Shown here: positions 1-64,000 of the stretch, one piece after another
How positions within the stretch are numbered: the stretch's first letter is position 1
How the letters are laid out: each line of letters starts with the position of its first letter
Source: an uncultured Candidatus Saccharibacteria bacterium
GTDB taxonomy: Bacteria > Patescibacteriota > Minisyncoccia > Phycocordibacterales > PALSA-1337
Reading direction: 5' to 3'
Length of the DNA: 64,000 bases
Assembly (NCBI GenBank): GCA_964416985.1
Contig: CAYQFS010000002.1
Span: 57,155 to 121,154 of the forward strand
The notes under the pieces: model-generated
Databases searched by the model: none
What the model saw: the letters and a program-made list of their open reading frames with translations, nothing else
Told to the model about the DNA's origin: nothing
Made by a program: the position numbers and the translations under genes

Positions 1-1649
1 CAGCGGTGCAGAAAGATCGAACATCAGTGCCGTTTGAAATGCAGAAATCTGCGACAGGAGGCATCGAAGTAAAAATGGGTGACAAATGGTATCGCCCAGA
101 AGAAATTTCTGCCATGATTCTTCAAAAGCTAAAGGCAGACGCCGAGGCTCGACTTGGGCAGCCGGTAACCGAGGCTGTAATCACTGTTCCAGCATACTTC
201 AACGATGCACAACGACAGGCAACAAAGGATGCGGGAAAGATCGCAGGACTCGATGTAAAGAGAATCATTAACGAGCCAACAGCTGCAGCCCTCGCCTATG
301 GATTCAACAAAAAGAAAGATGAAAAAATCGTAGTCTTTGACTTCGGAGGAGGAACATTTGATATTTCTGTTCTTGAAGTAGGTGATGATGTCGTCGAAGT
401 AAAATCAACCGACGGAGATGCTCATCTCGGAGGAAAGGATATTGACCAGAAAATTATCAATTGGCTCGCAGAAGAGTTTAAAAAACAGGAGGGGATCGAT
501 GTTCGAAAAGACGCACTTGCTCTTCAGAGACTCGATGAAGCTGCAGAGAAGGCAAAGATCGAACTCTCAACAGCAGTTCAGACAGAAGTAAATATTCCGT
601 TCCTTACATCAGGAGCTGATGGGCCAAAGCACCTCCTTGTCACAATGACTCGAGCAAAGCTCGAGGAGCTGACACGTGAATTCATTGATCAAGCTATGGC
701 CATTACGAAGAGAGCAATGGATGCCTCACCGTTCAAGATTGGAGACATCAATGAAGTCATTCTCGTGGGTGGACAGACGCGAATGCCCGCTATGCAAAAG
801 GCGGTGAAGGATTTCTTCGGAAAGGAACTCCACATGGGAGTTAACCCAGACGAAGTGGTTGCGGTTGGAGCTGCTATTCAGGGAGGTATTCTTGCGGGAG
901 ACGTTAAGGACGTTCTTCTCCTCGACGTCATTCCTCTATCTCTTGGTATCGAAACAATGGGAGGTGTTGCCACAAAACTTATTGAAAAAAATACAACAAT
1001 CCCAACACAGAAATCGCAGATCTTCTCGACTGCTGCTGACAACCAGACTTCGGTGGAAATTCACATTACTCAAGGAGAGCGGGCAATGTCAGCCGACAAT
1101 AAATCTCTTGGACGATTCATTCTCGACGGTATTGCTCCGGCTCCGCGAGGTGTACCGCAGGTTGAGGTAACGTTTGACATCGATGCAAACGGAATCCTAA
1201 ACGTCACCGCAAAGGACAAGGCGACAGGCAAGGCAAATAGCATCAAGATCACTGCTTCCTCAGGTCTCTCGAAAGATGAAGTTGAGAAAATGAAAAAAGA
1301 AGCTGAAATGCATGCTGCTGATGACGCAAAGAAGAAAGAGATGGTTGAGGCAAAGAATATCGCTGAGCAGCTCATTTACACCTCTGAAAAATCTTTGAAG
1401 GATGCTGGCGAAAAAGTTCCTGCAGATCTTCGTAAGTCTATCGAGGACAAAATTGCAGATGTAAAAACTGCTAAAGAAGGAACTGATCCAGTAAATCTCA
1501 AGAAAACAACAGAGGCACTCTCAAACGAGCTTTCAAAGATAGGTGAAATACTCTCAAAAGCTCAGGCACAGACACCACCAGGAGAGACGGGAGCGCAACC
1601 AGGGGCAGAAGGGGATGTAAAAGATGCGGAGTTTAAGGAGAAGAAGTAG
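1..1649 (+). CDS. dnaK: Molecular chaperone DnaK (Hsp70), C-terminal ~547 aa; 5' end cut by window edge
   Basis: Translation of the supplied ORF 6..1649 shows canonical Hsp70 blocks ([52 protein letters not shown]). It continues upstream of position 1, so the gene is 5'-partial. Confidence 0.95.
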
Positions 1650-1725
1650 ATAAAAAAGACCCCCGTCAGCCTTCCTGAGTATTCAGCAGATGTTGCTGGT
1701 GCTCGGGAGGGTCAACGGGGGGTGA
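1650..1725. terminator. GC-rich hairpin (GACCCCCGT ... ACGGGGGGT) with an A-run on one side and, on the minus strand, a TTTTTTAT tail; bidirectional intrinsic terminator
   Basis: An inverted repeat sits directly after the dnaK stop and directly after the stop of the minus-strand 100-aa ORF. The minus-strand reading gives a stem followed by a T-run. Confidence 0.45.
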
Positions 1726-2028
1726 TTAAGTGAATGCAGCAGCACATCCAGAATAGATTGCGCGATGAATCTCTTCTTTATTCGGGTGCGTCACCTGAAT
1801 CTTAGATGGAACTGTTTCCACTCCAGAGCTGACAAGCACGACGATCGTGTTTGTCTCAGCCGCTTCGTGTGCGAACTCAACCGAGTCAGTCACTACAATG
1901 GTTGCTTCTTCAAGAAAGCGTCGCCCCGAATATTCGAGCCACGCATCAATCCCAGCACATATTGCCCGAAGTGTTCCAGGAATGAAAGAGTTGAGATGCA
2001 TCTGAATACTTACGTGTTCATGGTTCAT
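1726..2028 (-). CDS. Hypothetical protein (100 aa)
   Basis: Intact ORF between dnaK and dnaJ on the opposite strand. It is followed in the minus direction by the terminator hairpin. No family recognised. Confidence 0.4.
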   Translation of the reverse strand: MNHEHVSIQMHLNSFIPGTLRAICAGIDAWLEYSGRRFLEEATIVVTDSVEFAHEAAETNTIVVLVSSGVETVPSKIQVTHPNKEEIHRAIYSGCAAAFT

Positions 2029-2040
2029 AATAATTACCTT

Positions 2041-2256
2041 TTAAGGGACACCGGAAATTACTGCTCCGAGAAGAAATAAAACTGCTCCCAAGACTACTCC
2101 CCAAAACAAAATCAGAAACTGGCAGGTGCCACTCCTAATCTTAATGAAGAGAGGGGAACAGAAGGAGATAAGAGCTAGCACTCCTCCTGTTAATGCAAGT
2201 AATAGACCGAACGTGGGGAACATATTGAGGCTTCCTTTCAAGAGCCAGAGCAACAT
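2041..2256 (-). CDS. Small hydrophobic membrane protein (71 aa, about 2 TM helices)
   Basis: ORF is almost entirely hydrophobic (LLLALTGGVLALISF..., ILFWGVVLGAVLFLLGAVISG). It sits 12 nt upstream of the 100-aa ORF on the same strand. Confidence 0.4.
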   Translation of the reverse strand: MLLWLLKGSLNMFPTFGLLLALTGGVLALISFCSPLFIKIRSGTCQFLILFWGVVLGAVLFLLGAVISGVP

Positions 2257-2339
2257 TAGTTAATAGAGCTGTTATCAGCAAAGCACCATGCCTTGCGTTA
2301 TTACTAAAAATAGAGTAACATAATCCTCATTAAACGTCA

Positions 2340-3212
2340 ATGAAAGACTATTACAAAATCCTCGGGGTTGAAAAAGGCGCGTCAAAGGACGATATTAAAA
2401 AAGCCTTTCGAAAACTGGCCCACGAACATCACCCTGATAAGACAAAAGGAAACGAAGCATCATCAAAAATCTTCAAAGAAGCGAGTGAGGCGTATTCAGT
2501 GCTATCTGATGATGCAAAACGTCAGCAGTACGACACCTTCGGTTCAGCTGGAGCAGGAGCAGGATTTAATCCAAACCAGGGAGGCTTCGGAGGACAAGGA
2601 TTCGGAGGATTTGATTTCTCGCAGTTCACACGACAGGGAGGCAATGGGCAGGCATTCGAATTTGACCTCGGAGATATTTTTGGGGAATTCTTCGGAGGAG
2701 GGCGCCGACCACGGAGAGGAGCAAACATTACCGTTGATGTGCAGCTTTCGTTCAAAGACTCAATTTTTGGAATTGAAAAAGAAATTTCAATTCACAAGGA
2801 AAAACTTTCGGTCACCATTCCACCAGGAATTGAAAACGGGCAAGGACTTCGGGTACAGGGAAAGGGAGAAGATGGTCCAGGAGGAAAAGGGGATCTCATC
2901 GTTCGCATCTGGGTACAAGAACACAAAACCTTCCGCAAGGAGGGCTACAACCTTGTCATGGAATTACCTTTGAAACTCACAACGGCACTTCTTGGAAATA
3001 CAATTGAGATAGAGACGCTTGAAGGAAAAATTGAAATGAAAATTCCTGCAGGAACAACTCACAATGAAATACTTCGTGTTAAAGGGAAGGGAGTTCCGGC
3101 AGAACATGGAAGGAGAGGTGATCTGCTCATAGTCACAAAAGTGGAAATGCCAAAGAAACTTTCAAAGCAGGCACAAAAGTTAGTGGAGGATTTGAGGAAG
3201 GAGGGGTTATAG
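2340..3212 (+). CDS. dnaJ: J-domain co-chaperone, DnaJ/CbpA type II (J domain, G/F-rich linker, no CxxCxGxG zinc-finger domain)
   Basis: N-terminal KDYYKILGV...HPDK J domain, then a Gly/Phe-rich region and C-terminal substrate-binding repeats. No cysteine repeats are present. Confidence 0.85.
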   Translation: MKDYYKILGVEKGASKDDIKKAFRKLAHEHHPDKTKGNEASSKIFKEASEAYSVLSDDAKRQQYDTFGSAGAGAGFNPNQGGFGGQGFGGFDFSQFTRQGGNGQAFEFDLGDIFGEFFGGGRRPRRGANITVDVQLSFKDSIFGIEKEISIHKEKLSVTIPPGIENGQGLRVQGKGEDGPGGKGDLIVRIWVQEHKTFRKEGYNLVMELPLKLTTALLGNTIEIETLEGKIEMKIPAGTTHNEILRVKGKGVPAEHGRRGDLLIVTKVEMPKKLSKQAQKLVEDLRKEGL

Positions 3213-3252
3213 GAGGGTTACAACAAGCTCGAAAACAGCTCCACGACACGAC

Positions 3253-3281
3253 TTGACAATTCTGTCAATTGTGCTATGCTA
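3253..3281 (+). promoter_or_regulatory. Sigma-70-like promoter TTGACA-N16-TGcTATGCT
   Basis: TTGACA at 3253, then a 16-nt spacer and an extended -10 TGCTATGCT. It lies about 45 nt upstream of the ATG at 3329. The -10 shares the TGCTAT core with the promoters at 8494 and 17116. Confidence 0.4.
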
Positions 3282-3328
3282 TTGGAGTCAGCAGTACATT
3301 GTCGTTTAACCTTAACCAAAGGCAAATA

Positions 3329-3595
3329 ATGAAACAGCCAAGTCTGACGGTAGGCTTAGAGGAAACCCTGGAGCTCCTCGCGATCTACCTTCCTGAAGTA
3401 CATCCCATAACTGTTGTTGTCGGACGGATAAATGAAGATACTGTCACGGGCGTACTTGCTGGTATCAACGCTACCCATGTAATCGTCGAAAATGACGAAA
3501 TTGAGGCACCGATACATATCGCACGAAGTACAATCAAGACGATCAATCATTCACCAATCCCGACAGTACGACTCCACGAGATGGTGGTGGCATAA
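3329..3595 (+). CDS. Small hypothetical protein (88 aa), possibly Lsm/DUF2642-like
   Basis: Internal Met of ORF 3269..3595, preceded by AAAGG 7 nt upstream, one of the few SD-like sites in the window. The pattern VVVGRINEDTVTGVLAGINATHVIVEND resembles small Lsm-like DUF2642 proteins. This is from memory, not verified. Confidence 0.4.
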   Translation: MKQPSLTVGLEETLELLAIYLPEVHPITVVVGRINEDTVTGVLAGINATHVIVENDEIEAPIHIARSTIKTINHSPIPTVRLHEMVVA

Positions 3596-3686
3596 AGCCA
3601 ATCCACCAAGGGCAAACGCCGGCAAGCAATTCACATTAGCTTGTCGGCGCCTTTTATTTTGCCCATTTTCTGCTATCATACATATC

Positions 3687-4637
3687 ATGTCAAAAAAGAT
3701 ATCACTCTCTGGTATACAACCAAGCGGCAGACCTCATATAGGTAACTATTTTGGAGCAATGAAACAGTGGGTAGACTTTCAGAATGAGGGTTATGAATGC
3801 TACTACATGATTGTTGACTATCATGCTCTTAATACAATTCAAAACGGAAAAGAAATGAAGGAAAACATCTTGAATCTCATCATTGATTTGATGGCCATCG
3901 GTCTTGATCCAAAGAAGTGCATCCTTTTCAAACAGTCCGATATTTCAGCACACACTGAACTCGCTTGGATTCTTGAAACAATTACAACTATGCCATACCT
4001 TATGCGAGCACACGCTTTTAAAGATGCGGAGGCAAAGAACAAAGAGATTAGTGCAGGAAAGTTTCTATACCCACTCCTTATGGCAGCAGATATTCTTCTA
4101 TATGATGTCGACGTGGTTCCAGTAGGGCAAGATCAAAAGCAGCATGTAGAATACGCACGAGATACAGCTCAAAAATTTAATACTATTTTTGGAGAGACTT
4201 TTAAACTGCCCGAAGATTACATCATGAAGAGTGTCGCCATCGTCCCCGGAACTGACGGTCAAAAGATGTCAAAGAGTTACAATAACACCATTCCTCTTTT
4301 TGCCACCCGAGATGAAATTACAAAAGGCGTGATGAGCATTGTTACAGATTCAGGTTCAGATGTACCTACAAATGTTTACAATATCCACAGGCTTCTCAAA
4401 TCAGAGGCCGAGCTTAAACCTCTTTACGACGCAAACAAAGGAAAATACAAGGCACTCAAAGAAGCTTTGATTGAGGATCTTGAAGCATTCATTAAGCCAC
4501 TCCGTGAAAAAAGAGAGAAGCTCGCCCAGGATATTCCGGCAGTTTTGGAGGTCTTGAAGGGAGGTGCAGAGAAAGCCAAAATAAAGGCGGACAAAAAACT
4601 GGCTGAGGTGAAGAAAGTAATAGGGGTTGGCTTTTAA
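3687..4637 (+). CDS. trpS: Tryptophanyl-tRNA synthetase (class I; HIGH-like PHIGN and KMSKS motifs)
   Basis: MSKKISLSGIQPSGRPHIGNYFGA ... GQKMSKSYNN. The start is the internal Met of ORF 3492..4637. TATCAT lies 7 nt upstream of the ATG. Confidence 0.92.
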   Translation: MSKKISLSGIQPSGRPHIGNYFGAMKQWVDFQNEGYECYYMIVDYHALNTIQNGKEMKENILNLIIDLMAIGLDPKKCILFKQSDISAHTELAWILETITTMPYLMRAHAFKDAEAKNKEISAGKFLYPLLMAADILLYDVDVVPVGQDQKQHVEYARDTAQKFNTIFGETFKLPEDYIMKSVAIVPGTDGQKMSKSYNNTIPLFATRDEITKGVMSIVTDSGSDVPTNVYNIHRLLKSEAELKPLYDANKGKYKALKEALIEDLEAFIKPLREKREKLAQDIPAVLEVLKGGAEKAKIKADKKLAEVKKVIGVGF

Positions 4638-4647
4638 TTACAAATAT

Positions 4648-6045
4648 ATGGAACGAACATACATCAAAGATTTGAAAGGGCAGGCAGGCAAGGAAGTCTC
4701 AATTTCGGGATGGATTGATATTCGACGTGACCAAGGAAAAATGGTTTTCTTTGACTTTCGAGACATGACAGGAAAAGTGCAGGGCGTGGTGCTCCCAAGC
4801 CAGACTGCCGCTCTCGAAGTTGCAAAAACTCTCCGACCAGAGTGGGTGGTTAGCGTCAAAGGAAAGGTCAATGCTCGGCCAGAAAAAAATATTCAAAAAG
4901 ATAAATTGAACGGAGACATCGAACTTGAGGTGTTTTCGATCTCAGTTTTAAATGAAGCTACAACACCGCCACTTGATGTCACTTCAGATGGAAAAGAAAT
5001 TGGGGAAGAGGTGAGACTCAAGTACCGTTACCTCGACCTTCGACGTCCTCGACTCCAAAAGAACGTCCGAAATCGCCACAAAGTTATCAAACTCATTAGA
5101 GACAATCTCGATGAAAAGGGCTTTATCGAAGTTGAGACTCCGCTTTTGAGCAAGTCTACTCCCGAAGGTTCTCGTGACTTCGTGGTGCCTTCACGTCTTG
5201 GAAAAGGAACTTTTTACGCGCTTCCACAATCCCCTCAGCAATACAAACAGCTCCTCATGACTGCTGGAATCGAAAAATATTTCCAGATTGCCCGATGCAT
5301 GCGAGACGAAGACACCCGCGGAGACCGCCAGCCCGAATTTACCCAGCTCGATCTCGAAATGAGTTTTCCGACTCAGGAAGATGTCATTCAATTAAATGAA
5401 GAGATGCTCATCAAACTTGTCAAAACTATCTACCCTGAAAAAAGAATTCAGAGCATTCCATTTCCTCGACTTACCTATGCCGAGGCAATGACAAAGTACA
5501 ATTCTGACAAGCCTGATATCCGGGAAAACAAAGAAGATCCAAATCTTCTCGCCTTTTGCTGGGTAATTGATTTTCCAATGTTTGAAAAAACTGACACTGG
5601 TGCGTGGACATTTACCCACAACCCTTTCTCAGGAGTTCAGGCACAACATGAGGCAGATCTCATGACTGCTAAAAATATCGAAAAGATTCTTGCCGTCCAA
5701 TACGACATTACTCTGAACGGTCATGAAATCGGAGGTGGAAGTGTGCGAAATCACAAACCCGAAGCTCTAAAAAAAGTTTTCCAGATCATGGGGTACTCCG
5801 ATGAACGCATCGAGGCAAACTTTGGTCACATGTTGAAGGCTCTTGGCTCAGGAACACCTCCACACGGAGGAATTGCATGGGGACTCGATCGACTGATGAT
5901 GATACTCGAAAATGAGCCAAACATCCGGGAGGTGATAGCATTTGCAAAGACGGGAGAAGGAAGAGATTTGATGATGGAGTCACCGTCAAGCATAAGTGAG
6001 GAGCAGTTGGAGGAGTTGGGGATAGAGGTAAAAGGGGAGGAGTAA
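4648..6045 (+). CDS. aspS: Aspartyl-tRNA synthetase, bacterial type but lacking the GAD insertion domain (about 466 aa)
   Basis: OB-fold N-terminus, then class II motifs (FYALPQSPQQYKQLLM, QIARCMRDEDTRGDRQPEFTQLDLEMSF, GGGSVRNH, GLDRLMM). An alternative TTG start at 4627 would overlap the trpS stop. Confidence 0.9.
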   Translation: MERTYIKDLKGQAGKEVSISGWIDIRRDQGKMVFFDFRDMTGKVQGVVLPSQTAALEVAKTLRPEWVVSVKGKVNARPEKNIQKDKLNGDIELEVFSISVLNEATTPPLDVTSDGKEIGEEVRLKYRYLDLRRPRLQKNVRNRHKVIKLIRDNLDEKGFIEVETPLLSKSTPEGSRDFVVPSRLGKGTFYALPQSPQQYKQLLMTAGIEKYFQIARCMRDEDTRGDRQPEFTQLDLEMSFPTQEDVIQLNEEMLIKLVKTIYPEKRIQSIPFPRLTYAEAMTKYNSDKPDIRENKEDPNLLAFCWVIDFPMFEKTDTGAWTFTHNPFSGVQAQHEADLMTAKNIEKILAVQYDITLNGHEIGGGSVRNHKPEALKKVFQIMGYSDERIEANFGHMLKALGSGTPPHGGIAWGLDRLMMILENEPNIREVIAFAKTGEGRDLMMESPSSISEEQLEELGIEVKGEE

Positions 6046-6071
6046 AAGGAAAGTGGTAAAATATCCTCATT

Positions 6072-6950
6072 ATGAAAACCTCGCTTAAGCGCATTACGAC
6101 AAAAGACAACATCGAGCTTGTTGGTCTTCTTCATGAGCCAGATACTGGTTCAGATACTGTTCTCGTGCATGTACACGGAATGGCAGGTAATTTTTATGAG
6201 AATAAGTTTCTTGATAACATTGCCGAAACTCTTACAAACTCTGGAATTGCTTTTTTTGCTTTTAATAATAGGGGATGTGAAAGTATCAAGGATCTTACTG
6301 CTACAGTTGACGGAAAAAAGAAATTCGTAAAAGTTGGAAATGCGTATGAAAAGTTCGAGGACTGCCTTTTAGATATTGGCGCTGCCATAGATGCAGTTTC
6401 AACTTGGGGTTTTTCCAAGATACATTTATCAGGCCACAGCCTTGGTAGCCCAAAAGTTTCCTATTATCTAGCAACTACAGCAGATAGTCGAGTAAATTCA
6501 GTTCTCCTATTGTCACCTTCAGATATGCTCGGCTTAGTTCGTAGTGATTCAGAAAGATTTAAAAAAGATATCAAGGAAGCAACTGACAAAGTTACTTCAG
6601 GAAGGGGAAATGAACTTCTCTCAACTCAAGTCTGGGATGAGTATCCTATAAGTGGAGCAACTTATCTAAGTTTATTTGGAGATGATTCTCCTGTTGCTGT
6701 GTTTAATTTTCATAAGCCCTCAGACAGGCTTGAAACTCTAGGCAAAATACACCAGCCACTCATAGTTATCATGGGTCGAAAAGATGATTCTCTTGTGGTG
6801 TCTATAGAAGAGACAATGGAAAGAATTACTAATGCCTGCACAAAAAGTCCACACGTAGAAACAGTAATACTTGGAGATGCAAATCATGGATATTTTGGAG
6901 ATGAACAGGCATTGGCTGATGCAATTAAGATATGGATTCTAAAAATATGA
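6072..6950 (+). CDS. Alpha/beta-hydrolase fold protein (GHSLG nucleophile elbow)
   Basis: HVHGMAGNFYEN ... HLSGHSLGSPKVSYY ... GDANHGYFGDE, consistent with a Ser/Asp/His hydrolase. There is no signal peptide. Confidence 0.75.
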   Translation: MKTSLKRITTKDNIELVGLLHEPDTGSDTVLVHVHGMAGNFYENKFLDNIAETLTNSGIAFFAFNNRGCESIKDLTATVDGKKKFVKVGNAYEKFEDCLLDIGAAIDAVSTWGFSKIHLSGHSLGSPKVSYYLATTADSRVNSVLLLSPSDMLGLVRSDSERFKKDIKEATDKVTSGRGNELLSTQVWDEYPISGATYLSLFGDDSPVAVFNFHKPSDRLETLGKIHQPLIVIMGRKDDSLVVSIEETMERITNACTKSPHVETVILGDANHGYFGDEQALADAIKIWILKI

Positions 6951-7825
6951 CCTACCCAATTGCTACAGTAAAAACAAAAGACGGTATCTGGCTGCATGGA
7001 CTTTTTTTGGACGTGGAAAAAGGTAAGACCGTTCTAATTAATATACATGGTACGGCAAGTAATTTCTACGAAGAGCATTTTATAGAAGTAATATCTAAAG
7101 TTTTTCCTGAAAAAGGCATCTCTGTACTTTCCACGAATAATAGAGGAACTGGCGTATATGACGCTTATCAGAAAACAGGTGCTGCTGTAGAAAAATTTGA
7201 AGAGTGTATTCTCGATATAAATGCCTGGATTGAACTTGTTCTTTCTAGGGGATATGAGAAGATTATTCTTTCTGGGCATAGTCTCGGAACTGAAAAGGTT
7301 GTCTACTACATGAGCAAAGGCACTTATGCTGATAAAATTTCAGGCCTTATTCTTTTTGCTCCCGCAGATTCTTATGGATCACACAGAACCCTGAATGGAA
7401 AAGATAATACGAAAATTAGGGAAAAAATAGAGGAGCTTCTTACAATATCAGAGCATATGGTAGAAAGAGGGCAAGGGGACGTCTTTCTTGCTAAAGATAC
7501 TTATGGTTCTCATACTGGAATTATGCCCAAAAGTGCTGAATCTCTAGTCAATTTTCTTGGCCGAAATTCAAAGGTTCTTGAAGGATTGCCTTTCGTCACC
7601 AGAAAACTAAAATCCTACAGTGAAATCAAAATTCCAATTTTTGTTGCAATTGGAGACAAGGAAGAATACACAGGGTTGACGGTCGTTGAGGCATTGGATC
7701 TCATGAAAAAGGAAAACTCACTCACTGAGATTACTCAATTCAAAAATTGTGATCATGATTTCCAAGGTTGTGAGAAAGAATTAACACAATCTGTACTTTC
7801 TTTCATCAAAAAACATGGATTCTAA
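6932..7825 (+). CDS. Alpha/beta-hydrolase fold protein, tandem paralog of the preceding gene
   Basis: INIHGTASNFYEE ... ILSGHSLGTEKVVYY ... NCDHDFQGCE. Architecture is collinear with the upstream hydrolase. Its start overlaps the upstream stop within the 14-mer ATGGATTCTAAAAA. Confidence 0.75.
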   Translation: MDSKNMTYPIATVKTKDGIWLHGLFLDVEKGKTVLINIHGTASNFYEEHFIEVISKVFPEKGISVLSTNNRGTGVYDAYQKTGAAVEKFEECILDINAWIELVLSRGYEKIILSGHSLGTEKVVYYMSKGTYADKISGLILFAPADSYGSHRTLNGKDNTKIREKIEELLTISEHMVERGQGDVFLAKDTYGSHTGIMPKSAESLVNFLGRNSKVLEGLPFVTRKLKSYSEIKIPIFVAIGDKEEYTGLTVVEALDLMKKENSLTEITQFKNCDHDFQGCEKELTQSVLSFIKKHGF

Positions 7826-8138
7826 AAACGTAAAACTTGTCGTCACTGTTCCTGAATCTCATTGCGACATTGTTCGTGAAGCAATCGGAAAGGCGTGCGG
7901 AGGTAAAATTGGTAATTACAGCCACTGTTCTTTTTCTGTGAAGGGAATTGGACGATTCACACCCGAAAAGGGTGCAGAACCACATATTGGAAAAGTTGGA
8001 ACATTGGAAGAGGTAACAGAAGAAAGAATAGAAGTAACCTGCACTCGAGAAAAATTACAGAAGATAATTAAGGCAATAAAAAAGGTGCATCCGTATGAGG
8101 AAGTAGCTTTGGATGTTTATTCATTAGAAAAAATTTAA
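7815..8138 (+). CDS. Standalone NIF3-family PII-like insert domain protein (107 aa)
   Basis: VTVPESHCDIVREAIGKACGGKIGNYSHCSFSVKGIGRFTP ... HPYEEVALDVYSLE resembles the inserted PII-like domain of YqfO/NIF3 proteins, as recalled from memory. It starts with the same 14-mer ATGGATTCTAAAAA as the preceding gene. Confidence 0.55.
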   Translation: MDSKNVKLVVTVPESHCDIVREAIGKACGGKIGNYSHCSFSVKGIGRFTPEKGAEPHIGKVGTLEEVTEERIEVTCTREKLQKIIKAIKKVHPYEEVALDVYSLEKI

Positions 8139-8142
8139 ATTT

Positions 8143-8478
8143 ATGGCAACTATAGAAGATTTTCAGAAGTTAGATATTAGAACAGGAAAAATTATTGAAG
8201 TAAATGATTTCCCAGAAGCAAAGAAACCGGCATACAAACTGAGGATTGATTTTGGTCCTGAAATCGGAATCAAAAATTCTTCAGTCCAGATCGTTGCTCT
8301 ATATAAAAAAGAAGAACTCATTGGAAAATTAGTTCTTGGCGTGGTTAATTTTCCCCCTCGAAAAATAGGTCCATTTGAATCAGAAGTACTCACTCTTGGG
8401 GTACCTGACGGAGAAGGTAAGGTAATACTTATAACACCTAGTAAGGAAGGCGCCATGATTGGAGGAAAATTATTCTAG
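8143..8478 (+). CDS. csaA: tRNA-binding domain protein (CsaA / Trbp111 / MetRS C-terminal-like OB fold)
   Basis: MATIEDFQKLDIRTGKIIEVNDFPEAKKPAYKLRIDFG is typical of Myf-domain tRNA-binding proteins. Confidence 0.8.
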   Translation: MATIEDFQKLDIRTGKIIEVNDFPEAKKPAYKLRIDFGPEIGIKNSSVQIVALYKKEELIGKLVLGVVNFPPRKIGPFESEVLTLGVPDGEGKVILITPSKEGAMIGGKLF

Positions 8479-8493
8479 GTACAAATATAGCCC

Positions 8494-8521
8494 TTGACAC
8501 TTCCTCCCTCCATGCTATAGT
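8494..8521 (+). promoter_or_regulatory. Promoter TTGACA-N16-TGcTATAGT (extended -10)
   Basis: TTGACA at 8494-8499, a CT-rich spacer, then TGCTATAGT at 8513-8521. The -10 decamer is identical (ATGCTATAGT) to the promoter at 17135-17144. Confidence 0.5.
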
Positions 8522-8527
8522 AACCCC

Positions 8528-9022
8528 CAGAAACGAGCGGGGTTACCTCAATGGAGGTTGACTCTAATCGCTCAACAAACAAAAGCACAGACATGTACTC
8601 ATGAGCAAAAAAAGTGGAGTCCATCAAGCAGAAATCATTGAATTCGATGGCCGGTGCGGTACGGCACGCGTCACTGACCTCGATAACCGGATTGTAAAAA
8701 TCCATCGGAAATTCATGAGACATATCAGGGGTTCATGGATCTCTGACGAAGCATACCGGGGTGATACACAATTACTAATCGGCTCGAGACTTCAGATCGT
8801 TCTCATCATCGGCCACAGTGGGTGGGCGCGCGTATGGGGACTGAGTGCTGACTACCAGCCATCGGAGGCAGCAAAGCGCATAAAATCTCACTCAAATCGT
8901 GTGGCGCCATGGCACCAGACTCGGCAATCTCAATGTGTCGGAATGCGAGCCTAGGCAGAAAAATCTAATCACCAAAACCTTTTCAGGGACTGGGAGTCAC
9001 GCACTCCTGGTCCCGGTTTTTT
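8528..9022 (+). ncRNA. Candidate large structured ncRNA (about 495 nt), possibly RNase P RNA (rnpB); identity unverified
   Basis: A 580-bp interval between csaA and scpA with no convincing CDS, and local GC well above the genome background. It has its own promoter and a terminal hairpin plus U-run. Several short matches to bacterial RNase P RNA occur in the same order as in E. coli M1 RNA: TCCATCAAGCAG vs UCCAUAGGGCAG, GATGGCC, GGTGCGGTA, GGGGTTCAT, and CAGACTCGGCAATC vs CAGAACCCGGCUUAUC. The P5.1-P9 region would have to be much reduced. Confidence 0.45.
8985..9022 (+). terminator. Intrinsic terminator (GGGACTGGGAGT / ACTCCTGGTCCC stem with two G-U pairs, then a T7 run)
   Basis: The hairpin is immediately followed by GGTTTTTTT. 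It lies 40 nt upstream of the scpA promoter. Confidence 0.6.
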
Positions 9023-9060
9023 TATTACCCATTCCCTCATATTTTTGGTATACTTACCAC

Positions 9061-9825
9061 ATGTCCGCCGAGGCAGGGGTCAAAAAGCTCATCCCGAATT
9101 CTCACTTCAAAATCAAGACTGAAGTTTTTGAAGGGCCTCTCGACCTCCTCCTTACTCTCGTAGAAAAAAGAAAACTTTTTATCGGAGACATCGCACTTGC
9201 AAAGGTGACCGATGATTTTATTGAGCATATCAAAAATTTTGACAAACTTCCGATGGGGGAGTCAGCCCAATTCATCCTCGTCGCCTCGACTCTTCTTCTC
9301 ATTAAATCAAAATCACTTTTACCATCACTTACATTGACTGAAGAGGAAGAGGAGGGAATACACGATCTCGAAATTCGCCTCAAAATTTATAAAAGAATAA
9401 AGGATGCCAGTGTTCATGTAAAGGAACTTTTTGGAGATGAAATGATTTTTCTGCCAAGCCAAATGAAGCCTGTTGAGCCAGTATTTTCACCTCACGAATC
9501 AATGACACTTTTGTCCCTCGCGGAAGCTATACGAGACATTGTTAAACATCTCCCCAAAAAAGAAGCTATTCCCAAGGCGGTCATTAAAAAAGTTGTGAGT
9601 CTAGAAGAAATGATTGACAATCTTACTAAAAGGATAACTCAGGGGCTTCGTATGAGTTTCAAGGAATTTTCAAGTCAGCACAAGGCAGAGAGGGTAAATG
9701 TTATTGTGAGTTTTCTTGCCATGCTTGAACTAGTAAAGCAGGGAGTCATTCAGGCACATCAGGATGATACCTACGGAGATATACACATGGAAACACAATC
9801 AGTCGGTGTTCCAAGATATAACTAA
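9061..9825 (+). CDS. scpA: Segregation and condensation protein A (kleisin ScpA)
   Basis: EGPLDLLLTLVEKRKLFIGDIALAKVTDDF is a ScpA signature. The start is the internal Met. An extended -10 TGGTATACT lies 6 nt upstream of the ATG. Confidence 0.85.
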   Translation: MSAEAGVKKLIPNSHFKIKTEVFEGPLDLLLTLVEKRKLFIGDIALAKVTDDFIEHIKNFDKLPMGESAQFILVASTLLLIKSKSLLPSLTLTEEEEEGIHDLEIRLKIYKRIKDASVHVKELFGDEMIFLPSQMKPVEPVFSPHESMTLLSLAEAIRDIVKHLPKKEAIPKAVIKKVVSLEEMIDNLTKRITQGLRMSFKEFSSQHKAERVNVIVSFLAMLELVKQGVIQAHQDDTYGDIHMETQSVGVPRYN

Positions 9826-9868
9826 GGATTTCGTGTGATATAATTAAAAAATCACCATCCTATATCCT

Positions 9869-10447
9869 ATGGCTATTTCATTGTCCTCAAAAATCCAAGC
9901 TGTACTTTTTTACAAGGCAGAACCACTGTCGTTGAAGCGCCTTGCAAGTATTTTGAAGGTTGAAGAAAATGAAATTAAGACTGCCTTGATTGAGCTTAGA
10001 GAAGACCTAAGAGAAACTGGCCTTACACTTATTGAATGGGAAGACGAGGTGACGCTCGGGACATCAAAGGACGTTTCCGGACTCATTGAAATCCTAACAA
10101 AGGAAGAACTTACAAAGGACCTCGGAAAAGCCGGACTCGAAACGCTCTCCATCATTCTCTACCAAGGGCCTCTTACCCGGGCAGAAATTGACTATGTGAG
10201 AGGGGTCAATTCCCAGTTCATTTTGAGAAATCTTCTTGTCAGAGGTCTCATTGAAAAAGTTGAGAATCCCAAAGACCAACGAAGTTTTCTTTACAAGCCT
10301 TCACTTGAGCTCATTTCATATCTTGGAATTTCAAAAATAACAGACCTTCCAGACTATGATACTGTAAGAAAAGATATTGAATCGTTCAAATTAAACGCAC
10401 ACGATGAGTACCATGGAGCATCCCCAGAAACACAGGAAAATAGATAA
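9869..10447 (+). CDS. scpB: Segregation and condensation protein B (ScpB)
   Basis: Winged-helix repeats (IQAVLFYKAEPLSLKRLASIL ... LSIILYQGPLTRAEIDYVRGV) typical of ScpB. Gene order scpA-scpB is conserved. Confidence 0.85.
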   Translation: MAISLSSKIQAVLFYKAEPLSLKRLASILKVEENEIKTALIELREDLRETGLTLIEWEDEVTLGTSKDVSGLIEILTKEELTKDLGKAGLETLSIILYQGPLTRAEIDYVRGVNSQFILRNLLVRGLIEKVENPKDQRSFLYKPSLELISYLGISKITDLPDYDTVRKDIESFKLNAHDEYHGASPETQENR

Positions 10448-11522
10448 GGCTTACCTAGCCTCGGTCATACTCCTTACGATCGGAGGTTTTTTTGTATTTA
10501 GTTCTGCATCTCTTGGACTTCTTGCTCGAAATGGGGAAATCTTTCAGTCTGTAGCACTTACCCAGAGTATCGGACTTCTCATCGGGATTGCTGCATTTTG
10601 GGTAATGTCATTTATTCATTACAAGAATCTGCGAAAATATTCCTTCTACATTTTTATTTTTGCACTTATTCTAAATCTTCTTCTCTTCATTCCTGGACTT
10701 TCTCTCTCCCACGGAGGAGCGGCTAGATGGATCAATCTTAAATTTGTAACGTTTCAGCCCTCAGAATTTTTAAAAATCGCTTTTATTATTTACTTTGCAG
10801 CCTGGCTTGCAAGCGTTAAGGAAAAAATTACAACGTTCAAACTTGGAATGCTTCCTTACATTGTTCTCATGGGAATTCTTGGGCTCCTCCTCTTGAGCCA
10901 GAGTGACACAGATACCCTCATCGTAATTGCAGGAACTGGTATCGCAATGCTTTTTGCTGCAGGAGCTAGGATCCGCTACATCGCTGCTATGATACTTGCC
11001 CTTGTTGTGGTAGTCGCTGGAGTTGCATATACGAGGCCATATGTGCGCGACAGAATTATGACATTTATTAACCCAACAGCCGATATCCAAGGAAGCGGCT
11101 ACCAGATTAATCAGTCTTTGATTGCCATCGGTTCAGGTCAAATAGCAGGAAGAGGTTACGGGCAGAGCATTCAGAAGTTCAATTATCTTCCTGAACCAAT
11201 CGGAGACTCGATCTTTGCAGTTCAAGCAGAAGAGTTCGGATTCGTTGGTAGTTTCATCCTTGTTGGACTCTTCCTTCTCTTTGCCTTTAGATCATTCAAA
11301 ATTGCCACCCGAAGCCCTGACAGTTTTGGTGGACTTGTGGTAATGGGAATTGCTATACTTACTATCGTCGAATCATTCATGAACATTTCGTCGATGCTTG
11401 GCATCATTCCACTTTCAGGAATGCCGCTTCTTTTTGTAAGCCACGGCGGAACGGCTCTCATTATCATCCTCGGGGCTGCAGGAATCATCGCCAACATTTC
11501 CAAATACCAAAAAACTCTCTAA
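10404..11522 (+). CDS. ftsW: SEDS-family peptidoglycan polymerase FtsW/RodA
   Basis: About 10 TM segments with the conserved blocks QPSEFLKIAFIIYFAAWL and GSGQIAGRGYGQSIQKFNYLPEPIGDSIFAVQAEEFGFVG. An alternative start at 10413 is possible. Confidence 0.85.
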   Translation: MSTMEHPQKHRKIDKAYLASVILLTIGGFFVFSSASLGLLARNGEIFQSVALTQSIGLLIGIAAFWVMSFIHYKNLRKYSFYIFIFALILNLLLFIPGLSLSHGGAARWINLKFVTFQPSEFLKIAFIIYFAAWLASVKEKITTFKLGMLPYIVLMGILGLLLLSQSDTDTLIVIAGTGIAMLFAAGARIRYIAAMILALVVVVAGVAYTRPYVRDRIMTFINPTADIQGSGYQINQSLIAIGSGQIAGRGYGQSIQKFNYLPEPIGDSIFAVQAEEFGFVGSFILVGLFLLFAFRSFKIATRSPDSFGGLVVMGIAILTIVESFMNISSMLGIIPLSGMPLLFVSHGGTALIIILGAAGIIANISKYQKTL

Positions 11523-11537
11523 TATACTATTTTACTT

Positions 11538-12674
11538 ATGAAAATACTTTTTGCTGGAGGAGGAACAGGGGGACATTTTTATCCAATTATTGCCATTGCT
11601 GAAGCTATTCGCGAAAGAGCAAAGGAGAAGAAAATTCTCATGCCACAGCTCTACTTTATGTCGACAAATAGGTACAATCCTCGATCCCTTTTTGATAATG
11701 ACATAGAATTTGTAGGTATCACGACAGGGAAAATGCGCCGATATTTTTCTATTCTCAATTTTCTTGATTTCTTCAAGACTGCTTGGGGAGCTCTTTCCGC
11801 TACAATTAAGATGTATCAAATATATCCAGATGTCGTATTCGGAAAAGGAGGATACGCAAGTTTTCCAGCTATTTTTGCAGCTAAATTGTTAAAAATTCCA
11901 GTCATTATCCACGAATCCGACAGCAGTCCAGGAAGAGTAAATGCCTGGGCAGCGAAATTTGCACGTAGGATTGCCGTCTCATATCCTGAGGCGATCGAAC
12001 GATTCAATTCCAAGGTAGACAGATCAAAAATCGCCTTTACCGGAAACCCTGTGCGAAAGGATGTCCGAGATCCTCTCTCAAATGGCGCGCGCGAATTCCT
12101 CAATCTTGAGGAAACGACACCAGTCGTTGTCATCCTTGGAGGCTCGCAAGGATCTCAAAGGATCAATGATGCTGTCATTGACGCACTAACTGAACTCATT
12201 GAACGCTACCAGATTATTCACCAGGCAGGCAGAAGTAATTTTGAAAATGTAAAACAGACTATGAGTGTAGTCCTCAAAGACAAGCCGAATGCCTACCGCT
12301 ATCACCCCTTTGAGTACTTGAACGACCTCGCGCTCCGTATGTCTGCAGGAGTTGCAGATATCATTGTCTCGAGAGCTGGATCAGCAATATTTGAGATTGC
12401 TTCATGGGGAATTCCTTCAATCATTGTTCCTCTATCACGGGAGGTGAGCCACGACCAGACCGACAATGCCTTCTCCTATGCAAAATCAGGAGCCTGTGTT
12501 GTAATTGAGGAGCATAACCTGAGCTCGCATATTTTGATTTCTGAGATTGACAGAATCATAAATAGTCAGTCTATTAGGGATAAAATGAAGGCTTCGGCCA
12601 AGGAATGGAGCCATCCCGAGGCTGCTCAGAAAATTGCCGATGTAATCCTTGAGACAGCACTGGAACACGAGTGA
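11538..12674 (+). CDS. murG: Lipid II synthase MurG (UDP-GlcNAc:undecaprenyl-PP-MurNAc-pentapeptide GlcNAc transferase)
   Basis: MKILFAGGGTGGHFYPIIAIAEAI and the C-terminal GT-B fold motifs. Adjacent to ftsW as in dcw clusters. Confidence 0.9.
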   Translation: MKILFAGGGTGGHFYPIIAIAEAIRERAKEKKILMPQLYFMSTNRYNPRSLFDNDIEFVGITTGKMRRYFSILNFLDFFKTAWGALSATIKMYQIYPDVVFGKGGYASFPAIFAAKLLKIPVIIHESDSSPGRVNAWAAKFARRIAVSYPEAIERFNSKVDRSKIAFTGNPVRKDVRDPLSNGAREFLNLEETTPVVVILGGSQGSQRINDAVIDALTELIERYQIIHQAGRSNFENVKQTMSVVLKDKPNAYRYHPFEYLNDLALRMSAGVADIIVSRAGSAIFEIASWGIPSIIVPLSREVSHDQTDNAFSYAKSGACVVIEEHNLSSHILISEIDRIINSQSIRDKMKASAKEWSHPEAAQKIADVILETALEHE

Positions 12675-12737
12675 GAAATATGCTAGTATTCACTCATTAG
12701 CAATAACAATCATTATTAGTAATTTACGTATAACTAT

Positions 12738-13235
12738 ATGGAACAAAACCAAGGAATCAAAGCATGGCAGTGGATTGTAACAGTGATTATCATCATTGTT
12801 CTCGTTATCCTCGGCTACTACATGTTCAAGGGTAATTCATCTGCCCCAACTACAACAGAAACTTCTACTATGGAGGAAAATGCCTCAAACGGAGATGTTA
12901 ATCGAGTAATCGTAGCCGACCAGTATCCTGGAAATATCGTCTACGTTACCTCAGCTCAGCTTGCAGCACCAGGATGGGTTGTCATCCATGAGGATAATGG
13001 AGGAATGCCAGGAGCTATCATCGGTTCAGCTTACTTTGACAAGGGAATCAACCCAGGAAAGATCACTCTTGCAAAGAAAACAGAGGAAGGAAAGCTCTAC
13101 TACGCAATGCTTCATTCAGATGATGGAGACAAGAAGTTCGACGCTACAAAGGATATGCCTTTGAAGGATGCTCAAGAAAACATCATCATGAAACCATTCC
13201 GAGTTTCTTCTACAGTTTCAGAGATTAAGGGATAA
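12738..13235 (+). CDS. Hypothetical N-terminally TM-anchored extracytoplasmic protein (165 aa)
   Basis: N-terminal anchor AWQWIVTVIIIIVLVILGYYMF followed by a soluble domain. The anchor is paralogous to that of the ORF at 15942. Confidence 0.6.
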   Translation: MEQNQGIKAWQWIVTVIIIIVLVILGYYMFKGNSSAPTTTETSTMEENASNGDVNRVIVADQYPGNIVYVTSAQLAAPGWVVIHEDNGGMPGAIIGSAYFDKGINPGKITLAKKTEEGKLYYAMLHSDDGDKKFDATKDMPLKDAQENIIMKPFRVSSTVSEIKG

Positions 13236-13260
13236 TATAACAGACTCACAGTCAGACAAA

Positions 13261-13285
13261 AGCACTCAAAAACTGAGTGCTTTTG
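13261..13285 (+). terminator. Intrinsic terminator AGCACTCA-aaaac-TGAGTGCT then TTTT
   Basis: Perfect 8-bp stem directly after the stop of the 12738 gene, followed by a T-run. Confidence 0.6.
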
Positions 13286-13303
13286 TGTTATAATTACCCT
13301 TAC

Positions 13304-14617
13304 ATGCCCAAGAACATCATTACCCGTTTTCCTCCATCACCTACAGGTTTTCTTCATGTAGGCCGCGCCCGTACGGCCCTTTTCAACTATCTTTTCACCA
13401 AGCACAACAAAGGGAAGATGGTCTTTCGAATTGAAGACACTGATAAAGAAAGATCAAAAAAAGAATATGAAGAAAATATAATTGAATGCCTTGAATGGCT
13501 TGGGATCACTTACGATTCTGGTCCATTTCGTCAATCAGAAAGAAACGAAATTTACCAAAAATACATTAAAAAAATGCTCGACAACGGCTCGGCATACATT
13601 TCAAAAGAAACTGAAGGTGATCGGTCTGAGGTGATTCGATTTAAAAATCCAAACAAAAAAATTACGTTCACTGATCTCATTCGCGGAGATGTAACAATCG
13701 ACACCACCGACCTCAAAGATTTTGTCATCGCACGAAGTATGGAAGAACCTCTCTACCATTTAACTGTTGTTGTCGATGATCATGAAATGGGAGTAACCCA
13801 TGTCATTCGTGGAGATGATGGAATTGCCAATACTCCCCGCCAGATCCTCATCCAGGAGGGAATAGGGGCGGAAAGGCCGTTATATGCCCATATACCGCTC
13901 ATTTTGGCCGCAGACCGGTCAAAGCTCTCTGGCCGTCATGGGGCTGTTTCTGTCACTGAATTTCGAGATATGGGCTACCTGCCAGAAGCCTTTGTGAACT
14001 TCCTGGCGCTCCTCGGCTGGAACCCAGGAACCGAGCAGGAAATTTTTTCAATGGATGAACTTGCAAAAATTTTCTCTCTCGAAAAGGTCCAAAAAGCTGG
14101 GGCAATATTTAATGTAGAAAAATTAAACTGGTTCAACAAACAATACCTCGAGAAGCTCGACGATGTCTCTTTTCTCAAACATGCAGAAAAATTTTGGCCA
14201 AAAGACATTTCATCTGATCAGAAAAATAAATTAATTCCTCTCATCAAGGAAAAAATCTCACACTTTGCCCAAATTCCCGAACTTTTCAAAGGTGAGCTTT
14301 CTTTTATCTACGGAGTTGCCAAATATCCAAAAGAAAAATTGATGTGGAAACAAGAGACTGATATTTCAGCAAGTAAAAATAATCTACAACTTGTTATTGA
14401 TATCATAAAAAGCATTTCAGAAGAAACATTTAATTCAGCTTATATTAGGGCACAAATCTGGCCTCTCGCCGAGAAGACTGGAAAAGGAAATGTCCTCTGG
14501 CCTATGCGTTTTGCACTCTCAGGACAGGACAAATCACCGGATCCTTTCGTCATTTCCGCACTACTTGGCAAGGAAGAAACTCTCAAACGTCTTACCTCTG
14601 CTTATGAAGCAATTTAG
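13304..14617 (+). CDS. gltX: Glutamyl-tRNA synthetase
   Basis: RFPPSPTGFLHVGRARTALFNYLF (HIGH region) and a KLSGRHG variant of KMSKS. Start is the internal Met. TATAAT lies 9 nt upstream. Confidence 0.9.
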   Translation: MPKNIITRFPPSPTGFLHVGRARTALFNYLFTKHNKGKMVFRIEDTDKERSKKEYEENIIECLEWLGITYDSGPFRQSERNEIYQKYIKKMLDNGSAYISKETEGDRSEVIRFKNPNKKITFTDLIRGDVTIDTTDLKDFVIARSMEEPLYHLTVVVDDHEMGVTHVIRGDDGIANTPRQILIQEGIGAERPLYAHIPLILAADRSKLSGRHGAVSVTEFRDMGYLPEAFVNFLALLGWNPGTEQEIFSMDELAKIFSLEKVQKAGAIFNVEKLNWFNKQYLEKLDDVSFLKHAEKFWPKDISSDQKNKLIPLIKEKISHFAQIPELFKGELSFIYGVAKYPKEKLMWKQETDISASKNNLQLVIDIIKSISEETFNSAYIRAQIWPLAEKTGKGNVLWPMRFALSGQDKSPDPFVISALLGKEETLKRLTSAYEAI

Positions 14618-15887
14618 GCTGCACATATTCATACTATGTTTGGCTATTGTTGTTTTTGGCATTTTCTCGTACGTGAATGCTCAGAGCATTGAAGAAATTC
14701 AAGGAAAAATTACCCAAAGAAATGAGACGATCAAACAACTTGAACAAGAGATTTCAAAATATCAGACTGAGATCGATGCTCTTGGAAAAGAAGCCAGTTC
14801 ATTAAAGAACACCATTACTTCTCTCGATCTCTCAAAGAAAAAACTTGAGACGGACTTAAAAATTACCCAAAATAAAATCGACTCAACCAATCTCGAGATC
14901 AAGCAACTCTCTCTTGCAATTACCGATAAAGGAGAACGAATTACCGACAGCAAGCGAGTCATTTCTCAGTCACTTTCAAGTATCGATCGCATTACCTCAA
15001 ATACACTTCTCGAAAGTTTGATGGGGGCGGAGACTCTGACCGAAGCCTGGCATGCCACCGAAGAGCTCAATATTCTCCAATCGGGAATAGGGGAGAGAAT
15101 TCATAGCCTCGCCAGTGTCAAAGCCTCCCTTGAAGATAACAAGAAAATGACTGAGCGAAAAAAGACAGAACTTATAGCCCTGCAAAAAGATTTAAGCGGA
15201 CAACAGAGGGCGATCATTGCAACTACAAATGAAAAAAATGCTATTCTCAAAGAAACAAGAAATAATGAGGCGGCGTACAACAAACTTCTAGCAACACGTA
15301 AGCAGCAAAAAGAAGCTTTTGAGAGGGAAGTGGACTCTCTTGAAGCCGCTTTGAAAATTGCCATCGACCCCTCAAGCATTCCCCACACAGGAACAGGTGT
15401 TTTGAACTACCCTCTCGATAAAATTACGATTACCCAGTACTTTGGAAATACAAAGTTCGCTACAAAAAATCCCCAGATCTATAGTGCTGGAACCCATCCT
15501 GGAGTTGACTTTGCTGCCTCTATCGGTACTCCCGTCAAAGCTGCTCTCGGCGGTACAGTCGTTGGCGCTGGAAATATGGATCTTGGCGGAGGCGGTCGTT
15601 GTCGTGCATACGGTAAATGGGTCATGATAAAGCATCCAAATGGTCTATCCACCTTGTACGGACATCTTTCAGTCATTAGTGTAAACATGGGAGACAATCT
15701 CGTGACGGGAGAAATCCTTGGCTACAGCGGAAACACCGGAGCTACCACAGGTCCACATCTCCACTTTGGTGTGTATGCAACCCAGGGAGTACGTATAACA
15801 AACCTTGTTTCGAGTTCATATTGTTCAGGAGTCCTATATCCTCTGGCCGATCCAAAGGCCTATTTGAACCCACTTTCATTCCTCTAG
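14604..15887 (+). CDS. M23 (LytM-type) peptidoglycan endopeptidase with N-terminal TM anchor and long coiled-coil region
   Basis: C-terminal GTHPGVDFAASIGTPVKAALGGTVV ... GHLS ... GPHLHFGVY carries the HxxxD/HxH metal ligands. N-terminal heptad repeats resemble EnvC-like activators/peptidases. Start chosen at MKQFRL, overlapping the gltX stop by 14 nt. Confidence 0.85.
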   Translation: MKQFRLHIFILCLAIVVFGIFSYVNAQSIEEIQGKITQRNETIKQLEQEISKYQTEIDALGKEASSLKNTITSLDLSKKKLETDLKITQNKIDSTNLEIKQLSLAITDKGERITDSKRVISQSLSSIDRITSNTLLESLMGAETLTEAWHATEELNILQSGIGERIHSLASVKASLEDNKKMTERKKTELIALQKDLSGQQRAIIATTNEKNAILKETRNNEAAYNKLLATRKQQKEAFEREVDSLEAALKIAIDPSSIPHTGTGVLNYPLDKITITQYFGNTKFATKNPQIYSAGTHPGVDFAASIGTPVKAALGGTVVGAGNMDLGGGGRCRAYGKWVMIKHPNGLSTLYGHLSVISVNMGDNLVTGEILGYSGNTGATTGPHLHFGVYATQGVRITNLVSSSYCSGVLYPLADPKAYLNPLSFL

Positions 15888-15941
15888 TTTATAAACAACC
15901 TGTTTAAATGCGATTTGAGGCCTATGATATAATGTATTTAT

Positions 15942-16259
15942 ATGAATACTCAGCACGGTTTCGTTAAATGGATCATCATTATCATCATTGCACTCATTGT
16001 TCTCGGCTACTATGGTTTTGACATCAGAAAGGCGATAGAAGCTCCAACAACTCAAAGCAACCTCACGTACGTACAGCAAATCGTTTCAACAGTCTGGCAT
16101 AATTATCTCAAAGCTCCGGCAGTTTATTTATGGAATATTTTTAAAAAATATATTTGGCAGGTGGCACTCGATAGTCTTGATAAGATGAGTAGAGGCGAGC
16201 CAACAGTTATCGATAATGCCTCGCCAAAGGTTAATGAGGTAGGAACATCAAGCCCTTAG
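15942..16259 (+). CDS. Small N-terminally TM-anchored hypothetical protein (105 aa)
   Basis: Anchor VKWIIIIIIALIVLGYYGF parallels that of the ORF at 12738. Own terminator downstream. Confidence 0.5.
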   Translation: MNTQHGFVKWIIIIIIALIVLGYYGFDIRKAIEAPTTQSNLTYVQQIVSTVWHNYLKAPAVYLWNIFKKYIWQVALDSLDKMSRGEPTVIDNASPKVNEVGTSSP

Positions 16260-16260
16260 G

Positions 16261-16282
16261 AAGCCCTGAGGGCTTTTTCTTT
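16261..16282 (+). terminator. Intrinsic terminator AAGCCC-tga-GGGCTT then TTTTTCTTT
   Basis: Short GC stem plus T-run immediately after the stop at 16259. Confidence 0.55.
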
Positions 16283-16367
16283 GTGTACCTCTATATTCTA
16301 GTCGTAAAAGATATATTGTCCGACACGACTATACTAGGTCCCCTAGCGCATTTAGATCCAGAAAGGT

Positions 16368-16679
16368 TTATTTCACTAAATACATTTTCGTTCTTATTTT
16401 CTCCAACTTTAAAATAATTTCTTCGTCAGTTATTTTTTTAAATCTTTTTACTATTCTTCCCTTTACCTCAACATCCCCAATAAACATTTCAAATGGTCGT
16501 ACGCAATAATCGGCTTTGAGATATGTATTTTTATATAGTGGTCGATAAATGACACTTAAAGCCTGCGATTCAGTATCCATCCCTACCCCGATGACCTCGT
16601 AGGCATGGTTGTTGAAGTCTTTTTGAGGGTCGTGTTTAAAGTGATAATAAAATCCGAGGGGAATTGAGATTGGTTTCAT
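16368..16679 (-). CDS. DUF1653-family protein (103 aa)
   Basis: GFYYHFKHDP ... AYEVIGVGMDTESQALSVIYRPLY ... YCVRPFEMF matches the conserved hallmarks of DUF1653 as recalled. Confidence 0.55.
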   Translation of the reverse strand: MKPISIPLGFYYHFKHDPQKDFNNHAYEVIGVGMDTESQALSVIYRPLYKNTYLKADYCVRPFEMFIGDVEVKGRIVKRFKKITDEEIILKLEKIRTKMYLVK

Positions 16680-16735
16680 AATTGAAATTATCTCATAGCA
16701 TATGTTAGACTGCTACAAAAGAAAGGAATTCAGTT

Positions 16736-17104
16736 ATGTATCAAACAGTGATCTTCGACAGTCTATGGGTCGAACCACACCCCGCCAATGTCCCAGAACT
16801 CAGAACGATAAAGGCTTTTCATTCTGGTTCTTTGAATGAATTTCCTGAAGTGACTATCAATATCCCTCTGGAAACACTTCCCCAGGAAATCTACCCCGAT
16901 GGGATTCTGGAAGGAGTATTGTTTAATATTGCAGACCTGAAACAAAAAGTTTCTCCCGTCTTATACAGGACAGTGCTGTGTCTATATATATCGTCACAAG
17001 GTTACGCAGTAATCCTCATAAACCTCCATCAGGGAAATCGAAAAGTGGGGTGGCGAAGGCTCGACTTTGGTGAGTTCGCACCAATCATCGCTAAAGTACC
17101 CTAG
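16736..17104 (+). CDS. Hypothetical protein (122 aa)
   Basis: Intact ORF with no recognisable domain. Followed by a promoter-like element and a small structured region. Confidence 0.45.
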   Translation: MYQTVIFDSLWVEPHPANVPELRTIKAFHSGSLNEFPEVTINIPLETLPQEIYPDGILEGVLFNIADLKQKVSPVLYRTVLCLYISSQGYAVILINLHQGNRKVGWRRLDFGEFAPIIAKVP

Positions 17105-17115
17105 GGAATGACCCC

Positions 17116-17144
17116 TTGCCTCCCCTTTCCTTCTATGCTATAGT
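17116..17144 (+). promoter_or_regulatory. Promoter TTGCCT-N17-TGcTATAGT
   Basis: Near-consensus -35 and an extended -10 identical to the one at 8513-8521. There is no downstream CDS on this strand. Confidence 0.45.
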
Positions 17145-17150
17145 CGTAGA

Positions 17151-17251
17151 GCTATAGGGTCACTGAGTGGACCTGAGCTGTGGTCATCCTGTCGATGGCC
17201 AAATCTGGGAGTGGGTGCTGATCGCAAGGTTGGCACCCACTATTTTATTTT
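17151..17251 (+). ncRNA. Candidate small RNA (about 100 nt) with its own promoter and terminator; identity unknown
   Basis: The transcript would end in the hairpin AGTGGGTGC-UGAUC-GCAA-GGUUG-GCACCCACT (GNRA-type GCAA loop) followed by ATTTTATTTT. It lies between convergent genes. No ORF. Confidence 0.4.
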
Positions 17252-17257
17252 CCCCAT

Positions 17258-17295
17258 CAACAACAAAACCCCGGAGGCTTTCGCTTCGCGGGGTT
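17258..17295 (-). terminator. Intrinsic terminator for the minus-strand transglycosylase gene (AACCCCG / CGGGGTT stem, T-rich tail on the minus strand)
   Basis: Minus-strand reading gives a stem followed by TTTTGTTGTTG. It is directly downstream of the stop at 17309. Confidence 0.5.
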
Positions 17296-17308
17296 TCGTC
17301 TTGAGATA

Positions 17309-17764
17309 TTATTTATTAATTGTAAGATCCTTTGAGGCCCAACATTTAGATGAGGCTTTCCAAGGAGCCGCTCCCTGTTTCTCGTAGAGATACTTTGCGT
17401 AGTCCACGTTACCTTCAGTGGTATAGAGATCGTAGCCAAGCTTCTTTGCAGTTTCTGCGTGATACTTTTCATTGATCTGCATCACACCGACATCAAGCCT
17501 GTTGACTCGTCCACGAATAACATTACCGTCTTTATCGAACTGACTAAATGTGGATTCACATCGAGCAATTTCGACAAGGATAGGGGTATCGGCATATTCT
17601 TTTCGGACATAATTTTCAACGGTCTTGCGATCCTGTACAGTCACCTGAGCAATCTGTTCCGGGTCAGCGGCTACCATATTTGCAGCTGTCGCTTGTGCGG
17701 AAGGAGTACCTGAACCATACATCGATGACAAGAGGAATACGACACCTGTAGATATTTCAATCAT
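17309..17764 (-). CDS. Secreted lysozyme-like / lytic transglycosylase (SLT) domain protein
   Basis: Signal-peptide-like N-terminus (MIEISTGVVFLLSSMYGSGTPSAQA), then ARCESTFSQF ... LDVGVMQINEKYH, consistent with the SLT-domain ES ... GLMQI catalytic motif. Confidence 0.6.
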   Translation of the reverse strand: MIEISTGVVFLLSSMYGSGTPSAQATAANMVAADPEQIAQVTVQDRKTVENYVRKEYADTPILVEIARCESTFSQFDKDGNVIRGRVNRLDVGVMQINEKYHAETAKKLGYDLYTTEGNVDYAKYLYEKQGAAPWKASSKCWASKDLTINK

Positions 17765-17975
17765 ATAATTTTTTAGAGGTACAGTTGATTGATATGACTC
17801 AATCGACCGTACCTCTGATGAAGATAATACTAGCATTTTTGAAAAGGAATGTCAAGGGTAATAAGAGCAAAATCGGCAAAATACCCTTATTTTACAAGGG
17901 TTTCTAGACAATGCTATTTCACCTAAGTAAAGGCTATTGCATTTTTTAGCCTCTTCCTATATACTGACTCTCACT

Positions 17976-18248
17976 ATGGCAACCAAAAAAGCAGGAGGAT
18001 CAACCAAAAACGGTAGAGATTCCGGACCTCAATACCTCGGGGTCAAACTTAATCATGGACAAGATGCAAAAATAGGAGAAATCATCGTCCGACAGAGGGG
18101 AACAGATATCCTTCCCGGAAAGAATGTAGGAATGGGTAAAGATCACACCCTCTTCGCCCTCAAGGACGGAAAGATCGAATTTGGAACAAAAAGAAAAGTT
18201 CACTTCGATAACTCCCTCATGAGAAAGAAGATTGTCCACGTAAAGTAA
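17976..18248 (+). CDS. rpmA: 50S ribosomal protein L27
   Basis: [16 protein letters not shown] ... IIVRQRGT ... GKDHTLFA matches L27. No L21 gene is adjacent. Confidence 0.9.
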
Positions 18249-18261
18249 CACAAGCAAAAGA

Positions 18262-18290
18262 AAAAACCGGTTCATCCGGCTTTTTTCTTA
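18262..18290. terminator. Short bidirectional hairpin between convergent rpmA and rplI (AACCGG-ttcat-CCGGCT, T-run)
   Basis: AAAAAACCGGTTCATCCGGCTTTTTTC, flanked by an A-run and a T-run. Confidence 0.4.
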
Positions 18291-18296
18291 CTTACC

Positions 18297-18740
18297 TTAT
18301 GCTTTGGTAATATCGAGAGTAAACGATGCCTTCTTGTCCCCCACCTTTATGACTATCTCGTGCTTTCCAATTTCCTTTATAGGCTTTTCGAGGACAATGT
18401 GAGATTCGTCAACCTGAATTCGGGTCTGTTTTTGAATTTCAGGAATGAGCTCGGCTTTGTGAACTCCGGCAAAGAGGTGACCCTTATCATTTGCCTTTTC
18501 CTTCATAGTAATCGTTGCACCATCGAGTTCTTTAAGATTTTTCATGAGAAGCTCGTGATGGAGCTTCTTTTCCCCTTCATCCTTCAGGATCTCTAGTCCA
18601 ATGCGTTTTACGGCATCAGAAGTTGCGGCAATGGCTAGTCCCTTTGGAATAAGGAGGTTTAGAGCATATCCCTCAGCTACATCCTTTGTTTCATACTTTC
18701 TTCCAACCTTGGCTACATCTTTAAGCATTATTATTTTCAT
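18297..18740 (-). CDS. rplI: 50S ribosomal protein L9
   Basis: MKIIMLKDVAKVGRKYETKDVAEGYALNLLIPKGLA matches the L9 N-domain. Confidence 0.85.
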   Translation of the reverse strand: MKIIMLKDVAKVGRKYETKDVAEGYALNLLIPKGLAIAATSDAVKRIGLEILKDEGEKKLHHELLMKNLKELDGATITMKEKANDKGHLFAGVHKAELIPEIQKQTRIQVDESHIVLEKPIKEIGKHEIVIKVGDKKASFTLDITKA

Positions 18741-18750
18741 AGTAGGTATA

Positions 18751-20019
18751 TTACGGTTCTTTTCTCAAAATTTCAACTGCCTTATTCATTTGAGGGTCAA
18801 TTTTTGAATCGAGATCCTTTTGGGTAATTTTGACCTCAACATCCGGAACAAGTCCGTCATGGGAGAGGTTGTGGCCATTTGGGGTGAGCCATCGAGCTAT
18901 AGTGACCTTGAGAGATGTCTCGTCGGTAATCGGCACAAGCTCCTGAACAGATCCCTTTCCAAATGTCTTTGTTCCTATAAGTCGTGCCCTACCGTGTTCC
19001 TGAAGAGCTCCTGCAAAAATCTCTGAAGCCGAAGCCGATCCCCCATCAACAAGGATAATGAACTTGTAGCTATTGTTAAATATGTTGTAGCCCTTGCTTC
19101 GATAGACTTGATTTGTCTGTTTTCCTCCAAAATCCTCCGTCACCACCACATCCCCTACGGGAAGGAACCAGCTTGCCATATCCCAAGCTGCATCAAGGTA
19201 TCCTCCAGGATTTCCTCGAAGATCGATGATGAGCTTGTGTGATCCTGACTGGATAAAATCTCGGAGAGCCTGGCGGAAGAGATTTGAAGCCTGGGCAGTG
19301 AAGCTAAAGAGTCTTACCACAAAGATGCCATCTTCTCTGAGCCCAGACCCACCTGAGGCTGTTGTTGATGCACTACTATTTCCAGATTTAATTTCGGTCT
19401 GAATTGTTGGAATATCGATAACATCCCGGACAATATTTTTTTCAAGTTGCTCGCTTGTACCCTCGCGAACAAAAATAATTTTGACTGTAGTGCCCTTTGG
19501 TCCTCTAATAAGTTTTACGGCTTTATCGACAGGAAGATCGAGGGTGCTTTCTCCATTTATTTTTATAATTTTGTCGCCAGCTCTGACACCTGCTTTTTCT
19601 GCCGGACTTCCCTTGAGAGGAGAAACGACGGTCATGACACCATCCTTGAGACCAATTTCCATTCCAACTCCTTCAAAATTCCCTGCGATATCACTCTTGA
19701 AGAGCTGATTTTCTTCCGGAGGAAAGAAAACAGTGTATGGATCACCCTGTGAACCTGCAAGCCCCTTTATTGCCCCCCAAATTCTCTCCTGAGAATCGGT
19801 CGTCGTAGCTGCAACGTACTTTTGGCTCAAAACCTGCCAGACTCTCCAAAAAGGTTCAAATTGTTCATCAGTAAGATTTATTCCATTTGGAATAGTGACC
19901 TCACCGTGGGCTGTTAGCGCGCTCCGTTGTCCAAGATAATTCCCCACAAAAAACACCACGAGGATACCGATGATCCCGAGGGTTGTACGAACGAGATTTC
20001 TCTGTTGGTTTGTATTCAT
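18751..20019 (-). CDS. ctpA: Carboxy-terminal processing protease (S41 family, PDZ domain) with N-terminal TM anchor
   Basis: PDZ region, then the catalytic block IIDLRGNPGGYLDAA and downstream FAGALQEHGRARLIGTKTFGKGSVQ typical of S41 peptidases. Confidence 0.85.
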   Translation of the reverse strand: MNTNQQRNLVRTTLGIIGILVVFFVGNYLGQRSALTAHGEVTIPNGINLTDEQFEPFWRVWQVLSQKYVAATTTDSQERIWGAIKGLAGSQGDPYTVFFPPEENQLFKSDIAGNFEGVGMEIGLKDGVMTVVSPLKGSPAEKAGVRAGDKIIKINGESTLDLPVDKAVKLIRGPKGTTVKIIFVREGTSEQLEKNIVRDVIDIPTIQTEIKSGNSSASTTASGGSGLREDGIFVVRLFSFTAQASNLFRQALRDFIQSGSHKLIIDLRGNPGGYLDAAWDMASWFLPVGDVVVTEDFGGKQTNQVYRSKGYNIFNNSYKFIILVDGGSASASEIFAGALQEHGRARLIGTKTFGKGSVQELVPITDETSLKVTIARWLTPNGHNLSHDGLVPDVEVKITQKDLDSKIDPQMNKAVEILRKEP

Positions 20020-20049
20020 ATATGCGAAGTAGTAAAGGTATTATATACT

Positions 20050-21438
20050 ATGGGAATGCTTATATACAACACCCTTTCCGGCGCTAAAGAGGAATTTAAG
20101 CCTCAGAAAGAAGGTCAGGTAGGAATATACAATTGCGGGCCAACTGTCTACGATACAGTTCATATTGGAAACCTAAGAACATTTACAATGTATGACATTG
20201 TTCGAAGAGTTTTTGAATATGAGGGGTATCACGTCACCCAAGTCATGAATATTACAGATGTTGATGACAAAACAATCAAGAGAAGTCGTACTGAGAATGT
20301 TCCCCTTGAAAAGGTTACGAGAAAATACGAGGAGCTTTTTCTTTCTGATATTACCGCCCTAAATATACGGACACCTCACCGTCTTCTGCGTGCAAGCGAG
20401 TATGTGAAGGACATGATTGAGATGATTTCTAATCTTCTTGAAAAAGGGATTGCCTATCCCACAAAGGATGGTGTCTATTTTAGCATTGGAATGTTCAAGT
20501 CATACGGCGAACTTGCACACATCAAACTCGATGCTGATGTCCGAGAGAGAATTTCAAATGATGAATATGAGAAAGAAAATCCTCGCGATTTTGCTCTCTG
20601 GAAATTTTGGAATGAAGATGATGGAGAGGTCGTATGGGATGCTCCATTTGGAAAAGGCCGGCCGGGCTGGTCTATTGAATGTTCTGCAATGGCCACTCGG
20701 GCCCTCGGATCAACAATCGATATTCATACTGGTGGAATTGACCTTGTCTTTCCTCATCACACAAATGAAATTGCTCAGTCAGAGGCCGCTACTGGAGAGC
20801 ATTTTGTAAATTACTGGGTACACGGTGCCTTCATGAATGTGAATGACGACAAAATGGCAAAATCGAAAGGCAATTTCCTCAAACTCTCCGATCTCGTAGA
20901 AGCAGGTATTTCCCCTCTTGCTTTCAGATACTGGCTCCTTACCTCACACTATCGCTCTCCTGTAAACTTCACCCTTGAAGCGGTAAAAGCTGCTCAGACG
21001 GCCTTTGTGCGGCTTTTGGAGGCATTCATTGACCTTTCAAATGCTACTCCTTCTGTCCTCGACCATACCCATGATCATGGCGAACATACCGATATAAATT
21101 ATGCTGTTGAGTTTGAAAAAATAATTACCGATGACTTCAATATGCCGGAAGCCATTGCCCTCGTCTGGAAAATGATACGCGATCCGCACGAAAATCCCCA
21201 GGAGAAAATGGAAATGCTTCTTGATTTTGATGAAGTGCTTGGATTCGGTTTTTCAAAAGTTCTCGACATGACAAAAAGCCAGTCGATTCCTCCCGAAGTC
21301 ACAGCTCTTGCCGAAACTCGAGAGGAGGCGCGTTCAGCTCAGGAGTGGGACAAGGCCGATGCCCTCCGAAAAGAAATCGAGGCGAGAGGATATATCGTCA
21401 AGGATACTGATGAAGGGTTTGTGCTGAGGAAGAAGTAG
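20050..21438 (+). CDS. cysS: Cysteinyl-tRNA synthetase
   Basis: CGPTVYDTVHIGNLRTF (HIGH) and KMAKSKGN (KMSKS). Start is the internal Met. TATTAT/TATACT sits immediately upstream of the ATG. Confidence 0.9.
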   Translation: MGMLIYNTLSGAKEEFKPQKEGQVGIYNCGPTVYDTVHIGNLRTFTMYDIVRRVFEYEGYHVTQVMNITDVDDKTIKRSRTENVPLEKVTRKYEELFLSDITALNIRTPHRLLRASEYVKDMIEMISNLLEKGIAYPTKDGVYFSIGMFKSYGELAHIKLDADVRERISNDEYEKENPRDFALWKFWNEDDGEVVWDAPFGKGRPGWSIECSAMATRALGSTIDIHTGGIDLVFPHHTNEIAQSEAATGEHFVNYWVHGAFMNVNDDKMAKSKGNFLKLSDLVEAGISPLAFRYWLLTSHYRSPVNFTLEAVKAAQTAFVRLLEAFIDLSNATPSVLDHTHDHGEHTDINYAVEFEKIITDDFNMPEAIALVWKMIRDPHENPQEKMEMLLDFDEVLGFGFSKVLDMTKSQSIPPEVTALAETREEARSAQEWDKADALRKEIEARGYIVKDTDEGFVLRKK

Positions 21439-22164
21439 CTACTCAAGCTTGCCGAGAAAGACTTTTTCTAGAATTCCCGTCCCAATGAGGTGATTCGGCT
21501 CTCCATGAGCGACAACTTTACCCTTTGCAAGTATATACGCACGATTTGTTATCTCGAGAAGCGATTTGAGATTGTGTTCGACAACAACAATCGACATCTT
21601 TCGTCTATCATTTATTTCCTTTATTTTTGCAAATACCTCTTTGACAATTTTTGGAGCAAGGCCGAGTGATGGCTCGTCAAGAAGGAGGACTTTTGGATCC
21701 GTCATGAGGCCGCGGGCAATGGCAAGCATCTGTGCCTGCCCTCCGGAGAGTGTTCCTGATTTTGCCCTGAGCTTGGCCTTGAGTGCCGGGAAAAGTTCGA
21801 GTACATTTGCTATCCTTTCTTTTCTTTCTGAATTGCTCCGTATCATCCATCCTCCGATCTCAAGATTTTCTTGTACGGTAAGATGCCTGAAAACCCTTCT
21901 TCCTTGCGGCACAAAAGAAATTCCTCGATGGACAACTTCGTGCGATATTGGCTTTATCACCTGATTTTCCCAGAGCACCTTTCCTGATTCAATAGGCGCA
22001 AGGCCAAAAATTGCCTTGAGAATAGTCGACTTCCCTGCCCCATTTGGTCCCATGAGAGCAACCACTTCTCCCTCATCGATCGAGACAGAAGCACCATCAA
22101 GAGCCTTCACGCCGCCGTAGTGGACGTGAATGTCCTTGAGCTCAAGAAGAAGTTCCTTTTTCAT
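21439..22164 (-). CDS. livF: ABC transporter ATP-binding protein, LivF-like
   Basis: Walker A GPNGAGKST, signature LSGGQAQMLAIARGLM, and Walker B LLLDEPSLGLAP. Short LivF-type architecture. Confidence 0.85.
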   Translation of the reverse strand: MKKELLLELKDIHVHYGGVKALDGASVSIDEGEVVALMGPNGAGKSTILKAIFGLAPIESGKVLWENQVIKPISHEVVHRGISFVPQGRRVFRHLTVQENLEIGGWMIRSNSERKERIANVLELFPALKAKLRAKSGTLSGGQAQMLAIARGLMTDPKVLLLDEPSLGLAPKIVKEVFAKIKEINDRRKMSIVVVEHNLKSLLEITNRAYILAKGKVVAHGEPNHLIGTGILEKVFLGKLE

Positions 22165-22210
22165 AGTTATGGGATAATTATGGCACTAATGAGAGGTTGT
22201 TGCAAAATAT

Positions 22211-22537
22211 TTGGGTATTGATAGGATTATCAGAGCACTGGAGATCTGTACTATGAAACCAACACCCGAACAACAGATACGGGCTGGTGAAGAAATAGAA
22301 CTTGTAACCGTAAGTCCTTTCAAGGATAGAGTCGAGGGACTCATTCAAAAGTTACGAGAAATGAATCTCGGAATCGGTCAATCCGTACAGTTCCTTGGCA
22401 CATCTAAAGGCGACCAACTGATAGTCTACATTCCAGCTGGTCTACAAGCTGTGCAGAGCGAGGAATTGCTTACTGCTCTCATTGCTAGTCAGTTGGAATT
22501 TCGAGAATTCATTGGAACCCAAACCCGTCGAACATAA
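22211..22537 (+). CDS. Hypothetical protein (108 aa; alternative start at 22253)
   Basis: Intact ORF inserted between livF and livG on the opposite strand. No recognisable domain. A weak hairpin terminator follows. Confidence 0.4.
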   Translation: MGIDRIIRALEICTMKPTPEQQIRAGEEIELVTVSPFKDRVEGLIQKLREMNLGIGQSVQFLGTSKGDQLIVYIPAGLQAVQSEELLTALIASQLEFREFIGTQTRRT

Positions 22538-22582
22538 TCGCGCCCTCGAGGAAATCTCTTTTCCCAGGGCGTGGTTTTTATT

Positions 22583-22912
22583 TTACATCGCCCTCCCGCA
22601 TTCTTTGCAAAAGATGTTTTTCTTCTTACTTTCTATTGATGTAATGAGATTCTCGGCAAGTGCTTCTTTTCTTTTGATGTCTGCGAGCAAATGATGGGGG
22701 TTGGAAATAACATAGAAGTTTTTTCCATTTTTCTGACTGACAGAGATGAGATTGTGCTTGAGGAGAGTTTCGAGAGAGTTGTAAACAATCTGGCGATGTT
22801 TTTTTGTTTCCTTTACCAAGGGAGCAACAAAGCAAGGACCAACTTCAACGAGAGCTGTGTAGACGGCAGCGTCGTTTTGAGTAAGGCCGAGTTGGACTAG
22901 AGTGTCAATCAT
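22583..22912 (-). CDS. Small winged-HTH regulator resembling the TrmB/MarR N-terminal domain
   Basis: LVQLGLTQNDAAVYTALVEVGPCFVAPLVKETKKHRQIVYNSLETLLKHNLIS is a TrmB-like HTH. Inserted between livF and livG. Confidence 0.5.
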   Translation of the reverse strand: MIDTLVQLGLTQNDAAVYTALVEVGPCFVAPLVKETKKHRQIVYNSLETLLKHNLISVSQKNGKNFYVISNPHHLLADIKRKEALAENLITSIESKKKNIFCKECGRAM

Positions 22913-22936
22913 GGTGTGACACTATTATAGCAGAGA

Positions 22937-23689
22937 TTACTCCCCCAAATAAGCCTCCACCACATCCTTCCTCGCAAGTACCTCCTCTGGCCTCCCTTCC
23001 GCCAAAAGCTGCCCTGCATCGAGCACATAGAGATGATCTGAGAGTTCACGAATGAGATCCATATTGTGCTCAACAAGAATGACAGCTTTGCCACTCGTCC
23101 GAAGTTCCTTTAGGACAGAAACGACGACTTTGATCATTTCAGGAAAGAGTCCGGCAAACGGCTCATCAAAAAATACAATGCCAATGTCCCCTGCTCCGCT
23201 GTGAGTCATGGCAAGAACTCGGGCAATCTCAAGAAGTTTTCTCTGACCATAGGATAGATTCTTTGCAAGCTCATTTCTCTTTTCCCAAAGACCGACTTTT
23301 TTCAAAACTTCCTCGGCTTTTTCGAGATGAAAGGCACCGTGCCGTTCAAAGAGAGATTTCCAGATGCTTCGTTCGGTGAGTACTACGAGAATATTGTCGA
23401 GAACTGGCATCTGTTCAAAGAGCTTCACATCTTGGAAGGTACGGGTCATTCCATAGAAAGGAATTTCGTGCGACCTGATTTTTGAGAGACGAGTTGAGTC
23501 AAGGACGATCATCTCGCCAGTATCGATGCTGTGAATACCAGTCAAAGTATTGATGAGGGTTGATTTGCCGGAGCCATTCGGGCCGACGATAGAAGTGATC
23601 TTCCCTGCTTCAAAAGAAATGGAAAGTTTGTTGACAGCAGTAATTCCGTCAAAGTGTTTCGAGAGGTCTTTTGTGGAGAGGAGGGGCAT
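22937..23689 (-). CDS. livG: ABC transporter ATP-binding protein, LivG-like
   Basis: Walker A GPNGSGKST and the LivG-type insertion. TGTATACT lies 6 nt upstream of the chosen ATG. Confidence 0.85.
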   Translation of the reverse strand: MPLLSTKDLSKHFDGITAVNKLSISFEAGKITSIVGPNGSGKSTLINTLTGIHSIDTGEMIVLDSTRLSKIRSHEIPFYGMTRTFQDVKLFEQMPVLDNILVVLTERSIWKSLFERHGAFHLEKAEEVLKKVGLWEKRNELAKNLSYGQRKLLEIARVLAMTHSGAGDIGIVFFDEPFAGLFPEMIKVVVSVLKELRTSGKAVILVEHNMDLIRELSDHLYVLDAGQLLAEGRPEEVLARKDVVEAYLGE

Positions 23690-23925
23690 GAGAAAAGTAT
23701 ACACTTTTTGAGTAGTGGTTGCTACTTGAGTTTTTTGGTCTCTAGGAGTAGGTGTTTGTCGGCGACGTCGGTTTCTCTTTCTTTCCCGTCCTCAGCAGTC
23801 ATTTTCAACTGTCCGATTTTTGCGGAATAAGATAAGTCTAGCGGGGTACATAGTGATGTAAAGGGCAAAAACAGCCAAAAAGCGATGAAAATTTGATTTC
23901 GTCTTTATTTCGTGGGGATAACTAT

Positions 23926-25032
23926 CTATATTTCCACTGCCTTACTTCCCTTTATCTCCTTCATCATAATCGCAGATTTGTCTGCTACCACTCCCCCAAT
24001 TCCATCAAAGGTGACTTTTCCGTATGTAATCGTATCGAATGAAACTGACTTCATATAATCTGAGATATCTTGTGGATTATCCTGAAGATACTTGGCTATC
24101 ACATATACAGTATCATACGTGGTCCCGGCGCTAAACATCGGTTCATGTCCAAACTGAGCCATGAATTTTTCAGAAAATGCTTCATTGGGAGTCGCTGGGA
24201 CATAATACTTGATTCCTTCAAGCCAAGAGGTGTTGAAATTATTGTCGGTGAGATCTTGTTCAATAAATTCATCGCCATAAAATGCGATTTTCTTTCCAGA
24301 AATCTCCCGATATTTTTTGATAAAACCAAAACTCAATTTCGGATCATATGAACCAAAGAATATAGCGTCAGGTTTTTCTTCATTAATCTTAGCAATAACT
24401 GTTCTACCGTCGTTATCCGGATTTATAAGCTCCTGTCCAACAATCTGTATTCCCTGTCTCTCTGCTTCATTAACCAAAAACTCTTTAAGTTTTGAATAGT
24501 ACGAATCGTTCTGCAAAACAATGTAGAGTTTTTTAACCTCAGCTTTTTTCATTGCATCCACTGTAACCAGAGCTTTAGCCTCTGTGCGGTACCAAAGTGA
24601 AAAAACATTTTGATGATTCACGGGAGTATTAACTGACTCAATTGCTGCATCCTGAGAAATAAGGAGTATATTTTGAGGGATGATACTCTCTGACCCTTGA
24701 TATGAATCGAGCCAGGTAACCATGACAGCTTTTACGCTATCAACATTAATAAGCTTCGAGACTGCAGTGACAGAATCTTTTGAAGAACTTTTCATATCTT
24801 CAACAACAAGTTCAAAGTTCTTTCCCTGAATTCCTCCTTTTGAATTAATTTCATTGACAGCCATTTGAGCTGCCTTGAAAGATTCTTCACCCCAGGGAGC
24901 TGCGTCACCAGTAAGGGCAAGAGCAGCGCCAATCTTAATCGTCTCCTGCAGCTTTTCCTTAGTCTTATGAGAAACGACAATGAGTACTAGGACAATCAAC
25001 GCCACTACTCCCCATATTATTTTTTTATTCAT
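23926..25032 (-). CDS. ABC substrate-binding protein, type I periplasmic-binding fold (Leu/Ile/Val-binding family), N-terminal TM anchor
   Basis: The anchor MNKKIIWGVVALIVLVLIVV is followed by IKIGAALALTGDAAPWGEESFKAAQMAVNEINSKGGIQGKNFELVVEDMKSS, typical of LivK/LivJ-like proteins. Confidence 0.8.
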   Translation of the reverse strand: MNKKIIWGVVALIVLVLIVVSHKTKEKLQETIKIGAALALTGDAAPWGEESFKAAQMAVNEINSKGGIQGKNFELVVEDMKSSSKDSVTAVSKLINVDSVKAVMVTWLDSYQGSESIIPQNILLISQDAAIESVNTPVNHQNVFSLWYRTEAKALVTVDAMKKAEVKKLYIVLQNDSYYSKLKEFLVNEAERQGIQIVGQELINPDNDGRTVIAKINEEKPDAIFFGSYDPKLSFGFIKKYREISGKKIAFYGDEFIEQDLTDNNFNTSWLEGIKYYVPATPNEAFSEKFMAQFGHEPMFSAGTTYDTVYVIAKYLQDNPQDISDYMKSVSFDTITYGKVTFDGIGGVVADKSAIMMKEIKGSKAVEI

Positions 25033-25036
25033 AGTA

Positions 25037-26155
25037 TTATTTCAATTTTATTGGTATAGCTGTCTTTCCGTCAAATGTCATGAGAATCACTTCTGCCCCG
25101 CTTCGATCTCGGTCTTCATTTAATATGATTCTCCCTGAAACCCCGTCCCGTGAATCAAATGATTGTAAAACTTTTTCTACTTCTGTTGTTCCTGCCTTCC
25201 TTAAGGCATCTGCTACCATATATACTGCATCATATGTTGTATCAGCTGAGACTCCTGGAGCTATTCCATATTCTTTTGTAAAAGAATCTACAAATTCCTG
25301 CCGTGGAGGTGCATACGTAGCGTAGATAACGTCTTTAATGTACTCAGGCGCAAGCTGCGCTGGAAGACCAAATGTTACCACATCTGTAGGAAAGAGAAGT
25401 GGGACATTGAGGCCTAATTCTCGTGATTGCTTTACAAAACGCTCAAGAGGTCCTGGTGCCATAACAAAGAAAACCGCTTCGCTTGCTTCTTTCTTCATTT
25501 TTGCAATGTGTGTTTTAAAATCAGATGTATCATAAATTACAGTGACTGTTTCAGTTGTAATAATCCCCGCCTTTTGTGCGTATTCATTGAAAGCTGCAGT
25601 AAGAGAACTTTCATAAGGCCCTATTGTACTTATACTTGCTGCCTTTTTAATCCCCTTTCTTTGAAGATCTTGAACAAGAGCTTCTACTGCTATTCCATCT
25701 GAAGGCCATGTACGTAAAAGATACTGACTTTTCTTAGTAAAACCAGGAGCTCCTGCAGCAACAGTTATGGTAATCAGTTTGTTTTGATTGATTATCGGAA
25801 TAATGGGTTCTGTTTCTGATGTCCACCCCGTCAAAAGAAAAGAAACTTTATCAAAGGAAATGAGCTTACTCACTGCTGAAACAGAACTTTTCGGCTCAGT
25901 CTTATTATCCTCAGCAACCAGTTTAAGTTGAGTTCCAAGAACACCTCCAGCGGCATTAATTTCTTTTATCGCTAGTTGTGCACCCTTAAGCTGATTTTCA
26001 CCCCACGAAGCTCCAGAACCTGTGAGAGCAAAATTTCCTCCGATTACTATTGGTTCAGAGGAAGTGAGAGTGGTAGACTTCCTTGTCACACCCCAAATGA
26101 CAATGAATGTTATAACTAACGCCACTACTCCCCATATTATTTTTTTCATATCCAT
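25037..26155 (-). CDS. ABC substrate-binding protein, LivK-family paralog 2, TM-anchored
   Basis: IVIGGNFALTGSGASWGENQLKGAQLAIKEINAAGGVLGTQLKLVAEDNK. Its architecture parallels the neighbouring SBP. Confidence 0.8.
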   Translation of the reverse strand: MDMKKIIWGVVALVITFIVIWGVTRKSTTLTSSEPIVIGGNFALTGSGASWGENQLKGAQLAIKEINAAGGVLGTQLKLVAEDNKTEPKSSVSAVSKLISFDKVSFLLTGWTSETEPIIPIINQNKLITITVAAGAPGFTKKSQYLLRTWPSDGIAVEALVQDLQRKGIKKAASISTIGPYESSLTAAFNEYAQKAGIITTETVTVIYDTSDFKTHIAKMKKEASEAVFFVMAPGPLERFVKQSRELGLNVPLLFPTDVVTFGLPAQLAPEYIKDVIYATYAPPRQEFVDSFTKEYGIAPGVSADTTYDAVYMVADALRKAGTTEVEKVLQSFDSRDGVSGRIILNEDRDRSGAEVILMTFDGKTAIPIKLK

Positions 26156-26191
26156 ATTCTACCCTTCCATCCTGAACTTGCAACCCCTCGA

Positions 26192-27058
26192 TTACAACCT
26201 ATACTCCCCCACAAGCCCCTGCGGACGGTAAAGCATCAGCAGTATGAGAATGAGACCGTAGACCACTTGACGCATTTGGGCAGCGATATCTGATGGAAAC
26301 CCGACAAAACGAAGGATCTCAGGTAAGAGAATGAGGCACACAGCACCAAGAACTGCCCCTTTGTTGTTCGAAAGACCACCAAGAATGATGATGGCGAGGA
26401 TGAAGATTGACTCGGTCAAGGTAAAGGTCGAAGGATCGATGAAAGTGATGTAGCTTGCAAAAAGAGCACCTGCGACAGAAGCAAGAACTGCAGCAATGAC
26501 AAAGATTGCGAGCTTGTACCAGAGCGTATTGTAGCCAAAAATCTGGATGGCTTGCTCGTCTTCACGAATAGCCTTGAGCACTCTTCCAAAAGAAGACTGG
26601 GTAATGTAGGTGCATACTCCGAAGATCACGAGGCCAATAACGAGAGAAAGAATGAGGAAGGAGAGGTTGTCAGAAAAAGTAAAACCAAAAAGAGATGGGC
26701 GAGAAATACCGGGAATTCCCAAGGGGCCTCGGGTAAGAGATTGCCAGTTCAGGAAAATGCTGTAGATAATGATGTTAAATCCAAAGGAACCGAGAGCGTA
26801 GTAGTCGTCTTTAAATTTAGACAAAACATATCCAATAGCAAGACTCAAAGTAGCGGTGATGACCATCCCGATAATGACAGCGAGAAAAAAATTCATTCCA
26901 ACTGTTGTAAGAAGAATGGCAGTAACATAGGCGCCGATTCCGTAGAAGGCTGCCTGGGTGACCGAGAGAAGACCGGTGTACCCGACAACAAGATTTAATG
27001 AAAGGCCAAGGATGCCGTAGATACAGATGAGAATGGCGATGTGGATGAGGTATTCCAT
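26192..27058 (-). CDS. livM: ABC transporter permease, LivM-like
   Basis: Polytopic membrane protein with LivM-type segments (GYTGLLSVTQAAFYGIGAY). Confidence 0.8.
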   Translation of the reverse strand: MEYLIHIAILICIYGILGLSLNLVVGYTGLLSVTQAAFYGIGAYVTAILLTTVGMNFFLAVIIGMVITATLSLAIGYVLSKFKDDYYALGSFGFNIIIYSIFLNWQSLTRGPLGIPGISRPSLFGFTFSDNLSFLILSLVIGLVIFGVCTYITQSSFGRVLKAIREDEQAIQIFGYNTLWYKLAIFVIAAVLASVAGALFASYITFIDPSTFTLTESIFILAIIILGGLSNNKGAVLGAVCLILLPEILRFVGFPSDIAAQMRQVVYGLILILLMLYRPQGLVGEYRL

Positions 27059-27075
27059 GACCTCATAATTCTACA

Positions 27076-28200
27076 CTATTTTTGAGTATAAGGAATCTGC
27101 ACACTATTTTTAATTACATTTACAACGACAGGTATACTTTCTACAGCGTGGCCACTTGTATATTTAATCGTACTGTTTGGAGTAGTAAATTGATTCTTTT
27201 CGATATATGAAGCAACGTCAGCAGAGTTGGTCGAATGAACAATCGCCTGCGCGAGCACATAGACTGCATCAAATGTCTTATCAGCAGCTTTTGTCGGCTC
27301 AGTATTGTATGTGGTTTTATATAGAGAAGCAAAAGCTGGGCTCGGAATTTCCCAATTGAGAACCACTACACCTTCAAGAAGACTCTTGTCCTTTTCATTT
27401 GCAAAGGCATCAGTAATCCCGTTGTAGCTAATGATTGTTGGTTTGAAACCCAATTGTTTTGACTGGACAAGGAAATTTAATGGATCATCCCCTACCATGT
27501 CGAGAAATACCGCATCAACTTTTTGCGATTTGAGCTTGACAATCATCGTACGAAAATCATTTCCACCAATCTGAGTATACTCTTCATCAACAATGCCCGA
27601 CTGACCATTTTCCTTTACAACAGCATCGAGAGTTTTTGCAATTTCTTTTCCATATCCTGACTGGAAATGCACAACTGCAAGTTTATTTGGCTTTGCAACA
27701 GATAGATAGCTTTTAAGTTCACGAAGTACCTTACTAAATTCGGGATACATGCTGAATGTCTGCTCATTTGGCTCAAAAGCTCCAGGGATTCTGAATACTT
27801 CGGGAGTAATGAGAACAATTTTATTTGAGAGTGCGAGAGGAAGAAGTGGTTGGCTGGTAAAATCAAAAATACTTCCAATAACTCCCTGAACCTTGTCAAC
27901 ACTTACTAGTTTATTGTAGGCAGAGACAGAATCTTTGGCATCTGTATGATCATCCTCAAAAATAACCTGAACTTCCCTGCCCTCAATTCCTCCATTGCTA
28001 TTTATCGTCTTTACAGCGAGATCAATACCATTCTTTGCGTATTCTCCCCACGGCGCAGCAAAGCCTGTAAGAGAAACAACCGCCCCAATTTTAATAGGTT
28101 CTTTGTCAGAAATAGCCTGCTGATTAGTCTTTTTGCCAACGCCCCAAATACCGAGACCAATAATAATAACTACTACGACTGCAATGATTATTTTTTTCAT
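27076..28200 (-). CDS. ABC substrate-binding protein, LivK-family paralog 3, TM-anchored
   Basis: The start chosen is the internal Met MKKIIIAVVVVIIIGLGIWGV. The upstream extension of the supplied ORF lacks coding character. IKIGAVVSLTGFAAPWGEYAKNGIDLAVKTINSNGGIEGREVQVIFEDD. Confidence 0.75.
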   Translation of the reverse strand: MKKIIIAVVVVIIIGLGIWGVGKKTNQQAISDKEPIKIGAVVSLTGFAAPWGEYAKNGIDLAVKTINSNGGIEGREVQVIFEDDHTDAKDSVSAYNKLVSVDKVQGVIGSIFDFTSQPLLPLALSNKIVLITPEVFRIPGAFEPNEQTFSMYPEFSKVLRELKSYLSVAKPNKLAVVHFQSGYGKEIAKTLDAVVKENGQSGIVDEEYTQIGGNDFRTMIVKLKSQKVDAVFLDMVGDDPLNFLVQSKQLGFKPTIISYNGITDAFANEKDKSLLEGVVVLNWEIPSPAFASLYKTTYNTEPTKAADKTFDAVYVLAQAIVHSTNSADVASYIEKNQFTTPNSTIKYTSGHAVESIPVVVNVIKNSVQIPYTQK

Positions 28201-28221
28201 ATTGCACAAAGTATAGCGTAC

Positions 28222-28230
28222 TGGTATAAT
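28222..28230 (+). promoter_or_regulatory. Extended -10 element TGGTATAAT upstream of the TrmB-family regulator gene
   Basis: Consensus TATAAT with an upstream TG, about 55 nt before the ATG at 28286. It lies in an 85-bp divergent region shared with the SBP3 start. Confidence 0.4.
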
Positions 28231-28285
28231 TTGTCCATAGTTCGGCGAAAAGCGAATAATTAAGATACACAAGCTTATTTCATCT

Positions 28286-29059
28286 ATGAATAAAGAAATC
28301 CCAGATTTTTTTGAAATATTCGACCTCAAACCTGTACCAAAGAAGGTGCTTTTGGATATTGTTAAGCACGGAGATTCCTCTGTCGCAAATATTGCCGCAC
28401 GGCTCAATATGCCAAAATCGACCGTCTATGATGCCCTCTCCCCTCTTATCGCCAAAAGTCTCATAAATGAGTATAGTGGTGACCATGGTAAAACATTTGG
28501 AATATCAGATACTGAACAGCTTACCCGAGTCCATGCGGAGAAAATGGAGGAACTCAAAAAGGCTCACTCTTCCCTTCTTTCATTTATTCAAAACCACAAA
28601 GCAGAAAATAGTGTTGCTCAGCCAAAAATTAAATTTTATTCAGGAATCCTGGGAATCAAACAGGCATTTCGCGACACGCCATGGGTAAAGGAGCATAAGG
28701 AAACATACATGCTCTGGCCAACCACGGACATGATTGACATTGATGAAGCATTTTTTAAGTGGCACGGTACGCAGCGTTTCGCTTATAAGGTTTTCATTTA
28801 TGCAGTCGAGAAACATGCCGATCGAAAACTTCAGACTAAAAAACACGAATGGCTTAAAAATGATTCGAAAGAAAATCTTGTGAAAGTACGATATCTACCA
28901 AAAGGAACTGACGTAAAAATGAGCTACTGGATTTACGGAGATAAAGTTCTTTTTGCAAGTGGTGGTGCTGAAAAAATTGCCTTTACTGTTCATAGCAAAG
29001 AATTTTCACAGATGATGAAGATTATGTGGCAAAACACGTGGGACAATTCAAAAGAATAA
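28286..29059 (+). CDS. TrmB-family transcriptional regulator (N-terminal wHTH plus C-terminal TrmB-like domain)
   Basis: DLKPVPKKVLLDIVKHGDSSVANIAARLNMPKSTVYDALSPLIAKSLI is a TrmB-type HTH. 257 aa is a typical full length. It is divergently oriented and embedded in the liv cluster. Confidence 0.6.
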   Translation: MNKEIPDFFEIFDLKPVPKKVLLDIVKHGDSSVANIAARLNMPKSTVYDALSPLIAKSLINEYSGDHGKTFGISDTEQLTRVHAEKMEELKKAHSSLLSFIQNHKAENSVAQPKIKFYSGILGIKQAFRDTPWVKEHKETYMLWPTTDMIDIDEAFFKWHGTQRFAYKVFIYAVEKHADRKLQTKKHEWLKNDSKENLVKVRYLPKGTDVKMSYWIYGDKVLFASGGAEKIAFTVHSKEFSQMMKIMWQNTWDNSKE

Positions 29060-29926
29060 TCACTTCTTCAATATTCCCTGCGGTCTGAAGAGAAGGAAAA
29101 TAATGAGCACTCCGAATGCAATTGCATCTTTCCATTCTCCTGATATCTTCCAAATTCCAAAGTTTTCGATGAATCCGAGGAAAAATGCACCAAGTACTCC
29201 TCCATAAATATTTCCAATTCCCCCGATGATGGAAGCAATAACTCCCTTCAAGAGAAGTGAGAGGCCCATTGTGGGTTCGATTCCTGTATCAAATCCAACG
29301 AGAATTCCAGCGAGGCCTGCGATCGCAGAGCCGATGAAGAAAACTTTGCCAATAACTTTTTTTGTATCAATTCCAACAATCTTTGAAACTTCCTCATCAT
29401 CCCCTACTGCCTTAATTGCTTTTCCAAAAATTGTAAATTTAAGGACACACGCCATAATCGCCATGATGACCAAACCGGTAACAAGAATAACAAGCTGAAC
29501 TTCAGTGATAATTCCTCCTAAAATGTTAAAAACTCTCCCGGCTCCGGCACTCTGTGTCAATGTCTGAAACTGACTTGTAAAAAAGATGGCGATAATTGCC
29601 TGAAGTGCCGTGAAGGCTCCGAGCGCACCGACCAGAAGAACCATTCCTGAAGATTTTCTTTCGCGAAGTGGTGCGTAGACGAGACGATAGATGATGTAGC
29701 CAATGAGTCCGGCAATTATTACTCCGATCACAATAGATGCATAGAGATTGAAACCGAGAATTTTATAAAAATAGAAGACGGCATATCCTCCAACTGCCGT
29801 GAGTGCTCCATACCCAAGGTCAAAAAACCTCACTGTTCCGTAGATTAAATTAAAACCAAGGGCGACCATTGTGTAGATCGCTCCGGCAATAATGCTGTTG
29901 ACCACCAGTTGAGGAATGATGTCCAT
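29060..29926 (-). CDS. livH: ABC transporter permease, LivH-like
   Basis: Polytopic permease (IAGAIYTMVALGFNLIYGTVRFFDLGYGA). It lies tail-to-tail with the TrmB regulator, with a zero-bp gap. Confidence 0.8.
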   Translation of the reverse strand: MDIIPQLVVNSIIAGAIYTMVALGFNLIYGTVRFFDLGYGALTAVGGYAVFYFYKILGFNLYASIVIGVIIAGLIGYIIYRLVYAPLRERKSSGMVLLVGALGAFTALQAIIAIFFTSQFQTLTQSAGAGRVFNILGGIITEVQLVILVTGLVIMAIMACVLKFTIFGKAIKAVGDDEEVSKIVGIDTKKVIGKVFFIGSAIAGLAGILVGFDTGIEPTMGLSLLLKGVIASIIGGIGNIYGGVLGAFFLGFIENFGIWKISGEWKDAIAFGVLIIFLLFRPQGILKK

Positions 29927-29965
29927 ATGAAGATGTTGGGTTAAGTATAGCGTCTAAAATGTTGA

Positions 29966-29993
29966 TTGACAAAGAGGGTTGGTTTGGTAGACT
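29966..29993 (+). promoter_or_regulatory. Promoter-like element TTGACA-N16-TGgTAGACT containing the 12-mer TTGGTTTGGTAG
   Basis: Consensus -35 plus an extended -10. The same 12-mer in the same promoter context recurs at 53066-53077. Confidence 0.4.
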
Positions 29994-29999
29994 TTAGGT

Positions 30000-30135
30000 A
30001 TCAATCTCTGATGTAGTAAGTCCCCCTGGGCTACGGCCTCCGGACCCAAGTATTGGGCAATTGGTGCAAAGGCGTTGAGGGAAATGTAGGGGCCCCTCCA
30101 AGGTTGACTGAAGAAGACCTGTTATGGGTCTTTTT
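30000..30135 (+). ncRNA. Candidate small structured RNA (about 135 nt), or on the other strand the structured 5' leader of livH; identity unknown
   Basis: GC-rich (GTCCCCCTGGGCTACGGCCTCCGGACCCAAG ... GGGGCCCCTCC) in an AT-rich intergenic region. It ends in GAAGACC-tgttatg-GGTCTTT plus a T-run on the plus strand. No plausible CDS. The minus strand reads UUGGGUCCGGAGGCCGUAGCCCAGG, loosely reminiscent of SRP RNA domain IV. Confidence 0.3.
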
Positions 30136-30529
30136 CGTTGTGCTTTCTATCCTTTACAGAAAAGAAATGTTTTGGTCCATCATTAATTCTTCTGATAATA
30201 ACATAGACAAATTTTTCATCCATTTTTTTCCGAAGTTCCCAAAATTCTGCTACTGAGCCTGGCAAGCCTTTATTTTTAGTTCGAATATTTTTTATATAAC
30301 CCGAATATTGCAAGGTCTTCTGAATGATCAATGACGCATGTTCGAAAAGATGAATCTTTCTCATTTGCTCAGATCTTTTCCTTAATTTACCTTTTTTCAT
30401 CAAGAGATGATCGAATCCTTCTTGGGTAAAATAAACCCTTTCACCTCCAAAGGCCGGACACTCAACATATCCAATCTTTTTATACTCCTCATATCTTTCT
30501 TTTACAAATCTCTTCCAATCTTTCTCCAT
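30122..30529 (-). CDS. Hypothetical protein (135 aa), last gene of the pilus-locus transcription direction
   Basis: Intact ORF with basic/charged composition. No recognisable domain. Confidence 0.45.
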   Translation of the reverse strand: MEKDWKRFVKERYEEYKKIGYVECPAFGGERVYFTQEGFDHLLMKKGKLRKRSEQMRKIHLFEHASLIIQKTLQYSGYIKNIRTKNKGLPGSVAEFWELRKKMDEKFVYVIIRRINDGPKHFFSVKDRKHNEKDP

Positions 30530-30541
30530 TCATATTTTCAA

Positions 30542-30916
30542 TTAATCTATTGAAATAACCTCCACCCCTTGCACCCCAAGCCTCACTGTCGCTTTTCGAT
30601 ACACAAGTGCGTTCATATAATTTCCGACTGCAGTTATCTTCCTTAGATCACCATCTTTTTCAACAGAGAGAATTGAACAATGAAACTGCGAAATTGGAAT
30701 TGGAGAAGCTGGTTCAAAAAAATAATCGTGAGCGAGAGCAAGGATTGCCTGATCGAGACAGTCGTAGGCGTAGTAGTAATTCATGGCTCGATATTCCTTT
30801 TTCATTGCCTGGTCAAAAAAGAGTGCGGAATCGATTGATGAAACGAGAACAAGAGCGAGGAGAGTTCCCGCTACGCTTAAGACCAGTGTCAGTGCAATAA
30901 ATCCTCTGTTATTCAT
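30542..30916 (-). CDS. Prepilin-like protein (type IV pilin-like N-terminus lacking Glu+5)
   Basis: Start chosen at MNNRG, followed by FIALTLVLSVAGTLLALVLV. This is a short basic leader ending in Gly plus a hydrophobic helix, as in minor pilins/pseudopilins. Confidence 0.45.
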   Translation of the reverse strand: MNNRGFIALTLVLSVAGTLLALVLVSSIDSALFFDQAMKKEYRAMNYYYAYDCLDQAILALAHDYFFEPASPIPISQFHCSILSVEKDGDLRKITAVGNYMNALVYRKATVRLGVQGVEVISID

Positions 30917-31070
30917 ATCTAAATAAGTGTGATAAGCCAGACAATTGCCCCGACGATGGCTCCATAGAAACAAAGACTTCCAACGAGAAGAAAGCAAAGT
31001 GTTGGTACAACAAAATCCATTTCATTTTTTTCTATTTTATTTTCTTTTTTCATATATTTCTTTGTTAATG

Positions 31071-31238
31071 TTATTCATGATATTTTTCTAAAAGTAACTC
31101 CTGTTCATGCTCACTCTGGCTGGCAGCTCTCTCCTCCGAGCCAATGAGCATGTACACCGAGGAAATGACTCCAACCATGAGAAGCGAGAGAAGGGCAATG
31201 TAGACCAGTGTTTCGATGAGAGTGATTCCTTTATTCAT
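31071..31238 (-). CDS. Short type IV pilin: leader MNKG, mature about 51 aa consisting essentially of the N-terminal alpha1 helix
   Basis: Internal start of ORF 31071..31316. MNKG|ITLIETLVYIALLSLLMVGVISSVYML fits the class III signal (cleavage after Gly, Glu at +5). No globular domain follows. Confidence 0.6.
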   Translation of the reverse strand: MNKGITLIETLVYIALLSLLMVGVISSVYMLIGSEERAASQSEHEQELLLEKYHE

Positions 31239-31257
31239 ATATTCATGGTTTGAAATG

Positions 31258-32604
31258 TTAGTTTGAAAGTAATACCGCGAACCCTTTTCTATCTCCTGAG
31301 GCAAAATAGAAAGCATTTCCGTCGCAGGTCATGGCCTGGGGGAAAAATCCAAGAGGATACTCGAAAATCTTTGCGGACAAATCTCTTTTCCAGATCTGGA
31401 ATTCTTTGTTAACAAGGCGTGTAGCAACAAACAAAGTCTCCGGCTGCATGACTATTCCATAGACACCTCCGGGAATATCGTGAGAAAAAGCTGTTGCAAG
31501 GGGCGATGTGGTGGAGAAGGAAAAAAGTTCGTGATTAAGAAGAACATTAAATCCTCCTGTGGTTCTTCCAAGAGAGAGTTTTCCTTCAAAATATGAGAGG
31601 CTCTTCCCCTCCTGAGTCTCCCAGCCGGTCGGAGAAAAAGATTCAATCTGGGAAATGGCCAAAGGATTCCTCACATCAAGAATTCTCATCTGCCCTTGGT
31701 CAGAAGCTGCAACAAATGCAAGGCCATCACGGACGTATATATCGTTAATGAGGGTATCGGTCTTGAAACCTCCAAGATATTTCGGAGTAGCCGGATTTGA
31801 GACATCAATAACATTAAACTCATTTCCGTCCCATTTTTTCGTACCTATATATACGAGACCCTTGCTGTAGAAAATTGCAGTTGCTGCAGGAGCAGTCGAT
31901 GATGCAAACGGAAGGGGTAGTTTGAATTTAGACCTGAGAATTGGAGAAGACCTGTTCGAAATATCGATTATCTGAAGCTGGTTTGTACCTCCTGTATTTG
32001 AAGCAAAAATGTATGGTCCGGCAACTTCGATACGTGAAAGGCCTGGTCCAGTATCGAGAGAGGAGATGATGTGTGAAGATGTTGGATTTCGTGCATCGAC
32101 TATATATATGTCTGGGTCAGAAGCAGTTGCGGAGTCGGCCGTGAGATATACAAAACCGTTTCTTGCCTCAAGATCAGTACTCACGTTTCCAGATCCGAGA
32201 TCAACCCCCTGAGAATACAAGTGGATATTTTGCTGCTGTTCATTAAAAGCAATTCTTGGATTGCAGCTATCTCTTCCCCACCCCACCTGCGTATCAGAAG
32301 AAAGTATGGTGAGGGGCCCAATCTCAAATTGCCTCGTATCATTTCCATAGGGAGTTTCCGAAAAGCGGGTAGTGGAAGCAAAGGCATGATGAGCCAGAAA
32401 ATAATCTGCATTGTTAATTGATTTCTTGACGTCCTCGAGTGACTTCACTCCTGTTTCTCGAAGTTTCTGCATAGTTGCCGAAAGGACGAGAGCTGAAATG
32501 AGAAAAAGTGTCATGAGAGAAAAGGCAATCATTGCTTCAGGAATGAGAAAGCCCGACGTTCTCACATTTGGAAAATTATTTTGTAAGATGATTTGTAATT
32601 TCAT
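31258..32604 (-). CDS. Large pilin-like protein (about 448 aa): prepilin N-terminus (G|FLIPE) fused to an LVIVD-repeat beta-propeller domain
   Basis: RTSG|FLIPEAMIAFSLMTLFLISALVL is a prepilin peptidase motif with Glu at +5. Downstream there are at least four repeats of the LVIVD type (IYIVDARNPTSSHI, LQIIDISNRSSPIL, FNVIDVSNPATPKYL, MRILDVRNPLAISQI). Confidence 0.6.
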   Translation of the reverse strand: MKLQIILQNNFPNVRTSGFLIPEAMIAFSLMTLFLISALVLSATMQKLRETGVKSLEDVKKSINNADYFLAHHAFASTTRFSETPYGNDTRQFEIGPLTILSSDTQVGWGRDSCNPRIAFNEQQQNIHLYSQGVDLGSGNVSTDLEARNGFVYLTADSATASDPDIYIVDARNPTSSHIISSLDTGPGLSRIEVAGPYIFASNTGGTNQLQIIDISNRSSPILRSKFKLPLPFASSTAPAATAIFYSKGLVYIGTKKWDGNEFNVIDVSNPATPKYLGGFKTDTLINDIYVRDGLAFVAASDQGQMRILDVRNPLAISQIESFSPTGWETQEGKSLSYFEGKLSLGRTTGGFNVLLNHELFSFSTTSPLATAFSHDIPGGVYGIVMQPETLFVATRLVNKEFQIWKRDLSAKIFEYPLGFFPQAMTCDGNAFYFASGDRKGFAVLLSN

Positions 32605-33616
32605 AAATTGGAAGAATAATGGAGAGAGCGACCGAGCCCACAATGAGCCCCATCCCGATCATGAGCACAGGTTCGATCACTGTTGAAAGCTGCTTTATAA
32701 AATTATCGAGCTCCTGCTCGTACATTTTTGAAATATGAGTAAGCATCGAAGAAAGAGAGCCGGTTCTCTCCCCAATAAAAAGCATACTCGGGACAAGTTC
32801 AGGAAAAATCTGAGGAGAAGATTTCATTGACTGAGACAGAGAAACGCCTTTGATAACTTCTTCATGGCAACTCTGCCATCCTGCGCGGTACGGTTCATAC
32901 GAAGGAGACCCAGCCGCCTGTCCGAGGATAGATGAGAGCGACTGACCATTTTCAAGGAGCACTCCCATTGATCGAAGTGAGGTACTCACGAAGTACTTTT
33001 TAATACTTTCTCCGACAACAGGAATTCGTAAAAATAATTTTTGAAAAAACCATCGAAAAGCTGTGTTCTTCTTGTAAAGAATTTGAAAAATAATGAGAAG
33101 TAGAATTCCTGAACAGCAAACCCACAAACCATACCGAAGCGAGAAAAGATAGAGAGCCCTCACTGCTCGTGTAAGAAACGGTAACTTTATATTCATACTT
33201 GAAAAAAGAGGAATGATTTTTGGAAAAATATACATAACTAGAAAAAGGGTCATAGCAACGGTCGCAGTGGCAATGAAAGACGGATACATGAGCGCCCCAA
33301 GCATCTTTTTCTTGAGTTCCCCTCCTTTTTCCATTACGTGGTAGGCCTGACGAAGAGAGAGCGCAAGCGTCCCCGAGCTTTCTCCGTTTTTTATCATTGA
33401 AACAAGAGTCGGATCAAATCGGACTTTGGTAAGGGTCATACTTTTTGAAAATGAAACTCCTTTTTCGACGCTATCCCTCATGATTCCCAAAATTCTTTTG
33501 CCTTTCTTTGATTTTTCCATATTGAAAATAATAGAAAGAGTTTCCCCAAGAGAAATTCCCGATTCGATAAGTACCGCCGATCTGTGAATGAAGGCGAGTT
33601 GTTCTTTTTTATTCAT
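32576..33616 (-). CDS. pilC: Type IV pilus / type II secretion platform protein (PilC/GspF family)
   Basis: Two GspF-type repeats with 3 TM segments (SLRQAYHVMEKGGEL ..., EPVLMIGMGLIVGSVALSIILPIYEI). Confidence 0.85.
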   Translation of the reverse strand: MNKKEQLAFIHRSAVLIESGISLGETLSIIFNMEKSKKGKRILGIMRDSVEKGVSFSKSMTLTKVRFDPTLVSMIKNGESSGTLALSLRQAYHVMEKGGELKKKMLGALMYPSFIATATVAMTLFLVMYIFPKIIPLFSSMNIKLPFLTRAVRALYLFSLRYGLWVCCSGILLLIIFQILYKKNTAFRWFFQKLFLRIPVVGESIKKYFVSTSLRSMGVLLENGQSLSSILGQAAGSPSYEPYRAGWQSCHEEVIKGVSLSQSMKSSPQIFPELVPSMLFIGERTGSLSSMLTHISKMYEQELDNFIKQLSTVIEPVLMIGMGLIVGSVALSIILPIYEITNHLTK

Positions 33617-33628
33617 GACTTTGTTTAA

Positions 33629-34783
33629 TTATTCATGCAGGACTCTCAAAACTTCTTCTTTTGTCGTAATCCCTCTTTCGACTTTTTCCATTCCATCCTC
33701 GTACATCGTCATCATCCCGGAAACTTTTGCATACCTGCCAATTTCCGAAAGTGAAATACGAGACATAATGTACTTTCTCATTTCCTCATCGATGACAAGA
33801 GTCTCAGCAACAACCACCCTTCCTTTGTACCCAGATTTTCCACACAATGTACAACCAATTCCCTTGCACTCCTGACACACTTTTCGAACAAGCCTCTGGG
33901 CAATAACGAGCGAGATAGTCGATGCCACAAGGTAGGGATCAACCCCCATATCAATGAGGCGTGGAATAGCCCCAAGAGCCGAATTTGTATGAAGTGTCGA
34001 AAGTAAAAGGTGACCGGTGAGAGAAATATTTGTAGCGATCTGAGCAGTTTCAGTGTCTCGTATTTCTCCGACCATGATGATGTCAGGGTCCTGCCGTACG
34101 ATGGAGCGCAGACCATTTGCAAATGTAATGCCATGACGCTCCCTAATCTGGATCTGGCGAATTCCCGATATCGCGTATTCGATCGGATCCTCTAGAGTCA
34201 CGATCGACTGCTCTTCCCTTGCAAGAAGCTTTACGAGTGTATAAAGAGACGAAGTTTTTCCTGAACCAGTAGGACCGGTAACAAGAATCATTCCCTGGTG
34301 ATAACCAAGGCTCCGGAGAATTCTTTCTTCGTCATGTTCTGAAAAGCCAAGTTTTGAAAGCGTTGGCTCGTCCCGATTTCCCACAAGAAGCCTCAGAACT
34401 GCATTTTCTCCGTAATGTGTTGGGACAATTGACACTCGAACATCACATTCACAAATCTCCTGAGAAAACCTGAACCTTCCGTCTTGTGGTACAAAATGAA
34501 CATCAGTCCGTAGCCCAGCCAGTATTTTTATTCGTGCAATGAGTTCCTCATGAACATCCATATCGAGAGTATCCATATATATGAGTACCCCATCAATCCT
34601 AAATCGAATGATCACTCCCTCTGGACTTGGATCTATGTGAATATCCGAAGCTGATCGGTGATAGCCGAACATGATGAGTGAATCAGCAAGCTCCACAATC
34701 GACTGAATATCATGAAGCATCCGCTCATTATGTATGATGTCGTATATCTTTTCTTTCATAGCTCGAGGATACCAGGTGAGCAA
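33629..34783 (-). CDS. pilB: Type IV pilus assembly ATPase, PilB/GspE family (short form lacking the N1 domain; C-terminal tetracysteine motif)
   Basis: Walker A VTGPTGSGKTSS, Asp box, Walker B DPDIIMVGEIRD, His box LSTLHTNSA, and CQECKG ... CTLCGKSG zinc motif. The last distinguishes PilB/GspE from PilT. Confidence 0.85.
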   Translation of the reverse strand: MLTWYPRAMKEKIYDIIHNERMLHDIQSIVELADSLIMFGYHRSASDIHIDPSPEGVIIRFRIDGVLIYMDTLDMDVHEELIARIKILAGLRTDVHFVPQDGRFRFSQEICECDVRVSIVPTHYGENAVLRLLVGNRDEPTLSKLGFSEHDEERILRSLGYHQGMILVTGPTGSGKTSSLYTLVKLLAREEQSIVTLEDPIEYAISGIRQIQIRERHGITFANGLRSIVRQDPDIIMVGEIRDTETAQIATNISLTGHLLLSTLHTNSALGAIPRLIDMGVDPYLVASTISLVIAQRLVRKVCQECKGIGCTLCGKSGYKGRVVVAETLVIDEEMRKYIMSRISLSEIGRYAKVSGMMTMYEDGMEKVERGITTKEEVLRVLHE

Positions 34784-34968
34784 TAAAGAAATACCTAAAA
34801 ATAAATAAAATTTTGATAAAGTCGCATTTTGTCAAGGTTTTCTCTCGGGAGAAATCCCACCTGCTTGTTTTTTTGAATTAGTGTGGTATATTGTCGTCTG
34901 GCTTTGTTCTTCCAAATAATGATTTGAGAGGTATATGCAAGGCTAAAAACGGCAACCGATCGATAACT

Positions 34969-35910
34969 ATGATTGAAACCCAGAAGATGATAACGGACCT
35001 CAAAAGAGGCGCTTTACAGGGAATTACTGCTCTACAAATGCTCGCAGAGGAAGGTGTAAGATTCATCTGTGCATCGGGCACGGGCGGATCCGGAAAAGAC
35101 CTTCAGCTTGATCTTGTGGAGGCAACGCTCGTTCATAACAACAAAATTGTCGTCCACGTGAGCACGAGTGCAGCCATCAGGCATCACAAGCAAGGTGAGG
35201 ATGCTCTCGGTAAAAGTTTGACAGCTACATCAGGTAACGAAAAAAAGGGTGTTTTATTCCCTGACGAACCGACACTTGCTGCACTTGCATGCGATGTGCT
35301 TGTATTCTATTCAAAAAACTTCCGTGAAGTTCTTTTCAGCGGTTTCCCTCGAGGGAAGGAGCAGCCTAAGCTTGCTTTATCCATCAAGGGGGCGACGATT
35401 CAGCATTACAACGTCGGCCTACGCACCGCCCTCACTCGAGCAATGATGAGAACAAAACAAAGGCTTAAATTCGGTTTAGAACCAAGGGAGGATGATAGCC
35501 TTAGCACGGTGAGAGATCGCTTCCACGATCACATGAATAATACCATCCCCGAGCTCAGGAAACTCGATGCTCTACACCCCCATCGGATAAAATGGATCAA
35601 CGGTGATCAGCCGATCGCAGCCGTACTCCACGATTCACTCGAGTCCATGGGATATGAGCCAAGATTGATCGACTATTGCCTAAGCACCTTTGGACGTCGA
35701 GAGGGAGGGGTTGCCAAGATTATGGCAGAAATTGAGGGACCTGAAGCGGTACCGACAGGACGTCCGATGGAACGGACTCCCCAATCCTCCAGAATCAAGC
35801 GGCCAGAATTGACTTCCTCGACCATCAGAATCCCGACCCACTTCCTTGGACAAGGAACAAGAGAGATCTTTCTGCGTGGTGCTCAGCCTCGGTCATCGGC
35901 TTGCGCCTGA
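34969..35910 (+). CDS. Divergent adenylate-kinase-family (NMP kinase-like) protein with non-canonical P-loop and about 130-aa C-terminal extension; GC-elevated gene
   Basis: ICASGTGGSGKDLQ vs AK GAPGAGKGTQ. STSAAIRHH vs STGDMLRAA. VLFSGFPRGKEQ vs LLDGFPRTIPQ. REDDSLSTVRDRFHDH vs RKDDQEETVRKRLVEYH. The catalytic Arg positions are conserved. Alternative start at 34891. About 50% GC versus about 40% background. Confidence 0.5.
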   Translation: MIETQKMITDLKRGALQGITALQMLAEEGVRFICASGTGGSGKDLQLDLVEATLVHNNKIVVHVSTSAAIRHHKQGEDALGKSLTATSGNEKKGVLFPDEPTLAALACDVLVFYSKNFREVLFSGFPRGKEQPKLALSIKGATIQHYNVGLRTALTRAMMRTKQRLKFGLEPREDDSLSTVRDRFHDHMNNTIPELRKLDALHPHRIKWINGDQPIAAVLHDSLESMGYEPRLIDYCLSTFGRREGGVAKIMAEIEGPEAVPTGRPMERTPQSSRIKRPELTSSTIRIPTHFLGQGTREIFLRGAQPRSSACA

Positions 35911-35941
35911 CTCAAATCACCTAAGAAAATTACACAAAGCT

Positions 35942-35977
35942 GCGGCAGGTCATCACGACTGCCGCTCTTTCTTTTAT
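35942..35977 (+). terminator. Intrinsic terminator GCGGCAG-N10-CTGCCGC followed by TCTTTCTTTTAT
   Basis: 7-bp GC stem 30 nt after the stop at 35910. Confidence 0.55.
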
Positions 35978-36055
35978 ATAGATTCATCAGGAAGTTGACT
36001 TTTACCCCATTTTTATGCTTTACTATAGCCTCATAAAGGCCTCCGGCTTTTTTTA

Positions 36056-37855
36056 TTGAATACTATGGATATACGAAACATCGCCATTATTGCCCATGTG
36101 GACCATGGGAAGACGACTCTTACTGATGCCATTATGACCCAGTGTGGTCACGGTGACGACGGTACAATGGACTCAAACGCCCTCGAACAGGAGCGTGGCA
36201 TTACTATTTACGCAAAAAACACTTCGATCATTTATAAGGACACAAAGATTAACATTGTGGATACTCCCGGTCACGCCGACTTTGGTTCAGAAGTTGAGCG
36301 AGTGCTCCGATCGATCGACACTGTTCTTCTCGTGGTTGATGCTCAGGAAGGACCAATGCCTCAGACTCGTTTTGTTCTCAAAAAGTCTCTTGAGCTTGGA
36401 TTGAAGCCGATTGTCATTATCAACAAAATCGACAAGCCCGCAGCAAACCCGGCGCACTGTCATGACATGGTTCTCGAACTTTTCATGGAGCTCGGAGCAA
36501 ATGATTCTCAGCTCGACTTCCCTACTATTTATGCAATTGGCCGCGAAGGAGTTGCAATGAAGAAACTTGAGGATCCACGAAAAGATCTCACTCCACTTCT
36601 CGACATGGTTCTCGAGCATGTTCCACCAGCAAACAAGGATCACAGCGCAACGGCCCCCCTTACTCTCCAAACATTTAACCTCGGATATGACAATTTCCTC
36701 GGGCGACTTGCCATTGGGCGAATTTATGACGGAACAATCAAAACTGGCCAGACAGTCTTTGAGAAAAAGATTGATGGAACAGTAAACTCAGGACGAGTAA
36801 CAAAGCTCTTTACATTTGAAGGAAAAAAGAGGGTTGAAATTCAAGAAGCAAGCGCCGGAGACATTGTAACCATCGCTGGTTTTCCTGAAATTTATATCGG
36901 AGAAACTCTCACCGACAACGCAGAAACTCCCGCGCTTCCAGCAATTAAGATCGACGAGCCAACAATTTCCCTTAACTTCCTCGTCAACAGCTCTCCATTT
37001 GCTGGACGTGAAGGAAAATTTGTAACAGGACGACAGATTCGAGAACGACTCGAAAAGGAACTCGAGATAAATGTCGGACTCAAGGTTGATTTTTCATCAA
37101 ACGAATACTACCGCGTCTATGGACGAGGTGAACTTCACATTGCTGTTCTTCTTGAAAACATGCGACGAGAAGGTTACGAACTTCAGGTCTCTCAGCCACA
37201 GGTTATCATCAAGGACATTGATGGAGTGAAGAGCGAGCCATTTGAGGAACTGACTGTTGATATTCATGACGAATACACCGGAGCAGTTATCGAAAAACTT
37301 GGAAAAAGAAAGGCTCAGATGATTGACATGAAATCAAAAGACGGCCAGACACGAATGATATTTGAAATTCCAACACGAGGTCTTCTCGGATATCGTGGAG
37401 TTTTTGTGATTGATACGAAAGGAGAAGGAATTCTCGCGAGCCGATTTATTGATTTCAAACCGTATGCTGGTGAAATTGAGAAGCATGCAACCGGCTCAAT
37501 GACCTCAATGATGACAGGAAAGGCCCTCGCCTTTGCTCTATGGAATCTCCAGGAACGAGGACGAATCTTCATTGAACCTACAACTGAAGTGTATGAAGGA
37601 ATGGTTGTCGGTGATACATCAAAGGGAGATGATATGGATGTAAATCCATGCAAGGGTAAAGCCATGAGCAACATGCGATCATCTGGAAATGATGAGCATA
37701 TCATGCTTACACCTGCCTGGAAACTCGACATCGAGCGAGGTCTCGAAACAATGCGAGAAGATGAATATCTCGAAATCACTCCCCTCAATGTCCGCCTCCG
37801 AAAGAAGTTTCTCACAGATACTGACAGAGCAAAGGCACGAAGGAAGGATATGTAA
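36056..37855 (+). CDS. typA: Translational GTPase TypA/BipA
   Basis: IRNIAIIAHVDHGKTTLTDAI, DTPGHADFGSEVER, NKIDKP, and 599 aa length match BipA. Confidence 0.9.
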   Translation: MNTMDIRNIAIIAHVDHGKTTLTDAIMTQCGHGDDGTMDSNALEQERGITIYAKNTSIIYKDTKINIVDTPGHADFGSEVERVLRSIDTVLLVVDAQEGPMPQTRFVLKKSLELGLKPIVIINKIDKPAANPAHCHDMVLELFMELGANDSQLDFPTIYAIGREGVAMKKLEDPRKDLTPLLDMVLEHVPPANKDHSATAPLTLQTFNLGYDNFLGRLAIGRIYDGTIKTGQTVFEKKIDGTVNSGRVTKLFTFEGKKRVEIQEASAGDIVTIAGFPEIYIGETLTDNAETPALPAIKIDEPTISLNFLVNSSPFAGREGKFVTGRQIRERLEKELEINVGLKVDFSSNEYYRVYGRGELHIAVLLENMRREGYELQVSQPQVIIKDIDGVKSEPFEELTVDIHDEYTGAVIEKLGKRKAQMIDMKSKDGQTRMIFEIPTRGLLGYRGVFVIDTKGEGILASRFIDFKPYAGEIEKHATGSMTSMMTGKALAFALWNLQERGRIFIEPTTEVYEGMVVGDTSKGDDMDVNPCKGKAMSNMRSSGNDEHIMLTPAWKLDIERGLETMREDEYLEITPLNVRLRKKFLTDTDRAKARRKDM

Positions 37856-38023
37856 TTACCAATTTGAGAGTTTATATCCAGCAAAAATTCCTACAATTCC
37901 CCCAATTGCACTCAATATAATAGAAGAAAAGGAAAATGCTGAGCCTCCCCAGATGAGAGGTAGATAACCACCGACAGCAGAACCAACTACAAGTCCAAGC
38001 CAGATGAGTTTTTTGGAGTCCAT
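37856..38023 (-). CDS. Small glycine-zipper membrane protein (55 aa), GlsB/YeaQ/YmgE-like; not in the supplied ORF track (<60 aa)
   Basis: Minus-strand ORF MDSKKLIWLGLVVGSAVGGYLPLIWGGSAFSFSSIILSAIGGIVGIFAGYKLSNW. Its stop abuts the typA stop. It has two predicted TM helices with GxxxG repeats. Confidence 0.45.
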   Translation of the reverse strand: MDSKKLIWLGLVVGSAVGGYLPLIWGGSAFSFSSIILSAIGGIVGIFAGYKLSNW

Positions 38024-38039
38024 TGGAACTAGTATAACA

Positions 38040-38783
38040 CTATTTATATTCTCCCACAGAAATTCTTTTTATCAAGAGTGCGATTGCTCCTACCCCACTA
38101 TCGTTTCCCATTCTCTCTGCCAAAGACCTCATGTATGTTCCACTCGAGCACGCAACTTTTATTTTTATTACTTTAAATTGTTGGTCAGAATGGCTTTTGG
38201 CGAAATTCTCCCAACAATTTATTATTTCTTCCTGTCTAAAATCTCCTCTCACTAATTTAATGTCTTTAATTATTTGCCTGGCTATTTCTTTTCCTAAAAT
38301 TTCCTTTTCGTTGATTTTTTCAATTGAATATATTTCAACTTTTTTCGTCGGCATTTCACTTGGCAATTCTCCAGCTCGAGCGTATTCATGAAGCTGCTTT
38401 CCTTGTACTGTTTTTGATGAGTAGGCGGGATATTTCTGCTTAAACTTTCCTACGTAGTCAGAAAAAGTAACGAACTTTTCGTTATTTTTTACTAAATGGT
38501 CGTCTTTGATAAAAGTGATTACCCCAAGTCCATCAAACGTATCGGTCCTTACTCCAAAAAGAACATCAACTTCATATTCTTTATCAAGTCCAAGATATTT
38601 TTCTTTATTCTTACATTCATCTCCAATGAGGATGATGAGCACACCTTCAGCCATTGGATCGAGGCGGCCGGCATAGGTCATAGGAGTCTTGGGGTCAATT
38701 TTTTGCTCTTTTCGAACCCTTTCGAGGCATTCAAGTGGTGTTCCGCCTCTTTTTTTATATGCAATGATAGTTGTTGAATTCAT
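38040..38783 (-). CDS. truB: tRNA pseudouridine(55) synthase TruB
   Basis: YAGRLDPMAEGVLIILIGDECKNKEKY matches the TruB catalytic Asp motif (GTLDPxAxGvL). Confidence 0.85.
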   Translation of the reverse strand: MNSTTIIAYKKRGGTPLECLERVRKEQKIDPKTPMTYAGRLDPMAEGVLIILIGDECKNKEKYLGLDKEYEVDVLFGVRTDTFDGLGVITFIKDDHLVKNNEKFVTFSDYVGKFKQKYPAYSSKTVQGKQLHEYARAGELPSEMPTKKVEIYSIEKINEKEILGKEIARQIIKDIKLVRGDFRQEEIINCWENFAKSHSDQQFKVIKIKVACSSGTYMRSLAERMGNDSGVGAIALLIKRISVGEYK

Positions 38784-38995
38784 ACCTGATATGTGATTGA
38801 ATAGTGTATGGCAAGGCCTTCGTTGTCAAGCAACTAAAATAGTGACGGAAACAGCTAAGCAGGCTGTGTGCATTGTACAAGCTTGTCAATTGTACGAGAC
38901 AAGGAAATTAAGTAAGAAAACTGACAACACCCTAGCCATCCCCGGATGCCATACTGTTTATGGTAACCAAATCGTCTCCACGTTGTTCTTCTATA

Positions 38996-39033
38996 GGCAT
39001 GTTCATGAGTTGCGTGAACATGCCTTTTATTAT
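38996..39033 (+). promoter_or_regulatory. Perfect 10-bp inverted repeat GGCATGTTCA-N9-TGAACATGCC followed by TTTTATTAT, abutting the -35 of the hisS promoter
   Basis: Reads as an intrinsic terminator on the plus strand. It also reads as a dyad operator overlapping ATGACA(-35)-N17-TGaTACAAT(-10), which sits 6 nt upstream of the hisS ATG. Confidence 0.4.
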
Positions 39034-39066
39034 GACAAACTGAGGCATCTTTGATACAATATTGAC

Positions 39067-40332
39067 ATGAAACTACCAACTGATCCGTACAAGGGAGTCC
39101 GTGATTTTTATCCCGAGGATATGGCCGTGCAAAATCATATCTTTGAGATCTGGAAAAAAATCTCTCACAAGTATGGCTACCAGGAATACAGTGCTTCAGT
39201 TCTCGAACCTGCCGATCTCTATCGAGCAAAATCAGGAGAGGAAATAATTACCAATCAAACATATACTTTTACCGATCGTGGAGACCGCGAAGTTACCCTT
39301 CGTCCTGAAATGACTCCGACAGTTGCTCGCATGGTTGCAGCCCGAAAACGCGAGCTCGGCTTCCCTCTTCGCTGGTTTTCAATCCCGAATCTTTTCCGCT
39401 ACGAACAGCCACAGCGAGGACGGCTTCGCGAACACTGGCAGCTCAATGTCGATATTTTTGGAGTTGAAAGCCTTCAAGCAGAAGTCGAAGTCATGCAAAT
39501 GGCATACGATATAATGGTGCATTTTGTACCATCACCTGCAGATTTTGAAATACGAGTGAACAATCGCAAGGTCATGAACTATGTCACAAGGGATGTTTTT
39601 GGCCTTGATGAAGACAAAGCTCACAAACTTTCAAAACTGATTGATAAAAAAAGGAAAATTCCTGGAGAGATTTTTGAAAATGGCATACGGGAAATCCTCG
39701 GAGATAAAACTCGAGAGTTCATCACCCTTCTAAACTCGGAAAATTTTGAGGCATTTACAAAAAACCTTCCTCAAACAAAAAAAGAGCATGAAGGCCTTGC
39801 CGAAATTCGTGAAGTTATCGCTTCCCTCGAAAAGCTCGGCATTACAAATGCTCGCTTCGATCAGACACTCATGCGTGGCTTTGACTATTACACCGGCATC
39901 GTCTTTGAAATCTTCGACAAAAATCCCGAGAACAAAAGGTCTGTCTTTGGTGGAGGTCGATATGATGATTTGCTTTCACTTTTTGGAGGTGACAAGGTTC
40001 CAGCAGTTGGTTTTGGAGCTGGTGATGTTGTCATTCAGGATCTCATGGAAACGTACGGAAAAAAGCTCACAAAATTCTCTTTTGCCGACATCTATATATG
40101 TGTGATGAATGAAAATTCCCTCGAGTATGCCCAGGACGTCGCTCAGGCTTTGAGGAAAAAGGGTCTTCGTATTGCAGTCGATTATTCTCTTCGCAAAGTC
40201 GGCGACCAGATCAAAAATGCAAATAAAATTCACATTCCCGAGATCATTTGCATTGGCGATGAAGAAGTGAAAACAGGCAAGCTCAAAATTAAAAATCTCG
40301 AATCAGGAGAGGAAAAACCCTACACTCTTTAG
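39067..40332 (+). CDS. hisS: Histidyl-tRNA synthetase
   Basis: Class IIa motifs (REVTLRPEMTPTVARM, FRYEQPQRGRLREHWQ, GGGRYDDL) and a C-terminal anticodon-binding domain. Confidence 0.9.
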   Translation: MKLPTDPYKGVRDFYPEDMAVQNHIFEIWKKISHKYGYQEYSASVLEPADLYRAKSGEEIITNQTYTFTDRGDREVTLRPEMTPTVARMVAARKRELGFPLRWFSIPNLFRYEQPQRGRLREHWQLNVDIFGVESLQAEVEVMQMAYDIMVHFVPSPADFEIRVNNRKVMNYVTRDVFGLDEDKAHKLSKLIDKKRKIPGEIFENGIREILGDKTREFITLLNSENFEAFTKNLPQTKKEHEGLAEIREVIASLEKLGITNARFDQTLMRGFDYYTGIVFEIFDKNPENKRSVFGGGRYDDLLSLFGGDKVPAVGFGAGDVVIQDLMETYGKKLTKFSFADIYICVMNENSLEYAQDVAQALRKKGLRIAVDYSLRKVGDQIKNANKIHIPEIICIGDEEVKTGKLKIKNLESGEEKPYTL

Positions 40333-40344
40333 ACTGTCACGACC

Positions 40345-40926
40345 ATGAGGAAAATTACTTTTGATATTGAGACTAGAAATCTTTTTCAGGATGTTGGCTC
40401 AAATGACCCCGCGGCTCTCGATATTTCTGTTATCTGCATTCACGATTCTTTGACTGACGAATACACGAGCTACCTTCAGGAGGATTTCAAAAAACTTTGG
40501 CCGATCCTTGAACAAGCTGATATGCTCATTACATTTAACGGTGATCATTTTGACATTCCTCTTTTGAATAAATATTATTCAGGTGACCTTACAAAAATCA
40601 AAAGTCTCGACATCATGGCTGAAGTCAAAAATGCTCTCGGCCGTCGCATCAAACTCGACACTCTCGCAGAGGCAACACTAGGGCGCAATAAAAGCGGACA
40701 TGGCCTCGAAGCCATCACTTGGTGGCAAAATGGTGAGATCGACAAGATTATCAAATACTGTATCGAGGACGTAAAAATTACAAAAGAACTCTACGATTTT
40801 GCACTCAAAAATGGCAAGCTCAAATACAAAGATTTTACCACCGGAAAAATTCTCGATATCCCTCTCAACACATCGGGCTGGGAAAAGAAAGAAGAAGGTG
40901 CAATGACATTTACTTTGCCGTTCTGA
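40345..40926 (+). CDS. DEDD-family 3'-5' exonuclease (RNase H-like fold)
   Basis: Exo I ITFDIETRN, Exo II FNGDHFDIPLL, Exo III YCIEDVKITKELY. Confidence 0.65.
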   Translation: MRKITFDIETRNLFQDVGSNDPAALDISVICIHDSLTDEYTSYLQEDFKKLWPILEQADMLITFNGDHFDIPLLNKYYSGDLTKIKSLDIMAEVKNALGRRIKLDTLAEATLGRNKSGHGLEAITWWQNGEIDKIIKYCIEDVKITKELYDFALKNGKLKYKDFTTGKILDIPLNTSGWEKKEEGAMTFTLPF

Positions 40927-41392
40927 TTATCCTTCTCTCAAATTGCCTCAATATTTTTCTCCTTTCTGCATAATCCGGCAGGATTTCTCTTACCTCGTTC
41001 CAAAAGGATGCTTTGTGATTTTTCTCTACAACATGCGCTAGCTCATGGACAACAACGTAGTCAATAATTTCAACAGGCACCATCGCAAGTCGCAAGCTCA
41101 AATTAATTTTGTTTGAATGACTGCACGATCCCCATCTCGTCTGGGCATTATTGATAGAGAGTTTTGAATAGTTCCAGCCAGTCAGCCGTGAGTAATGTTC
41201 CATTCGCTCTGTCAAAAGCTCCTTGGCTTTCTCCTTGTACCATTTTCTCATTTCATCTTTATTTTTAAATGAAATCGGATTCGGCTCACCAAGATACAAA
41301 AGTTCAGTGCCGTGAACAGTCCGACGGACTCTTCTAATTCGACGGTATCTTTTGATAATTTTGAAGCGAAAAAAACGGGGCATAAATGCCAT
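40910..41392 (-). CDS. YgjP-like zinc metalloprotease (DUF45 / M48-family zincin, HExxH)
   Basis: TRWGSCSHSNKINLSLRLAMVPVEIIDYVVVHELAHVVEKNHKASFWNEV matches DUF45 hallmarks. Confidence 0.7.
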   Translation of the reverse strand: MAFMPRFFRFKIIKRYRRIRRVRRTVHGTELLYLGEPNPISFKNKDEMRKWYKEKAKELLTERMEHYSRLTGWNYSKLSINNAQTRWGSCSHSNKINLSLRLAMVPVEIIDYVVVHELAHVVEKNHKASFWNEVREILPDYAERRKILRQFERRIIRTAK

Positions 41393-41393
41393 T

Positions 41394-42707
41394 CTACAGG
41401 AATACTAAGTTGCGATCAAAATCATCTGCGTCAGTTCCTTTAACATCTCTCTTCAGAGCTTTGTGAGTAGAAGCAAGGTGAACCACTTTTTTCCCAAACT
41501 TATGTTCGAGCGCATCTATCTGCCTATGAATTGACTCAAACTTTCCCGCCTTTATACTTCCACCAAAAAGATCTGATTGAGCGGCAGAACTTGGCACAAG
41601 CTCAGAAAGGGTCACTCCTGCTGTGCGATACTTTACCCCCTTTCTATGCACGTCTTTGAAATGATCAAGAATAAGGGAGATGAGCATTTCGGGAGCATTT
41701 GTGGGAGATTGAAGAGAGAGTGAAAGAGAATGGTAGCCAAATTCCCTCGTCTTTAGAAAAAATGAAATCCGCCTCGGAACAAGATGGTAGTGCCGAGCTT
41801 TTGCACACACATCCTCGATATGTTTTGAGAGTTGAGAAATGAGAAAGTCGGGGTCGTTAGTGAAAGGATGAAATGTCCTCGTTCTCTGCATTGACGAATA
41901 CTCAGTCTTTGCTCGTGGATCAACTTCCATGACGGAAGTACCATTGAGCTCCTGCCACAGAATTTCGTATGGTTTTGAAAGATTTTCCTGTATCCACCAA
42001 GCTGGCTTCTGTGCAAACTCAAGAGCTGTTCTTATTCCCTTTTTATTCAAATATTCAGATGTTTTCCTCCCAATTCCCCAGACATCATGCACTGAGACGG
42101 TCTTTAGAAATTCGGGTGCAGTCTCTGCAGTTATAATAGTAAATCCATTTGGCTTTTTCCACTTTGATGCTACCTTCGCCAGTACCTTTGTGGGAGCAAG
42201 CCCAAGAGACACCGACAACCCCATTTCCTCATTTATTTCTTTTTTAATTTTTCTCCCAATTTCTTCGTACGTCATCTTGAGCGGACGATCAAGTCCTGTG
42301 AGCTCAGCAAAACATTCATCGATACTATACTCCTCAACTTCATCTGCATACCTTCTCACAATATCAAACATCATTCCTGAATATTTTACATACGAAGCAT
42401 AATCTCCCGGAAGGATAATGACCTGCGGAAATTGTTTCTTTAATTTAAAAATGGGCAACCCACGAGTGACTCCCAAGGCTTTGGCTTCATATGAGAGTGC
42501 AGAGACAATTCCCCTTTCCTCGCCAGTCACGACAGGTAGGCCCTTCAATTTGGGGTTCTTGGCAATCTCGACACCCACAAAGAAAGCGTCACCGTCGATG
42601 TGGAGGGTGCATTTACTAGACGATGGGGTTGTGGGGGAAAAGGTTGATGGAGCGGTAAGAGAGATTAATGAGTCTACTTTATTGTGATATAATTGTACCA
42701 TAATCAT
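41394..42707 (-). CDS. dinB: Y-family translesion DNA polymerase (DinB / Pol IV-like)
   Basis: LHIDGDAFFVGVEIAKNPKLKGLPVVT ... YSIDECFAELTG are Y-family catalytic motifs. The little-finger region is present. Confidence 0.85.
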   Translation of the reverse strand: MIMVQLYHNKVDSLISLTAPSTFSPTTPSSSKCTLHIDGDAFFVGVEIAKNPKLKGLPVVTGEERGIVSALSYEAKALGVTRGLPIFKLKKQFPQVIILPGDYASYVKYSGMMFDIVRRYADEVEEYSIDECFAELTGLDRPLKMTYEEIGRKIKKEINEEMGLSVSLGLAPTKVLAKVASKWKKPNGFTIITAETAPEFLKTVSVHDVWGIGRKTSEYLNKKGIRTALEFAQKPAWWIQENLSKPYEILWQELNGTSVMEVDPRAKTEYSSMQRTRTFHPFTNDPDFLISQLSKHIEDVCAKARHYHLVPRRISFFLKTREFGYHSLSLSLQSPTNAPEMLISLILDHFKDVHRKGVKYRTAGVTLSELVPSSAAQSDLFGGSIKAGKFESIHRQIDALEHKFGKKVVHLASTHKALKRDVKGTDADDFDRNLVFL

Positions 42708-42716
42708 TTAACCCCC

Positions 42717-43469
42717 ATGGAACAAAAACAAACAGCCCTTTTAAATATTCCTACAGCCATCATCATCGCTGGAGCGATCGTCGCAGCAGCAGTTATCTTT
42801 ACCCGCTATCCTTCATCTTCACGGCCAATTACAACAGAGTCAGGAACAATTAACCTCGAGGATAAAATCAAACCAGTCAATGAGTCAGATCACATTCTCG
42901 GAAATCCAAATGCAAAAGTAAAGATCATCGAATATTCTGATCCGTCATGTCCTTTCTGCAAATCATTCCACGTAACTATGAGAAAGATTATTGACCTCTA
43001 CGGAAAATCAGGAGATGTTGCCTGGGTCTACCGTAGCTTCCCTCTCGACAAACCAGGAGCAAATGGACAAATCCTCCACCCAAATGCAGGACATGAATCG
43101 CAAGCTCTCGAATGCGCGGGTTCTCTCGGAGGTAATGATAAATTCTGGGCATATACAAATCGCCTCTACGATGTAACTCCTTCAGTCACCGGAGACACCC
43201 CAAATGGCCTCGATCAAAAGGAACTTCCAAAAATCGCTCAGTATATCGGCCTCAATGTCGATGATTTCAACAGCTGCCTTTCGAGCGGAAAGTTTAAGGA
43301 GAAAGTAGAGGCTCAGTATCTCGAAGGAGTAAATATTGGTATCCAAGGAACACCATCGAGCGTTCTTGTGACACCTTCAGGAAAATATATTCCTCTCGAA
43401 GGAGCTCAACCATTTGAGAACGTGCAGCAAGTTATCGATGCTCTCCTTGCAGAAGCAAAGGCGAACTAG
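42717..43469 (+). CDS. DsbA-like thioredoxin-fold thiol:disulfide oxidoreductase, TM-anchored
   Basis: N-terminal anchor IPTAIIIAGAIVAAAVIF and the active site SCPFCK within a DsbA-like domain. Confidence 0.7.
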   Translation: MEQKQTALLNIPTAIIIAGAIVAAAVIFTRYPSSSRPITTESGTINLEDKIKPVNESDHILGNPNAKVKIIEYSDPSCPFCKSFHVTMRKIIDLYGKSGDVAWVYRSFPLDKPGANGQILHPNAGHESQALECAGSLGGNDKFWAYTNRLYDVTPSVTGDTPNGLDQKELPKIAQYIGLNVDDFNSCLSSGKFKEKVEAQYLEGVNIGIQGTPSSVLVTPSGKYIPLEGAQPFENVQQVIDALLAEAKAN

Positions 43470-43495
43470 ATAGATAAAATTAGGAATTAGTCAAA

Positions 43496-43521
43496 AAACC
43501 CTTATTTTGTTAGGGTTTTTT
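43496..43521 (+). terminator. Intrinsic terminator AACCCT-N9-AGGGTT then TTTTTGTTTG
   Basis: Directly after the DsbA-like stop. Confidence 0.55.
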
Positions 43522-43526
43522 GTTTG

Positions 43527-43556
43527 TTGACAAATAGGTACTAAACGTGCTATAAT
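43527..43556 (+). promoter_or_regulatory. Strong consensus promoter TTGACA-N18-TGcTATAAT
   Basis: Perfect -35 and -10 hexamers with an extended TG. Spacer is 18 nt. Confidence 0.6.
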
Positions 43557-43563
43557 AGTACAA

Positions 43564-43755
43564 GTTGAGAACGTTGAAATCTTACTATCTTAGGAAATGT
43601 CTGACTTTCTCCAGTTGGAGCAGCATCTTGAATATCTCCTCGCGATTGCGAACGAGGTAAACAAGAAAACTGCTCCAGCAAACAAACGGAGCGAGCCAGT
43701 CACCTGGGTAACAACATGGTGAGCTAGTCCGCGAGACTGCAGAAAATCTGCAAAC
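43564..43755 (+). promoter_or_regulatory. Long (about 192 nt) structured 5' leader; candidate cis-regulatory RNA
   Basis: Nested helices GGAGCAG ... CTGCTCC and CCTCG ... CGAGG. A hairpin CTGCAG-aaaat-CTGCA ends 5 nt before the ATG. Such a leader is unusual here, where most genes have leaders of 0-20 nt. Confidence 0.35.
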
Positions 43756-44670
43756 ATGAACGCAATCGAAAATAATACCGTTAAGCTTGCTAGTCACTTC
43801 CAACGCGGTGGTTGGGTCAGTCGGTGGGATGGACAGAAGTTTGTTAAAATCGCTCATGCCGCCGAAAACACGTGGCATGATGATGGCGACGACAGCAAGG
43901 TTGTTGTCCTGCCGGAAGGTTTCAAGGGTGCAGTTGGTGAGTTCCACGGCGTGTCGTCGTTGAGCTATCAGAGCTCGGTCACATTGATTGGATTCAATGA
44001 TGAGGAGCTCAATACTCCCTCACCGGTTCAAGGTTGGGACAATGTTGGTGTTGGATTTCGTGCCGAAAGGTGCGAACTGATCAGGAACCTTGGGGACTAC
44101 CTCAAGGCCCTTGCCAACAACTCGTTCGTCCCCATTCCTGAAGAGGGTTATGTACACCCAGTCTCCGGTAATCGCCTCGTCGAACTTCCCTTCGATTGGG
44201 GTGATCAGGCCGCGAATCACTACGCAGTGATTTCACCGAAGGGCGAGATTCTCTACGAAAGAAGCGGCTGCGCAGACAATGCCCCTGACCCTATCAAGGG
44301 CGAGGACGATTGGGAGTTTACTTCCTTTCGTTGCGATCAAGAACACGAACAGCACGAGTGCAACGAGCGCAACAACGCCGCACTCAAAGCAGGCTGGTCC
44401 GAAAGATGGCAAGAAGTTGCCAACCACATCCGTTCCTGCTACAGGGTCGGCCAAAATCCTCTGCCGACACTTCGAAAGAAGTATCCCGGGGTATGGAAAT
44501 ACCTAGCTCAAGGCAGCGACCAACCAGACAGCATCGTGGGTGAAATCCGATTCACCCAACTCCCCCAAAATGAAAACGGAACGGCCATTGCACCGAAGCT
44601 CGAATATGTCGACTTCTGGGGCAATGTTTGGAATCGGTGGCAGGTAAGTTATATCCCTGCCAAAAAGTAA
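43756..44670 (+). CDS. Hypothetical cytoplasmic Cys/His/Trp-rich protein (304 aa), GC-elevated gene
   Basis: Intact ORF with about 52% GC. No signal peptide. Motifs RCDQEHEQHECNERN, SGCADNAPDP. No family recognised. Confidence 0.5.
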   Translation: MNAIENNTVKLASHFQRGGWVSRWDGQKFVKIAHAAENTWHDDGDDSKVVVLPEGFKGAVGEFHGVSSLSYQSSVTLIGFNDEELNTPSPVQGWDNVGVGFRAERCELIRNLGDYLKALANNSFVPIPEEGYVHPVSGNRLVELPFDWGDQAANHYAVISPKGEILYERSGCADNAPDPIKGEDDWEFTSFRCDQEHEQHECNERNNAALKAGWSERWQEVANHIRSCYRVGQNPLPTLRKKYPGVWKYLAQGSDQPDSIVGEIRFTQLPQNENGTAIAPKLEYVDFWGNVWNRWQVSYIPAKK

Positions 44671-44741
44671 GATGAAACGCTGGAGAGCGTTCGATAAATA
44701 CTCAACCCCTTGCACGTTTGGTGCCTGGGGTTTTATTGTGT

Positions 44742-47687
44742 CTACTCCACAAACCCACTCATCCCACACCATTCACATTTACTGTCATCGCATTTCCCTT
44801 CTACTATCTTTCCGCTCCACACAGAATCAACAAGAGACTGTATCTCTCCTTTTACTTTTTCAATATCACTCGACTGTATAGGTAGTGTAATTGTGGGACA
44901 GCGGCCTTTGTCATCCGGAGAAACAAAAACGAGAGACGGGTGAATTGTCCTTCCTCTCCATCGCGGATCATTCCCTACTAGAATTTTGTAGAAGACAAGC
45001 TGGCGGAAATAGTTGCCAGTTGAGTCAGTCTTTGTCTCACCTTTTATGGCATTCACAGACATTGCTTGGCGAGTCTTGTAATCAAAGACATAAACATCTT
45101 TTCCGGTGTCGACAATTGCATCAAGCTTTCCATGAATTGGAATTTGTATTTCTTCCCCACTATATTTCCCCTTAAACTCCCCCTGAACCCAGCTTTCGGT
45201 AAAGACTGCAGAACCCTTTCCGTGTGCAAAATGTGACTCAAGAGCCTTTGCAATTGCTGGAACATCGGCAAGCAATTCTTTTTTTGCAGATTCCTTTTCG
45301 GCAATTGAAAGAAGAGAACTCACAAAATATTCGTTAATTTTTTCAATAAGGTTTTTCTCAAGAGACTTTGCAGATTTATTTTCCTGCTTCCAGATGAAAT
45401 CAAAAGCAAAATGCATGGCACTTCCCTTTTCCGCAGCAACAGAAGGAGCTTGAGGAAGTTTCAGAATACTTTGATACAAAAACGTATTTGGACATTCCAA
45501 AAAGTGATTGAGTGCAGTAACAGAGAGACCTTTCTCGATGAGAACTCTTTTTGCGAGATCGACAAGAGGAGAAGGCTTTGATGTTTTTTTGCTCATGCCC
45601 TGAGTGTCTTTTGAAGAATACATTTCGTCTGCACCAACTCGAGGAAGAGCAGTGTGAGAAGCATTTTTTCCTTCAAGTTCATCGATAAATCGCAAAGGTG
45701 TAAGGATTTTTCCATCAGATTCTTCGAGAGCTGTAAGAACTGTCACGTGCTTCCGTGCACGTGTGAGAGCAACATAAAAGAGCCGGCGAACATCGCGAAT
45801 ATCGCTGTCAGTCGTTTGTTTTCGTGGGAGAACAAATGAAGCTCCGCGCGGTCGCCCTACCCAGGCTTCCTCAGTGGCGTAGGGTATAAAGACATGATCG
45901 AACTCAAGACCCTTGCTTCCATGAGCAGTCATGGCCTGAAGCGGTAGGTTCGGAGCTCCAATGGAAACTTTGACAGTTCTTGATTCAGCAGAAAGCCGGT
46001 AGGAAATCATTTGTTCAATGAGTTTTTGCGGGTCATGAATGTCCCCCTCACGAACAAGCGACTCAGCAAGGGAAACAATTCCCCTCCAGACATGAACATA
46101 AGAAGGATCTTTTGAAATCACATCCACAAAACCGGAAGCTTCTGCAAGGTGTATTAAGAAACCGAGAGGGCTGTCGCTTAAAATAAGTGCTTGAGTAGTT
46201 TTGATTCGAGGAAGCTCTTTGTCAAAATCAATAGCAACCCCGCTCCTCAGATTTCGCACAAGTTCCGCTCCTTTTTGAAATGGAATGTCCCACAAACCGG
46301 AAATAAGTGTCTTTGAAAGAAGATCTGTACGGGAAGGATTTGCGATGTATTCAATGAGGTCAAAGAAAAGCCGACCAACAGGATGACTAAAAATGTCGAT
46401 ACTTCTTTCCGATGAAACAGCCACCCCTTTTGATTCAAAAAGTCGAATGATTCGATCAAGATCCCTGTTTCTCCTTACAATAATTGCAACAGTCGCCCCT
46501 GGCTCCTTTTTTCTCAAGTTCTGCACTTCTTTGACGAGATTCATTTCAATAGCTGCCACATTTTCTCCAGTCACAATATCAATCGGCTGAGGTTTGTCTT
46601 TACTTCCTGATGTAAGCTTGATACGGAGGTTTGCATACTCATCCTCTTCATAATTCTTTTCAATCATCCCAAAACTTGCGTCAAGAATTCCCTGGTGAGA
46701 GCGATAGTTCATATCAAGCTGGATTACCCTCATCGCTGGCCATTTCTTTTGCAAAAGAAGAAAGTTCTCAACAGATGCTCCTTGGAAACGATAGATCGCT
46801 TGCTTTTCGTCTCCAACAATAAAAATATTTGGTGTTTCGAAAAATTCAGCAATGAGGCCCACGATAAAATTTTGAGCGTCATTTGTATCCTGATGCTCAT
46901 CGATGTGAATATAGAGATATTTTTCCTGGAGCAATCGGAGAAGAAGCTCGTCACTCCTAATTGCCAAAAGAAGCTCAATAATGAGATCATTAAAATCCAT
47001 CTTCTTTGCTTCTCTTTTTTGCGATTCATAAAGTTTGTACACCTTTGCAAAAAGTTGTGTCCTCTCACACTTTTCAATCTGCTCCTTTGCCTCCGCTCTC
47101 AATTGCCCCTTCGTCGCCCCTCGTGTCGAAATGGATGCTTCATCGTGTTTAATTCTTTCAATTTCATTTCCCGCATACTGCTCCACCATTTCTGGTGTGA
47201 GTGCTTCCCTTTTTGCATCATCGATCGATCTTATGATTCCTGGAAGATACGCATCGGGCTTGCCTGCCGGCCTCAAGTTAGAGAACTTTGGATCGGAAAT
47301 GATTGATCGAATGAGTGACTCCTGTTCAATGTCAGTCATCTGCTTCATGTCGCTTATGTGAAGAAAATGATCGGGATATTCTGCAATGACCGAAGAAGCA
47401 AATCCATGAAATGTATGGATCCGTACGTCATGTGCTCTGTCCCCAATTATTGCCTGGAGTTTCTGTCTCATAGCCTTCACCCCTGCGTCGGTGTAAGTAA
47501 TGGCAAGAATTCCATTTGCCGGCGTATCTGTCCTTTTAAGGATGTTTGCTATTCGAAGCGTGAGTATCGTGGTCTTCCCCGTTCCAGGGCCTGCAATGAC
47601 CATTATAGGGCCTTCTATAGCGTCTACAGCCTGCTTTTGGCCCTTATTAAGCTTTTTGTAGAGGGTGTTAAAGGCGTCGGTAATCAT
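44742..47687 (-). CDS. Single-chain UvrD/PcrA-family helicase fused to a C-terminal PD-(D/E)xK nuclease with a Cys cluster (AddA/RecB-like)
   Basis: N-terminal VIAGPGTGKTTIL, helicase motifs through VALTRARKHV, C-terminal GKLDAIVDTGKDVYVFDYKT ... YFRQLVFYKIL, and a terminal KCDDSKCEWCG. Start chosen at MITDAF, where TATAAT lies 6 nt upstream. The longer supplied ORF runs across the upstream terminator. Confidence 0.8.
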   Translation of the reverse strand: MITDAFNTLYKKLNKGQKQAVDAIEGPIMVIAGPGTGKTTILTLRIANILKRTDTPANGILAITYTDAGVKAMRQKLQAIIGDRAHDVRIHTFHGFASSVIAEYPDHFLHISDMKQMTDIEQESLIRSIISDPKFSNLRPAGKPDAYLPGIIRSIDDAKREALTPEMVEQYAGNEIERIKHDEASISTRGATKGQLRAEAKEQIEKCERTQLFAKVYKLYESQKREAKKMDFNDLIIELLLAIRSDELLLRLLQEKYLYIHIDEHQDTNDAQNFIVGLIAEFFETPNIFIVGDEKQAIYRFQGASVENFLLLQKKWPAMRVIQLDMNYRSHQGILDASFGMIEKNYEEDEYANLRIKLTSGSKDKPQPIDIVTGENVAAIEMNLVKEVQNLRKKEPGATVAIIVRRNRDLDRIIRLFESKGVAVSSERSIDIFSHPVGRLFFDLIEYIANPSRTDLLSKTLISGLWDIPFQKGAELVRNLRSGVAIDFDKELPRIKTTQALILSDSPLGFLIHLAEASGFVDVISKDPSYVHVWRGIVSLAESLVREGDIHDPQKLIEQMISYRLSAESRTVKVSIGAPNLPLQAMTAHGSKGLEFDHVFIPYATEEAWVGRPRGASFVLPRKQTTDSDIRDVRRLFYVALTRARKHVTVLTALEESDGKILTPLRFIDELEGKNASHTALPRVGADEMYSSKDTQGMSKKTSKPSPLVDLAKRVLIEKGLSVTALNHFLECPNTFLYQSILKLPQAPSVAAEKGSAMHFAFDFIWKQENKSAKSLEKNLIEKINEYFVSSLLSIAEKESAKKELLADVPAIAKALESHFAHGKGSAVFTESWVQGEFKGKYSGEEIQIPIHGKLDAIVDTGKDVYVFDYKTRQAMSVNAIKGETKTDSTGNYFRQLVFYKILVGNDPRWRGRTIHPSLVFVSPDDKGRCPTITLPIQSSDIEKVKGEIQSLVDSVWSGKIVEGKCDDSKCEWCGMSGFVE

Positions 47688-47711
47688 GCCTGAATTATAC
47701 CTTTTTTGCAT

Positions 47712-47758
47712 AAAAAATACCGCCCGAGCTTCGGTTAAGAAGCCCGGGACGGGTGAAA
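47712..47758 (-). terminator. GC-rich intrinsic terminator after pyrC (minus strand), T6 tail
   Basis: The minus strand reads CCGTCCCGGGCTTC-ttaacc-GAAGCTCGGGCGG then TATTTTTT. Confidence 0.6.
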
Positions 47759-47773
47759 GATACAGGTCACAGA

Positions 47774-48865
47774 TTAAGCAACTATCTGCCAATCCATTTT
47801 TTCTCCCGCAAAAAACGGGATGATGCTGTCATTGAGTGCAGGTACGGGAACTTCGGTAGGAACGATCCATTCTGAACGGCGGAGGACCAGTTCTCCCTCG
47901 TTCAATTCATACCCATAAAAACGGGCACCAAATTCCGAAAGGAACGGTTCAGCCTTTTCAAGCTTGCCACGACTCTCAAAGAAGGAGAGTACGAGCGACA
48001 ACGCAGGAATGGTAACCCACACACCGCACGGACAATCGTTCGGCGCCTGTTTTGCACTTAAGAGATGTGCTGCGTCATCTCCGGCATACCAGAAGCGAGG
48101 ATGACCAGAAAGAATCACCTCTTGAATGGCTGCGCGATCTTCCGGATCCTTGGCTCCAGGTTTGAAGGCACCAGTGTGAACACAGATCTTGCCTTTACTC
48201 CGTCTGCTGTAACCAGAGAGATCATCTGACGTGAGATAAATGTGCTGAACAGTAACCCCTGCTCCAACATTCTCTCCCTGATCCTTGACCCATTCAACCA
48301 TGTCCCGCGAAGAAACATGTTCGACACTGATTTTCAAACTTGGAATCGCAGCAGTGATGAGCGAGAGAATTGCTCTGAAAGCAGACTCCTTGAGACGACC
48401 AATAACATCATAAGAGGGATGCTCGGAATGAAACTGAGCAACCATACCTAGCTCTGCAACAACGTGCAGTGCTGGATAGATCTTGAGGTAATCGAGAACT
48501 CCATTTTCTGAATGAGTCGTGACGTACCGCGGATAGATCTTTACGATCCTGACACCACAAGCAAATGCCTCACGCACCATTTTTGGAGTAGTCGACTCCG
48601 TAATCTGAATCGTCATCACAAGCTCGAAATACTGCCCTTGTGTAAAGGTCTTTGCAATCGCTTCGATGCTGTCCTTATAGGCGACCGCCTGTGGACCTGT
48701 CAGGATAGCGGGGAGAGTATTCGGCTCCCCCACCACCCTTCGGCGCCAGCCGTGATTGACGAAGTATGGCACAAGAAATTCGAGTAACTTTTCTTGCCTG
48801 AAATGCGCATGCCAGTTGTCTGGTAAGCGCAGAATAACTGTATTTATGTCTTCACTTATGTTCAT
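47774..48865 (-). CDS. pyrC: Dihydroorotase, class II (E. coli PyrC type); GC-elevated, SD-bearing gene
   Basis: LPDNWHAHFRQEKLLEFLVPYF vs E. coli [27 protein letters not shown] vs CGCAGC. C-terminal PFFAGEKMDWQIVA vs PFLAGETVRWSVKQ. GGAAGG lies 8 nt upstream of the ATG, a Shine-Dalgarno that native neighbours lack. Confidence 0.8.
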   Translation of the reverse strand: MNISEDINTVILRLPDNWHAHFRQEKLLEFLVPYFVNHGWRRRVVGEPNTLPAILTGPQAVAYKDSIEAIAKTFTQGQYFELVMTIQITESTTPKMVREAFACGVRIVKIYPRYVTTHSENGVLDYLKIYPALHVVAELGMVAQFHSEHPSYDVIGRLKESAFRAILSLITAAIPSLKISVEHVSSRDMVEWVKDQGENVGAGVTVQHIYLTSDDLSGYSRRSKGKICVHTGAFKPGAKDPEDRAAIQEVILSGHPRFWYAGDDAAHLLSAKQAPNDCPCGVWVTIPALSLVLSFFESRGKLEKAEPFLSEFGARFYGYELNEGELVLRRSEWIVPTEVPVPALNDSIIPFFAGEKMDWQIVA

Positions 48866-48962
48866 TTTTTACCTTCCATTTCCTTTTAACAATTGTTGTC
48901 GGTTTCTTATCTGAAGAAACATTATCTTAAAGCCTTAATAAAATCAACTTAATTTTTAACAT

Positions 48963-49003
48963 AAAAAAACAACCCCCGACCTGGCATGGCCAAGCGGGGG
49001 TTG
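48963..49003 (-). terminator. Intrinsic terminator CAACCCCCG-N16-CGGGGGTTG with T7 tail (minus strand)
   Basis: 9-bp GC stem 50 nt after the stop at 49056, followed on the minus strand by TTTTTTT. Confidence 0.65.
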
Positions 49004-49055
49004 GAACTCAACGAGGAGTGATTAATTCTCGTTTGTTGTTATTTAGGTCGCAGCA

Positions 49056-49811
49056 TCAGGCTACGACTGTTTTGCGTCGGATGACACACAGTGAGGTAAT
49101 ACCACACCCGAGCAAAGCGAGGGTCGAGCCCTTATCCGGAACAGCGGCTGAGGTAACACTGACATTATCAAACCTCGCCGAGTAGGAACGATCACCGTAA
49201 TTGTAGATCTCGAGGAACGCCGTTGTAGCTGAATTTGCATAGGCTGGATTGCCCAGAGCATTATCAGTACGAACAATTGACCCATCGATACTGTACGTAA
49301 CTGTGCCTCCGAGGTATGACATTTCGAAATCATGCCAACCAAGAGTCACCGGAGCCAGGGTAGGCAACCACAAACCATTGACATCATCAAAGGTATAGAA
49401 TCCGCCGGCCGAACCAGTAGGATTACGAAATGCGATAATGTTATAGTCGGCAGTATTTTCGTCCCCAGGAAGCCCGGTGCGAAGCCAGAAACTGGCATTC
49501 GCCAAGCCGCCCAGTAGATCGGAAGTGACTTCGAGTTGAGCTTTCGCAATCCAATTGACCACGCCACCAGCATCACGCTGAATGCCCTGATAATTGTAGA
49601 ACGAGCCCGGCCCATCATAGCCAGCAGGAGTAACACCAAGTTCAATGGCGCCACCGCTGATAGCAACGGTCGTAGGAAGCCGTCGATCGACGCCCCATGC
49701 TGGATCAACACCGGGACCGTTTGCAGGATCTGTAAATCCGACAGCCGAAGCTGACGTGATTCCCGCCAAGGCAATCGCCAGGGCGCTTGTAGTAAGGAGG
49801 ATCTTTTTCAT
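49056..49811 (-). CDS. Secreted protein with C-terminal PEP-CTERM (exosortase) sorting signal; GC-elevated gene
   Basis: Cleavable signal peptide MKKILLTTSALAIALAGITSASA. The C-terminus VPDKGSTLALLGCGITSLCVIRRK carries the VPDxGST motif, a hydrophobic span and RRK, the PEP-CTERM hallmark. About 53% GC. Confidence 0.7.
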   Translation of the reverse strand: MKKILLTTSALAIALAGITSASAVGFTDPANGPGVDPAWGVDRRLPTTVAISGGAIELGVTPAGYDGPGSFYNYQGIQRDAGGVVNWIAKAQLEVTSDLLGGLANASFWLRTGLPGDENTADYNIIAFRNPTGSAGGFYTFDDVNGLWLPTLAPVTLGWHDFEMSYLGGTVTYSIDGSIVRTDNALGNPAYANSATTAFLEIYNYGDRSYSARFDNVSVTSAAVPDKGSTLALLGCGITSLCVIRRKTVVA

Positions 49812-49957
49812 AACTAATTGTATCCGTAACTGTAGTTTGGTTTATGTTTTAGAAAATGGACTCCCAGCACAAATTTGCTGCGATTTTCCCGTATAAATAA
49901 CAACTTCAAGGTGCTGAAAGTCCAGGGAGAAATATAGCACAAGGAATGATTTTTGGC

Positions 49958-49990
49958 AAGAGAAAAGGGGCTTTTGAGCCCCTATCCCCT
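49958..49990 (-). terminator. Intrinsic terminator after rpoD (GGGGCTC / AGCCCC, T-run on the minus strand)
   Basis: The minus strand reads GGGGCTCAAAAGCCCC then TTTTCTCTT, directly after the rpoD stop. Confidence 0.55.
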
Positions 49991-51217
49991 TTAGTAATTC
50001 TTGAGCCTATTTATCTTCTCGTGCTGTCTGATTTTCTCATGGGCCTTAGCCTCGATCTGGCGGATACGCTCACGAGTAACCCCAAACTCCTTGCCTACCT
50101 CCTCAAGAGTGTGAGTAATGCCATCGAGTAGGCCGTGACGCATTTCGAGGATCTTCTTTTCTTTTTCAGATAGATCACCGAGAATTTCATTTACCTGATC
50201 ACGAAGAATGCGACGTGAAGATTCCTGATCGGGAGAGAGAATTTTGTCGTCAGAAAGAAAATCACCGAGAGTCGACTTCCCATCGTCACTATCATCACCA
50301 ACAGGACTTTCGAGAGAGACAACATCCTGGTCAATCTTTTCAATATTGTAAATCTTCTCGACATCGAGACCCATTTCGGTGGCAATCTCTTCGGGTAATG
50401 GATCGCGGCCAAGGTCCTGGGTCAATCGGCGAACAACCTGCTTGTACTTTGCTATTGTTTCAACCATATGCACTGGAACACGGATGGTTCGAGACTGGTC
50501 GGCGAGGGCACGGGTAATAGCCTGGCGAATCCACCAGGTTGCATAGGTCGAAAACTTGTATCCTTTTGTCCAGTCAAACTTGTCAACAGCCTTAAAAAGA
50601 CCGAGGTTACCCTCCTGGATGAGGTCAAGGAGCGTGAGGTCGGGAGAGCGGCCAACATATTTTTTTGCAATGGAAACGACGAGACGAAGATTGGCACGAG
50701 CGAGAAGGTTCTTTGCCTCCATATCGCCAGCCTGAATGCGTCGTGCAAGCTCCTTTTCATTACCTGCAGAAATGAGGGGATACTGCCCAATTTCTTTTAG
50801 ATACATTTGGATAGAATCGTATGAGGAATCACTTCGTGCCCCGTAAGAGTACTTTTTTGGAGCTGCAACTTCAGGTTCCACTTCCAAAAGACCACCTCCT
50901 TCAAGGACGTCGATTCCGGCTGTACCGAACTTTACATAAAGTTCATCGAGGAATGAAATGTCCTGATCAATGGTCGGAAATTCCTTGAGAATCTCATCAT
51001 AGGTAACAAAGCCTCTCTCCTTTCCCTTGAGAATAAGTTTATTTGCCTTTGATTCAAAATCCTTGGCCTTGTTTTGGACAGCACTTCCCTTTGCCCCCGC
51101 TTTCTTTTCAGGCTTTTTTAATTTTCCTTTTGATGCACTCTTTGCGACCTTACTGACCTTTCCCTTCACCGACTTCTTTGCCGGCTTTTTCTTTGCAACT
51201 TTTTTAGCTTTCTTCAT
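49991..51217 (-). CDS. rpoD: RNA polymerase sigma-70 factor RpoD with a lysine-rich N-terminal tail
   Basis: Regions 2-4 are conserved (DLIQEGNLGLFKAVDKFDWTKGYKFSTYATWWIRQAITRA, region 4.2 LEEVGKEFGVTRERIRQIE). N-terminus is KKAKKVAKKKPAKK ... Confidence 0.9.
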   Translation of the reverse strand: MKKAKKVAKKKPAKKSVKGKVSKVAKSASKGKLKKPEKKAGAKGSAVQNKAKDFESKANKLILKGKERGFVTYDEILKEFPTIDQDISFLDELYVKFGTAGIDVLEGGGLLEVEPEVAAPKKYSYGARSDSSYDSIQMYLKEIGQYPLISAGNEKELARRIQAGDMEAKNLLARANLRLVVSIAKKYVGRSPDLTLLDLIQEGNLGLFKAVDKFDWTKGYKFSTYATWWIRQAITRALADQSRTIRVPVHMVETIAKYKQVVRRLTQDLGRDPLPEEIATEMGLDVEKIYNIEKIDQDVVSLESPVGDDSDDGKSTLGDFLSDDKILSPDQESSRRILRDQVNEILGDLSEKEKKILEMRHGLLDGITHTLEEVGKEFGVTRERIRQIEAKAHEKIRQHEKINRLKNY

Positions 51218-51233
51218 CTAGTGATTAATGAAT

Positions 51234-53012
51234 TTATTTATTCCTTGATAATTGAGAAATCCGTATACTTAATACTTGGCATTTCTTCATACATTCACGC
51301 GCACCTACCTCATCTTTGTTTTTCTCCGAAAGTGCGAGAGCTGCCATCGTCTCGGCAAATTCCTGACGAAGGACATCCTCTTCAAAATTTATGAGGAGTT
51401 CGTCGAGCTCCTTTTTTAGGGACCCATTATTTTTTTGTACTGTTCCATACGTGACTTCGGCTTCAAGGAGAAGTTCCTGAGCCTGGCTTTCACTATGACG
51501 TAAAAGACTCTTAAATCTTTCATCGCCACTTATTTTCTGCAAGGTAGCCCTGGTACCCGCAATATCAAAACCCTGGATATTATTTTTCTCGATATATAAA
51601 AGAAGACCGAAAAGCTTGCGTGAAATACTATCAAGGCGTGTTGTTGCGGTCTGTACATTATGCACGGCCCTGACCTCCTGAGCCTCGCCTTTCTGCGAAG
51701 CTTCCACTTTTTTGAGATCAGAAATGATAGACTCCTCGGAAAGCCCAGTTCTCTCTTTTAATATCCTCACATAGTGTGCTTTTTCCATCGCGCCTGTAAG
51801 AGGAGCAATAAATGGAAATACATTGTCCCGCAATGCCTGTGGCAATTTGCGCGGGTCAAGCTTTTGCGAAAGCACATCGTCAAGAACAGATTCTACCACA
51901 GGCTTGGAATTGCGCAAGACGTTCTTCCACAGCTCAGGATCTTCTTTTACAAGGTCGGCCGGGTCCTTTCCACCTTCAACTCGGGCGATCTTTACGTCCA
52001 TTCCAAGGCCAAGGGCAATAGCAGCCGAGCGAAGTGCCGCCTTTTTTCCCGCTGCATCTGAGTCAAATGCTAAGATAATGTTGTTTGAGAGCCTTTTTAC
52101 GATTCCTAGGTTGTTTACAATGTTATCCCTTGAGGTAAGGGTGTCAGAAAGCGCCGTTCCTGAAACAGCAACAGTGTTTTTGATTCCAGCTTGATGGGAA
52201 AGAACAAGATCCATCTGCCCTTCCACAAAAATTGAATAGTTTTTCGTCCGAATATCTGCTTTTGCCTTATCAATTCCATAGAGGACGGTTGATTTGTTAA
52301 AAAGAATTGTATCAGGACTATTTAAATATTTTGCAGACTTTTCGTCATCAATTAAAATTCGTCCAGAGAAGGCAATAACTCGTCCACTTGAATCCGAAAT
52401 AGGAAACATGATTCGGCCACGAAAGCGATCGTAAGGCTGTTTCTGCTCTCCACCCTCTGGCCTCTTTGCAAGTCCTGCTTTTTCTATATCGACATCAGAA
52501 TACTTTTTATTTTTTAAATGAGTATAAAGAAGCCTCCATTCATTTGGAATGAATCCAATACGAAAATGTTTGGCAGTCTCTTCTTTTATTCCTCTTCCCT
52601 TCAAATATTCTCTCGCCCCCTTTGAACCCTCGAGGCCCTTTTCAAAGAATACTGTCGCCTCTTCCATAAGAGCCAGAAGTTTTTCTTTCTCCGTCTTATG
52701 AATATCTGCATTTCGATCAAACTCAAGTTTCACCCCCGCCTTTTCTGCAAGGAGTTTCAGTGCCCCCATAAAATCAAGCCCCTCGAACTGCTCTACAAAT
52801 GTAAAAATATCTCCTTTGGCATTACACCCAAAACAATAGTAGCCGCCCCTCTCTGGCGAAACAAAAAAAGACGGGGTTTTTTCATTATGAAATGGGCAGC
52901 GGCCCTTGAGATTTTTCCCCGCTTTCTCAAGCTTGATGTAGGAGCTAATGACGTCCTCGATCGTAAGCCGCTCTTTAATTTTTTCAACGCTCGATGAACC
53001 GTGAGATGGCAT
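51234..53012 (-). CDS. dnaG: DNA primase DnaG
   Basis: Zinc ribbon CPFHNEKTPSF ... CFGC, a Toprim domain (EGQMDLV ... DSDAAG). It sits directly upstream of rpoD on the same strand, the classic macromolecular-synthesis operon order. Confidence 0.9.
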   Translation of the reverse strand: MPSHGSSSVEKIKERLTIEDVISSYIKLEKAGKNLKGRCPFHNEKTPSFFVSPERGGYYCFGCNAKGDIFTFVEQFEGLDFMGALKLLAEKAGVKLEFDRNADIHKTEKEKLLALMEEATVFFEKGLEGSKGAREYLKGRGIKEETAKHFRIGFIPNEWRLLYTHLKNKKYSDVDIEKAGLAKRPEGGEQKQPYDRFRGRIMFPISDSSGRVIAFSGRILIDDEKSAKYLNSPDTILFNKSTVLYGIDKAKADIRTKNYSIFVEGQMDLVLSHQAGIKNTVAVSGTALSDTLTSRDNIVNNLGIVKRLSNNIILAFDSDAAGKKAALRSAAIALGLGMDVKIARVEGGKDPADLVKEDPELWKNVLRNSKPVVESVLDDVLSQKLDPRKLPQALRDNVFPFIAPLTGAMEKAHYVRILKERTGLSEESIISDLKKVEASQKGEAQEVRAVHNVQTATTRLDSISRKLFGLLLYIEKNNIQGFDIAGTRATLQKISGDERFKSLLRHSESQAQELLLEAEVTYGTVQKNNGSLKKELDELLINFEEDVLRQEFAETMAALALSEKNKDEVGARECMKKCQVLSIRISQLSRNK

Positions 53013-53149
53013 GGTTCATATAGTATATCAAAAATGAAGGGAGAATATTCTTGACTTTATCTATTTTGGTTTGGTAGTATATTAGAGTAAGTTTTTTACT
53101 TACACCGGATTTTGATCAAGGCCTCTTCTTTGTGAAGGGGCCTTTGAAT

Positions 53150-53767
53150 TTATCTATATCTAAATCTATCCATATTTAGCCTATATTCAAAATCATTAGC
53201 ATATAATATCTTTTTAATAAAACCCTCTTTACTTCCATCTATGACTTCTCTCCCTATATGACTTCGCGCTCCAAAAACATATATTTCCTTATCATACTTA
53301 TTAAAAAGATACTTCATTACACACGATAGATCCCCGTCACCAGAAAATATAACGAGTCTGTCATATTCATCCTTCATTCTAAGAATATCGAGTGTCATCT
53401 CTACATCAAGATCACACTTTTTATCGAATCCACTTTCAAACTTATTATCATGAATGTATTTGACTCTTTTTGTAATTACCTCGAAACCGTTTGATTGGGC
53501 TCTCGAAATAATATTATACGACCAATCCTTCATGTAAGTTGATCCTTCATTTTCTCCATAATCAGAACCATAGTAAAATCTTCTCAAGAACTTGTTCCCT
53601 AGAGTAAGGTGTTTTACTAATTTAGCTAGTTCCTGTATTCCTATTTTCCAACCAAGACTTTCCTTCCATTTTTCTACATTACCAAAATCAACGATTACCA
53701 AAGTTCTTGTCTGGTACTGTTGGAAAGAATCCAGGAATATTCGTATTTCTTCTTTATTCATCCCCAA
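53150..53767 (-). CDS. NYN-domain (LabA-like, PIN-related) predicted RNase
   Basis: LVIVDFGNV ... CDLDVEMTLDIL ... LVIFSGDGDLSCV. These are the conserved acidic residues of the NYN fold. Confidence 0.65.
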   Translation of the reverse strand: MGMNKEEIRIFLDSFQQYQTRTLVIVDFGNVEKWKESLGWKIGIQELAKLVKHLTLGNKFLRRFYYGSDYGENEGSTYMKDWSYNIISRAQSNGFEVITKRVKYIHDNKFESGFDKKCDLDVEMTLDILRMKDEYDRLVIFSGDGDLSCVMKYLFNKYDKEIYVFGARSHIGREVIDGSKEGFIKKILYANDFEYRLNMDRFRYR

Positions 53768-53812
53768 AGCCTAGCAAACCGAGATGAAGAAAAAATAAAG
53801 TTTTTGAAACCA

Positions 53813-53844
53813 CCAAAAAACCCTTATTTCAAGGGCTTTTTTGG
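53813..53844 (-). terminator. Intrinsic terminator after rpoC (AAGCCCTT-gaaat-AAGGGTTT then T-run on the minus strand)
   Basis: Plus-strand AAAAAACCCTTATTTCAAGGGCTTTTTT. It serves as a hairpin with a U-tract in both orientations. Confidence 0.55.
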
Positions 53845-53896
53845 CAATCTATTATTTTTTGATTATTTATACCTCGCTATCCCCAACTTTTCCTAC

Positions 53897-56800
53897 CTAG
53901 TACACCTCCTCTTCTCCTAGTGCTGGTTGCACTGTCTCAACCATCTTCTGCTTTGGACTTCCCATGAATCCTGATCCTGCTGGGATGAGGCGACCGATGA
54001 TGACATTTTCCATAAGTCCCACAAGATCATCCTCGCTGCCTCGAATTGCACTGTTGATGAGAACTCGAGTGGTGTGCTGGAATGACGCTGCTGAGAGGAA
54101 GCTCTTTCGCGATAGAGAAACATCTGCAATTCCCATCACCACTTGAGCCGCTTTGGCTGGTTCCTTTCCAGCTTCTTTTGCCTTTGCATTTTCTTCCATA
54201 AGCTGTGCATCATCGACAATCATTCCCTCGGTGAGATTTGTCTCTCCAGGAGTAACAACTTTTCGGCGAGAGAACATCTGTTTTACGATAATCTCAATAT
54301 GTTTCCTTGCTACTGTTTCTCCCTGAAGTTCGTAAATCTTTCCAACTTCGCTGATGACGTAGTTCTTTGCCATTTCCGGACCAGCAAATTCAAACACTTC
54401 GTCAATATCAGCAGATCCGTCAGTGAGGAAATCTCCTTTCTTGACCTTGTCCCCCACTTTAACAAGAGGAACACGCTTGTAGTTGAAGACGTATTCAATT
54501 TCATTGACCGCTTTCTTTCCTTTTGCTCGGTCTTCGAGTTCAGGAACGATCTTAATTGATTTTTCCTTTGCAAGATCTTTTATTTCTGTAATAACTCCGC
54601 TTACCGTAGCAATAACCGCAGGATTCTTTGGTCGTCTCTTTTCAAAGATTTCCTCGACTCGAGGGAGACCCTGAGTGATATCTCCTCCGACCGATGCCGT
54701 TCCTCCGGCGTGGAATGTTCGCATTGTAAGCTGTGTTCCAGGTTCTCCGATCGCCTGACCCGCAACGGTTCCCACTGCCTCTCCGATTTCTACGAGCTTG
54801 TTTCGTCCGAGGTCAATTCCATAACACTGAGCACACACTCCCCGAACGCTCTTACATGAAAGCGGTGATCGAACCTTAACGGCTGTAATTCCAGCCTCTT
54901 CAACCTCGACAGCTTCCTGTTTTGAGAGAAGATGATTCTTCTTGTAAAGTGTTTTTCCATCTGCCGTAACAATATCTTCTGCAATAACACGGCCACGGAT
55001 AGTTTTTGACATAGGAATATTGATTCCTGAAGCTGTCTGCTTGTGAATGACGATTGACTCTTTTGTTCCGCAGTCATCTTCATTAACCATGACATCCTGA
55101 GCAACAACGAAGAGTTTTCGTGTAAGGTATCCTGCCTTCGCAGTGTTCAAGGCTGTATCTGTAAGTCCCTTTCGAGATCCGTGAGTTGTAATGAAGTACT
55201 CGATTGGAGTAAGACCTTCCTTTGAACATGAGAGAATCGGGAATTCGATTGTCTCTCCTGATGTTGACGCAATGAGTCCTTTCATACCCGCCATCTGTGT
55301 AATCTGTGAGAGAGATCCTCGAGCTCCAGATGTAACCATGTCATAGACAGATCCCATCTTGTCGAGTGATCCAGGAATGAGTTTTTCGACATCGTTCTTT
55401 GCCTTGTGCCAAATCTCGATATTTTTTCGAAGACGCTCTTCGTCGGTAAGAAGACCTTCATTGAACTGGTGCATCACTTCATCTGAATGAGTTTTTGCCT
55501 TTGAAATGACATCCTTCTTTCCTTGTGGAATGACAACATCATCAATACCCCATGTTGTTCCTGAGTGTGTAGCATACTTGAATCCAAATTTCTTGACTCC
55601 GTCGAGAATTGCTGGAATTGACTCAACTCCATGAAGTGTAATGAGGTCGTCAATGATAGCTGAAAGTTTTTTTCGGTCGATTTCCTTGTTGATGAAAGGA
55701 TAATCGATCGGAAGCATGTCATTGAAGAGAATTCGTCCAACAGTTGTCTCAAATATTTTTCCTTCAAACTGAGCGAGTTTCTTGCTTTCATTTGGAAGAA
55801 TCTTTATCTTTGCTCGGTACGTTACTTCTCCAAAGTTCTGGGCAATAACTGCGGCTTCAGGAGATTCAAAAATCTTTCCTTCTCCCTTTTCTCCTTCAAC
55901 TGTCTTTGTAATCCAGAAACATCCAAGCACGATATCGAGAAGTTTTGCGACCACTGTAGGATCTCCGTTTCCTGGCTTCAAAATGTTCTTGTCAGCTGCC
56001 ATGATTTCCTTTGCTTCGAGCTGGGCTTCAACTCCAAGAGGAACGTGGACGGCCATCTGGTCTCCGTCAAAGTCAGCGTTGAAAGCAGTACAGACGAGAG
56101 GGTGAACCTGGATCGCATTTCCTTCAATCAAAACTGGTCGGAAAGCCTGAATACCAAGTCGGTGAAGTGTTGGTGCTCGGTTAAGAAGCACGTATTTTCC
56201 TTCAATCACCTCTTCGAGAATTTCCCACACCTCCTTTGCTCCGTCGTCAATGAGTCGTCCTGCTCCGCGAATGTTGTAGGCAAGTTCCCTCTTCAAAAGT
56301 CCTGAGATGACGAATGGTCGGAAAAGTTCAAGAGCCATGTGCTTTGGAAGTCCACACTGGTCGAGAGCAAGTTCAGGTCCAACGACGATTACAGATCGTC
56401 CTGAATAGTCTACTCGCTTTCCAAGGAGATTCTGTCGGAAAAGTCCTCTCTTTGATTTGAGGTTGTCTGAAAGAGACTTGAGGGCGCGCTTTTGGGCCTG
56501 AGCTGCGGCGGCACCCGTAGCTGATCCGTGTCGGATAGAGTTGTCGATAAGGGCATCAACAGCTTCCTGGAGAATTCTTTTCTCATTTCGGAGAATAACA
56601 TCCGGAGCCGCAATTTCCTTCAATTTCAAAAGTCGATTGTTTCGGTTGATGACTCGTCGGTAGAGGTCGTTAATGTCTGATGTAGCATATCGTCCTCCGT
56701 CGAGAGCAACCATTGGTCGCAATGCTGGAGGAATGACAGGGATTCGTGTGAGGAACATCCATTCAGGTCGGATTTCTGACTTAATCATTGATCTGACAAG

Positions 56801-57580
56801 TGAGAGTCGCTTTGCAAGCTTATCTTTCTCGAGTGATCCTGCCTTCTCAAGCTCCTTTTCTAGATCAGCCGCAAGTTTCCTCAAATCCGTCTTCTTTAGA
56901 ATTTCAAAAATTGCTTCTGCTCCAATTCCTGCTTCAAAGAGGGCTCCGTACTTCATCGAATACTTGTGGAATTGAACTTCATCCATCACAAATCCTGGAA
57001 CGATCGATTCAATCTCTCGTCGTGCATTCATGACAAGTTCCTTCAAAGCTTCCTTTGTCTTGTCGTCCTGAGCTGCCTTTACCTTTGTCTTGTATTCACT
57101 ATCAAGCTCCTTCATGAATTTCTGCTTCTCTTCATCGTGCACTTTTGTAACGATGTATCCGGCAAAATACACTACCTTTTCGAGATCTCCTGTCGACATT
57201 CCCATGACAAGGCCGATTCTCGATGGCATTGATCGCAAGAACCAGATGTGAGAGACCGGTGTTGCAAGCTCGATGTGTCCCATTCTCTCTCGTCGTACAA
57301 TTGATCGTGTGATTTCTACTCCGCACTTTTCACAGATGATTCCTTTGTATCGGATTCCTCTGTACTTTCCACAGTAACACTCATAGTCACGGTCAGGCCC
57401 GAATATTTTTTCATCGAAAAGTCCGCTCTTCTCAGATCTCTGAGTTCGGTAGTTGATCGTTTCCGGCTTTGTGATTTCTCCGAATGACCACTCGAGAATC
57501 TTGTCAGGTGAAGCTACACCGAGCTTTACGATATCAAAATCAAGAGGTTCAATATGCTTTTTTGGGTTTATTTGGTTCAT
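53897..57580 (-). CDS. rpoC: DNA-directed RNA polymerase subunit beta' (compact, 1227 aa)
   Basis: Zinc-binding [20 protein letters not shown], the catalytic [15 protein letters not shown], and trigger-loop/bridge-helix regions. Confidence 0.95.
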   Translation of the reverse strand: [1227 protein letters not shown]

Positions 57581-57605
57581 ATATTTTGGTTATTGATTTT
57601 GATAA

Positions 57606-60600
57606 TTATTCCGCATCAGTTTCGACATCGCCTTTTCTGATAAGTTCGACATCAAGCGCTAGTCCTCGAAGTGACTTCAAGAGCACGTTGAATGATGCAG
57701 GAAGGTTTGGCTGCTTCAAGCGTTCACCCTTAACAATAGAGTCGAATGCCTGAGAACGTCCCTGAATATCATCAGACTTGATAGTAAGAATTTCGCGGAG
57801 AGTATATGCAGCACCGTGACCGAGAAGCGCCCAGACTTCCATTTCTCCAAATCTCTGACCTCCACCTTGTGCCTTTCCTCCGAGAGGCTGCTGAGTAATG
57901 AGAGAGTAAGGACCGATAGATCGCATGTGGATCTTGTCCTCGACCATGTGGTGAAGTTTCAAAATGTACATGTAACCAACTGCAACTGGCTGGTCAAAAT
58001 ATTCTCCAGTTCGTCCATCTCGAAGTTTCATTTTTCCTGACTGGTCAAATCCCGCTTTGACGAGCTCTTCTTTAATTTCAACATCAGTAGCTCCGGTAAA
58101 TGGAGGAACAATGGCCTGGTAGTTAAGAGTGTTTGCCGCAAGTCCGAGGTGGAGCTCGAGAATCTGTCCGAGGTTCATACGAGATGGAACTCCGAGTGGT
58201 GTAAGGATGACATCAACAGGTCGTCCGTCTTCCATGTATGGCATTTCTTCTTCTGGAAGGATTTTTGAAATAACTCCCTTGTTTCCGTGTCGTCCTGCAA
58301 GCTTGTCTCCGACAGATACATTTCGAAGTTCAGCGACTTCAATATAAATTTTCTTGATGATTCCAGATTCAAGCTTGTCTCCCTTCTCTCGTGAGAAAAC
58401 TTTGACAGAAATAACTCGTCCTCTCTTTCCTCCTTCCATTCTCTTTGACGTATCTTTAACATCTCGAGCCTTTTCACCGAAAATAGATCGGAGAAGTCGC
58501 TCTTCTGGAGTGAGCTGAGTTTCTCCCTTTGGAGAAATTTTTCCGACAAGAATGTCTCCTGGTCGAACTTCTGCTCCTACTCTGACAATTCCGTCTTCTG
58601 CAAGGTTCTTAAGCTTTGCTTCTCCGACATTTGGAATATCGCATGTTGTAACTTCAGGACCGAGCTTTGTATCTCGAACGTTAATTACAAACTCTTCAAT
58701 GTGAATAGAGCTGAACTTGCTATTCTTTACAACTCGCTCTGAAAGGATGATAGCATCCTCGTAGTTGTTTCCAGACCATGACATGAAAGCCACGAGCATG
58801 TTTTGTCCGAGGGCAATTTCTCCACCGTCTGATGTTGATGTATCAACAAGAACATCTCCTTTCTTTACTTTGTCTCCAAGGTTTACGATCGGTCGCTGGT
58901 GGAATGCGGTAAATCCGTTTGTTCGGGAGAAATGGATGAGAGAATATTCATGCTTCTTTCCGCTCTTTTTTCCATGAAGAACGACTTTTCTTGAGTCGAG
59001 AGCTACGATTTCTCCATCTTCAGGAGCACAAATAATTCGTCCTGTATCAATTACAGCTTTCTTTTCAATACCTGTCGCAACAAGAGGAGCTTCGGGAATG
59101 AGACAAGGGGTTGCCTGCTTCTGCATGTTTGATCCCATGAGTGCTCGGTTTGCATCGTCGTGGTTTAGGAATGGAATGAGAGATGTTGCAATAGAGAAAG
59201 CCTGGTTTGTAGAAACGTCGATATAATCAACATCAGTTCCCTTTGCGAGACCTGGCTTTCCATTGATTCGAACTTCTACTTCTCCTTCTGTAATTTTTCC
59301 TGACTTATCATACGGAATAGCCGCGTGAGCAATTCGGTAATTTTCCTCCTCAAACGCATTCATATATACAATCTCTCCAGTAACCTTTCCATCCTTGACC
59401 TTTGCATAGGGAGTTTCGATCATTCCGAAGTCATTGATCCGCGCAAATGTTGAAAGTCGAAGTACGAGACCAATGTTTGGTCCTTCTGGTGTATGGATTG
59501 GGCAGAGTCGTCCGTAGTGAGATGGATGAACGTCTCGCACTTCAAAGCCTGCTCGCTCTCGAGTAAGTCCTCCCGGTCCGAGTGCTGTGAGCGTTCGGAG
59601 GTGTTCAAGCTCTGTGAGGACGTTTTCCTGCTGCATGAAGTTGGAGAGCTGGTTTGTGGTAAAGAATTCCTTGATTCGGGCCTGAAGAGGTCGTGGAAAT
59701 ACGAAGTTGACAGGAAGTGTGACATCCGGCTCAACAGTCGACATCTTGTCCTGAATATTTCGCTTCATCTGAGTCATACCAACTCGGAATTTCTGCTGGA
59801 GAAGTTCTCCGACGTATCGCACTCGTCGTGATCCGAGATGGTCAATGTCGTCCTCAACTGCTTCCGGAGTATTGTTCAAAAGAACAATGTGAGAAATAAT
59901 AGTTGCAATATCGTCTGCAGAAACTGTTTTTCGTGCGAGATCTTTTTCCTCCATCGATTTCTCAAATCGCTTGTTAAATCGGAATCGTCCCACTGGTGAA
60001 AGATCGTATCGATCAGGATTAAAAATGCTTCCGATGAATTCTCGTGCGTTATCTGCTGTCGCAAGGTCTCCGTCTCGAAGTCTTTTGTGGATTTCTATAT
60101 ATGCGTCATCAACAGTCTTTGCATGATCCTTTGCGAGAGTAAGTTCGATGGTCTTCAGTGCGAGTTCATTTCCCTTGAAAAATGCGAGGATTTCTTCGTT
60201 TGTCTTTGCGCCAAGGATGCGAAGAAGAGACGTAATTGGGAATTTTCTCTTTCGGTCAATTCGAGCGTAAATTGTGCCGTCGGTATCAGATTCAATTTCC
60301 ATCCAAACTCCTCGAGCAGGAATTACCTTTGCTCCAAAGAAGTTTTTGCCCTTGAGTTCGTTCAGTGTGAAGAAAATACCGAATGATCGTGCGAGTTGAG
60401 GAACAATCACTCGCTCGATACCATTGATGATGAATGTTCCGTGATCTGTCATCAAAGGAAAATCAGCGAGGAACATTTCCTGCTCTTTTACTGCATCAAG
60501 CAATTTATTCTTGAGCTTTACTTTAACCTTGATCTGGCCTTCGTATGAAAGCTTGTTGACCTTGGCATAGTGCTCGTCATACTTTGGCTTTGAAAGTTCA

Positions 60601-60785
60601 AAGCTAGTGAATGAGAGCTCGAATTTCTTTTCAGCGTAGTCCTTGATCGGAGAAAATTCCTTGAGGACTTCCGCGATGCCTTTTTCTACGAGCCAGTTGA
60701 ATGACGTCGACTGTGACTCGACAAGGTTCGGCATTGCTGTGAGGTTCTCCTTGAAACGGCTGAAATACTTTTTGGTCGTTTGCAT
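57606..60785 (-). CDS. rpoB: DNA-directed RNA polymerase subunit beta (compact, 1059 aa)
   Basis: Conserved beta blocks throughout (e.g. [41 protein letters not shown]). It is followed 25 nt later by rpoC. Confidence 0.95.
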   Translation of the reverse strand: [1059 protein letters not shown]

Positions 60786-61038
60786 CTGTATGTTTATAAA
60801 AATTAATAATTACCTACTTATTGCGTGCGGATTGACCTAAACCTTTTTCCTCCAGGAAAACACTCAAAAACACAAAATAACGCTTGTCAATAGCGTTTTC
60901 GTTCTCTAGCGGGCGGTTAGAGTTTTGAGTTGCAAGAGGAGGATTAGTTTTGAGCCTTATAATCCTTCACATTCGGGCGTAACACAATCTTGCGAAGTTG
61001 GTGCTTAGACTATCAGATTGGAGAAAGAAGTCAAGCAA

Positions 61039-61350
61039 TTAAAGCAAATTTTCTGGCCATTTAAACTTAATTTTAGTTTTAGCTTTTTTATTCATCTCCT
61101 CGAGATTGTCTTTTACCATAATCATATTTTCTCTCAGAATGACAATGTCCCCTTTCATACTACCTACGTCTGTTGTAGCCCTCCTTACATCAAGAGCTAC
61201 TTCAGCTACCTGAACTGATACATGAGCAATCTGTTCTTGGTGACTGTCGAGGGTTTCATCGATTCTGTCGAATCTCTTGTCCACATGTTTAAACCTTCCA
61301 TCCAACCCCTCTCTAAATTTTGTAAAATATTTTGGCTCTTGTTCATTCAT
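61039..61350 (-). CDS. Hypothetical coiled-coil protein (103 aa) occupying the position where rplL usually precedes rpoB
   Basis: Intact ORF with predicted helical/coiled-coil composition. It is not L7/L12. Confidence 0.4.
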   Translation of the reverse strand: MNEQEPKYFTKFREGLDGRFKHVDKRFDRIDETLDSHQEQIAHVSVQVAEVALDVRRATTDVGSMKGDIVILRENMIMVKDNLEEMNKKAKTKIKFKWPENLL

Positions 61351-61454
61351 GATAATTTTATTAGTTTTTATAATGAATAAATTTTATGCTTATGAAAAAT
61401 TATATGCAATGGCAAAATCAACAAAAATTTGATTTCTTCTTCATTTCAACTGCG

Positions 61455-62438
61455 TTAACGGTGGAAAAGTTGTGTAGAAGTCGATACTGCTGTTCCATTC
61501 TTATCAGCTCTAATAGGGATTGATACGTAAGCTATTTTTATTTGGCCACCATCATCTTTCTCGATTTGCATTTTCACCGCCATTCCATTCATAGTCGCTT
61601 CTGAAAAATATTGGTCAAATGCAAAGTTGCCGAGAGAATAGAATATTTTCTTTCCTTTGTATTCCTCTGTGTCCCCAATGACATGCGGATGAGCGCCGAT
61701 AACTGCATCTGCTCCGTGATCAATGAACTGATGCGCCCAGTTTTGCATTTTTTCTGTCGGTTCCTTTTGATATTCAACTCCCCAGTGTGGAGAAACAATG
61801 AGAACGTCTGTTTGAGTCCTGAGAGTATCTATTTCCGAAAGTATGTGATCAAAGTTTTTGTAACCAAATTCATGAAAACCAACAAAGCCAATACTGATGC
61901 TGTTCTTTGCAGTAATGATACTTGTCTCAACAGTATTGTCAGGATCACCATAATAGAACATCCCCGCATCACGAATATACTTTCGAGTCATCGCCATTCC
62001 CTCCTGCCCAAAATTCTGCGTGTGATTATTTGCCAGCCCCAATATATCAAAGCCGAGACTAGCGAGCTTCGGTGCAAGTTTCGGATCAAAGGTAAATGTT
62101 AGATCTTTATTTTCAAGACTTGCTGTAATCGATGGATAAGTAGTAAATGGTCCTTCGAGATTTCCCACTGCAATGTCTGCATTCGAGACTGCATCCTTTA
62201 CCCCTGCAAAAAACTTTTCGAATCCATCTTTATCTATTTTGTTTCTCACATTTCGATCAAGCATAATATCCCCGACAACAAGAACTGAAAGCTCTGCGTG
62301 TGGTTTTATAAATGAAAAAGGAGAAAAGAAACTTGTGTCGCTTGAAAAACGAGAGAGAAGAAAAAAGATCCCGACAAGCAAAAAGAGAATGATTGCTACG
62401 GCGATGCTTTTACTGCTGTTGTTTTCTCCACTCATCAA
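61455..62438 (-). CDS. CapA/PgsA-family metallophosphoesterase-fold protein, TM-anchored
   Basis: VGNLEGPFT ... GFDILGLANNHTQNFG ... VSPHWGVEY ... GADAVIGAHPHVI are CapA (PGA_cap) hallmarks. Confidence 0.75.
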   Translation of the reverse strand: MMSGENNSSKSIAVAIILFLLVGIFFLLSRFSSDTSFFSPFSFIKPHAELSVLVVGDIMLDRNVRNKIDKDGFEKFFAGVKDAVSNADIAVGNLEGPFTTYPSITASLENKDLTFTFDPKLAPKLASLGFDILGLANNHTQNFGQEGMAMTRKYIRDAGMFYYGDPDNTVETSIITAKNSISIGFVGFHEFGYKNFDHILSEIDTLRTQTDVLIVSPHWGVEYQKEPTEKMQNWAHQFIDHGADAVIGAHPHVIGDTEEYKGKKIFYSLGNFAFDQYFSEATMNGMAVKMQIEKDDGGQIKIAYVSIPIRADKNGTAVSTSTQLFHR

Positions 62439-63054
62439 TCAATTTGTGATTACCTGAAAGAAGGATCTTCGGCACTCGATACTTTTTTCCCTTATATTCT
62501 ACTACTTCTGGGCGTGTATAGACATCGGGTGATGCGATACGGCTTTCCTCAAGCGAAGCATGGTCCCCGAGCACCCCTTTTATTTGTCGTGAAATTGTAT
62601 CGATGAGAATCATTGCCGGAAGTTCTCCTCCAGTAAGGACAAATGGCCCGATCGAAATTTCCTCGACTTTAAAAGCCTTTTTTACTCGTGCATCTATTCC
62701 CTCGTACCTTCCGCAGATGATAATGATGTCTTTGCTTTTTTTGGCAAAGGTCTGTGCGAGTTCTGTCGTGAACTGTTTTCCAGATGGGGTAAGCCAGATA
62801 ATTCGTGCATCTTTCTTTCCTTTGGCTTTTGCAATTGCCTTAATCACTGGCAAGGCTTCGATGACCATTCCTGGTCCTCCACCATACGGCTTGTCATCAA
62901 CTCTTCGGTCAGCGTAGCTAGTTCCCTTCGAAAAATCGCGAGGGTTATAAAATTTGACCTTTATCTTCTTGTCTTCAATGGCGCGCTTCAAAATGGACTC
63001 CCCGAGATAGGAGTCAAAGGCGGTTGGGAAAAGGGTGATGATGTGGAAATTCAT
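62410..63054 (-). CDS. trmD: tRNA (guanine37-N1)-methyltransferase TrmD
   Basis: MNFHIITLFP ... GGGPGMV ... ICGRYEGIDARV ... VLTGGELPAMILIDTISR is the SPOUT/TrmD signature. Confidence 0.9.
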   Translation of the reverse strand: MNFHIITLFPTAFDSYLGESILKRAIEDKKIKVKFYNPRDFSKGTSYADRRVDDKPYGGGPGMVIEALPVIKAIAKAKGKKDARIIWLTPSGKQFTTELAQTFAKKSKDIIIICGRYEGIDARVKKAFKVEEISIGPFVLTGGELPAMILIDTISRQIKGVLGDHASLEESRIASPDVYTRPEVVEYKGKKYRVPKILLSGNHKLIDEWRKQQQ

Positions 63055-63163
63055 AATTGTGATAATAACATAAATTTAATAATATGTAAATATAAGGGTT
63101 CAGAAACTTTCACTAATTGACATTAGCTATGATATATGATACTATACGTTTATTAGTGATTCT

Positions 63164-63580
63164 TTGAAAACATCAACCGCCGTAAGGCAAGTAGAATACA
63201 GTGAGCACAAACCTATGAAGCCCTCTAATTTCGCAAACCTTTCTGTTAACACTGACTGGCTGTTTCGAGCGCTACCACCCACAGCAGTCATCACGGTTCC
63301 TTTGAAACCTGACACCACACGTCGACACGACGAACCTTGGATTCAGGAACGTATTTGGTCAGATGATCAATTCGGTGAAATCAAGGATGGCTGTGTTCGA
63401 GAACGTCCATCATCACGTACCATCCTGATTGGTGGATGCCACTTTGAGCAAAAGGATCGTGCACGTATTATCGCCACCTACGAAAAGAATGGGTGGTACG
63501 GCGAAGACATGAGTGAAACCCCTGAACGAGAAGCTTACACTCTCTTACGCCGGCGCCCAAAGACTGCACCGTCCAGTTAA
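63164..63580 (+). CDS. Hypothetical protein (138 aa; alternative start at 63215), GC-elevated gene with its own consensus promoter
   Basis: TTGACA-N17-TACTAT at 63119-63147. The ORF has about 49% GC. No recognisable domain. Confidence 0.4.
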   Translation: MKTSTAVRQVEYSEHKPMKPSNFANLSVNTDWLFRALPPTAVITVPLKPDTTRRHDEPWIQERIWSDDQFGEIKDGCVRERPSSRTILIGGCHFEQKDRARIIATYEKNGWYGEDMSETPEREAYTLLRRRPKTAPSS

Positions 63581-63706
63581 GCTCTATCGGACACAATGTT
63601 CCCTTTCAATCCCAAGGCAGAAATGCTGCGGGATTTTTTATTTCCTGGTTGATGTAGTCTTTGAGAGATTGCGGGCGGATGAGGGATGCGAGGGGTTCCA
63701 TAAGTT

Positions 63707-64000
63707 TTATTGAGGTCTACCAACACTCGAATCTATCTTGGACAATAATTTATTCGACAGCTCAATTAACTTTGGGTTTGTTTTATTTACATCCAGCTCA
63801 AGAAATCTAATAAAATCTTCTTTTGCAAGTATGTAGTCTGCCTTGCCTTTATAATTAATCAAACCCCTGAAGAACCGCAGTTGAATCAAGTCTGGCCTAC
63901 TTTCAATCTCTTCAGAAAGAAAGATGTCAATATCATTTAAGGTTCCGATTGGTAAAGTGCCATGAAATGCTTTTTTGTAGGCCTCTAAAGCACTATCAAT
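63707..64000 (-). CDS. Hypothetical protein, 3' portion only (gene continues beyond window end)
   Basis: The minus-strand frame is open from the window edge (… IDSALEAYKKAFHGTLPIGTLNDIDIFLSEEIE …) to the stop at 63707. The Met in the ORF track is an internal TTG. Confidence 0.4.
   Translation of the reverse strand: MDSALEAYKKAFHGTLPIGTLNDIDIFLSEEIESRPDLIQLRFFRGLINYKGKADYILAKEDFIRFLELDVNKTNPKLIELSNKLLSKIDSSVGRPQ

Follow-up and report, generated by a model that had tools for sequence, protein, structure and literature searches.

A type IV pilus operon conserved widely across ultrasmall Patescibacteria and encoding a predicted modular pilin with an LVIVD beta-propeller and a head-less short pilin

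The 64-kb stretch of DNA analysed here (the window) carries on its minus strand a pilB-like gene, a pilC-like gene, three genes for proteins with class III prepilin signals, a membrane mini-ORF and a gene for a protein without an assigned family; every gene listed in the preliminary description was recovered in place. The pilB-like gene (33629..34759) encodes an extension ATPase of 376 aa counted from the ATG, the form in which the product appears in the source contig record; the ORF reaches 34783 if a TTG start is used. The protein matches PF00437 (E 6e-112, residues 25-380), lacks the T2SSE_N domain and, in the alignment with the 564-position PilB model, spans positions 175-460, in agreement with its original recognition as a short PilB without the N1 domain. 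The pilC-like platform protein (32576..33616; 346 aa) matches PF00482 in two stretches (E 2.6e-43). With a PilB/GspE-type ATPase, a PilC/GspF-type platform and class III pilins, the system belongs to the type IV filament (T4F) superfamily, as had been proposed. No prepilin peptidase (PilD/ComC) was detected in the window: Peptidase_A24, PilM/N/O and a second T2SSE ATPase had no match among its ORFs of at least 120 aa, nearly all of which were scanned, in line with the reported lack of pilD, pilM/N/O and pilT. No further class III signals are present elsewhere in the 64 kb. Promoter-like sites in the locus are no more numerous than in shuffled sequence, and terminator-like sites are only slightly above that level. 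The adk-like neighbour shows weak similarity to NMP kinases and no sign of coupling, and a nucleotide-salvage link through this gene was accordingly discarded.

The best-scoring NCBIfam models for the two motor proteins are GspE and GspF, both below their cut-offs. In particular, the ATPase scores 427 bits with GspE (cut-off 630), 394 with PilB (676), 237 with ComGA (300) and 53 with the TadA family (373), and the platform protein scores 223 with GspF (424) and 140 with ComGB (240). A T4aP is disfavored by the score of the PilB equivalog and by the absence of PilM/N/O and PilT, which are missing in the window and in the flanks of related loci, and a Tad/Flp pilus (T4cP) by the TadA-family score and by a platform that is a single two-domain PilC. 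The core-only composition fits a Com pilus (T4dP), with both Com scores under the cut-offs. The two top-scoring models, the lack of a retraction ATPase in the gene cassette and the GspK-like fold of the third pilin (see below) would suit a short T2SS-like pseudopilus or piston that secretes a substrate, or just displays the propeller through the wall, without any extended filament. We consider this very improbable because every Gsp score is under its cut-off, GspL, GspM, GspC, GspD and the other Gsp components are absent in the window, and the canonical pilin linked to the locus in relatives is annotated and built as a pilus subunit; moreover, Patescibacteria have neither PilQ-type secretins nor an outer membrane (PMC6744442).

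Related loci were gathered by an alignment-based metagenome scan; a single-protein scan of genome contigs gave 5 loci. The core order, pilB, pilC, propeller pilin, short pilin and Glu5-less pilin, is colinear in approximately 70 to 90 fetched Patescibacteria loci. A homologue of the propeller pilin is found in 89 loci; pilB, pilC and the propeller gene are colinear in all 57 loci with room upstream, and both the short and the third pilin genes are present in 67 of the 74 loci with room downstream. The minor-pilin genes overlap, typically by 4 nt between the propeller and short genes and by 11 nt between the short and third genes, and the overlap of the short gene with both neighbours suggests translational coupling. 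The five genes thus form a deeply conserved, colinear and tightly overlapping cassette, and the locus is a genuine type IV pilus operon, conserved widely among ultrasmall Patescibacteria. Between the window and one of its closest relatives (L092), the pilB-like products are 91% identical, with dN/dS of 0.02.

The first pilin gene (31258..32604), which overlaps the 3' end of pilC by 29 nt, encodes a 448-aa protein with a G|FLIPE signal (cleavage G18|F19); Glu5 is kept in at least 90% of 42 homologues. The match to PF08309 (LVIVD) that was expected for this protein was obtained (46 bits, E 3e-12; cut-off 20.2), and the AF2 model (pLDDT 89) consists of an alpha1 helix of 53 residues (20-72), a reduced, three-stranded sheet (81-103) and a seven-bladed propeller (127-447), which bears out the description of a propeller-bearing pilin. 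Under the definition of modular pilins as an N-terminal pilin module joined to an unrelated folded domain (PMC8179133), the modelled protein is a modular pilin, with a seven-bladed LVIVD propeller as the predicted module. It contains an invariant Cys114/Cys427 pair. In each of the 42 homologues, the propeller domain has an acidic composition (pI 4.5-5.8, net charge -3 to -18); the propeller is highly conserved, at a mean column identity of 53%. A profile search yielded 3371 representatives at E <= 1e-30, some of which are giant repeat proteins, and a sequence profile search of the PDB gave no match for this pilin.

The second pilin gene (31071..31238) encodes a 55-aa precursor, MNKG|ITLIE..., with a predicted mature form of 51 aa that comprises a hydrophobic alpha1N segment and an acidic tail of about 20 aa, without a globular head. 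The precursor matches PF07963 (25.4 bits, cut-off 21.2), and its best NCBIfam match, ComGE, is weak. The source record calls an 81-aa version starting at ATG 31316, and the relatives favor the MNKG start. The possibility that this ORF is an annotation artefact, raised at the outset, can be dismissed. The gene directly follows the propeller gene in 69 of the 74 loci with room, the mature length is 40-54 aa in about 65 loci, and the comparison with L092 (pN 0.13, pS 0.51) points to purifying selection and hence to a real gene. The helix length described at the outset is confirmed. Similar lengths are typical of the Flp pilins of Tad pili, so the size of 51 aa by itself is not unprecedented. The short pilin has Tyr at +9, whereas the Flp motif G|xxxxEY requires it at +6. 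Its +1 residue differs among loci (I, S, F, N, M, L or V), and six loci lack the leader or Gly-1. At this position, the distant loci L005 and L087 instead encode a full-length pilin of 127-150 aa, which implies that the short form arose from a minor pilin by loss of its head. In-frame read-through from the short to the third gene is seen in L040, L041 and L073.

The third pilin gene (30542..30916) encodes a 124-aa protein, MNNRG|FIALT, that lacks Glu5 and, in the AF2 model (pLDDT 92), adopts the lollipop fold of a pilin, with a helix of about 60 residues (61 in the model) and a four-stranded sheet, consistent with its initial identification as a Glu5-less pilin. The fold resembles those of GspK, GspI and Streptococcus sanguinis PilA, the closest being GspK, and the protein has the features of an apex minor pilin of the GspK/PilX type or the S. 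sanguinis PilA type. It contains an invariant Cys53/Cys80 pair, and a sequence profile search of the PDB gave no match. A reading of the short and third genes as a Geobacter-like split pilin (PilA-N plus PilA-C) was rejected because the downstream protein is a complete small pilin with its own full alpha1 helix. Between these two genes lies the mini-ORF (30919..31053; 44 aa), the product of which begins with a polar segment and ends in a transmembrane helix. This product is 82% identical at the amino acid level to called genes in L092 and L094 (pN 0.09, pS 0.47), and L010 carries a positional analogue; no homologue was found in the remaining loci, where the short and third genes overlap. Judging by these substitution rates, the mini-ORF noted earlier is real, but confined to the subclade of the window, as a lineage-specific insertion. 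The final gene (30122..30529), encoding a 135-aa protein without a signal sequence, was originally listed with the locus but falls outside the conserved cassette. The protein has no Pfam or NCBIfam match, a homologue at the same position (48% identity) is found only in the closest relatives (L092-L094), and elsewhere the slot is filled by AspRS, CysRS or a pilin; this gene is probably a lineage-specific neighbour that is not part of the pilus system.

Approximately half of the related loci contain a sixth gene; its product, a canonical pilin of about 145 aa, is highly conserved and has the pattern KG|FTLIEILVVIGIIAVLAAVVLVAVNP...ISVTR and an invariant Phe+1. Of the roughly 68 loci with room, about 34 have this gene next to the cassette or close by; in 27 loci, its start lies downstream of the third gene at a median distance of about 96 nt, a gap that fits separate, higher expression. 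The canonical pilin has more than 4000 relatives, the best 120 of which share at least 58% identity; some relatives carry the name PilA in their source records. In two relatives without the gene in cis, it lies elsewhere on the same contig: P0218 is at 30.8-51.3 kb and the cassette at 719.7-736.9 kb of one 825,130-bp contig, and P0221 is on a 667,545-bp contig, the contig of the L009/L012 cassette being likewise 667,545 bp long. The 64-kb window contains no canonical pilin gene, including at both syntenic positions (after the third pilin and after the TrpRS/TyrRS-like gene), and the gene is also absent within 8 kb on either side in the closest relatives (L092-L094), so that the shaft subunit of this genome is one that we infer.

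This distribution bears on the possibility, which we regard as unlikely, that the 51-aa helix-only pilin is the major subunit of an ultrathin head-less filament, with a subunit the size of Flp or Geobacter PilA-N, that is capped or decorated by the propeller and Glu5-less pilins. The helix-only filaments of Tad/Flp systems show that a head-less shaft is physically feasible, and here the short pilin is the only small Glu5-bearing pilin of the cassette and the window, is conserved as widely as the machine, and occurs in a subclade that lacks the canonical gene at the syntenic positions. However, the overlap with both neighbours suggests near-stoichiometric co-translation, the gene lacks the separate intergenic region seen for the canonical pilin, the +1 residue is variable and the leader or Gly-1 is occasionally missing, the distant relatives have a normal-length pilin in its place in addition to the canonical one, and, wherever long contigs allow a check, the canonical pilin is encoded as well, in cis or in trans. 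The helix-only pilin is therefore probably not the major subunit, and the Geobacter-like shaft reading of the preliminary description is not upheld. It is doubtful that, in the subclade of the window specifically, the 51-aa pilin polymerises via a PilB/PilC-type, non-Tad machine into an ultrathin, propeller-capped shaft; if so, no machine of this type would be known to use a smaller shaft subunit.

We favor, with moderate confidence, a model in which the three unusual pilins act as minor pilins and form a tip or priming complex, with the propeller displayed on a shaft of canonical pilin. The specialised tip of the original scheme is thus retained as the likely outcome, whereas the helix-only pilin as the major subunit gives way to the canonical pilin linked in relatives. 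It also appears fairly probable that the locus encodes the motor (PilB without N1, and PilC) and the minor-pilin set of a Patescibacteria-specific filament of the Paceibacterota/Parcubacteria type. Under the favored model, the propeller pilin, the short pilin and the Glu5-less pilin would join in the membrane. The Glu5-less pilin would enter first, since it has no subunit above to pair with, as in the case of GspK and S. sanguinis PilA, and would complement the reduced three-stranded sheet of the propeller pilin, which would enter second. The head-less pilin might then fill the next lattice position, its missing head giving the bulky propeller space and its helix bridging to the shaft. PilB and PilC would polymerise the canonical pilin, encoded outside the window in this genome and processed by a prepilin peptidase encoded elsewhere, beneath this complex, and the acidic, disulfide-clamped propeller would be pushed outward as a tip-located ligand-binding module, the most plausible role of which is attachment to a partner cell or surface. 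Several points run against this model: the canonical gene is absent from the window and from the flanks of the closest relatives, the canonical pilin could serve another T4P machine and be adjacent by synteny only, the level of propeller conservation is unusual for a host-specific adhesin, and the short-third read-through is topologically awkward for two separately inserted pilins.

A different role for the tip, DNA uptake, was among the options first suggested. In this case, the cassette would encode a Com-like pseudopilus, a minimal core-only filament of a monoderm that binds extracellular DNA and feeds a nucleotide-auxotrophic cell. The cassette is indeed core-only, with an ATPase that, as in the case of ComGA, has no N1, a platform and pilins and without PilM/N/O and PilT, and no core-only type IV filament other than the Com pilus is known (PMC10191384); furthermore, the strong conservation of the propeller suggests a universal ligand, and the Parcubacteria core genome includes ComEC and DprA (PMC4508563). 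Nevertheless, the uniformly acidic propeller argues against DNA binding, the ComGA and ComGB scores are below both their cut-offs and the GspE/GspF scores, comEA, comEC and dprA are not found beside the cassette in the inspected loci with called genes, and the propeller-pilin pilus of TM7x made no contribution to competence (PMC11623550). The Com-like reading thus seems improbable.

Patescibacteria account for a large share of bacterial diversity and are believed to spend their lives attached to other cells; the leading candidates for their attachment organelles are type IV pili, with experiments so far only in Saccharibacteria. The cassette is apparently a pilus module of the Parcubacteria/Paceibacterota type with a wide distribution, and three of its five conserved genes have no functional name in the sources checked, where any label given is that of a hypothetical or generic propeller-domain protein. 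Recognition of a minimal tip complex would provide a concrete, testable model of adhesin presentation in Patescibacteria and nominates the conserved, soluble propeller domain for ligand discovery. A head-less minor pilin, which appears to be undescribed so far (a literature search returned nothing relevant on LVIVD pilins or head-less minor pilins), would extend the known repertoire of type IV filament subunits.

Among short pilins, Flp pilins and Geobacter PilA-N have mature forms of about 45-60 aa that are essentially the alpha1 helix, similarly to the short pilin described here. These, however, are major shaft subunits, whereas the present protein is most likely minor; Flp pilins depend on TadA and TadB/TadC instead of a PilB/PilC-type machine, and Geobacter PilA-N pairs with the PilA-C head protein, whereas the third protein here has its own alpha1. 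The Com pilus of monoderm Firmicutes (ComGA-GG) shares with the cassette the core-only composition, the ATPase without the N-terminal domain and the monoderm host, but differs in gene order, since the minor pilins lead here and the major pilin follows at the end or is encoded in trans, and lacks the acidic propeller pilin. The GspH-I-J-K operon of T2SS and PilV-W-X-FimU with PilY1 of T4aP likewise combine minor pilins with a Glu5-less member at the apex, and the C-terminal domain of PilY1 is a beta-propeller effector at the tip. In contrast to these systems, there are three members here rather than four, one of them without a globular head; the smallest of the three is the Glu5-less member, which has no GspK alpha-domain, and the propeller is covalently fused to a pilin, whereas PilY1 is a separate non-pilin protein.

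The T4P-2 of Nanosynbacter lyticus TM7x (PMC11623550) is also a Patescibacteria pilus with its own PilB/PilC, in which the minor pilin PilX2, required for host binding and proposed to be a tip adhesin, carries a C-terminal seven-bladed beta-propeller. The gene for the TM7x major pilin sits at a separate locus, as we propose here. The PilX2 propeller is of the RCC1 type, on a protein without a PilD signal predicted by the authors, as opposed to LVIVD and a conserved G|F...E5 in the present system; locus two of TM7x includes PilM2, PilN2 and PilO2, which have no counterparts in the cassette, a head-less pilin has not been described in TM7x, and the authors report poor conservation of the TM7x pilins beyond Saccharibacteria. 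Finally, the PilA-PilB-PilC tip complex of S. sanguinis (PMC9934059, PMC8179133) consists of a Glu5-less small pilin and modular pilins encoded in an operon of three minor pilins in a monoderm host. The small pilin has a GspI-like fold and resembles the third pilin here; it is proposed to be the first to enter, and to extend the beta-sheet of a modular pilin whose pilin moiety is unusually short, thereby stabilising that pilin. As in our model, bulky grafted modules cap the tip. Sequence homology between the two sets is not detectable, PilM/N/O and PilT are missing here, and the head-less 51-aa pilin has no S. sanguinis counterpart; furthermore, one modular pilin with a seven-bladed LVIVD propeller takes the place of two with a vWA or lectin domain.

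The pilus locus lies on the minus strand of the window (30122-34783), and its preliminary description held in every point: all seven ORFs are present, as confirmed by ORF calling, Pfam and NCBIfam searches and a motif scan. The PilB-like ATPase (376 aa from the ATG at 34759; PF00437, E 6e-112) matches in length the product recorded for the source contig and those of the closest relatives. The T2SSE_N domain was not found at its N-terminus by family search, and the NCBIfam alignments cover only positions 175-460 of the 564-position PilB model and 103-387 of the GspE model, which indicates that the N1 region is indeed missing from this short form. The protein meets no equivalog cut-off (GspE 427 bits for a cut-off of 630, PilB 394 for 676, ComGA 237 for 300). 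PilC consists of two T2SSF domains. A Pfam search covering nearly all ORFs of 120 aa or more detected neither a prepilin peptidase nor PilM/N/O or PilT in the window, as had been noted from the sequence, and likewise no further T2SSE ATPase; a six-frame motif scan of the 64 kb gave no further class III signal with Glu5. Neither Pfam nor NCBIfam yielded a family match for the third pilin, the 44-aa mini-ORF or the 135-aa protein of this locus. In one close relative, pilB is called as a 452-aa product (L094:926-2284) in which a Glyco_tran_WecG match is fused N-terminally to T2SSE; either a genuine fusion or a rearrangement at this locus could explain it.

The 448-aa protein encoded downstream of pilC contains LVIVD repeats, as expected from its sequence (PF08309, 46 bits for a cut-off of 20.2). 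In an alignment of 42 homologues, the N-terminus G|F(L/I)xxE(I)M(I)AFSL is conserved, Glu5 is present in at least 90% of the sequences, and Cys114 and Cys427 are invariant. The protein fits the definition of modular pilins given by Raynaud et al. (PMC8179133); its pilin module is unusually reduced. A word-indexed search identified 288 homologues, all unnamed or labelled hypothetical and all from Patescibacteria, Taylorbacteria or Paceibacterota MAGs, and a profile search of 1.84 billion cluster representatives gave 3371 matches at E <= 1e-30, including many full-length proteins of 420-530 aa along with giant LVIVD repeat proteins.

Comparison by phmmer of the window proteins with 89 loci encoding a propeller pilin homologue revealed a conserved cassette. 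The order pilB-pilC-propeller pilin is colinear in all 57 loci with room upstream; the short pilin and the third pilin are each found in 69 of the 74 loci with room downstream (both in 67), and among the misses, at least L072 proves to hold a divergent copy when inspected by eye. The pairing of a short pilin with a propeller pilin is a conserved feature of related loci. Upstream of the cassette, a divergently transcribed adenylate kinase-like gene and bipA are often found. The respective P-loop protein of the window (34891-35910, plus strand, divergent from pilB) is only weakly similar to adenylate/UMP kinases (PF00406, E 1.6e-4, below cut-off); its gene is syntenic with bipA, truB and hisS in several related loci, and nothing points to a functional connection with the pilus.

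The 55-aa short pilin scores above the N_methyl (PF07963) cut-off. In about 65 loci, the ORF directly 3' of the propeller gene codes for (K/R)G|xTLIE, a hydrophobic helix and then a polar tail 15-25 residues long, with a mature length of 40-54 aa; the tail is of the type ...DYELLIKNYHE in the larger clade that includes the window and ...IxLxHDIEDAY in a more distant clade. Comparison with the 76%-identical protein of the close relative L092 (pN 0.13, pS 0.51) points to purifying selection, and the short pilin is, judged by these alignments, a real gene rather than an annotation artefact. With 51 residues, it cannot be more than the alpha1 helix. The source record places its start at an upstream ATG, giving an 81-aa product that overlaps the propeller gene; all relatives back the MNKG start instead. 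Full-length pilins (127-150 aa mature) occupy the same position in the distant loci L005 (6800-7252) and L087 (5906-6412), which suggests that the globular head was lost secondarily, within the Paceibacterota-type lineage.

Two kinds of variants of this gene were observed. In six loci (L046, L047, L050, L051, L062 and L069), the short pilin opens with Met at +1 (MTLIEALIY...; for example, L051:6036-6188) and has neither a leader peptide nor Gly-1, so that cleavage by prepilin peptidase would not be needed, an unusual feature for a type 4 pilin. In three others (L040:5879-6349, L041 with the same sequence, and L073:627-1193), the short-pilin ORF lacks a stop codon, so that it continues in frame into the third pilin, which is shortened at the C-terminus and has its own ATG 9 codons before its G|F site; this read-through is explained either by nested translation or by a natural fusion that carries two hydrophobic helices.

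The third pilin (124 aa) indeed lacks Glu5: its 33 homologues keep M..KG|F(I/V)A(L/I)T and two invariant cysteines, and none has Glu5. The AF2 model (pLDDT 92) comprises a 61-residue helix and a four-stranded sheet, with fold matches to GspK (9.9), XcpX (8.9), the Streptococcus sanguinis minor pilin PilA (7.8), EpsI (6.9) and GspI (6.5); in their respective complexes, GspK and S. sanguinis PilA are the subunits without Glu5 (PMC9934059). This pilin (C53/C80) and the propeller pilin (C114/C427) each have one invariant cysteine pair. A DsbA/thioredoxin-like oxidoreductase is encoded at 42693-43469 (plus strand), within a conserved syntenic block near the pilus locus, and its presence together with the cysteine pairs agrees with the association of CPR pilins with disulfide oxidoreductases noted previously (PMC6744442).

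Two small genes of the locus are lineage-specific. The possible 44-aa membrane mini-ORF (30919-31053, minus strand) lies in a 154-nt gap that most relatives lack. Its product is 82% identical to those of called genes in L092 and L094 (pN 0.09 vs pS 0.47), and by these measures it is a genuine small membrane protein that entered the pilin operon in the window's subclade. A positional analogue in L010 shares its architecture, the N-terminus being polar and the C-terminus forming a transmembrane helix. The gene after the third pilin encodes the 135-aa protein, which has no signal sequence, is shared only with the closest relatives, L092-L094 (48% identity), and, although present and without family as described, is not counted as part of the pilus system. 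For both small proteins, phmmer found no other counterpart in the fetched related loci. Next comes a Liv-type branched-chain amino acid ABC transporter cluster (21439-29926, both strands), common to the window and L092-L094, with two permease, two ATPase and three Peripla_BP_6 binding-protein genes and a TrmB-family regulator. Farther away, a 251-aa protein (49056-49811, minus strand) ends in a VPDSG-CTERM exosortase-type sorting motif (PF18205, 30.5 bits for a cut-off of 25), and no exosortase was seen in the window. A dihydroorotase-like gene (47774-48865, minus strand; TIGR00856, 217 bits, under the cut-off of 293) adjoins an AddA/UvrD-type helicase-nuclease gene (44742-47792); an enzyme of the pyrimidine synthesis type comes as a surprise here, as nucleotide biosynthesis is said to be lacking from this lineage.

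Scanning the related loci for additional class III signals revealed a sixth gene, a canonical pilin that lies just 3' of the third pilin in roughly half of the loci that have room (strictly adjacent in 25, nearby in ~9 more, undetected in 33). The mature protein of ~145 aa, KG|FTLIEILVVIGIIAVLAAVVLVAVNPARQFKLARDSQR...GRITVSA.GEIT..ISVTR (profile pattern FTLIEILVVIGII...ISVTR), is conserved over its whole length, distant loci included, and has more than 4000 database relatives, the best 120 of which are at least 58% identical; several are named PilA by their sources. Its start lies a median of ~96 nt from the stop of the third pilin; the propeller/short and short/third genes overlap, typically by 4 and 11 nt. 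For cassettes without the sixth gene, the same pilin was found elsewhere on the contig: copy P0218 at 30.8-51.3 kb of an 825,130-bp contig with the cassette at 719.7-736.9 kb, and copy P0221 on a 667,545-bp contig, the contig of cassette L009/L012 likewise being 667,545 bp long. Both copies are flanked by a TrpRS/TyrRS-like gene and a Peptidase_S11 gene. Given that the pilin and Peptidase_S11 pair directly follows the cassette in L008, the two blocks probably were once contiguous. The window itself is rearranged (3492-6045, plus strand, compared with L090:8850-11515 and L006:9859-11151). Relatives have the TrpRS/TyrRS-like gene, canonical pilin and Peptidase_S11 at one site and the cassette and AspRS at another; the window has its TrpRS/TyrRS-like gene (3492-4637) directly against AspRS, and the pilin-S11 pair is gone from both sites where relatives have it or the cassette. 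Since neither the window nor the flanks of L092-L094 gave a tblastn match to the canonical pilin, we infer that the shaft pilin of this genome is located outside the window.

The pattern observed in the gene content, folds, conservation and linkage of the cassette most likely follows the logic of a minor-pilin tip or priming complex, given the three tightly coupled pilin genes, one Glu5-less and GspI/K-like and one with a bulky effector on a truncated pilin module, and the separately spaced canonical pilin downstream or in trans. The Glu5-less pilin would enter first, the propeller pilin would join it, the head-less pilin would be added, its absent head leaving space for the propeller and its bare helix bridging to the shaft, and the canonical pilin would then form the shaft; this entire order is proposed by inference. 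A specialised tip with a propeller, one part of the filament proposed in the preliminary description, is favoured; the other part, a shaft of helix-only subunits, is a less likely alternative for the window's subclade, disfavoured by the coupling of the short pilin gene to its neighbours, by the variability of the +1 residue, by the existence of leaderless variants and by the linkage of the canonical pilin to the cassette. Functionally, attachment via a tip-exposed propeller is the most economical reading, by analogy with PilX2 of TM7x. The main rival is DNA uptake, favoured by core-only machinery like that of the Com pilus (PMC10191384) and by a strongly conserved propeller suggestive of a universal ligand; however, the propeller domain is acidic in all 42 homologues (pI 4.5-5.8, net charge -3 to -18), no com genes are present in the loci inspected, and ComGA and ComGB scores are under cut-off.

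A T4P operon belongs to the Parcubacteria core genome (PMC4508563, PMC6744442), and precedents are known for modular pilins (PMC8179133) and, in Saccharibacteria, for a propeller-bearing minor pilin (PMC11623550). In the literature searched, we found no description of this conserved cassette, of an LVIVD propeller pilin, of a conserved head-less minor pilin or of a three-member tip set with a helix-only member. The closest characterised analogue is PilA-PilB-PilC of the monoderm S. sanguinis: assembly there is proposed to begin with the small PilA, which lacks Glu5 and lengthens the beta-sheet of PilC, a modular pilin, and the tip is capped by the modules (PMC9934059). Phylogenetically, the nearest precedent for the propeller pilin is PilX2 of Nanosynbacter lyticus TM7x, a propeller-bearing minor pilin that is required for host binding and belongs to a pilus with the major pilin encoded at another locus (PMC11623550).

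Follow-up and report, generated by a model that had tools for sequence, protein, structure and literature searches.

Why should a gene of an uncultured Saccharibacteria bacterium be preceded by a consensus promoter and a structured leader of ~192 nt, and is that leader a gene-control RNA? The gene lies in a 64-kb stretch of DNA that was analysed as a whole (the window). A sequence-only reading had described a perfect, strong promoter at this site, and the description was confirmed. TTGACA (43527-43532) is followed by an 18-nt spacer and TATAAT (43551-43556), giving a consensus score of 12/12, and TG at 43548-43549 provides an extended −10 element (TTGACA-N18-TG-c-TATAAT). The pattern TTGACA-N18-TG-n-TATAAT occurs only once in the window, the expectation from shuffled sequences being 0.03. 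Among the loci examined, a promoter-like site occupies the same position in 8 of the 10 other long forms and in 15 of the 24 short forms. The promoter predicts a transcript start at about 43563/4, ~7 nt past the −10 box. The unit, with its boundaries, is made up as follows:

43493..43522, + strand: intrinsic terminator of the upstream DsbA-like gene (AAAAACCC-loop-GGGTTTTT), the left boundary of the cassette
43527..43556, + strand: σ70 consensus promoter with extended −10 element
43564..43755, + strand: 5' leader, ~192 nt from the predicted start site
43756..44670, + strand: ORF of 304 aa (translation, profile searches), with its ATG at 43756
44675..44692, + strand: 3'-UTR hairpin AACGCU...AGCGUU directly after the stop codon (reported on the minus strand)
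44705..44738, + strand: intrinsic terminator, CCCC..GGGG and then UUUUAUU, the right boundary of the cassette

Similarity to other loci begins at the −35 box and stops beyond the right-hand terminator, homologues of which are present in L001, L010, and L011; a 3'-UTR hairpin comparable to that of the window is found in L001 and L010. Weak terminator-type Rfam matches were confined to the 43493..43522 region. As judged from sequence, promoter, leader, ORF, and terminator constitute a self-contained expression cassette that is specific to CPR/Patescibacteria. One 15-nt inverted-repeat pair flanks the window cassette and was considered as terminal inverted repeats; since homologous cassettes lack the pair, it is probably due to chance.

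It is plausible that this is the only gene of the window with a long 5' UTR. A Shine-Dalgarno-like (SD-like) motif precedes 4 of the 46 long ORFs in the window, and a −10-like box ending 4-14 nt upstream of the ATG was observed for 16 of them, compared to 8.6% at random positions. Thus, many mRNAs of the host are probably leaderless.

Several homologues have been called with an ORF that runs through the leader, as would be expected if the leader did not function at the RNA level and were instead coding sequence that extends the N-terminus, whether broken or alternative, or a DNA site such as an operator or a recombination site. The probability of this is close to nil. In-frame stops, in differing frames, lie 8-38 codons upstream of the ATG in 11/11 long-form loci, because of which the leader is regarded as non-coding and a coding extension as effectively refuted; moreover, leader indels among homologues are not multiples of 3, and compensatory changes are seen in five helices.

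The leader has a minimum free energy (MFE) of −67.4 kcal/mol, compared to −48.1 +/- 4.1 for shuffled sequences (z = −4.76), and none of 200 shuffles was equally stable. Two features were recognized in its 5' part:

43574..43579, + strand: conserved 5'-proximal UUGAAA element (near-invariant columns in alignment A5)
43615..43678, + strand: rod-like 5' domain of ~65 nt, found in long forms only (RNAalifold consensus)

Short-form leaders contain a counterpart of the first element, YUUUGAcAUA, seen by eye. In the 5' domain, helices GGAGCAG/CUGCUCC and CUUG/CAAG enclose a variable apical hairpin, which in the window is CCUCG/CGAGG. The nested helices that had been proposed from the single sequence (GGAGCAG 43617-43623 with CTGCTCC 43670-43676, enclosing CCTCG 43638-43642 with CGAGG 43653-43657) are present, and both are kept with compensatory changes across the 11 long-form leaders: 94.8% of cells are paired and 8 pairs have changed on both sides, a level reached by 2 of 500 shuffles. 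As to whether the leader is conserved and structured in homologous loci, it proved to be conserved and covarying in all of them.

The 3' ~70 nt of the leader form a core motif that is common to long and short forms:

43689..43759, + strand: core motif (covariance model R1)
43696..43707, + strand: hairpin P-a, CCA(G)...(C)UGG, with invariant G-UCAC in the loop (covariation)
43700..43722, + strand: pseudoknot helix S2, UCACC 43700-43704 with GGUGA 43718-43722 (pairing columns)
43721..43726, + strand: invariant GAGYUA linker (alignments A2 and A5)
43726..43738, + strand: hairpin P-c, AGUC and GACU around the loop CGCGA (covariation)
43738..43752, + strand: hairpin P-d, (U)GCAG-AAAAU-CUGC(A), ending 3-4 nt upstream of the ATG (covariation)

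The order of elements is thus P-a with the pseudoknot, GAGYUA, P-c (RUC-CGCGA-GAY), and P-d adjoining the AUG, with 1-4 nt between P-d and the start codon across the family. R1 matched the window once, at 75.1 bits (E 2.4e-17), no further copies being found within the 64 kb, and gave one match per locus across 46 CPR-type loci. P-a is represented by 27 distinct sequences with 23 distinct stem pairs; 80% are paired, 5/5 pairs have changes on both sides, and covariation is 0.69 compared to 0.25 in shuffles (0/500). Pairing of G-UCAC in the P-a loop with the downstream GUGA would create an H-type pseudoknot. Helix S2 comprises four invariant pairs and one covarying pair (CG in 11, AU in 7, and UA in 2 of 28 sequences, with 8 mismatched), and its intervening loop accommodates an optional hairpin, P-b, in homologues. 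In long forms, the Y of GAGYUA covaries with an upstream AGC/AAC. At the R-Y pair of P-c, 20 sequences have GC, 8 have AU, and none is mismatched, in a search whose pattern permitted all four combinations, and the fourth P-c pair changes from A-U to U-A in L089 and to C-G in L091, two loci found through their proteins. The hairpin said to abut the ATG is real (GCAG 43739-43742 with CUGC 43748-43751) and covaries, its variants GCAG/CUGC, GUGG/CCAC, GGAG/CUCC, and AUGG/CCAU all being able to pair. Taken together, S2, P-c, and P-d are 94.3% paired and contain 27 double-change cells, compared to 7.0 in shuffles (0/500). In total, the motif comprises five covarying helices and ~45 near-invariant nucleotides; G-UCAC, GAGYUA, and the CGCGA loop are invariant. 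In having a conserved, structured, aptamer-like fold with covarying helices and conserved unpaired nucleotides, the leader shows a generic trait of riboswitches. The nested MFE of short-form leaders is no better than that of shuffles (z −0.06 to −1.9), which is expected for pseudoknots, yet is not positive evidence.

Other pairings were considered and set aside. A closing helix between a 5' GGUCU element and GAGACU, seen in one MFE structure, clashes with P-c and is uncompensated in A-U-type sequences; it was rejected because the competing P-c has a perfectly covarying R-Y pair. Distal AGC/GCU and GGA/UCC pairings suggested by RNAalifold are absent from short forms and variants, and are possible in long forms only. 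No competing fold (anti-sequestor) backed by covariation was detected.

The sequence-only reading had likened the leader to a riboswitch or an attenuator. An attenuator-type mechanism was not borne out: between 43557 and 43755, i.e., from promoter to ATG, no terminator-like site (GC hairpin and U-tract) was detected, and P-d of the window is followed by AAAC-AUG, not by a U-tract. In short forms, a Shine-Dalgarno sequence (GGAG) is located inside P-d, 8 nt upstream of the AUG, and P-d of the window contains none. Since the host hardly makes use of SD sequences and P-d has none here, sequestration of a ribosome-binding site (RBS) cannot literally be the mechanism of the window copy. Where most genes have no SD or no leader, as in this host, translation might call for a special leader, for example a constitutive structural one that senses nothing and serves as a 5' stabiliser or an initiation platform (ribosome standby site or enhancer), and an RNA that has to bind RNases or the invariant ribosome would itself be expected to stay invariant. 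We consider this very unlikely, because a general enhancer would be expected in front of many gene families and here the leader is confined to one, P-d occludes the SD instead of exposing it, and simple stabilisers seldom show pseudoknot conservation of this complexity.

Known RNA classes were not recovered in database searches. The riboswitch scan that had been proposed was run on the leader with Rfam covariance models and matched no known class. At the gathering threshold, there were no Rfam matches in the whole 64 kb; at E <= 10, the window leader gave terminator-like or chance matches only (E >= 0.07), and 8 short-form leaders gave no match at E <= 1. The leader itself was present in 17/17 distinct loci anchored by the protein, including that of the window, all from CPR/Patescibacteria MAGs and metagenomes; 15 of these have an exact 19-mer core, and the other two contain compensated variants. 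At the 16 loci besides that of the window, a strong promoter lies ahead of the leader wherever upstream DNA was available and was inspected. The core was also found at ~30 further loci, upstream of small proteins of 135-190 aa. Viral contigs contained no core matches, and a phage origin was rejected on this ground.

The 304-aa protein consists of an N-terminal beta-rich module (residues ~1-185) and a C-terminal alpha/beta domain (~186-304) that carries NPLPTLRKKYPGVW; AF2 pLDDT was 88.9 over the full length and 90.5 over the C-terminal domain. In agreement with the claim that its family is unknown, searches of Pfam, NCBIfam, PADLOC, and PDB sequences returned no match, and PHROG returned a single, non-significant one (E 0.19). 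The gene is convergent with a UvrD-helicase/PD-(D/E)XK nuclease gene, as had been noted. A metal site in a Cys/His-rich cluster did not hold up: the protein contains 5 Cys and 9 His in 304 aa, the residues of RCDQEHEQHEC vary or are deleted in homologues, and only C172, in an SGCGD motif, is a near-invariant Cys of the family. The small proteins align to the C-terminal domain only, through the motif NPLPxLRKxFPxxxW, in which P, L, L, R, and W are invariant and N is nearly so. A word-based search with the small-protein profile recovered only 9 proteins, and a full HMMER scan revealed the family: 126 representative clusters were recovered by profile, compared to 20 clusters in the initial search. 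Gene callers had stretched several homologues through the leader (P0003, P0008, P0009, P0010, P0014, P0019, and P0024).

The core is associated exclusively with this one protein family, and RNA and domain occur together in ~40/42 loci, transferred together as a unit. Such a pairing would be expected of an autogenous operator, in which the C-terminal domain, by means of its NPLPxLRKxFPxxxW patch, binds the P-c/P-d/pseudoknot core in its own mRNA and represses translation. The best-conserved stretch of this fast-evolving protein contains Arg/Lys, and feedback loops typically combine a strong constitutive promoter with restraint after transcription. Searches of the protein for a domain or fold of an RNA-binding type found none. 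The proteins are acidic to neutral (pI ~5.2 for long forms, median 6.7 for short forms) and diverge to ~20% identity, and the RNA core is nearly invariant. A small-molecule ligand is slightly favoured for these reasons, i.e., an almost invariant RNA facing acidic proteins that are ~20% identical. We regard autogenous binding as somewhat unlikely; still, the leader is a candidate riboswitch, for which binding of the protein is an equally live reading.

The composition of the gene is foreign-looking, as suggested, and this holds for the family in general: GC content of the ORF is 52.1% (GC3 56.7%), compared to 42.9% for the window and GC3 values of 0.38-0.48 for five neighbouring genes, and homologous ORFs have ~50% GC in hosts of 35-52% GC. 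The entire promoter-to-terminator unit occurs in varied contexts and behaves as a mobile cassette. Recurrent neighbours, from a tally of loci uncorrected for kinship, are thyA-folA-glyA-tmk-dCMP deaminase, ndk/adk, NUDIX, uvrA/B/C, and dinB plus a UvrD-nuclease; some cassettes are next to RM or Acr-like genes. At the map/ndk site (map|ndk), the cassette is inserted in opposite orientations. Synteny is conserved within clades (groups A and B), which indicates long vertical residence. An operon with glyA in group A was rejected, since a terminator belongs to the cassette itself. Contig ends often fall within the leader (L009, L040, L068, and L072). Neither the widespread pseudoknotted core, which recurs with a family of small proteins, nor the mobility of the cassette had been read from the window alone.

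Could the leader rather be a stable, abundant non-coding RNA that is processed from the 5' end of the mRNA and makes up the RNA half of an RNA-protein module, such as a type III-like toxin-antitoxin, a defence cassette, or another RNP that spreads horizontally as a selfish or defence unit? The strongest promoter of the window, autonomy of a cassette with its own terminator, occupation of map|ndk in both orientations, ~50% GC in the ORF whatever the host, fast protein evolution, contig breaks inside the leader, and the RM or Acr-like neighbours would all be in keeping with this. However, no tandem RNA repeats were found between 43500 and 43755, and the RNA-ORF interval lacks a terminator. Searches of Pfam and PADLOC with long and short proteins gave no match to the ToxN, AbiQ, CptN, or TenpN toxin families or to other PADLOC systems. 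There is a single copy per locus, one in the window, and viral contigs are without matches; synteny in groups A and B speaks for long vertical residence; and cis control is a better fit for an RNA that directly overlaps the RBS and the start of the gene. We therefore consider such a module unlikely.

The leader is probably a previously undescribed gene-control RNA of CPR bacteria. Our preferred reading is that of a new leader that controls translation in cis, as a candidate riboswitch or as an autogenous operator. In the mechanism that we consider most likely, with a probability of roughly 0.45, the core would act as a sensor for a highly conserved partner; on binding, P-c and P-d would be locked into a compact fold together with the RBS and the start of the gene, and translation initiation would thereby be gated in an OFF-type, riboswitch-like manner. 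Control would be exerted at the level of translation rather than transcription. The OFF direction is likewise a proposal, as is the kind of ligand, which may be a small molecule tied to nucleotide or DNA metabolism. The unique perfect promoter, the stability of the leader relative to shuffles and its presence at 17/17 loci, covariation of the helices, the SD inside P-d of short forms, lack of a terminator before the AUG, the contrast between RNA and protein conservation, the charge of the protein, the NAD+-II precedent, and the neighbouring genes all argue for this reading. On the other side, a tie between one RNA and one protein family is also what autogenous control or an RNA-protein module would produce, and S2 relies on one covarying pair with 8/28 sequences mismatched. 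In a wider proposal, which is possible though doubtful, the 70-nt core would be an aptamer that defines a new riboswitch class, limited to CPR/Patescibacteria, or else the RNA partner in a new kind of RNA-protein module; together with its effector gene it would move horizontally as one cassette, and it would report a nucleotide, thymidylate, or DNA-damage-related signal.

CPR/Patescibacteria account for a large share of bacterial diversity, and their gene regulation is almost wholly uncharted; a search of one paper library found no paper that combines RNA motifs or candidate riboswitches with Parcubacteria or Saccharibacteria. The locus provides a compact RNA motif together with its exact genetic partner, a new protein domain with 126 representative clusters. 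If the leader senses a metabolite, it would indicate the function of the protein family and a physiological signal that is important to episymbionts; if it binds its own protein, a new RNA-binding domain would be defined. Either way, the leader flags systematic gene-calling errors, i.e., N-terminal extensions into the leader, in public CPR annotations.

Several known systems resemble the locus. The omega-RNA of IscB/IsrB (HEARO) and the IS110 bridge RNA are guide RNAs of mobile elements encoded in 5' UTRs, and share with it a structured RNA of ~180-200 nt located just upstream of a single, co-mobile ORF. Here, in contrast, HEARO (Rfam) and RuvC, HNH, and DEDD domains (Pfam) are absent from the locus, short-form proteins of 135 aa are too small, and neither element ends nor target duplications were detected. 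Type III toxin-antitoxin systems (ToxIN, CptIN, and TenpIN) are compact and mobile, and combine a strong promoter, a structured pseudoknotted RNA, and a small protein gene; the promoter-RNA-protein order in a compact, horizontally mobile unit is the same, but the locus has no tandem repeats, RNA-ORF terminator, or ToxN/AbiQ/PADLOC match, and its RNA overlaps the RBS. Autoregulatory mRNA pseudoknots are known from E. coli rpsO/S15, the alpha operon/S4, and phage T4 gene 32, where a pseudoknot likewise lies at the translation start of the regulator's own mRNA and one RNA serves one protein; here, the protein is acidic, is not known to bind nucleic acids, and is less conserved than the RNA. Small H-type pseudoknot riboswitches include, besides NAD+-II, the preQ1-I, SAM-II, and fluoride classes. 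The pnuC/NAD+-II riboswitch occurs almost only with a single gene family, its pseudoknot sequesters the RBS, and translational OFF control has been proposed for it (PMC7749635). The leader differs from riboswitches of the NAD+-II type in that it has no Rfam match even at E <= 10, is restricted to CPR, precedes a gene for a protein of no known function, contains two extra hairpins, P-c and P-d, whose loops are invariant, and optionally a 5' domain of 65 nt, and, in the window copy, has no SD to sequester. What it shares with them and with other small H-type pseudoknot riboswitches is a short conserved 5' leader at the RBS and start codon, a pseudoknot, and association with nearly a single gene family.

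The gene under study is preceded by a promoter that scores 12/12, the sole such site in the 64-kb window, compared with 0.03 sites from dinucleotide shuffles. The elements of the locus are:

43527-43556, promoter TTGACA-18 nt-TATAAT, with a TG two bases upstream of the −10 box
43689-43759, 3' core of the leader RNA, consisting of hairpin P-a, a putative pseudoknot pairing, GAGYUA, and hairpins P-c and P-d
43756-44670, ORF of 304 aa

The leader is ~192 nt long up to the ATG at 43756, presuming that transcription starts ~7 nt past the −10 box. Its folding energy is −67.4 kcal/mol, compared with −48.1 ± 4.1 kcal/mol for shuffled sequences (z = −4.76; 0 of 200 as stable). The cassette is flanked by a 15-nt, 87% complementary inverted repeat (43536-43550, in the promoter spacer, and 44712-44726, in the terminator stem), which is probably due to chance, since no such repeat is evident in the homologous cassettes.

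Only 4 of 46 long window ORFs carry a Shine-Dalgarno (SD)-like motif, making the host almost SD-less, and a −10-like TAnn[AT]T box ends 4-14 nt before the ATG in 16 of the 46, versus 8.6% at random positions. Many host mRNAs are therefore probably leaderless or have very short leaders, and a 192-nt leader is probably exceptional for this host. The 64-kb window contains no tRNA genes and no Rfam families at the gathering threshold. A DsbA-like thioredoxin protein is encoded upstream of the gene, and the downstream gene, convergent as the sequence-only reading had stated, codes for a UvrD-helicase/PD-(D/E)XK nuclease. Further neighbours are housekeeping genes (HisRS, 3'-5' exonuclease, YgjP-like peptidase, Pol IV, and RpoD). 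A 363-aa ORF at 47774-48865 (−), with a slightly raised local GC content (0.49), had no Pfam match at E ≤ 1e-4.

The foreign-looking composition of the ORF was also confirmed: its GC content is 52.1% (GC3 56.7%) versus 42.9% for the window; the GC3 of five neighbouring genes ranges over 0.38-0.48. No match to the protein was found in Pfam, NCBIfam, PADLOC, or PDB sequences, and the sole PHROG match was non-significant (E 0.19). Thus, the initial description of a strong promoter and a structured leader preceding a protein of no known family holds. Among 5.8 billion proteins, word-based searching matched 20 clusters, each annotated as "hypothetical"; when 1.84 billion representatives were scanned in full with an HMMER profile, 126 clusters reached E ≤ 1e-3. 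Source records that carry a name are MAGs of Candidatus Saccharibacteria, Paceibacteria, and Ryanbacteria; the family thus belongs to CPR/Patescibacteria. The clustered Cys/His residues had been taken for a possible metal site, but this stretch varies among homologues, and only C172 (in an SGCGD motif) is nearly invariant.

The whole leader is present upstream of every protein-anchored homologue, and is kept even at ~40-50% protein identity; eight of the ten further long forms inspected have a promoter as well. Apparent N-terminal extensions of database homologues ("peptides" ELVRETAENL...) are translated leader. In-frame stops rule out a coding extension into the leader: they precede the ATG by 8-38 codons, in differing frames. 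Public gene calls for homologues P0003, P0008, P0009, P0010, P0014, P0019, and P0024 extend into the leader, and the call for P0104 (locus L090, 2839-3450) begins 54 codons too late; these wrong starts are annotation artefacts due to the leader. The nested GGAGCAG/CUGCUCC helix enclosing an apical hairpin, noticed in the window, is part of the 5' RNA domain of the long forms; pairing in this domain amounts to 94.8% over 11 sequences, and eight pairs are changed on both sides (reached by 2 of 500 shuffles). No Rfam family matches this leader or the short-form leaders.

A search of metagenome contigs with the 3' core GAGYTARTCCGCGAGAYTG as pattern yielded 63 loci, ~35 of them true instances and the remainder chance matches within coding sequences of unrelated organisms; viral contigs contained none. 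The true instances stop 1-4 nt short of a start codon, usually that of a small ORF (135-190 aa). The small proteins share with the window protein only the C-terminal domain, notably Y..G.NPLP.LRK.FP...W and, after it, the DFVW and FVTA strands, so the window gene is, from these alignments, a "long form" with an added N-terminal protein module and an added 5' RNA domain. The exact core is present in L081, L085, L086, L088, and L090, all found independently through the protein, and two more such loci, L089 and L091, have variant cores with compensatory changes; the exact-pattern search therefore overstates invariance only slightly. R1, a covariance model of the core, matches the window once, with 75 bits; the other loci likewise have a single match each. 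At two loci the core precedes a non-family ORF, coding for a 163-aa soluble protein (L012, ~8223-8714, oriented coordinates) or a 136-aa membrane protein (L071, ~5767-6177, oriented coordinates; P-d lost). At L064, where a short-form gene bears the leader, positions 1316-1370 (+), ~0.5 kb downstream of that gene, match hammerhead ribozyme type III (RF00008; 41.3 bits, E 4.4e-6), short of the gathering score of 48.5.

The P-a stem is variable (3-7 bp, 23 distinct stem pairs), and G-UCAC in its loop is invariant. Each of the five pairs tested shows changes in both partners, and covariation is 0.69 versus 0.25 in shuffled alignments (0 of 500). UCAC(N) of the loop can pair with (N')GUGA located 15-35 nt further downstream; covariation is seen at N-N' (CG 11, AU 7, UA 2), but 8 of the 28 sequences have a mismatch there. 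From these pairings we infer an H-type pseudoknot with L1 of 1 nt, L2 of 0-2 nt, and L3 of at least 7 nt, optionally holding hairpin P-b. An invariant GAGYUA follows, and then P-c, (A)RUC-CGCGA-GAY(U). The R-Y pair of this hairpin, GC in 20 sequences and AU in 8, is never mismatched, even though all four combinations were admitted by the search pattern. The fourth P-c pair changes from A-U to U-A and C-G in L089 and L091. P-d occurs as GCAG/CUGC, GUGG/CCAC, GGAG/CUCC, and AUGG/CCAU, and in short forms a GGAG SD, 8 nt before the AUG, falls within the 5' strand and loop of P-d.

Similarity between loci starts at the −35 box and stops after the intrinsic terminator. The genomic contexts vary:

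L001, L082: uvrA/uvrC/ddl
L081: uvrB
L086: NUDIX and type I RM
L085, L090: TrmB and RNase Y
L087 (5082-7577, same orientation), L003 (5086-7776, inverted): map-ndk junction, at the end of the ribosomal-protein/secY/adk operon

The opposite orientations at map-ndk imply independent insertion or inversion. Long-form ORFs have a GC content of 48-58% while that of their hosts is 35-52%, and contig breaks are frequent inside the leader; together with the varied contexts, this suggests horizontal spread or nucleotide-level constraint. Synteny is stable in two clades. In group A the cassette lies inside a dCMP-deaminase/folA/thyA ... glyA/tmk cluster, divergent to a PaaX_M-like gene; in group B an RluA-type pseudouridine synthase and an MscS-like membrane protein are encoded upstream. 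The recurring nucleotide/DNA-metabolism neighbours are a lead rather than a demonstrated association. L012, L014, L021, and L050/L075 share a conserved block, TATATGCTATCGC[AT][AT]AAAGTTAGTGTATATTGAC, situated ~60-100 nt ahead of the core, in the stretch that separates the cassette promoter from the PaaX_M-like gene; it is probably an operator for the PaaX_M-like regulator. Three long-form loci have a second conserved 3'-UTR element past the terminator, CUUUAUUGAGUUCAU, a hairpin, and then UCAUAGAGU:

L003, ~6935-7000
L085, ~6975-7030
L086, ~7000-7050

The window, L001, and L010 share instead a hairpin and a CAACCCC..GGGGUUUUAUU terminator.

The leader had been likened to a riboswitch or an attenuator. 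The former remains plausible; the latter does not, and neither does the metal cluster. The leader contains no terminator, and P-d covers the RBS/start region; control, if any, would therefore be exerted at translation initiation. The RNA has ~45 nearly invariant positions while the proteins diverge down to ~20% identity, their invariant residues being limited to P, L, L, R, and W, with N nearly so; any partner of the RNA must thus be very conserved. Because the family proteins are acidic to neutral and have no evident RNA-binding fold, we slightly favour a small-ligand, riboswitch-like OFF switch over an autogenous operator, in which the protein's own conserved patch would bind the leader. Against the small-ligand switch count the fact that no alternative fold of the leader was found, the partial support for the pseudoknot, and the window copy's having no SD to hide. 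A stable RNA or type III-TA-like module is less probable; for the TA-like reading, repeats, an internal terminator, and a ToxN-like protein are all absent. A constitutive structural leader is likewise assigned lower probability.

A cis-regulatory structured leader is a well-known kind of element. This RNA and protein are absent from the curated libraries searched, and a literature search on CPR taxa with riboswitches or RNA motifs returned nothing relevant; the motif, its pairing with a new domain, the two size classes, and the cassette-like behaviour in CPR bacteria appear undescribed. The near-exclusive tie to a single gene family, which also slightly favours a small ligand, has a precedent in the pnuC/NAD+-II riboswitch, which is nearly exclusive to one gene family, as is the leader studied here, and whose pseudoknot sequesters the RBS (PMC7749635).

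Follow-up and report, generated by a model that had tools for sequence, protein, structure and literature searches.

Probably separate histories of a dihydroorotase gene and a gene for a VPDxG-tailed secreted protein in a variable rpoD-helicase stretch of an apparent Patescibacterium

Two adjacent GC-rich genes lie between rpoD and a helicase-nuclease gene in the stretch of DNA analysed here (64 kb out of a contig of 145.65 kb, hereafter the window), one coding for a class II dihydroorotase (pyrC) and the other for a secreted protein of 251 aa. They are probably two separate transcription units with different histories in a variable stretch, and not one imported block. The original prediction, which had regarded the pair as a block laterally acquired from a donor of the Gram-negative type, was not supported in this respect: the locus of a sister species (L010) has the 251-aa gene but no pyrC, so that the pair does not form a unit. 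The genome itself is probably that of a member of the Patescibacteria (CPR), as judged from its gene content, the labelled relatives of its PyrC and the unlabelled contigs that are syntenic with it.

The slot between rpoD and the helicase gene

Both predicted open reading frames are real and are read from the reverse strand, pyrC (363 aa) at 47774..48865 and the gene of the 251-aa secreted VPDxG-CTERM protein at 49056..49811. The slot that holds them has two conserved flanks on the same strand, rpoD on the left-hand side (49991..51217) and, on the right-hand side, a gene assigned with Pfam to a UvrD/PD-(D/E)XK (AddA-like) helicase-nuclease (44742..47711). The sister locus L010 is collinear with positions 53027-37193 of the window (about 16 kb) at 80-82% nucleotide identity and with two indels only, the first being the pyrC cassette (48903-47756), in place of which L010 has an unrelated 205 bp, and the second ORF304. 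No remnant of pyrC was found in L010 by tblastn. The neighbouring housekeeping proteins are 86-98% identical to their L010 counterparts at the amino acid level (RpoD 98%, DnaG 88%, helicase 86%), and the 251-aa protein, encoded in L010 in the identical rpoD-to-helicase slot, is 90% identical. The slot also holds members of the 251-aa family in L003 (46-49% identity) and L047 (38%). For pyrC the picture is patchier: it is lacking at the slot in L010, where a small ORF lies in its position between the same promoter-like element and the same terminator, and in L003, which has an AAA_28 gene, and it is present in L047 in the same slot as the window copy (90.8% nucleotide identity), adjoined downstream by a pyrE-like PRTase gene. 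The sole alignable flank of the L047 gene (104 bp) is 80% identical to the window, compared with 91% for pyrC itself.

Directly downstream of the terminator of rpoD (49966-49983), a consensus scan proposed a putative promoter-like site for the 251-aa gene (TTGCCA-17-TATATT with an upstream TG; 49931..49959, reverse strand). This gene is followed by an intrinsic terminator (48962..49003, reverse strand; a 15-bp hairpin and then T7, -27.5 kcal/mol, z = -5.96), the 3' arm and T-run of which are kept in L010. The head of the variable slot carries another promoter-like element, TTGATT-17-TAATGT, read from the sequence (48919..48947, reverse strand); it recurs in L010 before a different ORF and twice in L047, before pyrC and before the PRTase gene, and may well act as a promoter. 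The ATG of pyrC is preceded, at a distance of six nucleotides, by a purine-rich, SD-like GGAAGG (48872..48877, reverse strand) that is conserved in L047. The Shine-Dalgarno sequence originally ascribed to pyrC does stand out, with any AGGA, GGAG or GAGG found upstream of only 5 of the 60 window ORFs, but it reads GGAAGG and not the consensus GGAGG. The slot is closed by an intrinsic terminator (47712..47752, reverse strand; -23.7 kcal/mol, z = -5.04) that is found in L047 and also in L010. An imported pyrC terminator was rejected on these grounds: since L010 has the terminator without pyrC, it belongs to the slot and was not brought by the gene. Strong hairpins with T-runs after both genes had also been noted before; they are indeed there (z = -6.0 and -5.0), but they mark nothing foreign, because the core gene rpoD has one of its own.

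The block as a whole (47774-49811) had the highest GC content among all 2038-bp windows of the 64 kb (48.9%, top 0.08%). The elevation that had been reported (50-55% against about 40%) was real and its size overstated, the measured values being 48.7% for pyrC and 52.2% for the 251-aa gene against 42.9%. The 251-aa gene is atypical at the second codon position (GC2 z = +3.84), while the GC3 of both genes is unremarkable, with modest z-scores of +1.24 for pyrC and +1.21 for the 251-aa gene. The high GC2 of the latter is due to the make-up of its protein, in which Gly, Ala and Thr abound while Lys and Glu are scarce (e.g., Gly 12.4% vs. 7.5%, Lys 2.0% vs. 7.8%). In L010, the ortholog has a GC content of 53.0% in a locus of 43.0%, so that the excess of about 10 points seen in the window is found there as well. 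GC elevation was rejected as a sign of transfer, as the excess sits at GC2 and is kept in orthologs. The idea of a recent transfer of the 251-aa gene fell for the same reasons, together with the 90% identity of the L010 protein. That the ortholog occupies this slot in L010 and shares the GC excess argues that the gene is a resident and not a recent arrival; on this comparison it appears to have been long established in the slot and inherited across the clade. Rfam and tRNA scans of the 64-kb window gave no matches, a PHROGs search with the three atypical genes found none either, and when the housekeeping proteins of the window were compared with the labelled loci by tblastn, no shared genes emerged.

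The 251-aa protein and its sorting tail

In the protein, a signal peptide (aa 1-23) is followed by a ConA-like beta-sandwich (approximately aa 24-222), and a sorting tail makes up the C-terminus. The cleavable signal peptide proposed earlier is borne out by inspection of the N-terminus: the Sec-type MKKILLTTSALAIALAGITSASA, with predicted cleavage before V (49743..49811, reverse strand), has, as judged by eye, the layout MKK, hydrophobic stretch and SASA/V, and a hydrophobic segment begins at residue 4. The AlphaFold model (pLDDT 81, pTM 0.76) matched GH16/ConA-like folds in a Foldseek search against the PDB (TM 0.52-0.56, probability 1.0), with GH16 lichenases as the top matches. A beta-sandwich of two antiparallel sheets is common to the model and the ConA-like lectin/glucanase structures (GH16 lichenases, e.g., 1GBG; DUF1080 3-keto-glycoside hydratases; the calreticulin lectin domain), but sequence identity to them is only 10-18%, and a regular-expression search found neither the GH16 catalytic motif ExDxxE nor ExDxE in the 251-aa protein. 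Function as a GH16 hydrolase was rejected on account of the absent motif. Because the motif is missing, the ConA-like body, as modelled, probably binds carbohydrate in a lectin-like manner and is not a hydrolase.

The tail (49071..49142, reverse strand) consists of VPDKGST, the hydrophobic helix LALLGCGITSLCVI and a basic RRK, and passes the models of the VPDSG-CTERM sorting signal, PF18205 (aa 223-247, 30.5 bits against a cut-off of 25) and TIGR03778 (aa 224-247 of 251, 29.7 bits against a cut-off of 22). The canonical PEP-CTERM models PF07589 and TIGR02595 gave no match to the protein (Pfam E <= 0.1, NCBIfam E <= 1). The textbook PEP-CTERM tail of the original prediction was therefore right as to the tripartite, exosortase-type layout and wrong as to the canonical kind; with that correction to the VPDSG variant, the identification of the two genes as coding for a class II dihydroorotase and a secreted protein with an exosortase-type tail stands. 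Canonical PEP-CTERM proteins (TIGR02595, PF07589; the flocculation protein PepA and exosortase-dependent surface proteins) share the tripartite architecture with the 251-aa protein, which differs from them in having VPDKG and not VPEP; its VPEP-tailed relatives P0051 and P0052 do match the canonical models. Distant relatives of the protein (24-33% identity) bear canonical PEP-CTERM tails with a true VPEP, and one of them is encoded among four clustered PEP-CTERM genes. A cluster of this kind is typical of Gram-negative, EPS-producing, exosortase-bearing organisms.

VPDSG-CTERM (TIGR03778/PF18205) is a variant of PEP-CTERM described from Verrucomicrobia, with XrtC (TIGR04151) as its partner exosortase. 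The 251-aa protein resembles such proteins in its VPDxGST, hydrophobic helix, C-terminal Arg/Lys cluster and signal peptide, but differs from them in its apparent Patescibacterium host, in being the single copy in 64 kb that also hold no exosortase, and in having K, G or Q instead of S at the fourth motif position. Four of six clade members passed the VPDSG-CTERM models. The versions of the motif within the family are VPDKGST, VPDGGST, VPDGGNT, APDGGAT and VPDQGSS, the fourth position varying between K, G and Q; VPDxG(S/A/N)(T/S) is 57-86% identical in divergent alleles, against only 37-53% for the protein body, and 100% identical in the near-identical P0054.

As for an enzyme that could read the tail, no polytopic protein resembling an exosortase is encoded in the window, in line with what had been noted before, the only proteins there with 8-10 TM segments being FtsW and two Liv permeases. 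The VPDxG tail occurs once in the window and, across the fetched loci (about 465 kb), is confined to the 251-aa protein family. Exosortase systems of the classical kind tend to serve many substrates, and Patescibacteria are not known to have an outer membrane. The literature searched contained nothing linking exosortase, archaeosortase, PEP-CTERM or VPDSG-CTERM with Patescibacteria, CPR or Parcubacteria.

We propose that the 251-aa protein would be exported by means of its Sec signal peptide and that the ConA-like beta-sandwich would be its working part at the surface, while VPDxG-S/T, the hydrophobic helix and RRK may together form an exosortase-type (VPDSG-CTERM) sorting signal. The tail could either keep the protein anchored in the membrane or, as seems likelier, be cleaved and processed by a dedicated exosortase-family enzyme encoded elsewhere; processing is judged the more probable of the two since the motif is so well conserved. 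The gene would have been inherited in its slot across the clade, evolving fast and at times by allele replacement.

The solitary dihydroorotase gene

The full-length alignment of PyrC with the E. coli-type dihydroorotase that had been claimed was reproduced with phmmer against the PDB, the matches including 5vgm of Vibrio cholerae (1.1e-46, query 7-361 against chain 4-344) and 1j79 of E. coli (9e-38). Similar in length to the class II dihydroorotases (TIGR00856; 1J79, 5VGM) and aligned to them end to end, PyrC keeps the HxH, the carbamylated Lys, two further His and the catalytic Asp as well as the substrate-binding Arg, Asn and His and the Thr-Thr flexible-loop motif, and differs from the solved enzymes around residues 211-245. 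H19, H21, R23, N49, K109, H146, H183, D263 and H267 show no variation across the 41 aligned sequences of the family and match the motifs of 5vgm. The protein scored 217.4 bits with TIGR00856 (pyrC_dimer), under the equivalog cut-off of 292.95, and had no Pfam match at E <= 0.1. By these comparisons, PyrC appears to represent a divergent sister clade of the class II dihydroorotases that lies outside the curated TIGR00856 equivalog. As a Patescibacteria-type zinc amidohydrolase with all class II catalytic residues, it is predicted to be active and to interconvert carbamoyl-aspartate and dihydroorotate.

The clade to which PyrC belongs comprises 14 sequences, all of them Patescibacteria-labelled or from a CPR-like contig (96/100 bootstrap). 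Among the GTDB species representatives, the family was found only in Patescibacteria and in Lichenihabitans, and this alphaproteobacterial clade is nested within the CPR diversity, not vice versa. In other CPR-like loci pyrC lies 5-6 GC points above its own surroundings. A Gram-negative donor of pyrC, as formerly supposed, found no backing here, the nearest relatives being these Patescibacteria-labelled or CPR-context sequences that are themselves GC-rich. A scan of metagenome contigs with PyrC recovered two distant loci only (61% and 50% identity), and a literature search for dihydroorotase with Patescibacteria returned nothing relevant.

The genes of the family usually sit with other pyrimidine genes: pyrD is directly upstream of pyrC in nearly all family loci, and pyrF and pyrB adjoin in Lichenihabitans. 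The window copy departs from this habit in having no pyrD in the 64 kb. The absence of any other pyr gene from the window had been noted before and was confirmed with tblastn, which found no pyrD, pyrF or pyrB. Since pyrC of this family normally follows pyrD directly, the solitary copy downstream of rpoD would be a derived state, and it appears to be a strain-variable cassette because L010 has a small ORF between the same promoter-like element and the same terminator. We suggest that pyrC probably came and went as an exchangeable cassette in the gene pool of the Patescibacteria, and not from a Gram-negative donor, because the flanking promoter-like element and terminator are conserved in relatives that have other ORFs between them.

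Alternative readings and possible significance

It is very unlikely that both genes arrived together and recently as a GC-rich block from a Gram-negative, EPS-producing and exosortase-bearing donor, as the original prediction had it. The GC maximum at the block, the canonical PEP-CTERM tails of the distant 251-aa relatives, one in its four-gene cluster, and the Lichenihabitans clade inside the PyrC family would fit such an origin. It is, however, contradicted by synteny: the sister has one gene without the other, and its 251-aa ortholog has diverged at the rate of the housekeeping genes and carries the same GC excess. Nor is GC3 atypical, and PyrC groups with 96/100 among Patescibacteria and CPR-context sequences, with Lichenihabitans nested inside the CPR diversity. 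An assembly chimera, or a contaminant joined into a CPR contig, would likewise account for the GC step at the block in a window that comes from a metagenome-assembled contig. We consider this more improbable still, given that an independently assembled Logan contig (L001, SRR13287418) is 100% identical from rpoD through the 251-aa gene into the 5' part of pyrC, while the pyrC-terminator junction recurs in L047 and the terminator-helicase junction in L010.

Two further alternatives carry more weight. The direction of change at the pyrC slot could be the reverse of a gain, with pyrC ancestral there and displaced, in L003 by the AAA_28 gene and in the lineage of L010 by the cassette with the small ORF, so that nothing was gained by this genome; this has a chance of about one in three in our judgement. 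It is favoured by the third relative, L047, where the slot contains a pyrC of 90.8% nucleotide identity and the promoter-like element and terminator are likewise the same, by the pyrE-like gene beside it, suggestive of a formerly larger pyr island, and by regulatory flanks common to the window, L010 and L047. It sits less well with the lack of pyrC at the slot in the more distant L003, with the usual place of the gene right after pyrD, which makes a solitary copy look derived, and with the higher identity of the L047 pyrC than of its 104-bp flank, which hints at exchange between lineages. Somewhat less likely, but still a serious alternative, is that the tail of the 251-aa protein is no exosortase substrate, and serves as a plain membrane anchor or is read by a sortase-like or other non-exosortase enzyme, its likeness to VPDSG-CTERM coming from an ancient PEP-CTERM ancestor or from convergence. 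The lack of an exosortase in the 64 kb, the single tail in the window with none in unrelated proteins over the fetched loci and the silence of the searched literature are consistent with this, and VPDxG and LPXTG have the same layout. Against it, the motif is kept much better than the body of the protein, which argues that it is recognised and is more than a hydrophobic anchor; the variable fourth position (K, G or Q) does not offer the Thr that sortases require; and the curated VPDSG-CTERM models are passed. Processing by an exosortase-family enzyme remains our preferred reading of the tail.

Both genes fall within described families, and the question of a foreign origin mostly dissolves into amino acid composition and normal strain-level gene turnover. 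What remains is a VPDSG/PEP-CTERM-type signal conserved in an apparent Patescibacteria clade, which, if a cognate enzyme exists, would offer a handle on how episymbionts build their surface. Tentatively, and with more doubt than confidence, we envisage a CPR lineage that may use VPDSG-CTERM-type sorting to display a fast-evolving, allele-swapping ConA-like lectin from a fixed slot by rpoD, and in which a promoter-to-terminator "socket" alongside may swap whole ORFs (pyrC, the pyrE-like gene, a small Cys-rich ORF and the AAA_28 ATPase) between strains. If this were true, the lectin might be a candidate for the protein by which an episymbiont attaches to its host, and either exosortase-type sorting would extend to CPR bacteria or a non-exosortase enzyme that reads VPDxG would be revealed. 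The locus also illustrates neatly how one ORF can take the place of another between a promoter-like element and a terminator that are both conserved. The divergent pyrD-pyrC(-pyrE/pyrF) module, present in many Patescibacteria, lies far under annotation cut-offs, and for this reason the pyrimidine capacity of CPR genomes may be under-called.

At the right-hand edge of the slot, the helicase gene is likely to start at ATG 47711 or ATG 47687, and not at the TTG 47792 that overlaps pyrC; the JGI call for the L010 gene places its start at the homologous ATGCAAAAA.

Composition and expression signals of the two genes

The two ORFs lie exactly where the original prediction had placed them, both on the minus strand, and encode a class II-type dihydroorotase homolog (pyrC, 47774-48865, 363 aa) and a secreted protein of 251 aa with a VPDxG-type tail (VPDxG gene, 49056-49811). 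According to Pfam, they are flanked by rpoD (49991-51217, with dnaG upstream of it) and, downstream of both, by a UvrD/PD-(D/E)XK helicase-nuclease. The GC step proposed for them (50–55% vs. 40%) was real but smaller, with 48.7% in pyrC and 52.2% in the 251-aa gene against 42.9% in the window, and the 2038-bp block that they form had the highest GC content (48.9%) among all windows of equal size. When compared with the 43 window genes of at least 150 codons (mean GC3 40.2 ± 6.1%), the third codon positions of pyrC and the 251-aa gene were unremarkable (47.8% and 47.6%, z ~ +1.2). The 251-aa gene was an outlier at codon position 2 only (z = +3.84), because its product is rich in Gly, Ala, and Thr (12.4%, 12.0%, and 9.2% vs. 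7.5%, 7.3%, and 5.5% in the window proteome) and poor in Lys and Glu (2.0% each vs. 7.8% and 7.0%).

A hairpin followed by a T-run was found after each of the two genes (– 27.5 and – 23.7 kcal/mol, no shuffled sequence folding as well), so the strong terminators originally described are present, but the core gene rpoD likewise has one. The Shine-Dalgarno sequence reported for pyrC is a non-consensus GGAAGG six bases before the ATG, unusual here because the window is almost devoid of such motifs (AGGA, GGAG, or GAGG within 20 nt upstream in 5 out of 60 ORFs). Many starts are situated 5–10 nt past a TATAAT-like box, e.g., that of the helicase (GGTATAATTCAGGCATG), which suggests that leaderless mRNAs are widespread in this genome. 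The mechanically predicted helicase ORF begins at TTG 47792, overlapping the end of pyrC and crossing the terminator; the true start is likely ATG 47711 or ATG 47687, both of which lie past the terminator, in agreement with the JGI gene call for the sister-species locus (L010). The window encodes FtsW, MurG, an M23 peptidase, a type IV pilus ATPase, and Liv transporters, and no outer-membrane genes were seen within its 64 kb. From this gene content, the labelled relatives of PyrC and the leaderless style lacking Shine-Dalgarno motifs, we infer that the host belongs to Patescibacteria (CPR).

Two protein families: a VPDxG-tailed secreted protein and a divergent dihydroorotase

The 251-aa protein starts with a typical Sec signal peptide and ends in VPDKGST-LALLGCGITSLCVI-RRK-TVVA. 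This tail, initially described as PEP-CTERM, did not match the canonical PEP-CTERM models and passed those of the VPDSG-CTERM variant (PF18205, 30.5 bits, cut-off 25; TIGR03778, 29.7 bits, cut-off 22). The AlphaFold model is a beta-sandwich (pLDDT 81, pTM 0.76), with GH16 lichenases, 3-keto-glycoside hydratases, and the calreticulin lectin domain as top PDB fold matches (TM 0.52–0.56). Since the GH16 ExDxxE motif was not found in the protein, a hydrolase role is disfavoured, and a binding (lectin-like) module seems the better reading of the model. This is a small family, of which four close members with VPDxG tails (query included) turned up among 5.8 billion proteins; the same searches combined with a profile search added roughly a dozen distant ones at 24–33% identity. 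Most distant members bear canonical PEP-CTERM tails, and one sits within a four-gene PEP-CTERM cluster. The sorting motif is kept (VPDKGST, VPDGGST, VPDGGNT, APDGGAT, VPDQGSS) while the body falls to 37–53% identity, which argues for recognition of the motif by some reader beyond a plain hydrophobic anchor. As noted originally, no exosortase is present in the 64-kb window, where polytopic proteins are limited to FtsW and two Liv permeases, and no paper linking exosortase-type sorting with Patescibacteria was found in the literature library searched. Archaeosortases operate in cells without an outer membrane, so the envelope type, which had been held against a native origin, is not itself a contradiction.

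PyrC had no Pfam match at E ≤ 0.1 and scored below the cut-off of TIGR00856 (pyrC_dimer; 217.4 vs. 292.95 bits); its E. coli-type assignment was borne out by end-to-end PDB alignments with class II dihydroorotases (5vgm, 1e−46; E. coli 1j79, 9e−38). Alignment of 41 family members shows no variation in the HxH pair, in the Arg and Asn that contact the substrate, in the carbamylated Lys, in two more His, or in the catalytic Asp and the His after it, and almost none in the loop Thr-Thr. Nearly all family loci have pyrD directly upstream of pyrC (pyrD-pyrC-pyrF-x-pyrB in Lichenihabitans), and this conserved neighbourhood points to a genuine, though divergent, dihydroorotase family. In the 64-kb window, pyrD, pyrF, and pyrB are indeed missing, as first noted. 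Among the relatives at 40–65% identity are MAG proteins that bear the names Paceibacterota or Patescibacteria, and the 31 loci found among GTDB species representatives came from Patescibacteria-labelled MAGs or Lichenihabitans/Lichenibacterium (Hyphomicrobiales), except for three MAGs labelled only bacterium and a distant Sodalis sequence. A rooted NJ tree placed the window PyrC in a 14-sequence clade (support 96/100) whose members are Patescibacteria-labelled or from CPR-like contigs, with the alphaproteobacterial group nested within the Patescibacteria diversity. The origin of PyrC thus lies within the Patescibacteria gene pool. Its modest GC excess is a property of the gene family, as other CPR-like loci show the same 5–6 points (50.1% vs. 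44.4% and 51.0% vs. 45.9% in the surroundings).

Tight pyrD-pyrC pairs were observed in 12 Patescibacteria-labelled or CPR-context loci (L005, L008, L016, L018, L028, L031, L032, L039, L040, L043, L045, L048), and some of these proteins are named 'hypothetical protein' in their source records. With pyrD scores of 40–85 bits (NCBIfam cut-off 269) and 217 for pyrC (cut-off 293), the pyrimidine capacity of CPR genomes may be under-annotated. Some CPR pyrD genes are 54–65% identical to the Lichenihabitans type (Lichenihabitans/Lichenibacterium/Hyphomicrobiales loci L017, L019-L027, L029, L035, and L037, set against the Patescibacteria loci within L016-L045); together with the nested PyrC clade, this suggests a pyrD-pyrC transfer between CPR bacteria and lichen-associated Lichenihabitans, probably from CPR to alphaproteobacteria.

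The slot between rpoD and the helicase in related genomes

The 251-aa protein shares its 90% cluster with P0054, which is encoded on L010, a 42-kb JGI contig, as well as on several Logan contigs. Gene order in L010 follows that of window 53027-37193 (dnaG, rpoD, VPDxG gene, helicase, DsbA, DinB, YgjP, RNase H-like gene, HisRS, TruB, BipA; 80–82% nucleotide identity), and the two differ in two cassettes only, pyrC and ORF304. In place of the pyrC cassette (48903-47756), L010 has 205 bp of unrelated sequence with no pyrC remnant. The protein identity of the VPDxG ortholog (90%) is comparable to those of RpoD (98%), DnaG (88%), and the helicase (86%), and the ortholog has the same GC excess as in the window (53.0% vs. 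43.0%). The promoter-like element upstream of pyrC (TTGATT-17-TAATGT, 48947-48919) and the terminator downstream (47752-47720) are also present in L010, where they enclose a small Cys/His-rich ORF (L010 6161-6365). In a more distant relative (L003; RpoD 79–90%, helicase about 60% identity), a VPDGG-tailed member (46–49% identical) occupies the same slot and is followed by a 386-aa AAA_28 ATPase (L003 11189-12349), located before the helicase where the window has pyrC. A third relative (L047, NCBI assembly GCA_054403235.1) has the rpoD 3' end, a 258-aa VPDxG member with a VPDQGSS tail (merely 38% identical), pyrC, and a pyrE-like phosphoribosyltransferase (L047 2555-2977) preceded by a second copy of the slot promoter element. 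Its pyrC is 90.8% nucleotide-identical, spanning the promoter-like element and the terminator. Taken together, these loci suggest that ORFs are swapped while the promoter and terminator on either side stay conserved.

The original prediction regarded the GC-rich block as likely acquired laterally, PEP-CTERM proteins being characteristic of Gram-negative, EPS-producing bacteria. The sister locus speaks against a joint import, as it has the VPDxG gene without pyrC and shares the GC excess; the two genes do not form a single unit. The VPDxG gene is a long-standing occupant of the position after rpoD in this clade; it evolves fast and was replaced by a divergent allele at least once. pyrC, in turn, sits in a promoter-to-terminator socket whose cargo varies among close relatives. 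We lean slightly towards its gain by this genome, or exchange within the genus, over loss in the sister, because a solitary pyrC is the derived state for the family and because the L047 copy is 91% identical, against 80% for the only alignable flank (104 bp). A chimeric assembly, raised in the original prediction as something to exclude, is unlikely, since the rpoD, VPDxG gene, and pyrC junctions recur with 100% identity in an independent Logan contig and the other junctions of the block are reproduced in L047 and L010. Both genes fall into known families, and little is left of the lateral-transfer reading apart from strain-level pyrC turnover. The interest now lies in the conservation of a VPDSG-type sorting signal in what is probably a CPR lineage, in the divergent, under-annotated pyr module of CPR genomes, and in a neat socket for apparent ORF swaps.

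In L003 (ENA ERZ25039480 contig_91500), the gene calls break rpoC, dnaG, rpoD, and the helicase into two to four pieces each, a pattern that suggests frameshifts introduced by long-read assembly rather than genuine pseudogenes.

Other variable spots in the window

The ORF304 cassette (43526-44735; ORF 43756-44670, plus strand, 304 aa) is precisely and altogether missing from L010, and is thus a second strain-specific cassette. It carries a perfect sigma-70-type promoter (TTGACA-18-TATAAT, 43527-43556), and in composition the ORF deviates more than any other in the window (GC 52.1%, GC3 56.7%, z = +2.7). No match was found in Pfam, NCBIfam, or PHROG, and a set of 1.84 billion proteins contained only 46 representatives (15 with E < 1e−30), i.e., a rare protein family without assigned function. 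The region upstream of dnaG is another variable spot nearby: the window has an NYN-domain gene (53150-53767, minus strand, GC 32.4%) between dnaG and rpoC, while L010 has instead an rve_3 integrase fragment, an unannotated 151-aa ORF, and a KilA-N gene.
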